A stretch of DNA of 64,000 bases from Dipteris shenzhenensis (lineage: Eukaryota), in the NCBI GenBank assembly GCA_047967505.1, contig CM106538.1, one strand, 5' to 3'. Both the position numbers and the translations under genes were made by a program. Shown here in pieces: positions 1 through 64,000 of this stretch. How positions within the stretch are numbered: position 1 is the first letter of the stretch; every line of letters starts with the position of its first letter. The notes below the pieces were generated by a model. That model saw nothing but the letters and a program-made list of their open reading frames with translations. It did not search any database and was not told the DNA's origin.

Positions 1-185
1 CAGAGAAAGAGCGAGAGAGAAAGAGAGGTGGGGAGGCAATTAGGAATTCTAGTTTTCACAGACATTCTATACTTTGCTTTGCTAGTATCATTATGTATTG
101 TAGGTTGATTTTCAAAAGATTTGGTGAAAAACATTTTTTGTTTATGTACATCTCTGAATTATTGTATGTGTGCTATGGTTGACAG

Positions 186-237
186 TTGGTGTTAATGGCA
201 TTTTACGTATTCAGTCCTCTGGATATTCTTCCTGAAG
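186..237 (+). CDS. RNF170: Penultimate coding exon of an RNF170-like RING E3 ubiquitin ligase (DUF1232 region)
   Basis: acAG|TTG...GAA G|GTaaag. Translates LVLMAFYVFSPLDILPE-G, the YxxSPxDxxPE motif of DUF1232/RNF170. Its phase-1 end joins exon 49660-49775 in frame. Confidence 0.85.
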
Positions 238-454
238 GTAAAGCTTTGGAGCTTTTCTCATGGTATAAATGGTGAGCAGAGATAAGTGTTTGTGTCAGCT
301 ATACTAGAATCTTTAGTTGGAATAATGTCTGAGTTTCAGATTGGCTTCAGTAGCTAAATTGTCTTACAACCCACCTGCGCCTCCCTCTTGCTTTTCTCCC
401 TAAAAACAAAACAATCCTGTTATTTAAAGACTCTCCTACTGTTTATTCTTTTCA

Positions 455-642
455 TCTCTCTCTCTCTCTCTCCCCCCCCAAAAAAAAAAAAAAAAAAAAA
501 TCCCACTGCTCCTCTCCACCCTGCCTGCCCCCAAGACACACATATATAGATGTGTGTGTGTGTGTACGCTCGCGCACATACACACACACACACAGACATA
601 TGTATGCATATGTTCATATGCATCTCTCTCTCTATATATATG

Positions 643-700
<58 letters not shown>

Positions 701-759
701 ACATACACACACACACACAGACATATGTATACATATGTTCATATGCATCTCTCTCTCTC

Positions 760-826
<67 letters not shown>
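455..826. repeat. Compound microsatellite, (CT)n/(A)n/(TG)n/(CA)n/(TA)n/(GA)n, with an internal ~130-bp tandem duplication
   Basis: Directly visible. Block ~575-697 is repeated at ~700-826. Confidence 0.95.
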
Positions 827-829
<3 letters not shown>

Positions 830-2562
830 ATTAAAGTCTTTGGAAGACCAATGGGTCCATGAGACTGTGAAAAACCTGATATAATGAGCTGTGGTAGTGG
901 AGCTAGTAAACGAGCATCCACACCAATGCAGAATGCAAAAAATGCAAAATGGCAGTACTAAGTCCTAAGTACTAAGTACAACATAGTCATGTCGATAGTC
1001 GACTATATATCAATCTCAGCATCATCATCATCATCATCATCATCATCAGCATGACATCAGGATGGATGAGGCAGTGGAGGCATGAGGTTGGCAATAGAGT
1101 GCTGTCGGCCCCTCAAAGGTGCAGTCGTGGTACATCTCCTGGTCGTAGGTCTGCGTCTAACCAGGGCCATTGTGACCCTCGTCGGTCGGGCTCTAACTCT
1201 AAACAAGGAGGGGATGTCCCTAAGTATGATCTGTGTGTCAACCCTTTGTTTGAGCTGTCGGGTCACATGCTCCAGGTCACGGTCATGTCGAGGTCTCGTC
1301 TCGTGGGGGTCTATGTGATTTGGCTGAAAGAACTTCGTGATGGCGCTCTGAGAGGTATTAGTCGAGGAAGAAGTCAGCTCCAGTCTCCGTGCTCGTAGTA
1401 TCCTCTTGCGGTGTCTAAGCACGTCATGAATGAAACCTGCCAAACACCGTTGGTTTGGGTATGACATGTCCAATCATAATGGTCCTGTAGTTCTCCGGGT
1501 TCATAGGATCCCCTGCCTTGTGAAAGGGTGAGATATTGTTAATGGTCTAGGTGCGTGGAAACCCCAAATAAACAGCTTCATTAAATAGCTTTGCTAAAAT
1601 CGGGGCTAGGAGGTTAATCCCATATGCAATGAACTCAGTGCATAGTCCCTCATGATCCTTCGCTCGGCCATTCTGAAGTTTCATTACAGCATCCTTTACC
1701 CCCTCCCTAGTGAAGAGGGTGCAAGATGTGGGACGTGGCATATGTGAGAGGTTAGGGACTGGCTGATTTGGGATGCCATAGATTGTGCGTGCATAATCAA
1801 ACTACACATGAGTGTCAGTGAGTGGTGAGGGGGACCGTCCCTCTAGAAATCTCCGCCAAAAGTCCTTAGAGTTGAACAGAATGTTTAGTAGCTCCTCCTC
1901 GTTCCGGCGAACAAAGTCAAGTTTCTTCTTGCGTACTATTCAAAGGTACTCGCGTAGCATCTATGGTTTGCTCGGAAGATTGTTTTTGGTTTCGAATATG
2001 AGCTGGCAGCGTAAAGCCTTACACTCATCATCATACCAGCTGTTACAGGGTATGGTCCCAGGGGGTGGTGGACGGGTGGTGTGGGGGAAAGCGTGAAGAG
2101 TAGCCTCGTGTAGTGAGCGGGTGACTAGGGCAACACAATCCTCTAATAGGGGTATAAAGTCACTGTATGCGAGAAGTATGTACAGACGGCCAGAGTAAGT
2201 AGGCGAGTGATCGCGATCAAAGTGTATATCATGGTAGGCGGAGTAAGAACCCAACGGGGTGGAAATTGCTGTGCGACGGGGAGTAGAAATGCTAAAGAAA
2301 AGATAGGTATGATCAGCCCCTGGAGGGAGAGGTGCTACGGTAAAGTCAGTGATGCGAGATGCGAAGGCAGGGGATCCCATGATGTAGTCCACAACACTGG
2401 AGCCTCCCCCAGGTGGAAAGCATGTGAAACCAAAAACCCGTAGCATACCTGCCTCCTTAAGGTTAATGTCTGGCAGTAGAGTGGAATCATCCTTGAAGTC
2501 GAGGAGTGGTGCCTGACGAGCACCTGTCCTCGCGTTGAAGTCTCCAACTAGGAGGACTTCTC

Positions 2563-2566
<4 letters not shown>
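827..2566 (-). mobile_element. RTEX-like LINE copy 1: 5'-truncated, RT core deleted, AATAAA-(CT)n 3' tail
   Basis: Minus strand carries the endonuclease end (FTCFPPGGGSSVVDYIMGS...ADH), NSWYDDECK, KLQNGRAKDHEGL and NPENYRTIMIGH fused to the C-terminal SYPNQRCLAGFIHDVLRHR. The 3' end is TAATAAA followed by (CT)n. Confidence 0.8.

Positions 2567-2617
<51 letters not shown>
2567..2617. repeat. (GA)n microsatellite, also the 3' tail of LINE copy 2
   Basis: Directly visible. Confidence 0.95.
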
Positions 2618-2620
<3 letters not shown>

Positions 2621-2665
2621 ATTAAAGTCTTCGGAAGACTGATGGGTCTATGAGACTGTGAAAAT

Positions 2666-4643
2666 GATCCAGCGTGGCACAGCTTAGGAGGTTGGTTCGG
2701 AACTTCCTGTGGTCCGGGGGGGATGTTCTCAGAGATACCAGAGCGAGGGTTGCCTGGCAGACAGTCATTCTTCCGCAGGCTGAGGGTGGCCTGGGGGTCA
2801 TCGATCCAGAGCTTCAGAGTCAGGTCCTGCTGGGCAAGCTAGTTATCCGCGGTTTGACCCCGGGGGGCAAACGTGGAAGATGTTACTTCAGCAGGGGGTC
2901 GGTTCTTGTGTCCCGCGCCGAGGTGGAGAGTGGCTACCGTCCCTCAGGTGGATCTTCACTTCCACCCCGCTCACTCAGCCCCGCTCCCCACTCGTTCGTA
3001 GCCTCCTCATGGTTTGGAGGCGGCTCCGCCTCAGTCTCATACAGTCCCCTCCTAGCTGTCAGGAGGAGATCGATCGCCAGCCGCTTATCTGGAACGATCA
3101 GGTCAGAGATGCCGAGGGCCTTCAGCTGGGGGAGAGATCACACATCAGGTGGGACGGCTGGATGCGGGGGCCAGCTCGGTCCCTTCGAGTTTGGAGGGAC
3201 ACGTACAGACATTTGGAGACCGTTGATCTTGCAGACACAGCTGGAGGTGCCTGTGGAGCTCAGGCGAGACGCACGGAGATAGACGGAGCGATTCCAGCTG
3301 ATTGGTTGGTTCCACCCGAGTTTCAGATCCTCATGCTTGGTGATGACCGTTGGCTGGGATAGTTCACCCCCCGTGGCATCCCACTGGTGGTTACAGGTCG
3401 GATGGACGACTCCTCTGTTTCCTTCTTCGCGGTTATGGGGGATGGCCGACTCAGGAGAGAGGATGTGCTCATCGACCCCCTACTCCCATGGCAGAGGGTT
3501 CGGGTCGTAGGCCTCGTGGGGAAGGTTTGGCGGACCGATCCTAGCATAGAGCAGGATCAGCTGCAGCTTTGGCGACTCTGGCTCTGGGAGGGGCGGGCCT
3601 TGTCAGAGCTTGATTGGGACCCAGGAGAGTGGAGATGGCCAGAGATTGTGACAGGTCAGGGGCCGACTTCTTTCTTTGCCTACAACACGACTTTAGGCAG
3701 GCGAGTTCTCGGGAGGATGCAGAGCCGCCCTCCCACCCATCGGCCCAGTTGGTATGCACAGGGTATTTCCAGGTTATTTTTGCAGGCCTTCTGGAAGGCC
3801 TTGTGGGAGAGCTGGCGGCCGCGGAAGATCTCCTACTTCCTGTGGCTTCTTGCCCACGAAGGTCTTCCAGTGGGGAGCTGGTTGCGGCAGATAGGTCAGG
3901 ACGGACGTTGTCAGATTTGTCATGAGGACGAGGAGTCACCAAAACACTGCCTATGGAGTTGCACTCGCGCCCAGGAAGTGTGGAGGTGGACCTTCGGGAT
4001 CCTTACTCGCGCAGCACCGGAGCTAGGTTTGATCACTGGGGGCGCGTTCTGCTGGTGCAGCACCGCACCTGGTTTTCATCACTTATTCGAGACATGTCAG
4101 CAGGACCCCACATTCCTTATCACACTGGGGACGTGGGGGCCGCTCGAGAGCATCCCGCCGCACCTGGCAGAGGCTGGCACAGGAGCTCAGGAGAGGCAGC
4201 CAGTTTGGGAGATTATTAGCAGCATCGCAGGATGGCACATTTGGACCTCGCGCTGCGCGCAGATCCTCGGTGGCACCTCCTTATCGACTGCCCATATCAT
4301 GACTGACATCTGGAGTGAGATTATACACACCCTTAGAGGCCAGTGGGACCAGATACAGGGAGACTCCCGGGCCGGCCAGGAGAAGCGGAGACGTTTCCTC
4401 CGGGTTTGGGACACACAGGGCCTCTTCTTCGAGCACACTTCACAGGGCCTTTAGTGGCGCTACTCACCACCTCTTTGGCTATTCATTCACACTCGCCTGA
4501 TCCCTCCGTGAGAGAGAGCTTTACTTTTTGTTACCTTTTGGGCTGCGTCCAATTTGTGAACGCAGCCCGTCAGCTGCAATGCTGACCTCTTGTATCTTGT
4601 TTTCGAAGTAATATAATTAGCAGTGTTTTTTCTGCAAAAAAAA
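2666..4643 (+). mobile_element. 5'-truncated L1/Tx1-type LINE (ORF2 C-terminus with zf-RVT), poly(A) tail, 15-16-bp TSD
   Basis: Peptides RNFLWSG...RVAWQTVILPQAEGGLGVID and PRKISYFLWLLAHEGLP...CQICHEDEESPKHCLWSC...WHIWTSRC. A8 tail at 4636-4643. TSD (a)TGAGACTGTGAAAAT at 2651-2665 and 4644-4658. Confidence 0.92.
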
Positions 4644-6632
4644 TGAGACTGTGAAAATCCTGATACAACAAGCTGTGGTAGTGGAGCTACTAAACGAGCG
4701 TCCATACCAATGCAAAATGCAAAAATGCAGAATGGCAGTACTAAGTCCTAAGTACAATATAGTCATGTCGATGGTTGACTATATATCAGTCTTAGCATCG
4801 TCATCAATATCATCATCATCATTAGCATCAGCAAGATATCGGGATGGATGAGTCAGTGGAGTCATGAAGTCGGCAATAGAGTGCTGTCGGCTACTCAGAG
4901 GTGCGGTCCTTGCATGTCTCTTGGTCGTAGCTCTGCGTCTGACCAGGGCTACTGTGACCCCCATCGGTCGGGCTCCGACTCTAAAGAAGGAGGGGATGAC
5001 CCCAAGTGTGATCTGTGTGTCGACCCTCTGTCTGAGCTGTCGGGTCACAGGCTCCGGGTCACGGTCATGTCGAGGCCTCGTCTCGTGGGGGTCCATGTGA
5101 TCTAGCTGAAAGAACTCCGTGATAGAGCTCTGAGACCGAGGAAGAAGTCTACTCCTGTCTCCGTGCTCGAAGTATCCTCTCACGGTGTCTAAGTGTCTCA
5201 TGAATGAAACCTGCCAAACACCATTGGTCTGGGTAGGAGAGGAAACAGGCCAAAATCCCATAACTATCTCTGAAGAGGCAGTGGAAACGCCGTCGGGTCT
5301 CATAGTACACAGGACACCTGAAGATGAAATGCTCCTCTGTCTCAACCTCTTGCATGTCACACAGTATGCATATGCGCCTCTCCTTGGGTAGTCGCTCTGC
5401 TCTGGCGCTCTCGATGCGAAGTCTGTGTGAAGAGACCCGGAATTGCCCAAGAGAAATCCTCAGCGAGGGGGGTAGGTGAATCTGTGTGTATCCTGGTGGG
5501 TCAATGAAACCCTCCGTTGGGATATGTAAGAAGTGATCTCTGTAGAAGCTAAGCTTCATTGGGAGTTCACTCGGCTCCAACCAGGTCCGAAATGTGTTAG
5601 CTGTAGTAGATTCTCACGGATAACTTGGTTGACCTCGTGTGAGAAGAGGGGAGAAAACGGAGCATCGATGCTGTACTAGAAGGGAGGTAGTCTATCCATG
5701 TGGAGCCCTAATCACTCAAACCATCTCTCTGTACGTGCATACCAGCACCTGTGGTCTCCTCTTGCTGCAAGTGCCATAGAAGAGGATAGAGCTATCTATG
5801 GTAGTTTGCTACGCCCCGAGGTATAATCCCCATATTCCCTAACTCAGTACAGATATGTGATGACCTGAAATGCAGCATCTAGCTGTAAAGGGGGTGACCC
5901 AAACTCAGCTTGAATGATATGGTGAGGGACGGATGACTTACCACGAATCTTGGACATGATGCCGTGCCTTGTGGATGGGTGAGATAGTGTTAATGGTCCA
6001 AGTGTGTGGAAATCCCAAACAAACAGCTTCATTAAAAAGCTTTGCTAAGATCTGGGCTAGGAGGTTAATCCCATATGCAATGAACTTAGTGCATAGCCCC
6101 TCATGATCCTTTGCTCCAATGAAGTTTCATTATGGCATCCTTCACCCCTTCTCTAGTGAAGAGGGTGCAGGATGTGGGATGAGGCATGTGTGAGAGGTTA
6201 GGGAGTGCCTGATTTCGGATGTCATAAAGTGTGCGTGCATAATCAAACCAGATCTGAGTGTTAGTGAGTGGCCGAGGGGACTGTCCTTCTAGAAATCTCC
6301 GCTAGAAGTCTTTAGAGTTGTTACTAAACAAAATGTTCAGTAGCTTGTCCTCGTTTCGATGAACGAAGTCTAGTTTCTTCCTACGTACTAGTCTACAGTA
6401 TTCACATAGCGTATCTAGTGCGCTCGGAAGACTGTTTTTGGTTTCGAACGTGAGTTGACGGCGTAAAGCCTTATACTCATCATTGTACCAACTATTATAG
6501 GATATGGTTCTAGGGGGTGGTGGGCGGGTGGTGTGGGGGAAAGCGTGAATGGCAGCCTCGTGTAGTGAGGGGGTGACAAGGGCAGCACGATCCTCTAAAA
6601 GGGGTATGAAGTCAATATAAGCGAGAAGTATG

Positions 6633-9312
6633 TGATGGGATATCTCAAGGTGTATGCCCCAGGCACACCTTGGTTTCTATGTGTGTGTGCTAGAGGCACA
6701 GTTAGGTGCCCATAAGCACTGTTAGGTGGTGGTAGAAGCCACATAGGATGATTGAGAGAATCTAGGAGCAGATTGAGGAGATGATTGTGGAGCTCAGAGG
6801 TCATCAGTGATGTCAGTGATCATGTAAGAGGTACCTACTTAAGGACCTTACCTTTCTTCATTCCATAAGCAAGAATTCTCAGTTTGTGTTCACTCCATGC
6901 TCTCCTTTCAGTTTACCAACATGGTATGAGAGCACTTTGATCCTCCTTGAGCCCACTTGTGCCACATCATCTTCTTCTTCTCCATCTTCTTCATCTTCAT
7001 CTTCACCATTTCTTCTCTTTGTTCCCAAAATCTTGCTAAAGCTTGTTCTCCCTCAGATCTCCGACATTCTCCAAGCCCTTCCTGCTGGACATACCCCTCG
7101 TTTGGGCAAACCTCCACCTGCAAGCAATTGAAAAAAAAAAACGTCTCTGCTGGCTGCCATTCTCCAAACAGCGCATTTTTTCGTCATTCTTCTGTTGCAA
7201 AATACTCCCTGCTTGCTGCGCCATTGCTCGAGCCCTCTTAGGAGTAGATGGGCGACCTCAAGACGAACATTTTGAGTCATTTTTCAGCTCATTTGGTTCA
7301 GTAACGAAGGAGAAATCGTCAAACCTCAGGTTCAGCCTGCAGCAACTCCCCCGGGCAAAACAGCGCGCCATTTCGCCCAACCTCTGTGCTGGATCTTCTC
7401 TAGTATATGAGCTTTCTTTTGCTTCAGAAAGCCCTCTTTTCTTTGCTTTGAAGAGTGAGATACAAGCTCTCCAAGTTCAGGCCTCTGTTTTGGACAGTTT
7501 TGACAAGGTTGTGAGTGTGATGCTACATTAGATGCTACTTTAGCATTTCTGAGGTTTTAAAGTTTTGAAAAGCATCAGTACAAGTGTGGCTACAACTTTC
7601 TTTGAAGTTGCTATACTGGATTTGCATGGAAAGCTTTCATTTAGCCACCTCTGTGAAGCATGTAAGTGAAAGCATCATTGATTTGTAGTATGAAATTTGG
7701 TCACAAGTCTTTGCTACATTAAATGCTTATACTTTGAAGCTTTTCAGTTGTTTTTCTAGCCTTGTAAGAGAGAAGACACTGCCCAATTCTTGGGTTAGAC
7801 CCTCTCATGGCTACCATCTTGAATATGGATAAGTTCAATGGTAAGGGCTTTAACACATGGCAGATGAAGGTTAAATTTGCATTGATGAGGGAAAACCTCT
7901 GGGGGCTTGTCAAATCGGCTTTAACTTCTTCTTCAACAGCCTCCAATGCTGGAGAATCCTCAGCTCCGACACGCCCGGCAAGAGATCCTGCTAGAGAGGA
8001 GAAAGCCTATGGCATCATTGCTCTTGCCTTAGGAGATGACTATATTCATCACATCTCTTATTTGGAGTCTCCTTCAGAAGCTTGGCAGAAGCTTGATATT
8101 ATTTTTGGTGCTAGCTCTCACATCTCAAAATTGTCACTTAAGATTGCTTTCTTTGAATTGAAGATGGATAGTGGCACTCCTTTGGCTACCCATGTCAATT
8201 ACATGCGGAGTCTCATGACTCAACTTGCTTCTATCAACTCTCCTATCACTACAGATGATGCAATGGTAGTGTTGCTTAAGAGTATGCCTGAAGATTATGA
8301 TCATATTGTTACCAATTTGAAAAATCTCCCTAATCCTAATCTTGAAGGTCTTATCTCTGCTCTTCAAGAAGAAGAAAGGCACATGGAACTCTGGAAAGGC
8401 AATGACACAGCCTATGCCATAAAAATCCAGAAGGGCAAGTTTTCACCTTGCAATCATTGTGGGAAGACTAATCACCTCTCAAAAGACTGCTTCAAGATTA
8501 ATCCATGCAAACACTGTGGCAAAAACAATCATCATGAAAAGTTTTGTAGAGCCAAAAAGGAAGCAACTTCAAAGTCAGAAAATGCCAATCTACTTTCAGT
8601 TGATGTGCCTCCATAAGATGAGGCATCCTATGAAGATTATGCTTTTTGAATCATCTCCATGTATGCTCCAGATCTCTCTTTTTTGTTGAGTCAAGGTACT
8701 CAGCCTGGATAGTCCTCCAAAATGAATGAAATAAACTATTGTGTGTTTTGTAAACACCTCTGGTCACCATATGATGTAGGCCATGTGTATGTGTTTTTGC
8801 TCCATGGTACCTCCTGCAGACATTGTGTGCATGTACATGCGGGGGAGATAACCATTGGAAGGTCCTTTGTATCCCTTTTTGTTTACTTCACTCCCTTGGG
8901 AATCCCTTGCTAGCATGAGAACCTAGCCATAGATTTATCCTTGACCACCATGAGATGGCATGAGAAACTATGAGACTAGATGTATCCTTGACATAGCCTG
9001 AGGCATTCCCTTGAGGGGGGGTATGATGGGATATCTCAAGGTGTATGCCCCAGGCACACCTTGGTTTCTATGTGTGTGTGCTAGAGGCACAGTTAGGTGC
9101 CCATAAGCACTGTTAGGTGGTGGTAGAAGCCACATAGGATGATTGAGAGAATCTAGGAGCAAATTGAGGAGATGATTGTAGAGCTCAGAGCTCATCAGTG
9201 ATGTCAGTGATCATGTAAGAGGTGCCTACTTAAGGACCTCACCTTTCTTCATTCCATAAGCAAGAATTCTCAGTTTGTGTTTACTCCATGCTTTCCTTTC
9301 AGTTTACCAACA
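6633..9312 (+). mobile_element. Complete gag-only Ty1/Copia-type non-autonomous LTR element (TR-GAG-like), 2,680 bp
   Basis: 289-bp LTRs at 6633-6921 and 9024-9312 (TG...CA, about 7 mismatches by eye). PBS TGGTATGAGAGC at 6922, PPT GAGGGGGGG before 9024, 5-bp TSD GTATG. Confidence 0.93.
7807..8616 (+). CDS. gag: Copia-type Gag (UBN2-like domain plus two CCHC zinc knuckles), 269 aa
   Basis: KFNGKGFNTWQMKVKFALMRENLWGLV; VLLKSMPEDYD; CNHCGKTNHLSKDC and CKHCGKNNHHEKFC. Confidence 0.88.
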   Translation: MATILNMDKFNGKGFNTWQMKVKFALMRENLWGLVKSALTSSSTASNAGESSAPTRPARDPAREEKAYGIIALALGDDYIHHISYLESPSEAWQKLDIIFGASSHISKLSLKIAFFELKMDSGTPLATHVNYMRSLMTQLASINSPITTDDAMVVLLKSMPEDYDHIVTNLKNLPNPNLEGLISALQEEERHMELWKGNDTAYAIKIQKGKFSPCNHCGKTNHLSKDCFKINPCKHCGKNNHHEKFCRAKKEATSKSENANLLSVDVPP

Positions 9313-10074
9313 GTATGTACAGATGGCCAAAGTAAGAAGGTGAGTGATTCCGATCAAAGCATATATCATGATATGTGGAGAGAGAGAGAGATGCATATAT
9401 ACATGTATCCATATGCACATGTGTGTGTGCGTGCGCGCACGCGTGTGTGTATCATCGCTGCTAGACACGAGAAAGAAAGGAAGAAAGATAAATTTATGTC
9501 TTTGGGAGGCCTTGCGGGCTTATGAGACAAAGTACAATCAAGAAGGTAACTCATACAAGCCAGTGTGGGCTGAAGCAAAGGGCTTGCTAAGGCCCTTGCC
9601 AATCAAAGCTAGTGCTCTAAATACATATCTAGTGGTCCGTGGTAGCTCTTTGATGAGATGCGAAGATTTCTCGTATCTGTGTTTGTCGAGTCGTATCTTG
9701 TTGCGGTGAGGGGCGTGGTCTTTGTGATCCAGGAGTGACACCTCGGCTCGATGGTCTCCTCTGAGTAGACCAAGGATGGGCTGGACTTATATCGTGTATG
9801 CTTCGCTCAACCTCTGCACCGTGTGTGGTCTCTGTGTCTTTGGTTCCATTGCTTCTCGTTGTCTCTTTCCGTTGATCCATGCTGCCCTCATGTCGGCTAT
9901 ATGCTCCTCCTCTACTCCACACTATCTCGAGGTTGACTCAAATGCATAGAAGCCCCTCTTGAAAAAGAAAAGGTATAATAAAACTGGACATTGGTGGAAA
10001 ACTTGTGCTCTCTCCCCTACCCCCCCCCCCCAAAAAAAAAAAAAGAGAGGAAAAGAAGCCCATGTCTTATAGAC

Positions 10075-10300
10075 CTGGATTAGGTCCAACCGTATGATAC
10101 GGTTGATCTCATCTCGTGGAATCAAGAGGGAGGGGGCATCCAAACTGTATTGAGAGGGGGGAGTCAGTCCATCTAAATACCTTGATTGGCAACCGGTAAC
10201 CCCTCTAATGCCAACCTCGGTAGTCTCCAGCCATGCAAAGCTCAAACCCTGTGGTATGTCACCGTTTGAAGATAGCATCAATTTGGTGTCTGATGAGGGA
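10075..10300 (-). mobile_element. Degenerate RTEX-like LINE fragment
   Basis: LTPPSQYSLDAPSLLIPRDEINRIIRLDLIQV resembles the post-RT segment of LINE copy 2 (~5600-5700). Confidence 0.5.
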
Positions 10301-13300
10301 CTGGGGGCTTTTTTCGAAGCATCTGGGATCCCCTAATCACATGTAGTCTCTGAAATGTACTCCAATCAGTTGCCGACCCCCCTAGAAGAGGTTTGCATAC
10401 ATTGTCGTCCGCTTGACTAGTGTATCAAATAGCCATCCAGGAGTGAACAAGGGGTGAACAAGAGTTGAATAAGGGGTGACAGAGGGGTGAACAAGGGATG
10501 AACAAGGGTCTTGGAAGTGTGCCTGGAAGCACTGTGGCTATTGTCGGATCTAGAGCTCCCTAACCTTGTGTAAGCCGTGCCCTGGTTGCATGAATCATCA
10601 TGAACACTTGGTTCGTGAAGATTGCTCCTAGATAAGTTTAGGATTGATTGCATGATCTCCACTGGTTCTCTCCCCCTTCCGTGCATTCTACTCCCTAGAT
10701 AAGTGAAGCTCTTTCCCCGTTCCATGCATTCTACTCCCTTTCTCTAACATGGCCCCACCCTTTTTCTACATTGGTATCAGAGCCATGATCTTAGCTCTTG
10801 CCCTACTCTTTTCATCCCCACTCACTGGCCATAGTCGCCCTCTTTGCATCACGACAAAGTTGGCGTAGGAACTTTGCCGACGCATAACTACAACGCATTC
10901 AGCAATTGGCGCCTAACTACAACACTACAAAGCACTAAGGCAATGACCAAGACACAGATTAGAGCTTCGTTGGTCGACTTTCATTAAAACTTACGAGCTC
11001 GACATTGGATCAGACTACTTGCTTGCCGTCACCTTCATTACAGGCGTTGCCGTCGCTTGGTTCTCATCCGACTACTCAAATAGAATATCACCATCTTAAG
11101 TCAATTTGGCATGTTCCTCTTGTAGTCGTCATCAATTAGCATGCCGGTCGACCATTTGCGATTGCATAGCCGACCTGCTTGGCTTGTTACTACTCTGCGA
11201 TGTATTTGCCGGCCAAATGCAACAGCTCCAAACTAGCTATTGCTCCACACAGCCGCCCCTACCCGACGACCAATGCCAATGCCACTATCTATGCCAACGG
11301 CATATGTTTGCTTGATGACGAACTTCCTCTGCAACTAGTCCCAAAGGGGGGAAGGTGCCTGATGACAAACAAAATCTGCAACCCGTTGTTACCTGATGGC
11401 CAACACGGATTGAAGAAGCAATGAGGAGTTGATATTCCTCCTGCGAACTGCCTGTAGTAGGCCGTTGTTGTGTCGTCGACGCCCAAGCCGCTTGGCCGCT
11501 CTACCCACGCCGCTGTCGTGTTGCCTTGCCTTTGGAAACTTGAGAATTAGGTTGTGTTAATTCTTAGTTTAGTTCAATTGCGAGTTAGTGGATTGGGTTA
11601 GATTTAGTTAGTTACATTTTGTTAGGCTACTTGGGTTAAGATGACTATTGTTTGGTTAAGTCAAGGTTTGGGTTAGGTTAAACTAACTAGAATGACTCAA
11701 GGGTCTAACTATCTTAGCCATCTTAGGTTAGTCTCTAGACTGTCCTCGGTGACCTAGGAACCCTCCTCTCCTCTCTTAAAAAAAAAGGGCCTTCGCAGCC
11801 ATATTTTGTGAGCCTTTGTCAACTCTTACAAGGCTGTTCTCAAGCTTATTTGAGCTCCGTTTCAAAGCGCCTCCATCGACCTTTCTCTCAAACTTCGCCA
11901 TCAATGTTTCCAGTGTATGTGCACACAACAACATGTGCTTATTACTCCCTATCTATTTCATTGAGTGTGCTTCCTTTCTTTGCACTGTAATTGTACTTGC
12001 TCGTGGGGCAGTTGTGTTTGCTAGAGTGGGACTTTCTTGCAAGAAGCTATTCACATTTAGACTTCTATTTTCTTGTGACAATCACCATGGCATCAAGTGT
12101 GTACCTCGTGTTGAGGAGTCATTACCTAATAGTAACGAGGTTGCTCAACATGTGCATGTGCCTTCCACAGTGGGAGTACCCACTTGGTGGTACATATGTT
12201 TTTCCTCGACCTATATCTCCTACCACCCGGTCTGCATCTCCCACATCTTTGAATTTGCATGCATAGTTCCTTGATGAATTCTCCTCCATGCTTCATGGTA
12301 CATTTCTGCAGTGGGGGCAACAAATTGGGCAATAGCTAAACCAAGTTGCCACATACATGAACAAAGGCAAGCAGCCTATACCCCAACGTGGGGATCAGTA
12401 GGACAGCCAGGATGCGTTCTCTACACCACGTGGAGGTTTTATTGTAGTCGCTTTACGCACTGCAAGATTTCGGCCCCATTAGGCCATTTCAATTTGAGCA
12501 GTCTACTTCCCAATGCAGGGATTCTTATCTTGGCGTTGACTCTTGAGTACCTCTTGTTAGACATGAGACCATCCTACAGTTTGCAGCTCTCTACACCTTT
12601 GCAAATGGATCCATCTATTTTGGTCCGACCCACTGGTGTGCATTCGATGAGTGCTCCTATGAGCACTATTAGTCCCTATTAGTCCTTTTACCACACTAGC
12701 CAACATACTTGGAGTCGTTTTGGGTTCACATGGCAGTCCACAACCGTGGGAGAGAGGTCAATCCTCCTCTCAGCCTTTGGCCTGCAGTCCTTGCATCAAG
12801 ATGCATTTGGTGATGAGTACTTATAGCCACACATAGCTCGTGTATTAGACGGGTAGCTATGAACAACAGCCTGGGATTGATGGTATGCTGTCCGAGGCAT
12901 TGCACTCTTACCATGTTTGTATCTTTGGCCCTCCGTGAGGCGATGCTGTTCCATCATTATGTGGATCTTATGCGTGACAATGCTCGTATATTTGCGGGTG
13001 GCCAAAGTAGAAATTATGTAGTGAAAGATGTGAAGGATAAGCTCACAATGCACAAGTGTAAAGGCGACAAATGCACTCCCAATGAGCTGGAGGAATGGCT
13101 CACGAAGCTGGAGGATTACCTCTGGTTCTGTCACGGGGGCGTGAAATTCTAAGTACTTTAATGTACTACAAGACCGTGACAACTTTGGTTTTAAAAGTCC
13201 AAGCGTGGGCTTAATAATGTGTAATTAAACGCGGCATGGTGCCTAGCACATAAGCGTAATTAATCCCTAGGCCCAAAGGCATTCCAAGGAATTAAAAGAG

Positions 13301-14722
13301 TGGTTGTTGGGAAATGATGATGTGACATTTTTAATGGGCCCCCTAGAGGGCCATGTACCTTCAGTGGCCCCCCTAGAGTTCCAGGTGGCTCTAGTGCCTT
13401 CTACATGCTCCTTTGCCATTCTTGGACCTTCCTGGGCCTTCTAAACTTTACATGTGTGGTTTTCTCTCTCATCTTCTCCCTTTGTTGAGATTTTGGACTG
13501 GTTTTTCAGCCTCCTTCAGCTGAATTCCGTTTTTCTTCATAACTCCTCACCCGTTTGGATTTTCGACACCCGTTTGGATTTTCGACCTCTGCCTCCCCTT
13601 CGTAGTGATATGCTTTTCCCTCCGTGCGTTTGGTAGAACGGGCAGAGCTGAGCACTTCTTTTGCTGGTTGAATTTGCAAAAGTGGCTTTTTCTGGACCTT
13701 TTTTCTTCTACCGCCTCCTGGGCCTCTCCTCTTGCAAAGCTACAGCTTTCTGTTGAATTTCGAGTGGTCCGACGCGCTGGTTGATTGGTTTTTCTCAGTT
13801 TTGGAGGACTTTTTGGCGATGAAACTTCTTCAAAACCTTCTCAATGCATTCCTCTCTGAAGCACGCTTCTTTTGAGCCCAAGAACTCCCACTTCTTCGCG
13901 ACAGAAGTGCTTCTTTTCGCATTTTTCAGTGGAATTCTTGCTGGTCGGCTCTTGTAAATGCTCTTTCTTCATGCCTTAGCACTCCTCTTTGGCTGAGAAT
14001 GCAATTGGGCATTGGCTACTTTGTCCTCTTGGCGTTTGAGGACTTGGTTCGAGTCTTCAGGGCTTGGTGAGTTGTGATTTTGCTACTGCAATTTCTTTTT
14101 GCCATAAGCTATTGGTTGGCCTCGTGTGCCGCCTCTTTCTTGGCTCACAGGTGCCCAGGCAGTGCTACATGAGTCATTCTTTGGTTGGGTACTTTGCTGA
14201 TTTTATTTGGAGCTTTGAAAAGCTTTGTGAATGCCATCTGGAAACCACTCAAAGAGAGTCAGCTGGGGTGCAGTGTGATTGCATCTGGACAGCCAATGGA
14301 ATTGCACATGGAAAAGAGAATGCCTTTGGGTTGAGCCTATGGGTTAAGTGCACTTATGTGATGGTGTTCTATGCTTGAAAGCCTTGCGAAGGCTTAGTGA
14401 ATTGGGACTGCGTGCTCAGTTGCAGGGAAGGTCTCCGAGATGCAACTTGTAATCATTTCACTGTGAAATATAAAGAAATACCGAAAGGGGCGCCACGGTG
14501 TTTGGGGCCAATCGGGTGCACTTGTCTATGTCTGTTGAGCAGGGGTATTCTAGCCTCCATTCCTTTTTCAGTGGTTTTGTTTGTGAACAAATGGGTAAAT
14601 GCCAAATGGTGATCATGCAATGGTTAATGGTTGTGATATATGCTTTGTGAGTTGTAAATAAGTGCTGAAGTGATTAAAGGTTTAGTTCCACTGCGCTCTG
14701 AGTGATTAGAGGCCGGTTTCAT

Positions 14723-14739
14723 TGGTTCCATTGTCGGGA
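14723..14739 (+). promoter_or_regulatory. Primer-binding site, tRNA-Glu type (TGGTTCCATTGTCGGGA)
   Basis: Begins 1 nt after the LTR CA. Copy B has TGGTTCCATTGCCGGGA (32502-32518, minus strand). Both match the complement of a ...TCCCGGCAATGGAACCA tRNA-Glu 3' end, recalled from plant tRNA-Glu sequences. Confidence 0.7.
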
Positions 14740-14832
14740 TACCACACTCTTTCTCAAGAGGTGGGCCTCGGTAGTTTGGTGGAAGGATATCTTTGCTGCA
14801 CTTTTTGACAGGTGAATATTACAACCATAAAC

Positions 14833-17800
14833 ATGGTGAGTACCCATGAGCAAGAGAGCTCCACAACTCCTCAAAGGAGAAGGCAGGAAAGCCTTAATGA
14901 TCTAGCTAGTGTACAGCTGCAGGGAGCACAACAAATGCCTTTTGAGCAGGCCACACATGAAGCTACAACTGAGCTCAACGGTGATACTAGTTCTAGTAGT
15001 GAGTCAGATGATGCTACTATGTTGAATGCACAGCTTGCAAGCGCAGTGACTGCTTTGACTCAGCTCGCTCAAAATTTGGCTCAGATTGTGCAAACAAATG
15101 CCAAGAAGAAGAAGAAATCAAGAAAGCACAAGCACGGAAAGAGTGAGTACACACATGCATCAGCTTCTCATGGCGGACTGCACACTCATGCATCAGTTTC
15201 CCATGAGGGACAGCCATCAAAAATGACTCAGAAAGTGACTTCCAAGAGAGAGGAATCGCCCAAAAGAGCACTTGAGAAAGAGGTACAAAAAGTACATCCA
15301 GTGCAACAGTATGAGCAGCCAGCACAAGGCCTTGGTTTGAGTATTTCTACTCCTCAAAATAATAATGTGCAGTCCATAAATGTGGCTCAACCACCTCAGC
15401 CATATTTGAGGCAGCAACCTGAATATTTTGGTACAGATTCTATCTTTGATGCTATGTTGATTTCACCGCCAATTGGGCATAGAAAACAAGCCTTGTATGA
15501 CAATGTGGGAATGCAGCCAGGCATGCAAGCCACAGCATATGCTCCCATGCCTAATGTTCAGCCAAGCATGGCTCTCCCTAGTGAAGGGAATGCTGCAAAT
15601 ATACAGCCATCTTTGGGACGGCCAATATCAAATGTATATAAAGAATTTAAGGATGGTGGTTCTCATGTCAAGTTTGATACATATAATGGAGTACAGGACA
15701 GGTACAAAGCCCTCACATTCCTTCAACAGTTTGATGCTGCATTTCTTGGGGGTTTGTTTACAGAAGCATCCGAGATGAGGAAGGTTGCCACATTTTTGAA
15801 AGGCAATGCACTTAAGTGGTACACCAACCTTATGCTTCATGGAGATGCACCTACTACTTGGCTGGAATTTAAGCAAGTGTTCTCTTCTACTTGGCTTACT
15901 CCAACTTTTGAAGTTGAAGTACTTTCACACTGGCATGACTTGTCATACAAACTTTGCAAGAATCTTGATGATTACACCCAGAGGTTTTGGGATGTTTTGC
16001 TGCCATTGATCTCTTACAGGCATGTTTCTTTGAAAGAGCAAATAGAGAGGTACTGTTGTGGATTGCCTAATGAGCTACGTGATTATTGTTTCAAAACCAA
16101 GGTGGGTTCTATGACTCAATTAATTGAGAATGCAAGGACAGGATATGCATGGATGCAGGAGAAGAATTTGGGCTTTATGGACAGCAAGAAAGAAGACAAC
16201 AAACGGGCTGCCAAACACCAGGATAAGGACATCAAATCTGAAAATAAAAATTATGGCAAACGACCGTTTCAAAAGGGAAGAAAAGCCCAATTCAAAGCTG
16301 GTCAAAGGCGTGGACAGCCTAATAAACAGCCCCGTACCAAGTTATCTGATGAAGAGAAAATGTCACTCATGGAGCAAAACAAATGTTTTATGTGCAAAGG
16401 AGAGGGACACCGCTCTTATGATTGCCCATTCAAGAAAAGAGACAGGTTAGATGATGATAAGAATGGTGATAAACAGGCTGATCGGAAGGGCAAAAAGCCT
16501 AAACCTTCTGCAGGACATCTTCTAGATGTGATTGGGAGTTTGCCACATGCACATGATGAAGAGGAAATGAAAAAGACTGAGATGTGCAGAGCATGGGGAA
16601 AAATCAGAAATCAGAATTGTTTGTTTTTCTTTGATTCTGGGGCAAAGGCAAATTTCATAACTCTTGATATGGCAGGAAGGGTTGGCATCGAGCCTGAGGA
16701 AATGGGGCCATCCGGCATGTGTGATATGGCCAACCCTGAACTCAACACACCTGTCACTCCTATCATTGGCAAGTTGAGGATGCATATCCAGGGATATCAG
16801 GATGCAAAGGACTTCTACATTATGCCTTTGCCAGAGTGTGATGCTTTGCTTGGGATGCCTTGGATGTACAGGGTGGGGGCTGATGTGCAGATGAGAAACA
16901 AGAAGATTTCTTTAACTCATAGAGGCAAAAATCATGTACTTGATGTAAAGTTGAAAGGGGAGTCCATCCCTGTAGTTTCATCTTCTTGTATTTCCAATGT
17001 AATAAAGCGTCATATTTCAGCATACTTGATTTTTGTCAAAGAGGACAGCCAACCAGTTCAGGAAGGCTCTACTCTTTGTGCTTTAGATAGAGAAAGGGCT
17101 GCTTTTATTTCAGATTTTCAGGATTGTTTCTCAGATGCAGTTCCTCAAGAATTACCTCCCAAGAGGCCCGAGGATCATCAAATTGATATAATTCCAAGAA
17201 GCTCACCACCTACTATACCTCCCTATCGTGTCAGTAAGGCACAACAGGAAGAGATAATGACACAAGTGAAGGAACTCTTGGAAAAGGAATTAATACAGCC
17301 AAGTAATTCTCCTTACTGTTCCCCTGTGTTGCTTGTGCAAAAGAAGGATGGCAGTTGGAGAATGTGTATTGATTATAGGGCTTTGAATAAAGTCACAATT
17401 AAGAACCGTTTTCCAATTCCACGCATTGATGATATATTGGATCGGTTGGAACGTTTCTCAATGTTCAGTCGTATTGACCTTAAACATGGATACCATCAGA
17501 TAAGGATACGGCTTGAAGATGTCTACAAGACTGCCTTCCGCACTTCATTTGGCTTATATGAGTTCCTTGTGATGCCTTTTGGTTTGACTAATGCACCTGC
17601 CACTTTCAATAGAATGATGGACAGAATTTTTAGAGCACATAGAAAGTTTGTGGGCACTTTCTTTGATGACATCATTGTGTTATAAAAAAATGAGCAGGAG
17701 CACAGGAAACACCTCACTATTGTGTTTCAAGAGTTGAAAAGAGACAAGCTATTAATAAACACAAAAAAAAGTGAGTTCTTTATGCATAAGATTCATTTTC

Positions 17801-20061
17801 TCAGTCATATAGTGTCAAAGGATGGAGTCAAGATGGATCCTGCAAAAGTTGAGGCCATAAGGAGTTGGCCAATTTTGAAAAATCTGCATGAAGTCAGAAG
17901 CTTTCTTGGGTTGTGTTCATACTATCGGAGGTTTATAAAGTACTTTGCAGAAATTGCTTCTCCCTTGCATGCTTTACAAAAGAAAGCTGTACCGTTTCGG
18001 TGGGGACCAAAGGAAAATGCAGCTTTTGAAGAGTTGAAGCAAAAATTGTGTTCTGAACCCGTTATTATCTTGCCAGATCTTGCAAAACCCTTCGCTGTAA
18101 CTTGTGATGCATGTGGGAACAGCATAGGAGGCACTTTGATGCAGGATGGCAGAGTGGTTGCATATGAGAGTAGAGTTCTCAAAGATGTTGAATTGTACTT
18201 GCAGACATACGAGAAGGAAATGTTAGCAGTGATACATGCTTTGACCACATGGAAACATTACCTTCTTGGAGCTGATTTTTATGTGCAAACTGATCATCAG
18301 TCACTTAGATATTTTCTCACGCAGAGAAAATTATCTGAAAAGCACATGAGATGGGCTAACTTCCTCTCAATGTTTCATTTTCAAATTGTACATGTGCCGG
18401 GTAACAAAAATGTCGTGGCTGATGCACTTTCCAGGAAACCACAGCCTAAAGCAGTCTCCAAGAAACCCAGTGTTTCAACAGTAAGCATTGCTTACAACAA
18501 TGTGTTAGATGTGATGAAAGATCAGTATGTTAATGATGCTGATTTTTCAACTATTTATGAACAGCTTTCTGATGGTCAAAGGCATGATCACTATATGTTG
18601 AAAGCGAGTTTCATTTTGATGCATGGACGACTCTGTGTCACTGATCAGATGCGACAGAAAGTCATAATGGAAAGTCATGCTCCTCCATATGCTGGACATA
18701 GGGAAATTACAGAAACAATTACAGCAGTGGAGCAATACTTTTATTGGCCATCTTTGAGGAAAGATGTGGAAGAATATGTGAGAACATGCATGGTTTGTCA
18801 GAACGTAAAGTTTGACAGGCAGAAGGCACCTGGGTTGTTACACCCTTTGCCAATTCCGGATAGACCATGGCAAAGCATAGCTATGGATTTTGTGTTTGAT
18901 CTTCCACGTACTCCTACTGGACATGATGGATTGTGGACAATAATTTGCAGGTCTAGCAAACAAGCCCACTTTGTGCCAGTAAGAAAGAAAATTACAGCAG
19001 ATCAAATGGCCAAATTGTTTTTGCAGCATGTCTTCAAGGATCATGGGATGCCTGAATCCATAATCAGTGATAGAGATCCAAGGATGACCAGCCTCTTTTG
19101 GAGAGGACTGTTTGAAAATATGGGCACTACGCTGAATTTTTCGTCATCTTTTCACCCTCAGTCTGATGGACAATCGGAGCAGGAAAACTCTATCATTTTG
19201 GATATGTTTAAATGCTATTTCTCAGACCACAAAAGCAAATGGGAGCATTATTTGCCTTTGCTGGAATATGCTTACAATAATACGGTGCACACATCCACAG
19301 GTAAAGCACCTTTTGAAATAGTGGAAGGTGCCAGGAAGATACCTCCCATTTTGCATACAAAAGAGAAAATCTTCGAAGCTGATCGTTTTGTGGAAAGCCT
19401 TGAAGAGGCTTACAAGAAGATCAAATATGCCTTGCAAAGAAGTCAAGACAAGCAGAAAAGAGCAGCAGATAAGCACCGTAGGGAATTGGTATTCACAGAA
19501 GGTGATTGGGTTTTGCTGCGTTTTCAGAAGGCAAGGCTGAAAAATAAGAAAGGCAAGGAAAGGTTGTACACAAAGCTGAACATGCATTACTATGGTCCTT
19601 TCCAGGTTTCTGAAAAGATAAACGAGGTAGCTTACAGGCTGAAGTTGCCTCCGCATTGGAGGATACATAATGCCTTTCATGTGAGCTTATTAAAGCAATA
19701 TCATGGAGATATTCCCGAGGATGTACCTCATGAGGTGCAGCCTGAAGTGGAAGAGCAGGATGAACTTCTGGTCCCAGAGCAGATTCTGGCACACAGAGAT
19801 AGAAAGCTCAAGGGTAAAGTTATCCGTCGCTACTTGGTAAAATTTCAAAATTACCCATCACTTGATGCGAAATGGATGGAGGAAGGTGAACTGGCAGATT
19901 GACCTGGGATATTGCAGATTTACCTTGATGCTTTCCAATTAGATCCGAGTGCGGTCCAGGCTCCTATAGGTAGTTCAGCAGAGCGAGCGTCTGGAGCATT
20001 ACCTGATGTTCGAGAGGGGGGTAGCACCTCCACTCCCTCAGTACAGACGGGCTCACTGTGA
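14833..20061 (+). pseudogene. Single-frame gag-PR-RT-RH-INT-chromodomain polyprotein of copy A, with two in-frame stops
   Basis: [36 protein letters not shown], integrase HHCC and core, chromodomain VPEQILAHR...YLVKFQNYPSLDAKW. Stops at 17683-17685 and 19900-19902, where copy B has sense codons. Confidence 0.93.
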
Positions 20062-22363
20062 TTTCATGAGGTCGCTTGATGACACTGTATGTTTCATCCG
20101 AGATACTGAGCTGACAGTATTTCTGCTATGAGACTTCATGATATTGATGCATCTTGACTATTGACCGCCGAGGATCACATAGATTTTAAGCAGTATATAT
20201 GGATGGATGCATGCCTCTCCTAGCCATATTTTTAGTGTCTCTGTATACTATAGCTGCGGCTTTCTTGTATTCTCTTTTATGCTATATTTCATGCTTGCTC
20301 CTGTGTTTTGGGGCAGCAAACTGTGGTTTGCTGTTTTAAGAGAGGGGTATGTCACGGGGGTGTGAAATTCTAAGTACTTTAATGTACTACAAGACCGTGA
20401 CAACTTTGGTTTTAAAAGTCCAAGCGTGGGCTTATCAATGTGTGTAATTAAACGCGGCATGGTGCCTAGCACATAAGCGTAATTAATCCCTAGGCCCAAA
20501 GGCATTCCAAGGAATTAAAAGAGTGGTTGTTGGGAAATGATGATGTGGCATTTTTAATGGGCCCCCTAGAGGGCCATGTACCTTCAGTGGCCCCCCTAGA
20601 GTTCCAGGTGGCTCTAGTGCCTTGTACATGCTACTTTGCCATTCCTGGACCTTCCTGGGCCTTCTAAACTTCACATGTGTGGTTTTCTCTCTCATCTTCT
20701 CCCTTTGTTGAGATTTTGGACTGGTTTTTCAGCCTCCTTCAGCTGAATTCCGTTTTTCTTCATAACTCCTCACCCGTTTGGATTCCTCGAGTCCCGTTTG
20801 GATTCCCGTTTGGCATGATGGCTTCCCCTCTGCCTCCCCTTCGTAGTGATATGCTTTTCCCTCCGTGCGTTTGGTAGAACGGGCAGAGCTGAGCACTTCT
20901 TTTGCTGGTTGAATTTGCAAAAGTGGCTTTTTCTAGACCTTTTTTCTTCTACCGCCTCCTGGGCCTCTTCTCTTGCAAAGCTACATCTTTCTGTTGAATT
21001 TTGAGTGGTCCGACGCGCTGGTTGACTGGTTTTTCTCAGTTTTGGAGGACTTTTCGGCGATGAAACTTCTCCAAAACCTTCTCAATGCATTCCTCTCTGA
21101 AGCACGCTTCTTTTGTGCCCAAGAACTCCCACTTCTTCGCGACAGAAGTGCTTCTTTTCGCATTTTTCAGTGGAATTCTTGCTGGTCGGCTCTTGTAAAT
21201 GCTCTTTCTTCATGCCTTTGCACTCCTCTTTGGCTGAGAATGCAATTGGGCATTGGCTACTATGTCCTCTTGGCGATTGAGGACTTGGTTCGAGTCTTCA
21301 GGGCTTGGTGAGTTGTGATTTTGCTACTGCAATTTCTTTTTGCCATAAGCTATTGGTTGGCCTCGTGTGCCGCCTCTTTCTTGGCTCACAGGTGCCCAGG
21401 CAGTGCTACATGAGTCATTCTTTGGTTGGGTACTTTGCTGATTTTATTTTGGAGCTTTGAAAAGCTTTGTGAATGCCATCTGGAAACCACTCAAAGAGAG
21501 TCAGCTGGGGTGCAGTGTGATTGCATCTGGACAGCCAATGGAATTTCACTCGGAAAAGAGAATGCCTTTGGGTTGAGCCTATGGGTTAAGTGCACTTATG
21601 TGATGGTGTTCTATGCTTGAAAGCCTTGCGAAGGCTTAGTTCCGAAAGGGGCGCCACGGTGTTTGGGGCCAATCGGGTGCACCTGTCTATGTCTGTTGAG
21701 CAGGGGCATTCTAGCCTCCATCCTTTTTTCAGTGGTTTTGTTTGTTAACAAATGGGTAAATGCCAAATGGTGATCATGCAATGGTTAATGGTTGTGATAT
21801 ATGCTTTGTGAGCTGTAAATAAGTGTTGAAGTGATTAAAGGTTTAGTTCCACTACCCTCTGAGTGATTAGAGGCCGGTTTCAGGTTCTACCCAAAACAGG
21901 ATGAGGAGTGCATTATATTTGGCGGGATGCATTTACAGGATTATGCTCACACTTGGGAGAAGTACACGAGGGACTCTCCAGTAAGGCCAATCACGTGGGC
22001 AGGGTTTAAAAAGTTGATGACCACTACATTTGTATCCTTGCTAGTACTAGAGCAGTACTTATAAAACTTTTATGCATTATCTTAGAGGGGCACGGTGTAG
22101 GAATATTTGCAGTGATTTTGGAGACTTTCCCTTTTTGCGCATGATATATGTGAAAAGGGAAAGTTGCTAGGTTTCATGGCTTGCATCCCTCCTTGGCCTC
22201 TGATATGAGAGCTCATGATCATCAAACCATTGAGCGACTTGCCAAGCTCATGGAGGTATTCGAGCCTAAGTATGCAAACATGAATACTACGGGCAGCACA
22301 CATGGGACTGCATATGAGGCTGAAAAGAAACCCAGGATGCTTGAATGGCATGGACGGAAGGCT

Positions 22364-23381
22364 TGTTAGAAACATGATGTGAGGGGGGGAGAGAGATAGG
22401 CTAGGGAGTGAGTGAAGTCGGCAGATATAGGTGGCTGTAGATGCTCCAAATACAAACCCAAATCAAAACACAGCAAGAATATGCTCCGAAATGCAGAACT
22501 GAACCAGAAATTGAGCTCTTGTGGTCGTAGTAACTGCTTGAAGTGCTGCAGCAGATCCGAAATCTGCAAAGCGGCTCACTAGGGCACCCCAAAGTGCAAA
22601 GGCTGGTCACCAATGTGCAGGGCGGCTCCCTAGAACAGCTCCGAAATGTGTAGGAGGACACTAGCAGCTGTAGTAGATGTGCTGGAAGCCATGAGACTGC
22701 TCGAAAAGGCCCTCAAATGACTCGAAAGGCTGCAGAGAGTGCTGTCAGGTGGGAGAATACACAGCAGCAGCAATTGAGAGCTATTCTTGGCGTTGAAAAC
22801 GCAGCAGCACACAGGATGCAGATTGTGGCGACGAAATGCTCTGAAATAGGCTTGAAGGTCCACATGTGCAGGTGCAATGATCCGACCAGCAAGGAAGGAT
22901 GCTTGTGAAGGGCACCTAGAGCTCTAAAAGGTCTTGAATCAAGGCGGCTGGCTATGAGGCAACAACTGAAGCAAATAGCTGCTGCAAACGGGTGCAAGGA
23001 GGAGGTGAATAGAGGCGAAATGGAGCAGGGCTGAGGCGGCTGCAAGCTGCAGGAAGAAGGGCTGAAGCAGAATTAGGGTTAGGGCAATGGTGACGTGGCA
23101 GCTATGGAAGGTGGCTCTGATACCAAGTTAGAAACATGGTGTGAGGGGGAGAGAGAGATAGGCTAGGGAGTGAAGAAGTGATACGCAACTGTAGAATAAA
23201 TGAAGGCTTTCATTCATTCATAAAGTATGACAAGACAAGTGAAGTACAAGCCTTATGTAGGCTACTCACACACACTCTAGCACCTAGTGCATATGGGATA
23301 AGTCCCATGATGACACGTGGCCCTCACACAAGACTCACTCACATAGACTAGTACTAGATCACCTAGTATTTCACACTAACA
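22364..23381 (-). mobile_element. Small non-coding LTR element remnant (TRIM-like)
   Basis: Reverse PBS TGGCTCTGATACCA at 23112-23125 next to an LTR ~23127-23381 ending CTAACA. Its first ~50 bp recur at 22364-22411. No TSD found. Confidence 0.55.
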
Positions 23382-25296
23382 CATCACATCACCACACTCT
23401 TTGACTATGATATCTACTTCCCAAGTTTCCTATAGTATTGCGCCGCATGCAAGGCCTTACAGGCACCCCGATGTGAAACCAAGATGGAAACCAAATGCAT
23501 ACCAGAAAAATGAGATATTAAAGAGTCATCATGGACAGCAAGAAGAGGGCAAATCAATGCTGTAAGTGTGGCAAGAAATGGACTTTGAGGCACAGAGAGC
23601 TATGCAAAACACAAAATACTGGGATAGCCAAACTTAGCATGATCATTGAGCTCTCTGATGATGAGTTGTTCTGACAGTTGAGAAACGAGAAGCACTCAAG
23701 GCATCATGTAAATGTAACCGATGTAGCCAAAAAGGTCATTATTGTGGTAGTGTCCTTAAAGGAATGGTGAGGGGATCAGTTACCAGCAGGACAGTGTTAC
23801 TATCGCTATGACGCATCATCCAGCCTTGCGGTAGGATGCGTTGCCACTAGGCTTTGTAGATCCAGACGGAGGATTGCTTGCTTGTTTGTGGCAGCGGTCA
23901 GACAGGTGCAGTAGGAAGGGAGTCTTTCATCGAGGTAGGCTTTCAGGTAGGACCTCTAGCCACGAGGAGTTGTTCCAGCTGATTCAGGTGGCAGTATGCT
24001 ACCAGTTTGTGTTTTGTTTGGATGTTATGACCTAGGAGATCCAGAGGGGGTCTCCTAGTGTTCTGCTACAGCTATTGTTTGAGAGCTGCTAGAGATCCGG
24101 ATGGGTCAAGATATTTCCAGTATGGGAATCCAGACACGGTTGATTGATCCTTGTGAGCTGTTATATGCCCATTGCCATTGGAGCATTGCCATTGGAGCAC
24201 TAAGGCTCATCGTTCTGGCTCTAGTGTACCAGTTTGGATCTGAGAGGGGGCTGTATAACTCTGAGATACACGTGCCAATGTAGGGAAGCAGACCTTGCAT
24301 CGGGGGCAGTATTCGTTGGATTATTGTTCCAGTACCTTCAGTTGGAGTGATGTACCAGTACCAGCCATTGGATTGTTGTACCAGATGACCCAGTGTACCA
24401 GTACCGAACCAGAGGAGTGTATCTAGCACCTGTGGCCTGGGAGCAACAGTACCAGGGTTTCCAGTGATCGTGCTAAGGCAGTTCTTGCCAAGAGGGAGTA
24501 CCTGTGCAGGTCTTTAGAGATGGAGGATCACACGACGGATTCGTCCAGTTGTTACAAGAGGCACACCCAGCTCCCCGGCATTTGTGGTAGAGAGGGAGTG
24601 CTGGAGGTCAACATCTCTTGAGTCACCGTGGAGAGTGAGTGCCTTTTCTTGTGGGTGTGCCTGGCCCCCTGTGAGGTTAGGACAGTCTAGAGAGAGGGCC
24701 TTGTTGTGGGTGTGCCCAACCCCCGTGAGGGTAGAGTAGGAGAGAGAGGGCCCCACTTGAGGCTTTGGGCCCTCTTGCTGCCATGTATCAGCCCCTTTGT
24801 GAGGCGCATTGGGTAGGTCAGGTGTAGGCCTGCGTGGCCATCTCTTTGCACCATGGTGGTTTGCCCCTATGGCTGTACAGCAGCCCTCTTGTAGGGCAGG
24901 AGGGGTTGGCCTCCTAGAGCCTGCTGGTCGGGGGCATAGGCCAGAGTGCGGCCCTCCATATGGGCCTATTGCAGCCCCCATTTATAGGCTGGAGCAGGTT
25001 GGCGCCCAGGCAAGCAGTCAGCCTGTTTGAGCAGTGAGGAAGCCTTCCTTTTGTGCAGTAGGGGCGTGCGCCAGGTGGCCTGGTGGGTCGGCCCACATGC
25101 AGGCTGGTCGGCTCCCTAGTCTGCTGACTGACCAGGGAGGGGCTTAGGCTATATATAGGTCCCCCCTCATCGATGTTTTGTCATCTCAGTCTTGTGCCTC
25201 TTGAGCAGTGTTGTGAGCTCTTGAGCAGTCTTGTATAGCAGAGGTTTTCCGCACCACCTTGGGGTTTTTTCCCGAGATCACTTGCAGTTTCTTTCA

Positions 25297-25328
<32 letters not shown>

Positions 25329-25351
25329 TTCTTGTTTGGTGTGTGTGGGGT

Positions 25352-25386
<35 letters not shown>

Positions 25387-25414
25387 TCCATTCAGTTCCG
25401 TTGCACTTCTCACA
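23382..25414 (+). mobile_element. Degenerate LTR element family X, copy 1 (gag zinc-knuckle remnant, non-coding 3' region, LTR end)
   Basis: CNRCSQKGHY remnant at ~23713. 23830-24330 is similar to 35655-36145. TATA at ~25150, CT-rich U5 ending CTTCTCACA, and the same terminus abuts a PBS at 25565-25579. Confidence 0.55.
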
Positions 25415-25648
25415 CAAGTGAGGAGGGGCCCTATGTATAGGAGTGTTCCTTGACTCCCAAACTGTCCACACCTCACACAATTGTCCTCACGAACACCTCT
25501 GAACAACAGCCCTAAACCTCCTCTTTGTTGTTGGCTCAACACACCTCGAGTCTCTAGCCAACCGTGGCTCTGATACCATGTGAGAAGTGTAGCGGAACTG
25601 AACGGAAGTGAGAGAGAGAGAGAGCCAACCTCACACAACCAAACAAGA

Positions 25649-28600
25649 TGAAACCGGCCTCTAATCACTCAGAGGGGAGTGGAACTAAACCTTTAATCAC
25701 TTCAGCACTTATTTACGGCTCACAAAGCATATATCACAACCATTAACCATTGCATGATCACCATTTGGCATTTACCCATTTGTTCACAAACAAAACCACT
25801 GAAAAAGAGATGGAGGCTAGAATGCCCCTGCTCAACAGACATAGACAAGTGCACCCGATTGGCCCCAAACACCGTGGCGCCCCTTTCGGTATTTCTTTAT
25901 ATTTCACAGTGAAATGATTACAAGTTGCATCTGGGAGACCTTCCCTGCAACTGAGCACGCAGCCCCAATTCACTAAGCCTTCGCAAGGCTTTCAAGCATA
26001 GAACACCATCACATAAGTGCACTTAACCCATAGGCTCAACCCAAAGGCATTCTCTTTTCCGAGTGCAATTCCATTGGCTGTCCAGATGCAATCACACTGC
26101 ACCCCAGCTGCACTCTCTTTGAGTGGTTTCCAGATGGCATTCACAAAGCTTTTCAAAGCTCCAAAATAAAATCAGCAAAGTACCCAACCAAAGAATGACT
26201 CATGTAGCACTGCTTGGGCATCTGTGAGCCAAGAAAGAGGCGGCACATGAGGCCAACCAATAGCTTATGGCAAAAAGAAATTGCAGTAGCAAGATCACAA
26301 CTCACCAAGCTCTGAAGACTCGAACCAAGTCCTCAATCGCCAAGAGGACATAGTAGCCAATGCCCAATTGCATTCTCAGCCAAAGAGGAGTGCAAAGGCA
26401 TGAAGAAAGAGCATTTACAAGAGCCGACCAGCAAGAATTCCACTGAAAAATGCGAAAAGAAGCACTTCTGTCGCGAGGAAGTGGGAGTTCTTGGGCTCAA
26501 AAGAAGCGTGCTTCAGAGAGGAATGCATGGAGAAGGTTTTGGAGAAGTTTCATCGCCGAAAAGTCCTCCAAAACTGAGAAAAACCAATCAACCAGCGCGT
26601 CGAACCACTCGAAATTCAACAGAAAGCTGTAGCTTTGCAAGAGGAGAGGCCCAAGAGGCGGTAGAAGAAAAAAGATCCAGAAAAAGCCACTTTTGCAAAT
26701 TCGACCAGCAAAAGAAGTGCTCAGCTCTGCCCGTTCTACCAAACGCACGGAGGGAAAAGCATATCACTATGAAGGGGAGGCAGAGGGGAAGCCATCGGGC
26801 CAAACGGGTGTCGAGGAATCCAAACGGGTGAGGAGTTGAAGAAAAACGGAATTCAGCAAAAGGAGGCTGAAAAACCAGTCCAAAATCTCAACAAAGGGAG
26901 AAGATGAGAGAGAAAACCACACATGTGAAGTTTAGAAGGCCCAGGAAGGTCCAGGAATGGCAAAGTAGCATGTACAAGGCACTAGAGCGACCTGGAACTC
27001 TAGGGGGGCCACTGAAGGTACATGGCCCTCTAGGGGGCCCATTAAAAATGCCACATCATCATTTCCCAACAACCACTCTTTTAATTCCTTGGAATGCCTT
27101 TGGGCCTAGGGATTAATTACGCTTATGTGCTAGGTACCATGCCGCGTTTAATTACACATTATTAAGCCCACGCTTGGACTTTTAAAACCAAAGTTGTCAC
27201 GGTCTTGTAGTACATTAAAGTACTTAGAATTTCACGCCCCCGTGACATACCCCTCTCTTGAAACAGCAAACCACAATTTGCTGCCCCAAAACACAGGAGC
27301 GAGCATGAAATATAGCATAAAAGAGTATACAAGAAAGCCGCAGCTATTGTATACAGAGACACTGAAAATATGGGTAGGAGAGGCATGCATCCATCCATAT
27401 ATACTGCTCAAAATCTATGTGATCCTCGGCGATCAATAGTCAAGATGCATCAATATCATGAAGTCTCACGGCAGAAATACTGTCAGCTCAGTATCTCGGA
27501 TGAAACATACAGTGTCATCAAGCGACCTCATGAAATCACAGTGAGCCCGTCTGTACTGAGGGAGTGGAGGTGCTACCCCCCTCTCGAACATCAGGTAATG
27601 CTCCAGACGCTCGCTCTGTCGAACTACCTGTAGGAGCCCGGACCGCAGTCGGCTCTAATTGGAAAGCATCAAGGTAAAGCTGCAATATCCCAGGTGAATT
27701 TGCCAGTTCACCTTCCTCCATCCATTTCGCATCAAGTGATGGGTAATTTTGAAATTTTACCAAGTAGCGACGGATAACTTTACCCTTGAGCTTTCTATCT
27801 CTGTGTGCCAGAATCTGCTCTGGGACCAGAAGTTCATCCTGTTCTTCCACTTCAGGCTGCACCTCATGAGGTACATCCTCGGGAATATCTCCATGATATT
27901 GCTTTAATAAGCTCACATGAAAGGCATTATGTATCTTCCAATGCGGAGGCAACTTCAGCCTGTAAGCTACCTCGTTTATCTTTTCAGAAACCTGGAAAGG
28001 ACCATAGTAACGCATGTTCAGCTTTGTGTACAACCTTTCCTTGCCTTTCTTATTTTTCAGCCTTGCCTTCTGAAAACGCAGCAAAACCCAATCACCTTCT
28101 GTGAATACCAATTCCCTGCGGTGCTTATCTGCTGCTCTTTTCTGCTTGTCTTGACTTCTTTGCAAGGCATATTTGATCTTCTTGTAAGCCTCTTCAAGGC
28201 TTTCCACAAAACGATCAGCTTCGAAGATTTTCTCTTTTGTATTCAAAATGGGAGGTATTTTCCTGGCACCTTCCACTATTTCAAAAGGTGCTTTACCTGT
28301 GGATGTGTGCACCGTATTATGGTAAGCATATTCCAGCAAAGGCAAATAATGCTCCCATTTGCTTTTGTGGTCTGAGACATAGCATTTAAACATATCCAAG
28401 ATGATAGAGTTTTCCTGCTCCGATTGTCCATCAGACTGAGGGTGAAAAGATGACGAAAAATTCAGCATAGTGCCCATATTTTCAAACAGTCCTCTCCAAA
28501 AGAGGCTGGTCATCCTTGGATCTCTATCACTGATTATGGATTCAGGCATCCCATGATACTTGAAGACATGCTGCAAAAACAATTTGGCCATTTGATCTGC

Positions 28601-31600
28601 TGTAATTTTCTCTCTTACTGGCACAAAGTGGGCTTGTTTGCTAAACCTGCAAATTATTGTCCACAATCCATCATGTCCAGTAGGAGTACGTGGAAGATCA
28701 AACACAAAATCCATAGCTATGCTTTGCCATGGTCTATCCGGAATTGGCAAAGGGTGTAACAACCCAGGTGCCTTCTTCCTGTCAAACTTTACTTTCTGAC
28801 AAACCATGCATGTTCTCACATATTCTTCCACATCTTTCCTCAAAGATGGCCAATAAAAGTATTGCTCCACTGCTGTAATTGTTGCTGTAATTCCCCTATG
28901 TCCTGCATATGGAGGAGCATGACTTTCCATTATGACTTTCTGTCGCATTTGATCAGTGACACAGAGTCGTCCATGCATCAAAATGAAACCCTCTTTCAAC
29001 ATATAGTGATCATGCCTTTGACCATCAGAAAGCTGTTCATAAATAGTTGAAAAATCAGCATCATTAACATACTGATCTTTCATCACATCTAACACATTGT
29101 TGTAAGCAATGCTCACTGTTGAAACACTGGGTTTCTTGGAGACTGCTTTAGGCTGTGGTTTCCTGGAAAGTGCATCAGCCACGACATTTTTGTTACCCGG
29201 CACATGTACAATTTGAAAATGAAACATTGAGAGGAAGTTAGCCCATCTCATGTGCTTTTCAGATAATTTTCTCTGCGTGAGAAAATATCTAAGTGACTGA
29301 TGATCAGTTTGCACATAAAAATCAGCTCCAAGAAGGTAATGTTTCCATGTGGTCAAAGCATGTATCACTGCTAACATTTCCTTCTCGTATGTCTGCAAGT
29401 ACAATTCAGCATCTTTGAGAACTCTACTCTCATATGCAACCACTCTGCCATCCTGCATCAAAGTGCCTCCTATGCTGTTCCCACATGCATCACAAGTTAC
29501 AGCGAAGGGTTTTGCAAGATCTGGCAAGATAATAACGGGTTCAGAACACAATTTTTGCTTCAGCTCTTCAAAAGCTGCATTTTCCTTTGGTCCCCACCGA
29601 AACGGTTCAGCTTTCTTTTGTAAAGCATGCAAGGGAGAAGCAATTTCTGCAAAGTACTTTATAAACCTCCGATAGTATGAACACAACCCAAGAAAGCTTC
29701 TGACTTCATGCAGATTTTTCAAAATTGGCCAACTCCTTATGGCCTCAACTTTTGCAGGATCCATCTTGACTCCATCCTTTGACACTATATGACCGAGAGA
29801 ATGAATCTCATGCATAAAGAACTCACTTTTCTTGGTGTTTATTAATAGCTTGTGTCTTTTCAACTCTTGAAACACAATAGTGAGGTGTTTCTTGTGCTCC
29901 TGCTCATTTTTAGAGAACACAATGATGCCATCGAAGAAAGTGCCCACAAACTCTCTGTGTGCTCTAAAAATTCTGTCCATCATTCTATTGAAAGTGGCAG
30001 GTGCATTAGTCAAACCAAAAGGCATCACAAGGAACTCATATAAGCCAAATGAAGTGCGGAAGGCAGTCTTGTAGACATCTTCAGGCCGTATCCTTATCTG
30101 ATGGTATCCACTTTTAAGGTCAATACGACTGAATATTGAGGAACCTTCCAACCGATCCAATATATCATCAATGTGTGGAATTGGAAAACGGTTCTTAATT
30201 GTGACTTTATTCAAAGCCCTATAATCAATACACATTCTCCAACTGCCATCCTTCTTTTGCACAAGCAACACAGGGGAACAGTAAGGAGAATTACTTGGCT
30301 GTATTAATTCCTTTTCCAAGAGTTCCTTCACTTGTGACATTATCTCTTCCTGTTGTGCCTTACTGACATGATAGGGAGGTATATTAGGCGGTGAGCTTCC
30401 TGGAATTATATCAAGTTTATGATCCTCGGGCCTCTTGGGAGGTAATTCTTGAGGAACTGCATCTGAGAAACAATCCTGAAAATCTGAAATAAAAGCAGCC
30501 CTTTCTCTATCTAAAGCACAAAGAGTAGAGCCTTCCTGAACTGGTTGGCTGTCCTCTTTGACAAAAATCAAGTACGCTGAAATATGACGCTTTATTACAT
30601 TGGAAATACAAGAAGCTGAAACTACAGGGATGGACTCCCCTTTCAACTTTACATCAAGTACATGATTTTTGCCTCTATGAGTTAAAGAAATCTTCTTGTT
30701 TCTCATCTGCACATCTGCCCCCACCCTGTACATCCAACGCATCCCAAGCAAAGCATCACACTCTGGCAAAGGCATAATGTAGAAGTCCTTTGCATCCTGA
30801 TATCCCTGGATATGCATCCTCAACTTGCCAATGATAGGAGTGAGAGGTGTGTTGAGTTCAGGGTTGGCCATATCAGACATGCCGGATGGCCCCATTTCCT
30901 CAGGCTCGATGACAAGCCTTCCTGCCATATCAGGAGTTATGAAATTTGCCTTTGCCCCAGAATCAAAGAAAAACAAACAATTCTGATTTCTGATTTTTCC
31001 CCATGCTCTGCACATCTCAGTCTTTTTCATTTCCTCTTCATCATGTGCATGTGGCAAACTCCGAATCACATCTGGAAGAAGTCCTGCAGAAGGTTTAGGC
31101 GTTTTGACCTTCCGATCAGCCTGTTTATCACCATTCTTATCATCATCTGACCTGTCTCTTTTCTTGAATGGGCAATCATAAGAGCGGTGTCCCTCTCCTT
31201 TGCATATAAAACATTTGTTTTGCTCCATGAGTGACTTTTTCTCTTCATCAGATAACTTGGAAAACCTCTGGGTGTAATCATTAAGATTCTTGCAAAGTTT
31301 GTATGACAAGTCATGCCAGTGTGAAAGTACTTCAACTTCAAAAGTTGGAGTAAGCCGAACACTTGCTTAAATTCCAGCCAAGTAGTAGGTGCATCTCCAT
31401 GAAGCAGAAGGTTGGTGTACCACTTAAGTGCATTGCCTTTCAAAAATGTGGCAACCTTCCTCATCTCGGATGCTTCTGTAAACAAACCCACAAGAAATGC
31501 AGCATCAAACTGTTGAAGGAATGTGAGGGCTTTGTACCTGTCCTGTACTCCATTATATGTATCAAACTTGACATGAGAACCACCATCCTTAAATTCTTTA

Positions 31601-34116
31601 TATACATTTGATATTGGCCGTCCCAAAGATGGCTGTATATTTGCAGCATTCCCTTCACTAGGGAGAGCCATGCTTGGCTGAACATTAGGCATGGGAGCAT
31701 ATGCTGTGGCTTGCATGCCTGGCTGCATTCCCACATTGTCATACATGGCTTGTTTTCTATGCCCGATTGGCGGTGAAATCAACATAGCATCAAAGATAGA
31801 ATCTGTACCAAAATATTCAGGTTGCTGCCTCAAATATGGCTGAGGTGGTTGAGCCACATCTATGGACTGCACATTATTATTTTGAGGAGTAGAAATACCC
31901 AAACCAAGGCCTTGTGCTGGCTGCTTATACTGTTGCACTGGATGTACTTTTTGTACCTCTTTCTCAATTGCTCTTTTGGGTGATTCCTCTCTCTTGGAAG
32001 TCACTTTCTGAGTCATTTTTGATGGCTGTCCCTCATGGGAAACTGATGCATGAGTGTGCGGTCCGCCATGAGAAGCTGATGCATGTGTGTACTCACTCTT
32101 TCCGTGCTTGTGCTTTCTTGATTTCTTCTTCTTCTTGGCATTTGTTTGCACAATCTGAGCCAAATTTTGAGCCAGCTGAGTCAAAGCAGTCACTGCACTT
32201 GCAAGCTGTGCATTCAACATAGTAGCATCATTTGACTCACTGCTAGAACTAGTATCACCGTTGAGCTCAGTTGTAGCTTCATGTGTGGCCTGCTCAAAAG
32301 GCATTTGTTGTGCTCCCTGCAGCTGTACACTAGCTGGGTCATTAAGGCTTTCCTGCCTTCTCCTTTGAGGAGTTGTGGAGCTCTCTTGCTCATGGGTACT
32401 CACCATGTTGATGGTTGTAATATTCAGCTGTCAGAAAGTGCAGCAAAGATATCCTTCCACCAAACTATCGAGGCCCACCTCTTGAGAGAGAGTGTGTGGT
32501 ATCCCGGCAATGGAACCAATGAAACCGGCCTCTAATCACTCAGAGGGCAGTGGAACTAAACCTTTAATCACTTCAGCACTTATTTACAGCTCACAAAGCA
32601 TATATCACAACCATTAACCATTGCATGATCACCATTTGGCATTTACCCATTTGTTCACAAACAAAACCACTGAAAAAGAGATGGAGGCTAGAATGCCCCT
32701 GCTCAACAGACATAGACAAGTGCACCCGATTGGCCCCAAACACCGTGGCGCCCCTTTCGGTATTTTTTTATATTTCACAGTGAAATGATTACAAGTTGCA
32801 TCTGGGAGACCTTCCTTGCAACTGAGCACGCAGCCCCAATTCACTAAGCCTTCGCAAGGCTTTCAAGCATAGAACACCATCAAATAAGTGCACTTAACCC
32901 GGCTCAACCCAAAGGCATTCTCTTTTCCGAGTGCAATTCCATTGGCTGTCCAGATGCAATCACACTGCACCCCAGCTGCACTCTCTTTGAGTGGTTTCTA
33001 GATGGCATTCACAAAGCTTTTCAAAGCTCCAAAATAAAATCAGCAAAGTACCCAACCAAAGAATGACTCATGTAGAACTGCTTGGGCACCTGTGAGCCAA
33101 GAAAGAGGCGGCACACGAGGCCAACCAATAGCTTATGGCAAAAAGAAATTGCAGTAGCAAGATCACAACTCACCAAGCCCTGAAGACTCGAACCAAGTCC
33201 TCAATCGCCAAGAGGACATAGTAGCCAATGCCCAATTGCATTCTCAGCCAAAGAGGAGTGCAAAGGCATGAAGAAAGAGCATTTACAAGAGCCGACCAGC
33301 AAGAATTCCACTGAAAAATGCGAAAAGAAGCACTTCTGTCGCGAGGAAGTGGGAGTTCTTGGGCTCAAAAGAAGCGTGCTTCAGAGAGGAATGCATGGAG
33401 AAGGTTTGGAGAAGTTTCATCGCCGGAAAGTCCTCCAAAACTGAGAAAAACCAATCAACCAGCGCGTCGAACCACTCGAAATTCAACAGAAAGCTGTAGC
33501 TTTGCAAGAGGAGAGGCCCAAGAGGCGGTAGAAGAGAAAAGGTCCAGAAAAAGCCACTTTTGCAAATTCGACCAGCAAAAGAAGTGCTCAACTCTGCCCG
33601 TTCTACCAAACGCACGGAGGGAAAAGCATATCACTACGAAGGGGAGGCAGAGGGGAAGCCATCGGGCCAAACGGAAGTCGAGGAATCCAAACGGGTGAGG
33701 AGTTATGAAGAAAAACGGAATTCAGCTAAAGGAGGCTGAAAAACCAGTCCAAAATCTCATTAAAGGGAGAAGATGAGAGAGAAAACCACACATGTGAAGT
33801 TTAGAAGGCCCAGGAAGGTCCAGGAATGGCAAAGTAGCATGTACAAGGCACTAGAGCCACCTGGAATTCTAGGGGGGCCACTGAAGGTACATGGCCCTCT
33901 AGGGGGCCCATTAAAAATGCCACATCATCATTTCCCGACAACCACTCTTTTAATTCCTTGGAATGCCTTTGGGCCTAGGGATTAATTTTGCTTATGTGCT
34001 AGGCATCATGCCGCGTTTAATTACACATTATTAAGCCCACGCTTGGACTTTTAAAACCAAAGTTGTCACGGTCTTGTAGTACATTAAAGTACTTAGAATT
34101 TCACACCCCCGTGACA
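25649..34116 (-). mobile_element. Full-length Ty3/Gypsy chromovirus, copy B (same family as A, inverted)
   Basis: LTRs at 32520-34116 and 25649-27247, PBS 32502-32518, PPT near 27250, 5-bp TSD CAAGA (25644-25648 and 34117-34121). Confidence 0.96.
27536..32406 (-). pseudogene. gag-pol of copy B: gag broken by ~10-bp and ~350-bp deletions; pol open but RT catalytic DD changed to DG
   Basis: Comparison with copy A at ~31357 and ~31261. ORF 27536-31309 has FFDGII, intact RNase H, integrase and chromodomain. Confidence 0.92.
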
Positions 34117-34241
34117 CAAGAAAGGAGAGAGAGATGAAAGAAACTGCCAGTGATTTCAGGGAAAATCCCCAAGGTGGTTGGGAAAACCTCTGTAGTTTCT
34201 CTCATCGCTCTCTCTCCTTTCTTGTTTGGTGTGTGTGAGGT

Positions 34242-34286
<45 letters not shown>

Positions 34287-34547
34287 TCTGCTGCACTTCT
34301 CACACAAGTGAGGAGGGGGCCTATATATAGGCGTGTTCCTTGACTCCTTGAGAAGTGGAGGGAGCATGGAGCCAAGAAGTCGTGTGGAGCCTAGGGCTGT
34401 TGTTCAGAGGCGTATTTAAAGAGGAGTGTGCAGAGGTGTGGATTGTTCGGGTGTCAAGGAAGGTGCGTTTCCTTTGAAGGGTGTTTTCAGATTCGAAAGG
34501 AGGCGTTTTTGACAGATGGGACAGCAAAGGTGTGAAGGTACCTAGGC

Positions 34548-34730
34548 AACTAGCCTTTGCCTTATAACTTTCTATAGATCCATCAGACTTGCATTTGACC
34601 TTATAAACCCACTTACAGCCAATGGGATTTTTATCTTCAGGCAACTCCATAGATCCCAAGTCTGATCAGCTACTATGAGGGCCTTAATTTCCTCATCCAT
34701 GGCACTCATCCAATACTCGTGTAAAATCCC
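34548..34730 (-). mobile_element. Copia RT N-terminal fragment
   Basis: WMSAMDEEIKAL...ELPEDKNPIGCKWVYKVKCKSDGSIESYKAK. Confidence 0.8.
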
Positions 34731-34919
34731 CTTCTCTGCCTTCTTTCCCATCCACCCTTTCTTCTCAGTTCGACTCTTTCTTCACTCCGACATGGCTACC
34801 TTGGTTGAGATGGCAGAGAACAAGGTAAAAATACCCGTATTAGCCATGTTCCCCTGGATGGTCAATTGGATGGACTCAATTACGGTGTGTGGCGGGTCAT
34901 GAGGGGGGCCGTCTTGCAG

Positions 34920-36553
34920 TCGTATGACTTAGCAGACTTCATATTGGTAGGGGTTTCAGACCTGATCCCCTTGCAGAAAATTTGGGGATCCTACAGTAGA
35001 TGGAGGCCGAGACCATGTCTCAGCTATGGGACTGTGTCCATGTGAGGGTAAGGTCATTCATTTTCCTAAATTGTACTTCTCAATTGATTAATCATATAAA
35101 GCACACAGCGGTGGCCAAAAGTATCTGGGAGCATTTTGCATCCTTGTACAATTGAACCTTAGATGAGGTTGTTGGATTCCACGATCTTCATCGATGTGGG
35201 AATTCATCAATAAGTTACAAGAGCTTCAACAAGAGATTCTCTAGGCGAGGAAGCATATATCCCCCGAGGATATGGCCATAACATTATTGTCCCACTTGTC
35301 TTCCCTGTACTTTGCATTCTATTCGTCCTTGATTATCAGTGTACGGATTAATATGTTGACCTAGGAGGAATTGGTGCCCATGGTGCTCGACCAAGAGGAG
35401 AGATTTCGGGATCCTTCCCAGCACATCGCTTGGGGGCTTTGATAGCTGAGCAGAAGGGGAGGAAGAAGATGACAACTAAGGAAAGAGAAGCCCTAAAGGC
35501 TTCACATACGTTTAACTGTTGTGGCCAGAAAGGTCATTATTGGCGAGAGTGTCCTTAGCAGAAGAGTAAGAGGACTAGTGAGTAGAAGGAAGCAGATTTT
35601 GCGGCCGGTGTCACTTCAATTGTTCCAGCCTTTCTAGTCTTCTAGTAGCACTAGGTAGGATGCGCTGCCAGTAAGCTCTTGGGTTTAAGATGGAGGATTA
35701 GTTGCTTGTTTGTGGCGACGGGACTTGCTAGACAAATGTTGTGGTGAAGGAGTCTTTGTTCGAGGAAGGATTTCAGGTAGGACCTGGAGTCACGAGGAGT
35801 CGTTCCCCTTGACTCAGGTGGCAGTATGTATATCAGTATGTATTTGTTTGGACGTCATGACCTGGCAGACCTAGAGGGGGTTTCCTTGCAGCTATTGTCT
35901 GGTGAGCTGTTGGAGATCCAGGTCGGTCAGATGATTGCCAGTGCGGGAATCCAGACACCACAGATTGATCCTTGTGAGCAGTTGGTTGCCCATTGTTTCT
36001 GGAGCATAGAGGTTCATCAATCTGGAGTCTGTGTACCGGTTTGGACCTAAGAGGGGGCTTTAGAGGGGGTTGTATAGCTCTGTGATACAGTGCCCATGCA
36101 GGGAAGCAGACCGTGCACTGGTGGCAGTATTAGTTGGATTGTTGTACCATGGGGCATCGTACCTGACCTGCTAGTTGGGTTACCAGGCCAATACTGGCGG
36201 GCGTTTGGCTGATGTGATGCGACTGCTGGTTGGACACCTAGGTTGGTGTGAAGCCCCCATATGGAAGAGGGGGCGGCCCGATTTATGGCTGTGTGACAGC
36301 CTCTCTCAGGGCAGATCAGGGCGGTCCATATAGGGCAGAAGCAGAGCCCCTAGAGGCAGTCAGCTGGCCCATCTAGGGCTTGGGGTTGGCCACCTAAAGC
36401 AGGGGGTTTGCCTGCGGTACAGACCGACTTTGGGGGGGGGGGGGGGGAGTGCCTATATATAGGCCCCCTCCTTGCTTGCTGTATCATCTCTTGTAAGACC
36501 ATTCAGTGGAGGTTTTTCCCAGCAGTTCTTAGGCCATTTCTTGAGATCCCTTG

Positions 36554-36590
<37 letters not shown>

Positions 36591-36654
36591 CTCAGTTCAG
36601 TTTGCGTGTGGGGTGGTTTGCTCTCTCTTTTCCGTTCAGTTTTCGCTGCACTCA
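34920..36654 (+). mobile_element. Degenerate LTR element family X, copy 2
   Basis: Copia-gag-like remnant HIKHTAVAKSIWEHFASLY and knuckle CCGQKGHYWRECP (~35517). Non-coding region similar to 23830-24330. CCTATATATAGGCCCCCTC TATA at ~36452 and CT-rich U5. Confidence 0.55.
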
Positions 36655-37587
36655 AAAAGTGATGGGTCTCCCACTATGATGGGTGCCTACCCTAGCACCT
36701 TCCATGGGATCATGGAGTGATAATAGACGAATACGGTACCTCTCTATAGGACACTTTCTTTCTTCGGCTACACTGTCGGAAATGCTTGTCGATGGCAGCT
36801 TCAGAGCCTGTGGTGTATAGCCACTTGGGGAGCACATTGGGAGATCTATGGGATCACCTTGCGTGTTTAGACTCGTTTCGAGATCCTATGGAAGAGACAA
36901 ATCTCTAGATTTTGAACTCTCGGTCAACATTTGTAGACAAACTTCGGTGCAGATCCCAGATGCCTGGGATGCCTCACAACCTTAGCAGTCCGTTCAGCAT
37001 TGCATTTGGGGTTGCAGGGAGACCCAGAGGATCTCATAGGGCTTGCTTATTTTATGGGGGCCACATGGGACCATATGATTGGTCTAGCTGATGTGGCTTT
37101 CCCTGTGTCACACAGGCAAGCACTCACCACTTCACACACTCTAGGGCAGCCAGTGAGATGCTAATATTCCATTAATGCATGTGTGTTTGATTGGGTGCAC
37201 TGTGTCAGTGCCACTTATGAGGTTTGACGCTGACCCTTCTGAACGCATGTCGTTGTGTGCATCTCTCCATCTCCAAGTGAGCACTGTAGCCAATGATTGG
37301 CATTTCCATTTTTTAAGTAATTCAGATTTGCCTGTTATCACCTATTTCTACTTGTGTGGACGATGTTGTAGTCTAGCAGGCCTCCCTTATTTTCTTTAAC
37401 ATCCTTCCTATACATAACCTCTAGATTGTCCAAGTTGAAGATCATGTTCAAGTGATTAAACAAATCTAATATGAGGGTCATGTAGCATGAGGCACCTGAA
37501 TCTCCAACCCAGCATACAAATGTAGAATGATTAGGAATTGAGATGTTTCATAACCACGTGTTGGGCTTGAAGCCCAAGTCTTTGCAA

Positions 37588-38030
37588 CAAGATGAACATC
37601 CTCACTATCCTAAACCTCTGGTAGAAGTTTGAGGTAAATTCCTGCCATTTCTTGTGTCTCTGCATGCAAAAGTATTCTCATCCATACAATCAACTGCTAA
37701 AATGAAGTAAGTTTTTCCCACACTGCCTCTGAACCAAATCCGATTCCTCAGTTTAACATCAAATCGAGCCAGTTCATTCTGAGCCACAAGATGAACATCC
37801 TCACTATTTAAACCTCTGGTAGAAGTTTGAAGGTAAATTTCTGCCCATGCTTGTGTCTCTGCCTGCAAAAGTGTTCTCACCCATATGATCTTTTGCTGAA
37901 ATGAAAGAAGTTTTCCCCACGCTGCCAGGCTACTAATTTGAACCTAAAAGATGTGGTTCAGGCCTTTGAGGGCTATCTGCACCAAGTCCGATTCCTCAGT
38001 CTTAACATCAAATTTAGCCTGTTCATTCCA
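37588..38030. repeat. Diverged tandem duplication, unit about 200 bp
   Basis: CAAGATGAACATCCTCACTAT...AAACCTCTGGTAGAAGTTTGA at ~37588 and ~37786; CCGATTCCTCAGT at ~37740 and ~37988. Confidence 0.8.
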
Positions 38031-38350
38031 GATTTAAAAAAAATGGTAGAACTATAATTCGCAATCCCATTAGTCTTTCCTTGTCCCAAAGGCAACCTGT
38101 TCTTCAAAGCAAGAATATTGCTGGATATAAGTCCTTCCAAGCAACATCAAGAGCAAATATTGCTGTATTGGTTTCAATCACACGCTCTTGCCTAAGAGGT
38201 TGACTATTGCAAGTGCCTTTTTCTCTCCTTTTACAAAACAACAATTTCATTTGCACTTGTCTTTGGCTTTATGTCCATGCCATCCACATCACAAGTCGAG
38301 TGAGGACACAATTGACATCGTGCTTCTAGATGAGATTGAACCTTCCAACT

Positions 38351-41300
38351 TGTAGGCATCATGGATCATTTAGTCACGTATGCAAGTCGTCTTTGATCAG
38401 CATTCCATGTTGCCAACTGAAGATGTCTAGGTGTGAAAGGCAATGAGTTACACAAACTGTGAGACTCCAGATGCAAATCGTAGTGTACGATGAAGGTGTA
38501 GGATCGTTAGATGAAAGAGCAAGTGCAAGGTGCAAAGAGTCGATAGATTCAGCCGTCACGTCAACTAGAGTGTGAAAGAAAAAAAGTACATGGTACTTGT
38601 AGCTAGACCTAGACCCTAGGACTAAGTGTCCTAGGTGTCACATAGGACTAAGTGTCCTATGTGGCCTAAAAGGCACTAAAACTATAAGTGCCTATATCTA
38701 TGCCTACAAGGCACATACCATGGCCTATAGGGCATCACTAGAACCACCAGAAGATGGCCTACAAACCCCCCTCCATGGGATGGGGGAAACGTCTTAGAAT
38801 ACCTGGTATTTTTTTGGTCATGGTGGCACATGTTCATCCAAAAGAATATAGCCACCTATGAATGTACAAGGTATGTCAGATCATGTAACAAAGGGAACCA
38901 AGTGTAAAGCCTGGCGGAAGACTTCGAACTTGGGACGAGGAAGTGCCTTTGTAAACAGATCTGCTATGTTGTCCTCTGTGGGAAGATAGGACAACTCTAT
39001 GTCTCCTGTTGACAACCGCTTCCGAATATAATGATAGTGAACTTCAATATGCTTGGTACGCGCATGAAACACTGGGTTACGTGCAATGGCCAAAGCACTC
39101 TGGCTGTCAGTGTAGACCATAGTGGAGGATGTCTGGCGAATACCAAGATCTGTAAGTAACTGTTGAAGCCAGACACACTCTACTGTAGCGGTGAACGTTG
39201 CCCTGTACTCAGCTTCACAGCTAGATGTGGCAACTGTTGGTTGCTTCTTGCTAAGCCAAGCGATACATGAATTGCCAAGCAAAAAACAGTTGCCGGTATG
39301 TGACACTCTGGTGTCTGAACAACCTGCCCAGTCACTATCCGTGTAAGCATGCATGGTAAGTGAGCCCTGATCACCATAGAAGAGGGCTAAATTCTGAGTG
39401 CCTTTGAGATATCTGAAAACTCTCTTCACTGCCTGCCAATGTTGTGAACTGGGCATGTGCATGAATCTGTTGAGCTGAGATACTGCATACTGTAAGTCAG
39501 GTCTGGTGTGACATAAATAAATAAGGCATCCAACAGCTTGCTGATAGAGAGTGATATCACATGGTGGGCTCCCATCATGAGCTGAGAATTTGAAGCCAGG
39601 GTCCACTGGAGTAGAGATTGGCTTGCAATCCTCGAACTGAAAACGAAAGGAGCTGTCCAATATACTTGGACTGTGACATCATGATACCCCCCTCAACATG
39701 AGCAAATTGAATGCCCAAATAATAGTGGAGCTATCCCATGTCCGACATTTCAAAAATCTGCTGCAAATCAGTCTTGACAGCTGCAATATGCTGAGTATCT
39801 GGGCCCGTGATGAGCATATCATCCACATATAAAATCAGCACTAAAAAATCAGATCCACTCCCACGGACATAAAGAGTGGGTTCTGTGGGGCTATTCTGAA
39901 AACCAAGGGATAGTAAGTGTGCATGAATTTTGGCATAACATGCCCTGGGTGCCTGCTTCAAACCATAAAGGGCCGGCATACCTTGTTTTTAGAATTAACA
40001 ACCTCAAAGCCAGGAGGTTGTGTGACATAGACTTCTTCCTGCAGATCCCCATGAAGAAAAGCAGTCTCGATGTCAAGTTGGTGCACTTGCCAATGATGAT
40101 GGGCTGCAATGGCAATGACACATCTAATGGTAGTAATCCTGGATGTGGGAGCAAATGTCTCCTCAAAGTCAATGCCTTGTTGTTGGGCATACCCTTTTGC
40201 AACAAGACGGGCTTTGCGTCGATCTATATTGCCATCAGATTTCCTTTTTAATTTGTAGACCCACTGGGTACCAATGGCATGCTTGCTGGGAGGAAGATCT
40301 ACTAATTCCCATGTGTCATTTTTGGCAATGGATTGTAACTCAGCTCTCATTGCATCCATCCACTCTTTGTTGTCAAAAGCATCTTTATGGCACAGAGGCT
40401 CTTCATTGCAAGCTGTAGCAAGGAGTGCAAACTCAAGAAAGTGACCATGCATCTGTCTATTCCCTGACCTTGTCCGGGCAGCAAAAGGCTGATCTTGTTT
40501 GCTGTCCTTCAATGTATCAAGAAGCCATCGGGGAACTTGTCTTTGCTGTCTATTGACAGCTCTTTTTTCAATCACTGCATCATGAATAGTGGGATCATTT
40601 TGTGCTGGAAGAGAAACCTGCAAATCAGCATGACTGGCTGATCATTGCTTGTTGAAGGGCCTGCAGGAGGCTCATGTTGCTGGTCAAAGTCCTCTCTGAG
40701 GATGGCAGAGGTAACCAAGATTTAGAAGCATCAAACATGTCAACTTCTGGCTTAGCTTTGCAGTCCACAAGAGGAGAAGCCGAATGTTCAGCAAAGATGA
40801 CATCTCTACTGACAATAATCTTCCTCAGTATTTGGTTGGTATAACCGATATCCTCTGCTCTCCTGGCTGTAACCAATAAATATGCATTTGATTGCCTTGT
40901 CATCAAGCTTATGTCTCAGCTAAGATGTTACATGAACATATGCAAGAGACCCAAAACCTCTCATGTGTGAAAGTGAAGGCTTCTTGCCTTTCCATGCTTC
41001 ATAAGGTGTAATAGTCTTCAATGCCCTTGTAGGTGATCTATTCACCACATAGTTGGCACACATCACTGCATCAAGCCAAAATTTATTGGGCAAAGACTTG
41101 GTCTTAAGCATGCATCTGGCCATCTCCATAGTAGACCTGTTTTTCCTTTCGGGAAGAGGATTATGCTGAGGAGTGTAAGGAGTAGTGCATGAGTGAACAA
41201 TGCCCCGCGAAGACAAAAATGCATCAAACTCCTTTGACATATACTCTACCCCCCTATCTGTGTTGAGGGTGACAAGCTTGCATCCTGATTCATTCTCAAC

Positions 41301-42590
41301 CATATTCCGCCACCTCTGAAAGCATGAGAACACTTCAGATTTGGCTTTTAAAGGATATACCCAGCAATATCTTGTGAAATCATCAATGAGAGTCATGAAA
41401 TATTTGTTACCGCCCAATGGCATTTGTCCTCATTGGGCCAGAGACATCACTGTGCACTAGCTGCAATTTCCTTTGTGAGAGTTTTGGACAATTCTTTTGA
41501 AAAGGAAAAAGATGCATCTTACCCAAAAGACAACCCTCACACACATGTTTGGAAACTGCGTGAGTTTGAGATACATCATTTGCCATCTACTGTGAACATA
41601 GCTTTGCAAGAGCTCTATAATTAAGATGACCCATTCTCTCATGCCAAAGATGAGTTTCAACAAGCTGTGAATCTGAAATAGCAAATGCTTCAATAGAAAG
41701 TGCAGTTGAGTGATGATCAAGGTGATAAAGCCCCTTTTGCAAAGTACCAGTGAGAACTATGGCATTGTCATCACGAAGATCATAAACTCGGCATCTGTAG
41801 CCATCAAAAATCACTCTGAAACCTGAAGTGGCAATTGCTGAAATTGAAATCAAGTTGACTTCAATTCCAGGCACAAAAATAACATTTGTCAAAGTGATAG
41901 GATGACTTGAAATGGATGTGAGCTGCACATCTCCAATTCCTTTTACAGCATATGAAGCATTGTTAGCACATGTGACAGTCCCCCCTCAAGGTGCATCAGC
42001 TAAAGAATGAAACAACTGTTTGCAAGATGTGACGTGCGTGGAAGCACCACTATCAAAATACCAAGACTGAGCATCATTAGCAGTAAAGAGTGCATCAGCT
42101 TTGGAGGGATCAAATGAGCAATGGACAACCCATGCCCAATCATCTTGGAGAGCATGTGCATGTGAAGCATCTGCTGGCTCATGGGATTCAATAGCATGTG
42201 AGGCATTAACTGTCAATCTTGCTTTCATTTTCTCCGAAGCAATGCACTTCCTGCATTCTGAAATGTCATGTCCAGGCTTGCGACAATAGTTGCATCTTTT
42301 CTTCTTTGACTTATCTGCTGTATTTCTAGATGCATGGGAGGAATTGTAGCTGCTATGCGCAGATTTAGGCTTGCCCATAGGCTTGGAAGCCTTGCCTCTT
42401 CCTGTCTGCTGTGAAGCAAATGCATGATCAGGAATAATGGCTTGTCTATTAGCTCGACTTTGCTCTTCCTGCAAAAGCAAAGTAACTAGCTGATCAAAAG
42501 AGTAGTGATTTGGATTACCCATGGCCATTAACTGAAGAGTTGTAGCAAACCCTTGATATGTATCTGGCAATCCATTCAATGTGGTACTGA
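38351..42590 (-). mobile_element. Ty1/Copia element, 5' end missing, frameshifted pol, 413-bp 3' LTR
   Basis: gag CNYCRKPGHDISEC, PR WYFDSGASTHV, LWHERMGH, integrase IDDFTRYCW, RT LYVDDML, RNase H YTDSDWAG...RTKHIEVHYH. PPT GGAGGGGGG. LTR 38351-38763 with TGTAGGC...GCCTACA ends. Confidence 0.92.
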
Positions 42591-45500
42591 CAAGCTACCA
42601 ATTCTTTTAATGACCTTGAATGGGCCACAGTATCTGGGGGATAATTTCGGAACCAAACCAGTACTTAGGCTCTTGGATTCGTTAGGAATTCGCAAATATA
42701 CCATCGTTCCTTCAGAGAACTCTCGAGGTGAACGATGTCTATTAGTATAAAATCTGTCCCGATCTTGGGCACTTCTAATAGACTCCTTGGCAAACTGCAA
42801 CATTTCTTGCATATCTAGCAAGAAGTTCTTAGTAGCATCATTTTGAATTCCTTTTAACCCAACCATAACTGGTGACTTAGGTTGAAACCCGTACATAAGC
42901 ATAAAAGGACTGTAACTCGTACTAGAATGCTTTGCACTGTTATAAGCAAATTCAATCATAGGTAGATAATCTTCCCATGAAGACTGTCTCTTAGATACAT
43001 ATGCCCGAAGCATGTCTTCAACCAACTGGTTGACCTTCTCTGTACTGTCATCAGTTGTGCATGATCCGAGGAACTCATACTTAGAGTAGTTTCTAACTTC
43101 TCAAATACAAGTGTCCAAAAGGTACTTGTAAACTGTGAGTCCCTGTCACTGACTATGTCAGATGGCAAACCATACAGCTTAAACAAGTGGTCCACAAACT
43201 CGTGAGCCAGCTGAACAGCTGAAATAGTTGTTCTAGTAGGTAAGAACCTAGCCATTTTTGTCGCGCGTTCGAGGCAAACCAGTAATAAAATCCATGGAAA
43301 TACTTTCCCATTTATTACCTGGAATCTGTAATGGCTGTAATAAACCCGCGCTTCTAAGGCGTTCTGCCTTAGTAACCTGACAAACTCGGCAACCTACTAC
43401 ATAGTTTTCAATAAATGCACGCATCTTAGGCCAATAAAAGGTATGCTTCACAAGAGACAGAGTCCTATGTATACCCGGATGTCCAGCACTAGGAGCATCA
43501 TGACACTCCCAGAGAATCTTGGATTTAAGGTCCGGAACATCTGGCACACAAATCTTTTCATTCCGGAACAGCAAGCCGTTCCTAATCATCCACTGACCTC
43601 CCGCCGCCTGTACCGTAGGTGGCACAATCCCTGAGTCCTGGTCAACCATGGAGCTCCCATCCTGGACTCTTTGCCAATAAGAACTGAAATGACTATCAGT
43701 TGCGTATAGCCCTCTCAAGGATTGAAATAGGTTTGAGGATATTTCCGTAAATGACAGAGCATTTACAAACTTAACTCGACTTAAGGCATCCGCCACACTA
43801 TTTAACGAACCCTCACGATAACGTATTTCAAAATCAAAATCTTGCATTAATTCTGCCCATCTAGCTTTCCTTCCCCTCAATTCTGATCCATCACACACAT
43901 ACTTAATTGACTGATGATCAGTCAATACAAGGAACTTTGGACCATACAAGTAGTGTCTCCAAACCTTAAGAGCATACACTACAGCATAAAGTTCCTTCTC
44001 GAGTGTGGGCCAACGATATTGAGTGTTGTCTAGCTTCTTACTCTCGAAAGCTACAGGTCTGCCCTCTTGGAATAGAGCTGCCCCAATCGCATAATCACTC
44101 GCATCGGCCTCTAAAACATAAGGCCGGGTAGGATCGGGTAATGCAAGAACGGGTGCTTCCTTGATAGAAAATTTCAAGGTTTCAAAAGCCTTGTTCATTG
44201 CATCATTCCAAGGGATGGGCTGAGTAGATCTGCGTCCACGACCTTTCAATATGTTTGTCAGGGGTGCCGTGATATGTGAATAATCACGCACAGACTTCCG
44301 AAGAAATACCGTAAATCCTAGGAAAGAACGAAGTTGTTTCACAGTCTGAGGGATAGGCCATTCTAAAACCTTCTGGATACGATCCGGATCAATGCTATAC
44401 CTTCAGAAGAAATCTTGTGTCCTAAGTAAATGATCTCCTTAATAAAGAAGTCACATTTACTCATCTTGGCATAGAGCTTATGCTGTCTTAGGACAACTAA
44501 GACAACCCGGAGGTGTCCTATGTGATCCTTAAGCGTTCGACTATATACCAAGATGTCATCTAAGAACACAACAAATTTGCCCAGAAAATCCCTGAACAAA
44601 TCGTTCATCATCTGCTGAAAAGTAGCAGGAGCATTGGTCAAACCAAAAGGTAATACGAGGAACTCGTAATGACCATACCTAGTTCGGAATGCGGTCCTAT
44701 CTATGTGTTTAGCATAGATACGGATTTGATGATAACCCGTACGCAAATCAATCTTAGTGAAATACTTCGCTCCGGCCAAATGGTCTATCAAATCATCGGA
44801 ACGAGGGAGAGGGTATCGATTCTTAATTGTCACTTTATTTAATCGTTTATAATCTATACACATTCTCCAGGAAGAATCTTTCTTCTTTCTTAGGAGGAGA
44901 GGTGCACCCCATGGTGATTTACTTGGGCGGATATAGCCCATATTGAGGTAATCCTGTAGCTGGGTAGCTAACTCATCCTCCTCTACCTGGCTCATCCTAT
45001 AAGGTGGTACACTGATAGGTTGAGCCCCTGGGACTAAGTCTATGCGATGATCTACTGCCCGTTCTGGAGGTAAACCTTCCGGCAGTTGAGCGGGGAATAC
45101 ATTCTTAAAACTATCTAACAACATTCTCAATTCACGGTGTTCAAACACACTTAAATCATTCTTGTTAATGACTAAAACAACAAATGAAGAAAGCGGAATC
45201 AAAACACACTGATAGACATCATAATGAGAATTGTTTAATATATTCCGAAGCTGCATCGCAGATACAATAGGCCCTTGAGAAGAGGAAAATTTATCACACT
45301 GAATACAAAATTGGGTGTCCTTATCTACAAAAGAAAGCGTATGCTCCGTCCATCCAATCTGAATATTGTGGGTTTTAAACCACTCTATTCCGATCAACAA
45401 GTCTACATGCTCCAGATGCATAACATAACATGTAAGAGCCCCTGTGTAGGCTTGAATCCGGATAGGAAGCGCTTCAATCTTGCGATCCCAAAACTGTTTC

Positions 45501-48331
45501 CCAGCTGAAAGCTGCACCTCATAGGTGTGATCGCTAGGTATCGTGGACAGTCCCATCTTCTGCACAAATTTGTAATTAACAAAGTTGTGAGAGCTGCCCG
45601 GATCAAAGAGAATGTGAACCTGTTGGTCCCTAACTTCTCCATAAACTCGGAAAAGATCATGGGAACCAAACAACGAAGTATTGAAAGTGCAATTACAAGA
45701 AAGTGGGCAGGTAATGACATTTACTGAAATACCTGTCATCGAAACTTGGTTCGCTCCCTTGGCTCTGGTTCCTGGACCGCCTGGAGCTTCGGTCCGAGCG
45801 CTAACTTTTGATTCTTGCGCTTTGGACATTCATTCTTGGTGTGGCCCCGCTCCTCGCAGTAGAAGCAACGTCCTTCTTTCTTAAACTTCAATGTGCGAAG
45901 GAAACGGGCTCGACCATTCTTTGCCTGAGTCAAGTGTTTCTTGGAGGCGTTGTCCGTAGACTTCGTCTCCCCGGTACCAGTCGTAGGCTGAAAGAACTTT
46001 CATTTGTTCTTTCCACTTGTGTCGGAAACTGTAGTTGCCTTTGCACCGGCCATGGTATCATCATAAATACGCGCGTAATTCATGGCCTCTTGCAACGTTG
46101 TACATTTGTTGTTCTTGATTTGCAACTTGTATGAATCTGGCAAACCATCCACAAAGAAACCTAACAAGGTCACTGGATCCATCTTTGTGGTCTTGGTCTG
46201 CAGATCTCGAAACCTTTGAAGATAAACTTCAAATGACAAGTTCTGCTTAGACATATCGAGGGCTTAAGCTTGCCAACGATATCATAGTCGTCCTCCTTCT
46301 TCAGGAACTCCTTCCTGAAGACCCCTTCGAAATCTAACCATGTAACCGGCTTAGGTTGGAGTTCCTTCCACCATAGCAAAGCCTTTCCTGACATGAAACC
46401 GGCTGCAAGCTGGATTTTCTTCTCATCTGGGTACGGGTGGAACTGGAAGTGTACCTGCCACTTGTGCAACCAAGTGTCAACAACCTCCTTAGTTCGAGAC
46501 TTTTGATCTCCTGGAAAAGGGTCTGGAGTTATGTTCGGGCCTAGCACTGAAGCCATGGCATCCACATGTGTGAGTGCCTGCACAGTGCTAGCCAGAAGAG
46601 TGAGAGTCGCTTGAATCCCTTGGAGTTGCTGTGTCAACCCCATTTGATTCGCATTAACCTGCTCGAATTTTCCATCCAGAGCAGTGGTGAATTCACTGAA
46701 GGCCTTCTTCGTAATCAGATCGTCATAAAGACCCTGGTCTTCCTCAGCAGGGTAATCTAAATCCTGATCTCCCATGGTAAACTTGGGATTTGCAGAATCA
46801 GACATATCTGAAATCTGATTTGAAAAGAATATAAAACTGAGAGAAATAATTGGGGGAATCGAAGCTGGAAGGAGAGTGAGGCAGAGAAAAAACCGTCCCA
46901 AGAGAAGCTGACGGAAGGAGATGCTGGAAACTGGCGAACCGGAAGCCCACGAATCCCGAAATCTCGCTGAACCCCGTGCCGGATGCAACATACGGAATCC
47001 TGCAGCGTACGGACTGCTGATGTGGCTGTATGGCTGCTGATGCAGTCCGTACGTTGGCTGACGTAAGCCGTACGGCTGCTGATGCAGTCCGAACAACAGC
47101 GGACGGAGGCCGTACAGCAGCTGACGTGGCTGTATGGCGACTGGCGCAGATTGCTGGCGATGCAGGTACGGCTGACGCAGGGCTGGCGCAGATGTACGGC
47201 AGGCTGACGCAGGGCTGGCGCAGGCAGGCTGACGCAGGCGCCGTACGGATGGCTGGCGCAGGGCTGGCACGCTACTCGATGGCGCAGCTAGGCTCTTTGC
47301 AAGGCTATGGGTGGGCTGGTACCCTGCCCCATCTATATAGGGAGCAGGGCAGCCTAATTAGGAAGCCCTGCTTCCAAAAAAGGCCGACCCTCCCAGCGTT
47401 GGAGGGGGTGCTTTTTTCGAAAAAAGCATCCCTCAACGCAGGCTGGCCGCACCCTGTTCCTGCGCATCTCGCCTCTCCCTGCCCTGGCCGGATTTCCGTA
47501 CAGCCTTGGCGTCCCATCTCCGCCTCCCTTGCAGCCCTTGTCAGGTCCTTCGCCTCTCTACTTTCTCTGTTCTACGTTTCCTTGTCTTTCCTTCTTCTCT
47601 GCTCTCTCTCCTGCTTCCTACAGCCTTCTCTCTCAGCCCCCTTCAGGAATTTCAAAACTCTCCCTCCTTTCTTCTACCTTTTCCCTACATCCTGACCACC
47701 CCTGCTAACCCAGGAACCCAGCAGAAATCGCAGCAACAAATTTCGAATTTTAGGGCATACCTGGAGGAAAAATTCGTCAAAAATTCTCGCATCAGAAGTT
47801 CCTACCTCAGGAGTTGGCTCTGATACCAACTGACACGTCCTAGCACTCCTGAAACCTCCGATCTGCAAACAAACCACACACAACGTGAGAAACTGAGCAG
47901 GCTGCTCACCACCCAACCATGACATCTACGGGATGTGATCCCGAATCAGGAGATGTCCCCTCCGAGCCATGAGCTGAGCTACTGGCACGAACTCCCAATC
48001 AGATCCAAACCAGCCTGGTGTCCCATACCACCAGGTGGCACTGTGAAGCCCTGGATCTGCCACTGGGCCTTGGGCTACGCTAAGATGCAGGCGCGCGTCC
48101 GCGACTCAATCCAGGAACAGACCTGGCACCTGGGAACGAAACTTGCTCCCAACTGCACACTGAGAACTGAACCCCCTGGGCCCTTTTTATAGACTCGGGC
48201 CCCGAGCGCCAAAAATAGCGAAGACCTATAAATAGTTCGTACCCTTGCCACTCAACCCGAGAATCAAGCCTGCCTAGCTCTAAGCCTCCCCAGGCTAACC
48301 TGAGCTAGCTCTGTGTACCTAGTACACATCA
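42590..48331 (-). mobile_element. Ty3/Gypsy element, 3' end missing, frameshifted gag-pol, tRNA-iMet PBS, 5' LTR from 47831 to about 48331
   Basis: gag (MSDSANPKF...[20 protein letters not shown]), [24 protein letters not shown], RNase H EADASDYAIG, integrase CHDAPSAGH...CRVC and GPF motif. Reverse PBS at 47815-47828. Outer LTR edge is approximate. Confidence 0.9.
47005..47270. repeat. GC-rich imperfect tandem repeats in the Gypsy 5' leader
   Basis: Recurring GCTGCTGATGCAGTCCGTAC, GGCTGACGCAGG and GCTGGCGCAG units. Confidence 0.75.
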
Positions 48332-49659
48332 GATACCAATCCGTGCACATGACAGAGGTGGAGGATTGTAGGATGAACATTATGTGCAGCAGACATGGAT
48401 GAAAATGGGTTTGTCCAAAGATGAGATTTTGGTCAAGAAGGTAGATTGGGACAGCATGTACACACCAACAGGGGGAAAGAGCAAACAAAAAGCAGAAACA
48501 AATTAATCTAGTCTGAACAGTGCACGTGCTGCAAGGAGTTATCTAGATTCACTAGAGCTAAAAAATGAATAGAGTAAGAACATGGCTACTCATTCGTTTG
48601 AGTAATTAAAAAGCGTCCTAAAAATTGAACGTTTCCCTAGACTTCTAATGCTCATAATCATTTCTGGAATATGAAATTTCCCCCTAAACTTTGACCTCAC
48701 TATGTGAATGTCATAAGACCTAGTCAAAGATCAGGGTATCTCCCTAACAACTATGAAAACTCGAGGTCAAATTTTCCATAAATGTGACATTGCTGGAATC
48801 TACATGGGCTTCCTATGAAGGTGTGAGGTATACAGAAGGATATATGGATGGATGCTGAAGTGGCATAGATGAGCAGAGCCACCAGAACAACTTTTATGAT
48901 TTGCTCATATAAAAGTGCGAAAATTCGATGGAGTGTGGTAGTTTGTATCTTAGAAATATGAGATCCATGGCGTGTGCCAGCTCTGTTTTCTTGTCACTCT
49001 GGTGGTTCCCTATTGCAGATGTTTGTCACGAAGAATGAAGAGCTAATCACTGTGGGCAAAAATGGCGAAAACCACCCAAAATGTATCATAATAGTAGAAT
49101 TCTTGTCAAATCAAGTCATACAAATATGTACATAGCATAAAAATAAAATGTGATGTGCTCCTTTATTGCGAGCGTCATTGATTGATTCTCTCGACTTCAT
49201 TTTTTAGCTGTTATTATTTTGTTCTTCTTACATTCGTTGCCATGCTCCCCCGCCCCTCCGCCTCCCCCTCCCCGCCCGCAACACATGTAAGCACAGATGC
49301 ACACATATGTGCATATGCCAGTGCGTGTGCATGGACACAAGCATAAGCTTGTTCACACACACTAGCACATGCATGCAGCTATGTGACATTTTTTTCTGCG
49401 TCATTCTTATTTCTGGCAGAAAAGTTTTCAATGCTGTTATTTTGCTCCAAATTTCTTGTATCATTGAGTGAGATGAAGCAGGCAAACCTTTGAGACAAGC
49501 AAGGGGGAGAGGATTGCATGCTTTGATATAGATGTGCTTTTGCGCTTATTCTGTTGGCACAATTATCTTGATGGGCTTGTGGCTTATTCCTTTGTACACA
49601 ATGCGGCAAAGGTTTTGGTCTATTATGGAAATCACCTACTTGCAATGTTTGTCTTGCAG

Positions 49660-49775
49660 GTATTCTTGGGCTTGTTGGCTTTATGGATGACTTCTTAGTG
49701 ATGGTCCTCGTTCTCTTCCATTTGGCTGCTATGTATCGCACTGCCCTTGTCTATCAGTATGGTTCACGTGGCTAG
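49660..49775 (+). CDS. RNF170: Last coding exon of the RNF170-like gene
   Basis: tgcAG|GT ATT CTT...GGC TAG gives (G)ILGLVGFMDDFLVMVLVLFHLAAMYRTALVYQYGSRG*, matching the plant RNF170 C-terminus pattern GxxGxxDD...H.AA.YR. Confidence 0.88.
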
Positions 49776-50256
49776 GGGAGGTTTTGGGCTAAGAGGAAAA
49801 ATATGATGTTTGCTACATCTTATGAGATCATAATCTACAATTTATTTCGTTTCGTCATCCTTGTTTGTGTATATTTTTGTGAAAATTGTGAATATTAAAC
49901 CTCATGTACATTGTTTCCCCTTTCCTGGCTCGGGTGCATTCCGAGCTGTGTGCGCTATGGTGTTTGGAATAGAAGGGAGATTGAGCTATATTACAAAGTG
50001 AATTTTGGCTGTTATGTATCGCACTACCGTCGTATAGCAGTATTGTTCACGTGGCTATGGGAGTTTTTGGGCTAAGAGGAAAATGAAAATCTTTGCTACA
50101 TATTATGAGATCTTAATCTACAATTTATTTCATTTCGTCATGCTTGTTTGTGTATATTTTTGACCATTGTGAATATTAAACCTCATGTACATTGTTTTCC
50201 CTTTCCTAGCTCGGGTGCATTCCTAACTGTGTGAGCTAGGTATATTACAAAGTGAA
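49721..50256 (+). repeat. Tandem duplication of the last 55 coding bases plus proximal 3' UTR (units 49721-50003 and 50004-50256)
   Basis: TTTGGCTG.TATGTATCGCACT...TATTACAAAGTGAA is present twice. Confidence 0.9.
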
Positions 50257-52329
50257 ATTTATGCTCTTTTAGCAGTGATTGTGGTGCTTTGTATGAATAA
50301 TGATTTCTTTAAAACTTGGTGAGGCATGCCCTTGTATGAACTCTTACCATTTCAGGTGGAGTTTTTCTTGGCAGTTTTTAATGTATGTGTGCTCTTTTTA
50401 GTGGGATGTTATCTCAACATTTATATAGCAAAGTGAAACACAAAATTTCTTATCAGTTTATATGGGAGACACTATATGTTGCAGGGACACCTTGCATCTC
50501 TCTTTCTATTTGCCATCTAATTTCAGATGGTTTCATAAGTATGCTAGTACAAGCTAAGGTAGGTTCTTGTCTAATTGTGTTTTCAGATATTAGTCTCAAG
50601 CACCTCACCAAAATAATTTCTTGGTCAATGGATGTGCGTTGAATGTGATCCCCCAAACACTTGGCTTATTAGTCTTTCACACACAAAAACAACCTTCCAT
50701 TGTCTCAAGGCTCTTGCTAATGTTGATCCCATATCCTATCCTTTGCTTCTTAGTTCTTGAGCACAAAGACAATCTTTCACCCTCTGCGTCCGTACCTTGC
50801 ATTAAAGGATCCTTCAATTAGTCTATATGACAGATAAAGTTGTGCTCTGGATTGGCAATGCCTTGAATTCTTGTTCCTCTCTTGTTGAATATAACAAAAA
50901 GGTGGTAGGATTTCAACTATTTATTTATTAAAAATTGTGGCTTTTCATGGCCTCTTTGCAGGTATAATTTCCAAATTGTTGCAAGTTTAGGTATGGTCTT
51001 TCTTTTTTATGGTGCTTTTTTGCACTTATGAATGCCTGTTGGCTTGATGGAGTTAGCTCTTGTTCTCTTCTTCCTTACTTCACAATTAGGGGATATTCCA
51101 TAGACCACATATTATGACGATGAGAGTGTGGAATATTAGCAATAATTTGCTGCATGCTCAAAGATGTGGTGTGCAAGATGTACATTCCAAGCTCATGCAT
51201 TAAATGAGATGATTTTCTTGCACTATACTAGTAATTTTGTGAGCACACCTAAGGAAGAAGAATGCACACATTGACATAGTCTAGAATCCATCCAAAATGA
51301 AAGATGATCAAGGTTAGATCTAGTCTTGATATGAGATGGAAGAAAAGGCAAAAAATGCTCTTGCATGCTTTTGTTGTAATGATTGTTAATGCATAACTTC
51401 TCAAACATGAAGTGATAACATATAGATTTGATTGCATGGATCCTTCAATGGTAATTGCAATCGTGTAGTAGTTGGATTAAAAACCAATGGCACTATGTAA
51501 TAAATTTGATTTTTGCATACTTGTTCGTGTAAATAGAAAAGAGAATCAAAGGGTTATGGGTTATAGCTACTCAATAGATAGGGATGGTCAAAAGCATAGG
51601 ATGCTCAACAATATATGGAAAAAGGTGCAAGTCGGAGAGCAATGAGTAGGAAGAAAATTTCAATGCAATGTCTTTCATGCTACCAAGCCCATTTATTCAA
51701 AGGCATCTAGCTCGAGGATGTTAGCTGGTGAGGGAAGGGAGGGAAGGGGAAATAAGGGATGGAATGGAGGGAAAATGAGATGGGAGAGGGAAAATGGGAA
51801 TTGGATATGTAGAGGTTGCAAGAAATGGGAGTGGGGAGGGAAAGGGAAGGGAGGGGATGGTGGAAGAAGACGAGGGAAAATTAAAAATTGAAAAGGGATC
51901 AGAGGCTCTCCCATATCCTCTCTCATCTCAAGTCTTAGAAATGGGATGAGAGAGGAGATGAGAGGGTATAACTTCACAATAAAAGCTGAGGTTAGTAAGG
52001 AATGCACGTCCCCACTGTTGTGGATGACACTTTCTACAATAGGTGTGTTCCCTTGGAGTTTGACTCCATAATAATGTAGAGATTGCCATAGAAGGCCCAT
52101 CCTACGCTAATATGATCCATAGCACATAAACTAAATGTGCCACCAATGTTCTAGCCATTTTGTTAGACTGTCCCTATAAGGGGCAGGTTATAGCATCGAT
52201 TGAAATCGGATTAGCAGCCACCTGGCATCCATGCAACAGGTTTGGATGGTTGCCAACTGGCCACGTGGCTGATATGGTTCCCTTCCCCAACTCCTTCCTC
52301 CCTTCTTGGGTCCCCTTGTCATTTAAGGA

Positions 52330-53070
52330 CCTCACCAGTTTCAGAACGACTCGTCTCTTGACGCCATATCGTTCTGTACCGAAAGCTTGATGAGCCATCA
52401 TGGATCTCATAAGACCGAATGCCAGCAAATGGGTCCCTGAGACACAGAAGGCCGTGGAGGTGATCTTCCCCGTTTGGGAGGAGCAGCTGAAGAGAAAGGG
52501 GAAGGCCGAAGTGAACGCCCAATCTGTGCATGGTGCTTTGAACGTGCTGCTGAAAACCATTGTTGGACGCGATCCTATTGCCCCGGGAGAGGCTAGCCTC
52601 AAGACTCCAGGTCCTTTCTTGTTTCAGGCATGGCTAGATCCCCAGCTAGCGCCGTCGCCAGCGCGGGACTCCCCCATGTGCTGGAAGAGCTCCTCATACA
52701 CACCTTCCCCATCCCTTTCTTTTTGGTCTCCATCTTCTACAAAAGAATCGTCAAGTTCTTCGGGGGGTTGAATCTATTTCTCCCGATGCTAGTGGGCTAC
52801 GTTGGGAGGGCGGGGCACAAGCTACACGCGGAGCTAGCGAGCAAGGTGAGGGAGGCAGTGAAAGCAGAAGGGGGGAAGCTGAATGCGGAGGCGGTAAGGC
52901 GGATGGAGCCGGTGAAGTCGACGGTGTACGAGGCGTTCAGGATGGCACCGTCGGTGCCATTCAATACAGGAAGGTGCCAGCCGTTAGCGGAGAGAGAGCC
53001 GAAGGTGTTCGAGGAGCCGGATAGCTTCATCGCAAAGAGGTTCATGGGGGAGGAAGGGAAGAAGCTCGTG
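52330..53070 (+). pseudogene. CYP74: CYP74 (allene oxide synthase/hydroperoxide lyase family) pseudogene with internal deletions and no heme-binding C-terminus
   Basis: GLPHVLEELLIHTFPIPFFLV; FGGLNLFLP...GRAGHKLHAELA; VKSTVYEAFRMAPSVP (ExxR); QPLAEREPKVFEEPDSFIAKRFMGEEGKKL. Stops and a frameshift are present. Confidence 0.88.
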
Positions 53071-53479
53071 CGAGCTGAGCTAGTCCTCTCGCACAAACTC
53101 ATTCCAGCATTCATTGAACTGCAGCATCATGACAGCCAGCTCTTTCTCCATGAAGAGTGTAGACTCCGTGTTTTTGCTGCTCGCTTTCTGGTCTTTTCAC
53201 CATGGCATGATGCATCGCGTCAAATTTGTTCATGGATGATGGAATCGCTGACCCAACTTGGTTACCCGAGCCAGCTCAGACCTCCTTTGTCGACAAATTC
53301 TCATAGATTTCCTCCCACAACACATTATAGAACATATTCAATGGGGCAGTTCTTTCGGGCACCCAAATCGTGCCCCCTTGTTGTCTACCCATCAATCACT
53401 TATCCCTGCGAGTGGGCAGACCTATGTATGTTGTTTGTGGAACCAACTCCACCGGATGATTGAGGAGAGGCAAGAGGAG

Positions 53480-55310
53480 CTTGTCTGATAGTGGTTGGGA
53501 TCTGGTCAGGGTTGATGTCAAAGAAGAAAGTCAATAATAGATTGCTACTGGTACTCAGCTTATCGAGGTCCATCCTTGCTCCTCTATAGTCTTGGTGATG
53601 TAGCCCATTGTCTGACAAGTGCTATCGTCACTCTAGAGGTTTGTATCCCCACGTTGAAGATAAAGGATATGTGTATGTGGTCATCATGTGAGTGTCAACA
53701 AGAGGTCAAGTCGTGGTGTTTGCACCTGGTTCCCATGTTGTCCTTGGCTCGAGTCATTGAAGAAATAATGCTTTGGATGGGCTTAGATGGTCCCACATGT
53801 GCTCTCTTCTATGCTCATATAAGTTGTCTCTGTGTCTCTAGGCCTCAAGAAGGAACATGATTAGGGTGTGCTAGGAACACTCTGAGTGGGCCAAACTTGC
53901 TAAAAGACAATGGTGTTGTCCACGGATCTCATACCATACAGGGTATCTGAGTGCAAAGTGATCCTTTGTCGGTCTGTTGCATATCACATAAAGTGCAAAT
54001 CTCTCACGTGAGATGCCCTCTGCTCACTCTATCTCAACCCGTAGCCCTTGTGAAGAATTTCGAAATTGATTAATCGAGATCCTAAGTGCATGTGGAAGAT
54101 GTGTGTAACCGGTGGTTTGGGGAACTCCTCCTCTAAGACCTACAAGTATAGAAGATGAGTTTAAGCAAAAGCTTAGCAGGTGCTAACCAGGTCTTGTATA
54201 TGTGAAGTTGCAAGAGTTACTCTTTGATGGCCTGGTTCACCTCTTGATAGGCGAGGGGAATGGATGAAGCCTCAAGGCTATATTGAGACAATCGCAATTT
54301 GTCCATTTGCATGTTCGAGGATATGATCTTCTCTCATCCCCCTCCTCCAATGTCGTGGAGCCATGGCAGTCTGCCTTGTTCGGATGTCCTGGTACTGAAG
54401 TCCTTGACCCTATGGAAATAAGTGACCTCGTAGAAGGTTGCATCAAGCTATAGAGGGGTAGCCGTGAACTCTCCTAGTATGATGTGATGTGAGACTAATG
54501 GATTGTTGCAGATCATTTGAGCATGAGAAGTCTCTCTAGTAGTCTCCTAGAAGGGATTAGTGTACTTCCCTACTGGGCAGACTAATGAGTCAAAGAGGAG
54601 AGACTTGGTTCTGGGATTCTGAAAGTGAGTGGAAGCAGTGAAGCTCAAGTCTGGCTACTGCAGCATATCCCTTGCTCAAACATGCTTGCATAGCTTGTTG
54701 CATCGTGAAAATACGATCTAAAAACAGAACCCCCAAGTATGCATATGATGCAACGGTCTCTATTGAAACCCATTAAAGGTAAACTACTCTCTGTGTGCAA
54801 CCACTCAAGATGTGTTGAAGATCACGACATTGGTTTCACCCAAGTCGACCTTCAAATCAGTTCCAATTGTGGTCATAAACTCCTCTGTCCATCTTGCCAA
54901 AGTCCTGACTATGCCTGATACCTACTCATATAATCTTTGAAGTGCTCGGGTAATGTCTTGACTCTACTCTAGATCAAGTAGTTTGAAAAGTCAGGCTCAT
55001 GGTACAATATCAAAGGCTTTGTGGATTTCAAGTTGGGATCATGGTACAATATCAAAGGCTTTGTGAAAATCTGCAAAGCAACAATTAACTCTTTGCTTCA
55101 ACGCCCAGGCCTCCCTAGTGACAGCTCTCAATGTAAAGATGTGGTCTAGTGTAGCGTGATTTGCTTGAAAGCTTGCTTGCCCCATCGCTTTGAATCCCTC
55201 ACACTTTGCCTCTCAGGTAACAAGAGTGTTCAAGTGTTGTTGCATAAATCTTGGACATAACATATCAAGTCATGATTGTTATGTAGTTTTTCAAACTCTT
55301 AGGGTCCTTG
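53480..55310 (-). mobile_element. Degenerate RTEX-like LINE retaining part of the RT
   Basis: GQASFQANHATLDHIFTLRA...NCCFADFHKAFDIVP (55040-55190); VASYAYLGVLF; CLSKGYAAV...FQNPRTK. Confidence 0.75.
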
Positions 55311-55315
55311 CCTTG

Positions 55316-55388
<73 letters not shown>
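55316..55388. repeat. (TA)n(GA)n microsatellite at the LINE 5' junction
   Basis: Directly visible. Confidence 0.95.
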
Positions 55389-55393
<5 letters not shown>

Positions 55394-55572
55394 ATTGATA
55401 ATGTCTATTTTCATCTCTGAAATGCTTAAACAGTGGTATGAGAGCATTTGGGTTCTGATTGAAGGTTGAGAGTTGTCGTGAGGTCTTGAATGTCAAAGAG
55501 ATTTGTAGAAAAAAACACATCGAGCTCTTGTGAAGAATGATGGAAACCTCATCAAAGGTTAATTAAATTTTA

Positions 55573-56070
55573 GTGGTCGAGTCGTCCTTGTCCAAGTTCA
55601 ATGGAAGAAATTTTCCATCTTGGCAATTGCTGGTCCGGCTATTTCTCATGGAAAAGGTTTTATGGGGACTCGTGTTAGGGTATGAGAAGAAGCTTGCAAA
55701 CAATCAAGGGTCCAAAATAATTCAAGTGCGGGAGCTTAAAAATGAAAAGTATAAAGGTATGCTTGGCCATGCTCTCAAGTACACAACCGCACAAAATTGG
55801 AACATATGGAGACACTTTTTGGATAAAAAGTGAAGAATTCCAAGATAGTAATAAAGCAAGAATTGTTTGGATTACATATGGGAGATAATGAATCATTGGG
55901 CACACATCGAAACTGCATGGAATAAGTTGTGGGATCAAATGTTGATGATGACGATGAAAAAGCTATGAGCCCTCGCTAGCGACTACTTTGCTCAGGGTAA
56001 TTTCTGACAACCTTGACTTCCATGATATCGGTCTATGCTGCTCAATGAGGAGTGCAAGGTGAAAGCCTTG
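55573..56070 (+). mobile_element. Degenerate Copia gag remnant
   Basis: LSKFNGRNFPSWQLLVRLFLMEKVLWGLVLGYEKK. Confidence 0.65.
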
Positions 56071-57959
56071 ATGTCAGGGGGTTGAGAGCTTGCCTATACA
56101 ATTATTAGTAGCCCCATGACTAGATCCTCCCATAACATGTTTTTTATTTTACTAAATAGAAAGGGAAAAACTTTGAAAAAGAAATGTATTCCCTACCAAA
56201 TTATAAATGGAAAAATTGAATGTTGATTTGCGTATTAAATGCACATTGAAATCTAGAATTATGACGGCATTTAAGATAAACACATTTTATATATATTGCA
56301 CACTAGTAGTGATATTTTTGAATTTTAAGAAACACAAACATTACTACATAAAAATGGCCATTACATAGAAGATCTTAGTTTCATTTCTTTATAGTTTTAT
56401 TTGTGATTCTTGATGGAGAGTACATCGATAGCATGTAGCTCTACTATGGCTTACATGTGCATTACTTAATAGATTCGCATGCTGTTGGATGATTTTAATT
56501 CTGAACTCAATGTTTTATGTTTTAGCCTTGTACCTTGAATCAAGTGTCCTATAAAATTTTTTGGTTATGGTGTACATAAACGCTAATTTAGAATATAATC
56601 TCATTTTTTAAAATGTGACTTAAAAAAAAAAGTAAGAAAATTCTAGAGATGAGACACGACACAAGGTCCATCAAACCTGATCCATGACATAACATGACAT
56701 AAGGCCCGTCATACCTAATCCTCCTGGTAAATATAAGGAGTATGGCTTTTATTATTCGTGATGGAAATAAATTAGCAACTTTCAAAAATGGAATCCCAAA
56801 GAATACATGAATAGAACTTGTGAGTTCTCTCTTTCATAACATGAAAATAGTAATCACTGTGACCTTTAAGATATTATGATCTGTACTACGATCACATCAA
56901 TGTTGGTGGTGTTGTCCTTTGATAGTGCATTCATCGGGGTCATTTCTTTCGTTTCCTGCTCATGTTAAGAACATGCACCCAAAAAGAGATTCAATTGACG
57001 AATAGAAAGAGTTTCCCTTTTACAAAAACCCAAAAATAATAAAATTTGAAAAATTAACAAAGTGAGAAAAGTTTGAAAGCTATAAAATAAAAAAGTTAAA
57101 AGAAAAAAAAGAAAATCCATATATGATGTATGGGGAGAGGTGGCACACTTCCTCTTTGATTATTATAAATGAGAGAGTGTACCTCTCTCTCATCAGCTTT
57201 TGTTTTTATCTATTTCTAGCTTTGCTTTATGCTCTATTCTCTATTTTGCTCAGTTATCTATTTTACATTAGTTAGTTTAGATCTTGAAAGTTTAGTATCT
57301 GTAAAGGTTTGCTCGTATGAACCTTTTCTTGATTGTGTTTGAAAGAATACCTACAGAGCAAGAGAAACACAGTTTTAGTGAATGAACTCAAATATTATTG
57401 ACAAGGGCAAAAACTAGTTTGACATTATCATAAATTATTTATTAAATATTATGTAATTATTATTTGTTTTTTAAATGTGTGAAGAGGTGGAAAGAATGGT
57501 GAAGATGATGTTACATGAAGAAGAAGAAAATGTTATGTGACTCCAAACTTTTATTCCACTGACTATGAATGAGTGATTTGTGACTTGCTCAGACTCTTCA
57601 ATGCTAGGTTCCACCCGCAGTTGGAGAGAAAACTACCCAATCCCATACAAGACAACACTCGCAGTTGAGGTTACCCTGGAATGATCAATCCCTTGCCTTT
57701 TGTGTCCTACACAGAATCTGACGACAATATATCTACAAAGTTTGGGATCCTAGTATTGGGATAGAATAATCTAAAGGAAAAGGCTATTGCTAGTGTGATC
57801 CCGTGTAGAGGGAAGAAGAGGCCAACAACATGGACTTCTAGTGGTTTTCTCGTTTTAAGGTGTCCTCATTTTTTTCTTTTCTCGTGAGGCATCGAATAAG
57901 TCCTCTTAATATAAATTCACAAAGGCTTGGTCACACTCTTCATGTTGTTTAAACTTGCT

Positions 57960-58480
57960 TAACATTGATTGGAGATGGAATTGCGATGGATCTTCAACAT
58001 GGCAAAATGAAGGAAAGCCAACAAAAATCATGGGAGGAACTCTGGGAATTATGTGAACGGTTCTTTTATTGCATGTCATGAAGCTATAAGAGGAGTTGTA
58101 GGAAACACAAGCTGAGCATACAAGTAACAAAATTTTTGGATTGAGATAAAAAAAATTGGAGACCGCCTTCTAATTGATATGAAAAGGACCCATTGGGAAT
58201 GAACATTGGTACATGGATTGTGTTCAAAAGAACATAGTTGGTATCCTCTTGAGACCGTGTGAAGAGGTAACAAACAACCAAGAAAACAATATTTCTATTT
58301 TGGATATTGGAAAGAAGAATGATTTTGTTTAGAAATTGATCAACTTCACTAGGTTGATGTATGTAGTTGGACTTCCTAATCCCTACAATTGAGCCATGTT
58401 CTAGTTTACCTTTGTAAAGTGTACCGAAACCCACTGTTGAATTCCAACTCATTTGAAAAGTTCAATATATCCTTTTCCAA
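57960..58480 (-). pseudogene. Receptor-like kinase (WAK-like) kinase-domain remnant
   Basis: VGFGTLYKGKLEHGSIVGIRKS...EVDQFLNKIILLSNIQNRNIV...FIPNGSF (subdomains I-V) and, in another frame, LAFLHFAMLKIHRN (degenerate LxYLH...IHRD). Confidence 0.75.
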
Positions 58481-58989
58481 TTATATCTTTGAGGAAAGTT
58501 TCGATGTTACGATCCCTTGTTTAGAGACCTCTTGCAAACTGGGACCGTCGTTCTACTTAGAAGGGGAACGAGAAAAAATTCCCTCTTATGATAGAGTGTG
58601 AGGGGTTTATGCTTCAATTCCTTTGAATTTCAATGATGTGTGGAGTCTTCTTATGTGTAAGACTCTGAAATAGGGATATATCCCCATCTCAAGTCTTTCC
58701 CAAGAACTTGTAAGTATGCCTTTTCTTTAGCTCACCCCTCTCGGCTACATGCCATCCAACCGTGATGCCAAATGTCAAGATCATTGTGACTTGTCACTCT
58801 TTATTACGGTAGGCAACCTAGAGGGAAGTTTTCCTTTTCTTAGCTCTCATGTAAGCACATGTCATAATCTCTTGACGTTGATCTTCTTGAAGATCTAATG
58901 GTAGGAATCATCTTGATTTTTGGCTTTATGTTAAATTTGGTATATGTTGTAAAGCTAATTGTTAGGCTCCACATCATTTGCTTTCGAAG

Positions 58990-59287
58990 CATGGATGTTT
59001 TTATCGAAGCTATACTTTTATATTAATATAAAATCTTGGTGAAAGTTTATCAGGATTTTTTTTTAGTTTCACTATATTGACAAAACATAGTAAGATTTTA
59101 TATATTTTCTTTTAAATTTCTAAGTAAAATATGTAAATCTTGGCGAAACTTTTAAAATTTTTATGTAAAAGTTTCAAATCTCGGTGAATTTTTCAAAATT
59201 TTATTTTTATTAGTCCACATATAAACTTTCACTGCCTAGATAAAAGTTTCACTTCTTAACGAAACTAACATAAAAAAATCATCCATG
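58990..59287. mobile_element. hAT-type MITE, 298 bp
   Basis: TIRs CATGGATG...CATCCATG, perfect 8-bp TSD TTTCGAAG (58982-58989 and 59288-59295), AT-rich interior. Confidence 0.85.
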
Positions 59288-60589
59288 TTTCGAAGTGAGT
59301 GCAAATACTCAATTGCATATTCTTCTTCCTTTTTCACCTTTTTCTTTGACAATTGTCACCCATCTTCTTCTTCCTTTTCGCTTCCTCATCTCCTTCTATG
59401 CCTTCCTATCTTTGTTGGCGCATTTCGGCGATAACAATGTTGGAGGAGAGATCTACCGGACAATGAGTGAAGAAACCTGGCTTAAGCACATAGATACCAT
59501 TATAAAGAATTTTGATTCTATTGGGCCGCTCCAAAATCAGATGCTGGAAGAGAGAGTGCCAAATTTCCCGTATGCAGCGGCCAGAAATAGAATCTCAATA
59601 GAATAAGAGCTGAATTCGTTAAAGAATTGAAGATAGGACACTCCCGATTGTAGATGCACGATAGAAGAGCAACACGACGTAGTGCTCATTGATTGGCATA
59701 GCGGCAAGGTTGCTTACACCGTTGTCTCCCACACTTTTGGAATGGATGTCTATGGTGTATTTGACTGCGAATGCTCGTCAAAGCGTCATGCAGAGGTACC
59801 ACGATGCTCGCGGCAAGCTCGTGCTAGTGGCACTAATGGCATGGACTTTCACCGGTGCATTTGTATTCTCTTGGAAGAGCAACAAAACAGATTTTCTCTA
59901 CGCTGGGATACACGAAGGCTTCCTTCTACGCTCAAACCTCCACACTCAGGCTTCCTCTACGCTGAGCCATTTATGCTCTATCTTCTTGTCTAAGCTGATG
60001 CCGTTGAGCATCTATCTTCTTGTCTAAGCTGATGCTTTTTGGAGTCCTTAGCCGTTGAGAATCTTATTATCGAAAGTGCAGCATTGGCCAACAACAAGAA
60101 TGCTAAACGAAGCTGTGGATTTCTTTTTTTGAAAAAGCGTTTGGCCAAGCCACGGTGCTTGTCACAACACCAAAATCATACAAACTCCAATATGTCGCAA
60201 AGGATTCACTTCTCTTGTAGAGAAACCTTTGCAAGCTCTGATGCAAGTGCCTTTAGAGACAGGAGGTCACACGCGAGAATCCTGCTCTCACAAAAGAATG
60301 GCCTTGTCAATATATATTAAGATATTATAAGATACATGCATGCCTCGGAACACAATTTCTCTGGATACCCGCCCAGTTTTGGTTCGTTTCTACACTGTTA
60401 AATATTGTGCCAGAAAGAAGAATTCCAAGGCTCGTAAAGGTCGTTGGTGTGATGGCGTCCTTGTTAGGAAAATATATTTGCAAAGGAGACTTCCGTGGCG
60501 CCAGGATAGGTCGAGTCCAACAAAGAAGCACATGGATTGGCGACAACCAGCTGCCCTGATTATCACAATCTGCAAGGTGGCTTGTGCGT

Positions 60590-61018
60590 GAAACAAATTG
60601 GTGGGCCGAAAGAGTCACATTCAATTTTGAAGTGGTTTTTTGGCCAAACCGATATCCCAAGTGTGATCTTGGGATATCAAAGGTCATAACAATGGTGAGC
60701 TACTTGAAGTTGAGGGCTATGGATCCTACCGCGTAGACTCCGCGTAGAATGGCATCTAGCTTGCTGACCTCAAGACTATTCAATGTATGTTTAATGTGGA
60801 ACATGGAGTAGATACAAGCCATCCTTGTCCACTGTGCATGCAAATGAGAGTACATGCAAAGGGTGGTAAAAAGAATCAAAAGCAATGGGCCTCTGAACTT
60901 GCAAAGATAGATCAAACTAAGGCACCAGATAGGGATGCTCCAGGGAAAGATCCATCATGGAGCCCAATTCTTGAAATTCCTCTTGAGCGAGTACACATTT
61001 GTGCACTTCATGCTATTA
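60590..61018 (+). pseudogene. RAG1/Transib-type DDE transposase, central part (frameshifted)
   Basis: Reconstructed across frameshifts: GPKESHSILKWFFGQTDIPSVI-KGHNNGELLEVEGYGSYRVEWHLAADLKTIQCMFNVEHGVDTSHPCPLC...PILEIPLERVHICALHAII. Confidence 0.7.
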
Positions 61019-61430
61019 TCACAGCATTGATGAAACACTATGCATCATCTTCTTCGAATCTTTCTTTTGTAGTAAAGGTACCAAGCTATCAAGAGCTAAC
61101 CACACTCGCACCTTTTCTAGTCTTTTTTGTCCCTTCCCCCCTCGTTCACAATAGGCATTGTGTAACTTTCTCTATACATCAAACTCATTAGCACATTTGA
61201 GCTTGTCATTCTTCTTCTTTGAAGAAAAAAATTTCAAAGCCTTGACACCACCAAAGCTTGGTTACAAGGAACATTGCTTGTTTTTCCAGATCTTTTCTCA
61301 TCTTTTGTAATCTTTACTTGCCCAAAGTGTAGTCCCATATCTAAAAGAACCTTTTCGATTCTTGCAATCATCCTCTCACTCTCTCGTTGGGGCTTCAAGT
61401 TATATTCATCAATGATGTACAAAATGCACA
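61019..61430 (-). pseudogene. Inverted, truncated duplicate of the transposase C-terminal part
   Basis: Near-identical to 62090-62500. Confidence 0.7.
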
Positions 61431-61903
61431 CAATGAGTACACATTTGTGCACTTCTTGAAATTCCTCTTAAGGGTTTTTATTAAAACACGTATTTTTAAA
61501 AATTAGGATTTTGGGCCCTATATAAAATAACGTGCCCTCATTTTCATTTCATTATTTAAAGAGCTCTCCACTCCCACACCACCTCCCACTTGCCCCTAAT
61601 ATTTCCACCCTATCTCTCACACCCTCACCCTTTCTCTCGCACACTCTCTCCATCCCCCTTGGCCAGGCCCAAGATCAAGGCACCACGGAGACTGGCACAG
61701 CCAGAACCACCTCCAGACTTAGAGACAGAGAGTGAGAGCCTCCCCCCCTCTCCCCCCGATGATCCCCATCGAAGGGAGAAACTGCCAATCCAGAAGCCAG
61801 ACAGGGAGCAAGAGGGACAGAGGAAGGCACAAGAGGAGGGACAGAGGAAGGCACAAGAAGATACTTTGATAGAGACGGATGACTTAGAGAGCATAGAGGA
61901 CGA

Positions 61904-62500
61904 TGCTTCTATAATTCCATGTCATGTATGGTGCATGAGCATATAAAATGTGTTGCCAAAAAGAAAAACAAATCGGTAAATATAGGACCATTCAATATGC
62001 ACATCTCAATGTCCAAGTTAGAGATTACCATGTACTGTGTGAAATGATTATTTCCCCAACCTATCTCCATATTCCGACTAAAGTCATTCATAGCATTGAT
62101 GAAACACTATGCATCATCTTCTTCGAATCTTTCTTTTGTAGTAAAGGTACCAAGCTATCAAGAGCTAACCACACTCGCGCCTTTTCTAGTCTTTTTTGTC
62201 CCTTCCCCTCTCGTTCACAACAGGCATTGTGTAACTTTCTCCATACATCAAACTCATTAGCACATTTGAGCTTGTCATTCTTCTTCTTTGCAGAAAGGAA
62301 TTTCAAAGCCTTGACACCACCAAAGCTTGGTTACAAGGAACATTGCTTGTTTTTCCAGATCTTTTCTCATCTTTTGTAATCTTTACTTGCCCAAAGTGTA
62401 GTCCCATATCTAAAAGAACCTTTTCGATTCTTGCAATCATCCTCTCACTCTCTCGTTGGGGCTTCAAGTTATATTCATCAATGATGTACAAATACACACA
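61904..62500 (-). pseudogene. RAG1/Transib-type transposase C-terminal part (inverted), with a 76-bp intron at 61953-62028
   Basis: ...IEKVLLDMGLHFGQVKI...PSFGGVKALKFLS...KARVWLALDSLVPLL...GWGNNHFTQYM^HILYAHAPYMTWNYRSI. The intron starts GTAATC and ends with a pyrimidine tract plus CAA (decayed CAG). Confidence 0.68.
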
Positions 62501-62569
62501 ATGAGTACAATTTGTGCACTTCTTGAAATTCCTCTTAAGGGTTTTTATTAAAACATGTATTTTTAAAAA

Positions 62570-62593
62570 TTAGGGTTTTGGGCCCTATATAAA
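62570..62593 (+). promoter_or_regulatory. Compact promoter: telo-box (TTAGGGTTT), site II (TGGGCC) and TATA (TATATAAA)
   Basis: TTAGGGTTTTGGGCCCTATATAAA about 135 bp upstream of ATG 62726, followed by a CT-rich leader. A degenerate copy lies at ~61503-61526. Confidence 0.65.
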
Positions 62594-62725
62594 ATAATGT
62601 GCCCTCATTTTCATTTCATTATTTAAAGAGCTCTCCACTCCCACACCACCTCCCACTTGCCCCTAACATTTCCACCCTATCTCTCACACCCTCACCCTTT
62701 CTCTCGCACACTCTCTCCATCCCCC

Positions 62726-63460
62726 ATGGCCAGGCCCAAGATCAAGGCACCACGGAGACTAGCACAGCCAGAACCACCTCCAGACTTAGAGACAGAGAGT
62801 GAGAGCCTCCCCCCCTCTCCCCCCGATGATCCCCATCGAAGGGAGAAACTGCCAATCCAAAAGCCAGACAGGGAGCAAGAGGGACAGAGGAAGGCACAAG
62901 AGGAGGGACAGAGGAAGGCACAAGAAGATACTTTGATAGAGATGGATGACTTAGAGAGCATAGAGGACGAGTGTGAGGAAGAGGAACAAAGGATAGAGTA
63001 GAGGAACAAGGCAAGAATAGACAATTAGGGTCCACGCCAACGGGGGAAGGGTGCCCGAGCTCCAAGTGCAGGTCAAAGAGGCCCTCAACATCCAGGAAGA
63101 GGCCCTCCACATCAAGGGCAAAGAGGCCTTCATCTAATGAGGCGGTACAGATTCAAGCCAAGGGTAGTGGCACTTTAGGAGATCATAAAGTTTCAGAAGT
63201 CCATTGTTTTTGCTCATCCCGATGGCCAGCTTCGCAAGGGTGGATGCGAGGTCATGTAGGACCTCAACCTTAGCCCAACGTCTTGATTTTATAGGCGCAG
63301 AGTTGTGGAGGCATCCTGGTGTATTTCTAGAGATGCCTTGCTTGCCCTGCAGCATGTAGGTGAGGCCTACCTAGTAGACCTCATGGATGACACCCAGCTG
63401 GTTGCCATCCATAGGAAAAGTGTTGCGGTGATCGCCATAGACATGCAATTTTGTATGTCC
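62726..63460 (+). pseudogene. Intronless divergent histone H3 variant (partly CENH3-like) with a ~137-aa N-terminal tail
   Basis: MARPKIKAPRR start, in frame with MRRYRFKPRVVAL*EIIKFQKS at 63137. Then LLIPMASFARV and ISRDALLALQHVGEAYLVDLMDDTQLVAIHRKSVAVIAIDMQF. Several stops and two frameshifts. Confidence 0.88.
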
Positions 63461-63497
63461 TAGGAAGCCCAAGGGCACTTAGGGATTTTATATGCTC

Positions 63498-63566
63498 CAC
63501 CTTGTACTCTACCTACAGGCATCTACCTTGTACTCTGCTACGGGCATCTACCTTGTACTCTGCCTA
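63498..63566. repeat. Three ~23-bp tandem units (CATCTACCTTGTACTCTGC) after the histone ORF
   Basis: Directly visible. Confidence 0.8.
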
Positions 63567-64000
63567 TAAGCATCAATATAATAAAATGTCTTTTTTAGAA
63601 TTATCTTTGTATGTGCAATCTCAAATTTATTTTCAGTGTATTTCCAATCTATTAATTTACTTACATGCACTCTCAATTTACTTACGAAAGACTTTTTGAT
63701 GACGTATACAACATCAAAATGAAATAATAATTATCAAATCACAATAGAACATGCAAAAGGAAATAATACTCAATTTTACTTAACATAGAAAAGGAAAGAT
63801 CTGTAATGCCAGCTAGCCTGCAATAGCTATAATACTATGTAGCGGACCATATCATGTGTCCGAGAACAAAAACAAAGCTACACTATGCCTAATCAGAACA
63901 ACACAATCGGTAGTAGGACGGATGGGCCTCATCTTCACCATCTGACTGAGGACCCTGAACTTCATGATGTTCATCTTTCCATCTGGCGATAATTGTCTAT

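Follow-up and report, generated by a model that had tools for sequence, protein, structure and literature searches.

Organization of the locus

In the window, i.e. the whole 64,000-nt stretch of Dipteris shenzhenensis DNA that was analyzed, the remains of a transposase lie next to a histone H3-like pseudogene (Table 1). About 350 codons of the transposase remain; they are interrupted by stop codons and frameshifts, part of them is inverted, an 885-bp block is duplicated, and the whole is surrounded by remains of Ty3/gypsy, copia and LINE elements. The middle part of the protein is read on the plus strand, where the frame shifts once (60668/60676) and is twice interrupted by a stop (60745 and 60757), and a faint resemblance to the transposase possibly extends to its left, from 60519 onward. 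The adjoining piece at 61019..61434 is inverted relative to it. Two frameshifts are found between the three minus-strand pieces, of which the one at 62088..62503 is contiguous with 61904-62087 on that strand; one in-frame stop occurs near 62109, just left of the 62088..62503 piece. Missing from the window copy are 430 codons at the 5' end, among them the one for the first catalytic D, and the final 120 codons, which would include that for the catalytic E; the second D (60766) is all that remains of the catalytic triad. With both ends of the transposase gone, the part corresponding to residues ~590-778 inverted, 885 bp duplicated and stops in the transposase as well as the histone gene, nothing in the window can work. 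What lies here is no gene but a dead relic, a fragment that has been inverted and duplicated.

Table 1 Features of the transposase and histone H3-like remnant; residue numbers are those of the full-length relative P0033
Feature	Position	Strand	Details
Transposase, middle part, residues ~455-588	60606..61018	+	PKESH, LADLK, CPLC, RVHICALH
Transposase piece, residues ~590-725, copy 1	61019..61434	-	within 885-bp repeat; HMM 9.7e-15, 5.8e-5
Junction patch, 38 nt	61435..61472	+	second copy 62502-62539
Duplicate of H3-like promoter and N-terminal tail	61473..61903	+	coding 61659-61907, 95% identical to full copy
Transposase piece, residues ~725-778	61904..62087	-	..WGNNHFTQYM, 76-nt intron, HILYAHAPYMTWNYRSI
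Transposase piece, residues ~590-725, copy 2	62088..62503	-	HMM 1.2e-15, 5.5e-14
Histone H3-like pseudogene	62726..63463	+	H3 1.9e-8 (best PDB matches), Pfam Histone 4.1e-9
Direct repeat, 885 bp, 184-bp spacer	61019-61903 = 62088-62970		97.9% identity

A sequence-only reading of this region had proposed a chain of five motifs in the order of mouse RAG1. Its first motif, KES, is present as PKESH from 60606 (K at 60609, E at 60612, plus strand), and two others were recovered at the proposed distances: CPLC (60826-60837) 20 codons past the D of LADLK, and ICALH with its H at 61009, 58 codons past the second C of CPLC. The D of the word given as AADLK is indeed at 60766 but the word itself reads '*LADLK', and directly before LADLK there are two in-frame stops and about four extra codons. 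The E-to-D distance of 44 aa is not that of the window, where it measures 154 nt or ~51 codons across the insertion, but that of intact relatives (E457 to D501 in P0033). The FTQYM/HILYAHAPY motif is real, with FTQYM at 62043-62029 and HILYAHAPYMTWNYRSI, which includes HILYAHAPY, at 61952-61902; both lie on the minus strand in an inverted piece, whereas the other four motifs are on the plus strand, and the five are therefore not collinear on one strand. FTQYM and HILYAHAPYMTWNYRSI are separated by an intron-like gap of 76 nt (62028-61953, minus strand) with a GT donor and an acceptor mutated to AA, and the HILYAHAPYMTWNYRSI piece stops 8 codons short of the catalytic E of the relatives. A putative zinc module would be represented in the window by CPLC on the plus strand and HILYAH (61952-61935) on the minus strand. 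The first catalytic D and the final E, which that reading could not locate, are both absent here, and are supplied by the relatives in the words KLDE and QGME.

Each copy of the 885-bp repeat contains a minus-strand transposase piece and the 5' part of the histone H3-like gene, and the copies show 19 differences, among them 15 transitions and 2 indels. The 38-nt junction patch repeats, in swapped order, the plus-strand words for RVHICAL (60989-61009, a near-palindrome, 21 of 21 nt identical) and LEIPL (60965-60987, 21 of 23 identical). Tandem slip, inverted duplication and template switch at the near-palindrome were considered as origins of the patch, and none of them fits all junctions.

The H3-like pseudogene, with a TATA-like promoter upstream at ~62585-62600, is a single reading frame with five internal stops and no frameshift. 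It encodes a 135-codon N-terminal tail, and its loop 1 is ~14 residues longer than that of H3. All of the best PDB matches of the protein are to H3, as expected of an H3-type histone fold, and Histone was the sole Pfam match among ten ORFs of the region (63287-63463). A homologue search with the read-through protein returned 562 candidates, none of them at E ≤ 0.001. The histone duplicate at 61473..61903 is truncated where the 885-bp repeat ends.

A transposase family with conserved catalytic and zinc residues

A homologue search with the 143-aa ORF at 60760-61191 found 29 proteins at E ≤ 0.001 (best 5.1e-22). When a family HMM built from 20 relatives was run against the six-frame translation of the window, eight frame pieces were obtained at E < 0.01, all inside 60510-62569 and spanning profile positions 225-531 of 553; the plus-strand part scored 7e-32 (60760-61188), 9.1e-5 (60510-60686) and 0.0017 (60667-60744). 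Judged by these profile scores, membership of the window fragments in the family is far above chance. A stop-rich region with motifs stitched across frames and strands could also be expected if the motif chain were coincidental and the repeat DNA non-coding, yet this reading is refuted by HMM scores of that order, by the confinement of the matches to one locus in 64 kb and by the 29 database homologues, and its probability is negligible.

The two family members that are named to organism come from Klebsormidium (a charophyte alga) and Adiantum (a fern). In a tree the window fragment is sister to the clade containing L002 and P0033 (SH-aLRT 87). Full-length forms of 898-901 aa are found in many assemblies at ≥ 90% identity, in clusters of 62 and 25 members, and many related loci are disrupted by stops or frameshifts; 15 of the 32 loci fall under one record prefix, each only 32-60% identical to P0033.

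Full-length relatives keep the series D, E, D, CxxC, H, Hx4H, E with RAG1-like spacing. Counted over 34 aligned rows in P0033 numbering, D404 is conserved in 29 of 30 filled rows, E457 in 34 of 34, D501 in 33 of 34, C521 in 34 of 34, C524 in 32 of 34 and H585 in 33 of 33; the predicted secondary structure places D404 within a strand and D501 immediately after one. The C-terminal exon pattern Hx4H..W..GxE, within which E779 of P0033 falls, is present at 22 of 32 loci and in P0033, P0041 and P0087, and at two further loci F replaces W. The relatives have an intron after THYM, at the position matching that in the window, with read-through '..Q|H' in 17 of the 22 loci. The CxxC follows the second D by ~20 residues and the Hx4H precedes the E by ~20, an arrangement that suggests a zinc module. 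Spacings in P0033 are 44 (E-D), 20 (D-C), four residues between the histidines and 19 (H-E), compared to 46, 19, four and 20 for the same residues of mouse RAG1. From second D to E, P0033 measures 278 aa, which is long (> 200 aa) and nearer to the 253 of RAG1 than to the 206-214 of Transib (PMC1131882).

Comparison with RAG1, Transib and other transposases

Similarity to RAG1 or Transib was not apparent at the level of sequence profiles. None of 20 members matched the RAG1 Pfam models at E ≤ 10 in a local Pfam copy that may lack PF26100-26104, the family profile gave no matches to PDB chains at E ≤ 10, and a Pfam search of family members yielded nothing relevant. The relationship was instead seen in the fold. 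AlphaFold models were made of the full-length relatives P0033 (pLDDT 65.9) and P0087 (pLDDT 79.6) rather than of the window fragment, and were compared with the PDB by Foldseek, one of the checks that the sequence-only reading had proposed. At E ≤ 0.001 there were 45 matches for model 1 and 49 for model 2, and among the matches listed at this threshold all were RAG1, BbRAGL or HzTransib. The best E values were 1.5e-8 (model 1) and 4.3e-10 (model 2), with HzTransib at 3.7e-7, and the next families were Hermes in one search (0.087) and the P element in the other (0.013). A VIA re-examination of the Foldseek matches gave a Z of 12.2.

A wide VIA scan of 48,161 chains, independent of Foldseek, had RAG1 (4wwx_E) at the top with Z 19.9 over 441 residues at an rmsd of 4.3, model residues 267-802 corresponding to RAG1 479-1008. 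BbRAGL (18.3) and HzTransib (14.4, 361 residues) scored higher than the P element (10.2), ISCth4 (8.0) and Hermes (7.1). With a C-terminal offset of +206, the structural alignment brings H729, H734 and E753 of P0087 (+208/+209) onto RAG1 H937, H942 and E962, the last being the residue mutated according to the titles of PDB entries 6cil, 6cik and 6cim. Across the catalytic core, with its dimerisation, pre-RNase H, RNase H, ZnC2, ZnH2 and C-terminal domains, the fold of the relatives is closer to solved RAG1 and Transib than to any other solved transposase. The outcome that the sequence-only reading had set as refuting did not arise, and its assignment to the RAG1 core is upheld as regards fold and superfamily.

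The family resembles mouse RAG1 (4wwx) and amphioxus BbRAGL (6b40) in its fold, with a match over ~441 residues that extends from the dimerisation/DNA-binding domain up to the core's end, and in that E, D, CxxC, H, Hx4H and E follow one another in the same order at almost the same distances. It differs from them in its streptophyte-like hosts, in the H3 variant carried by the element, in a structural-alignment identity of only 12-14% and in that no RAG2-like partner gene is seen; where RAG1 has a RING region at the N-terminus, the relatives have a long predicted coiled coil. HzTransib (6pqn/6pqx) shares the fold, the DDE triad and a very long distance from second D to E, and is a poorer match to the family than RAG1.

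Another candidate is the CMC (CACTA/Mirage/Chapaev) group, a DDE superfamily that is rich in plants, is regarded as kin to Transib and also has CxxC and HxxxH motifs. The family could be a divergent branch of CMC, with RAG1 ranking first only as the nearest solved structure. The RepeatMasker label 'DNA/CMC-Transib' treats CMC and Transib as kindred clades (bioRxiv 10.64898/2026.08.26.747230). As the PDB holds no CMC or CACTA structure, structure searches cannot separate CMC from RAG1/Transib, and it is the language-model ranking and the absence of CMC Pfam matches that disfavour a CMC affiliation. In the language-model comparison the nearest neighbours were RAG1 clusters (0.96; 198 of 256 features), clearly above the Transposase_21 clusters of CMC (0.88; 124 features), although with RAG1 families masked clusters of Transposase_21 and Plavaka appear at 0.86-0.88. 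Transposase_21, DUF4218 and other CMC Pfam models matched none of 20 members at E ≤ 10 and none of the window ORFs. In addition, the structural match covers the RAG1 core in full, beginning with the dimerisation domain and ending at residue 1008, and the histidine pair of the family is Hx4H, as in RAG1. We consider a CMC branch improbable, and the preference for RAG1/Transib over CACTA expressed in the sequence-only reading is supported.

Association with a histone H3 variant

The histone neighbour is not peculiar to the window. Downstream of the transposase, and on the same strand, five related contigs (L001, L002, L022, L017 and L030) have an intact or nearly intact H3-variant ORF, and the window H3-like protein matches the H3 variant adjoining the transposase in L001 at 2.4e-15. 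The DNA alignment of L001 and L002 is continuous over transposase, spacer and histone (67% over 2212 nt). The second gene varies by subfamily: some have the H3 variant, others an unrelated ORF2. A similarity between the N-terminal tail of the window H3-like protein and the start of a third ORF in L002 was not significant (E 0.63) and was dropped. No report of a transposase paired with a histone H3 variant gene was found in the literature searched.

Element ends and the nature of the full-length relatives

The window and six longer loci were searched for terminal inverted repeats, target-site duplications and RSS-like heptamers, and none were found; termini of the CACTA type were not recognised either. 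In L005, L014, L016, L019, L022 and L024 the inverted-repeat search gave internal palindromes and simple repeats only; palindromic internal repeats are seen in L005 and L016. The one CACAATG, at 61429, falls within coding sequence, and a single occurrence is what chance would produce. The near-identical pair L006 and L007 did not serve as an end marker, the similarity stopping at an apparent splice junction and not at an element end. As such end structures were not found, the family is only putatively mobile.

Alternatively, the full-length relatives might be conserved host genes that arose from a transposase by domestication and sit beside an H3 variant, in which case the window would contain a pseudogenised duplicate of the gene pair and not a transposon copy. 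The two clusters of near-identical full-length sequences from many assemblies, their open ORFs with a conserved intron position and the missing inverted terminal repeats are compatible with this. It fits poorly, however, with the many diverged and broken copies (15 in one assembly), with a second gene that differs among subfamilies, with the retention of catalytic and zinc residues and with the location of the window copy amid transposon debris, and we regard domestication as decidedly improbable.

Interpretation and significance

In our estimation, with a probability of about 80%, the region derives from a single copy of a cut-and-paste DNA transposon that has since decayed, with a transposase of the RAG1/Transib structural superfamily and an H3 variant gene downstream. 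The analysis establishes that the fragments belong to the family, what fold and conserved residues the family has, how the locus was rearranged, and that a histone neighbour is present here and in the five contigs; the chemistry, the mobility and any role of the histone are inferred. In working relatives, an RNase H-fold DDE enzyme (D404, D501 and E779 of P0033, plus E457), with a C2H2 zinc module (C521, C524, H755 and H760) as a predicted part of it, would nick the element ends. Hairpins might then be formed on the flanking DNA, by analogy with RAG1 and HzTransib, and the excised element would finally be reinserted.

The ancestry of RAG1 has been traced to Transib and RAGL transposons, which are mainly known from animals. 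Transib elements are defined by 5-bp duplications and CACAATG ends, and plants were described as seemingly free of them by Kapitonov & Jurka 2005 (PMC1131882). A later survey gives the number of 'Transib-like proteins' in plants as 39 but does not characterise them (PMC9435367). The family is little described and has no Pfam match, and the H3-variant genes beside the transposase in five related contigs are new here.

A family with the full RAG1-core fold and a complete set of catalytic and zinc residues, and with members in a charophyte alga and in a fern, would extend the known hosts of RAG1-type enzymes. It would also serve as an outgroup in tracing how the domains of the RAG1 core evolved. 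The window copy itself is a fossil, and its worth is as a pointer to this family. The pairing with an H3 variant, if functional, would be a new kind of transposon cargo. A bolder and rather unlikely proposal is that of a deep-branching lineage of RAG1-fold transposons across streptophytes and other eukaryotes, in which the H3 variant is a working part of the element that marks or shields element chromatin for the transposase. If that were true, the element-borne H3 would parallel, on the transposon side, the link in V(D)J recombination between the H3 tail and the PHD finger of RAG2.

Transposase relic and its protein family

The sequence-only reading had described a transposase with RAG1-type motif order at 60590-62500. 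Its four + strand motifs lie where it placed them (table below), and the letters before DLK in its 'AADLK' are in fact '*LA', not 'AA'. The fifth motif, FTQYM followed by HILYAHAPYMTWNYRSI, is present but lies on the opposite strand, and a 76-nt stretch that starts with GT and ends with AA separates its two parts. Upstream of LADLK lie two in-frame stops and roughly four additional codons, and a frameshift between 60668 and 60676 interrupts the + strand piece. Much of the interval is occupied by an 885-bp direct repeat (61019-61903 = 62088-62970, 97.9 % identity), between the copies of which there are 19 differences, 15 being transitions. The window copy is a fossil.

The 38-nt patch repeats two + strand words with their order exchanged, those for RVHICAL (21/21 identical) and LEIPL (21/23). 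The RVHICAL word, nearly palindromic, may have seeded the rearrangement. The locus would originally have held a single + strand transposase gene, in which the segment for residues 590-778 was inverted and residues 779-900 were lost, the 885-bp duplication coming afterwards on the already inverted gene. None of the rearrangement models derived for the locus accounts for every junction.

Features of the transposase locus, its surroundings and related loci (L handles: metagenome contigs; residues as in the full-length relative P0033)
Feature	Coordinates	Strand	Remark
PKESH	from 60606, E at 60612	+	sequence reading
LADLK	D at 60766	+	sequence reading
CPLC	60826-60837	+	sequence reading; 20 codons past LADLK D
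RVHICALH	H at 61009	+	sequence reading; 58 codons past second C of CPLC
FTQYM	ends 62029	-	sequence reading
HILYAHAPYMTWNYRSI	61952 down to 61902	-	sequence reading
Transposase piece	60606-61018	+	about residues 455-588
Transposase piece, copy 1	61019-61434	-	residues about 590-725
38-nt patch	61435-61472
Histone gene promoter and N-tail	61473-61903	+	duplicate
Transposase piece	61904-62087	-	residues about 725-778, intron inside
Transposase piece, copy 2	62088-62503	-	residues about 590-725, contiguous with 61904-62087
38-nt patch, second copy	directly after 62088-62503
Histone H3-like gene	62726-63463	+
Profile match	60510-60686	+
Profile match	60667-60744	+
Profile match	60760-61188	+	7e-32
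Profile match	62569-62306	-
Profile match	62330-62091	-
Profile match	62106-61912	-
Profile match	61467-61237	-	duplicate
Profile match	61261-61175	-	duplicate
Profile match	61171-61022	-	duplicate
Chromodomain Ty3/gypsy copy	14809-19902	+
Chromodomain Ty3/gypsy copy	27536-32430	-
Retroelement remains	38881-42594	-
Retroelement remains	42576-47357	-
Retroelement remains	1961-5613
Retroelement remains	7768-8616
ORF, weak P450 match	52597-53463	+
25-nt tandem unit	63496-63574		three copies
Third ORF start	L001:2713-2858
Third ORF start	L002:3077-3238
Convergent second ORF	L016:3819-5033	-
Convergent second ORF	L024:3464-5323	-
80-nt palindromic units	L005:5009-5088, 5178-5257		arms 37-38 nt
22-nt repeat cluster	L016:5051-5291		one inverted copy

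The 143-aa ORF at 60760-61191, compared with 1.84 billion representatives, has 29 protein matches at E <= 0.001 (best 5.1e-22), including proteins of 599 and 636 aa, and additional searches yielded the full-length relatives P0033, P0041 and P0087 (900, 898 and 813 aa). On this likeness the window fragments are assigned to a real protein family. A profile built from 20 members and run on all six frames matches this locus only within the whole window, covering profile positions 225-531 of 553; positions 1-224 have no match in the six frames. A Pfam search at E <= 10 returned a transposase-relevant family for 0 of the 20 members. Only two members bear organism names, Klebsormidium nitens and Adiantum nelumboides, and a 778-aa cluster among the language-model neighbours is labelled Streptophyta from 2 members with a record. 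The stitched window fragment shows its top identity, 48 %, to P0087. A quick maximum-likelihood tree of 35 rows and 506 columns makes it sister to a clade of P0033, P0041, L002, P0035, P0036, P0087 and P0004, with an SH-aLRT of 87, under the 95 mark.

Conserved residues and fold

Residue conservation was counted in 34 aligned sequences, in P0033 numbering. The D of KLDE (D404) is kept in 29 of 30 filled rows, the E of KExH (E457) in 34/34, the D of GDLK (D501) in 33/34, the two Cys of CxxC in 34/34 and 32/34, and the H of C.LH (H585) in 33/33. The last exon reads H-x4-H-..-YGSL.IWSTQGME(K/R)SH; a pattern made for it occurs in 22 of the 32 related loci and in the three full-length clusters, and two further loci carry it with F for W. 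The relatives thus provide the first D and final E missing from the sequence-only motif list; the former falls in the absent 5' part of the window copy and the latter would fall 8 codons past the break at 61902. The intron after THYM has the same position in window and relatives, with a '..Q|H' read-through in 17 of 22 loci and 4 loci intronless there. Distances in P0033 are E-D 44, D-C 20, H-x4-H and H-E 19, those in mouse RAG1 46, 19, Hx4H and 20. The second D and the E are 278 aa apart in P0033, against 253 in RAG1 and 206-214 in Transib according to Kapitonov and Jurka (PMC1131882).

Two AlphaFold models were compared with the PDB, one of P0033 with 20 sequences (mean pLDDT 65.9) and one of P0087, for which the 47 rows included some for the last exon (mean pLDDT 79.6, core mostly >85). 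Foldseek gave 45 and 49 matches, respectively, at E <= 0.001 (best 1.5e-8 and 4.3e-10), and all those listed are RAG1, the amphioxus RAG1-like BbRAGL or the Transib transposase HzTransib; the first other families are Hermes (0.087) and the P element transposase (0.013). VIA-align on the Foldseek list of the first model reached Z 12.2 over 353 residues (model 265-767 = RAG1 461-949), and 34 RAG-type rows precede the first unrelated one (Z 7.2). In a wide scan of the second model against 48,161 representative chains, made without Foldseek, RAG1 4wwx_E leads at Z 19.9 (441 aligned, rmsd 4.3, model 267-802 = 479-1008), followed by zebrafish RAG1 (18.7), BbRAGL (18.3), HzTransib (14.4), P element (10.2), ISCth4 (8.0) and Hermes (7.1). 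Given the C-terminal offset of +206 in the best alignment, H729, H734 and E753 of P0087 lie at most 3 residues from RAG1 H937, H942 and E962. The alignment to one RAG1 chain begins at model residue 214 = RAG1 403, inside the nonamer-binding region. At fold and superfamily level the RAG1-like interpretation finds support.

The nearest language-model neighbours of the P0033 core are RAG1 fragments (score 0.96, 198/256 features) in clusters bearing Pfam RAG1_RNase_H, RAG1_ZnC2 and RAG1_ZnH2. With RAG1 families masked, the next places go to cnidarian and Mucoromycota clusters, unnamed or with a DUF1280 tag on 12-16 % of members (0.95-0.94), then to Transposase_21 clusters of the CACTA/Mirage/Chapaev (CMC) superfamily (0.88-0.87) and a Plavaka cluster (0.86). 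This ranking is the sole evidence on RAG1/Transib versus CMC, which has no solved structure, and serves as a lead, not as a test. Transib is classed next to CMC by RepeatMasker (bioRxiv 10.64898/2026.08.26.747230).

Histone H3 variant gene

The H3-like gene beside the transposase spans 246 codons in a single frame that is free of frameshifts and broken by five internal stops; its N-tail has 135 codons and its loop 1 is lengthened. It matches Pfam Histone at 4.1e-9, and a PDB search returned H3 chains only (1.9e-8). The transposase flanks were inspected in the 32 related loci. L001, 99 % identical to P0033, carries an intact 168-aa H3 variant (Pfam Histone 5.6e-34) on the same strand, 137 nt past the transposase stop; in L002 this gene contains a single in-frame stop. 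L022 has a long-tailed H3 variant beginning MARTKQTAKK, L017 one beginning MARTKQTARK, and L030 a histone-fold start; all three genes continue off their contigs. The H3-like protein of the window resembles its counterparts in L001 and L002 (2.4e-15, 1e-11) and in L022 (7e-5), the L001 and L002 DNA aligns across transposase, spacer and histone, and the tree places the window's transposase fragment beside the clade that includes L002. The H3-like pseudogene therefore most likely belongs to the relic as well, with the histone following the transposase in the native order.

Beyond the H3 variant, a third ORF begins in both L001 and L002 (MVRVKK.. / MVRRKI..), behind a TATA-like promoter of its own, and continues past the contig ends. 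This could be another histone-like gene; compared with the H3-like N-tail of the window it shows no significant likeness (E 0.63). The tandem 25-nt unit just past the window pseudogene, CTACAGGCATCTACCTTGTACTCTG, could be a 3' signal or subterminal repeat, and L001 has a similar word, TTGTACTCT, after its H3 variant.

Transposon or host gene

In another subfamily (L016, L024, L014, L005, L020) the place of the H3 variant is taken by a convergent ORF (404-619 aa), which is conserved (L016 vs L024: 27 % identity, E 3e-22) and has no Pfam match. Beyond it lie palindromic units in L005 and a repeat cluster in L016.

A domesticated host gene would fit the near-identical full-length forms seen in many assemblies and a search for terminal repeats in the longer related loci, which found no element ends. 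This origin is nevertheless improbable, since the family has many diverged and broken copies, 15 of the 32 loci derive from one assembly, the second gene differs by subfamily, the catalytic residues are kept, and the window copy is decayed amid Ty3/gypsy, copia and LINE remains. These same features back the reading as a transposon. The P0033 and P0041 clusters comprise 62 and 25 member sequences, full-length forms of 898-901 aa at >= 90 % identity, on contigs of 3-5 kb from many public assemblies, which suggests an intact, expressed version in some common organism.

The relic is embedded in a field of nested repeats. Two copies of one chromodomain Ty3/gypsy retrotransposon (RVT_1, RT_RNaseH, Integrase_H2C2, rve, Chromo) lie in opposite orientation, one with a 1276-aa open frame, and the further remains comprise a copia-type integrase and gag, another Ty3/gypsy element and a zf-RVT-bearing LINE-like element. 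A possible gene fragment is the ORF that weakly resembles cytochrome P450 (E 4.4e-4, short of Pfam's cut-off).

Significance

Kapitonov and Jurka (2005, PMC1131882) wrote that no recognisable Transib seemed to be present in plant genomes, and 39 potential Transib-like proteins were counted in plants by Tao et al. (2022, PMC9435367). In the open-access papers searched, mentions of Transib in green plants are confined to repeat tables and reference lists, and no histone-carrying Transib or DNA transposon turned up. The original observation was largely right, and its interest lies in the transposase family to which the fossil points, together with the histone cargo of that family.
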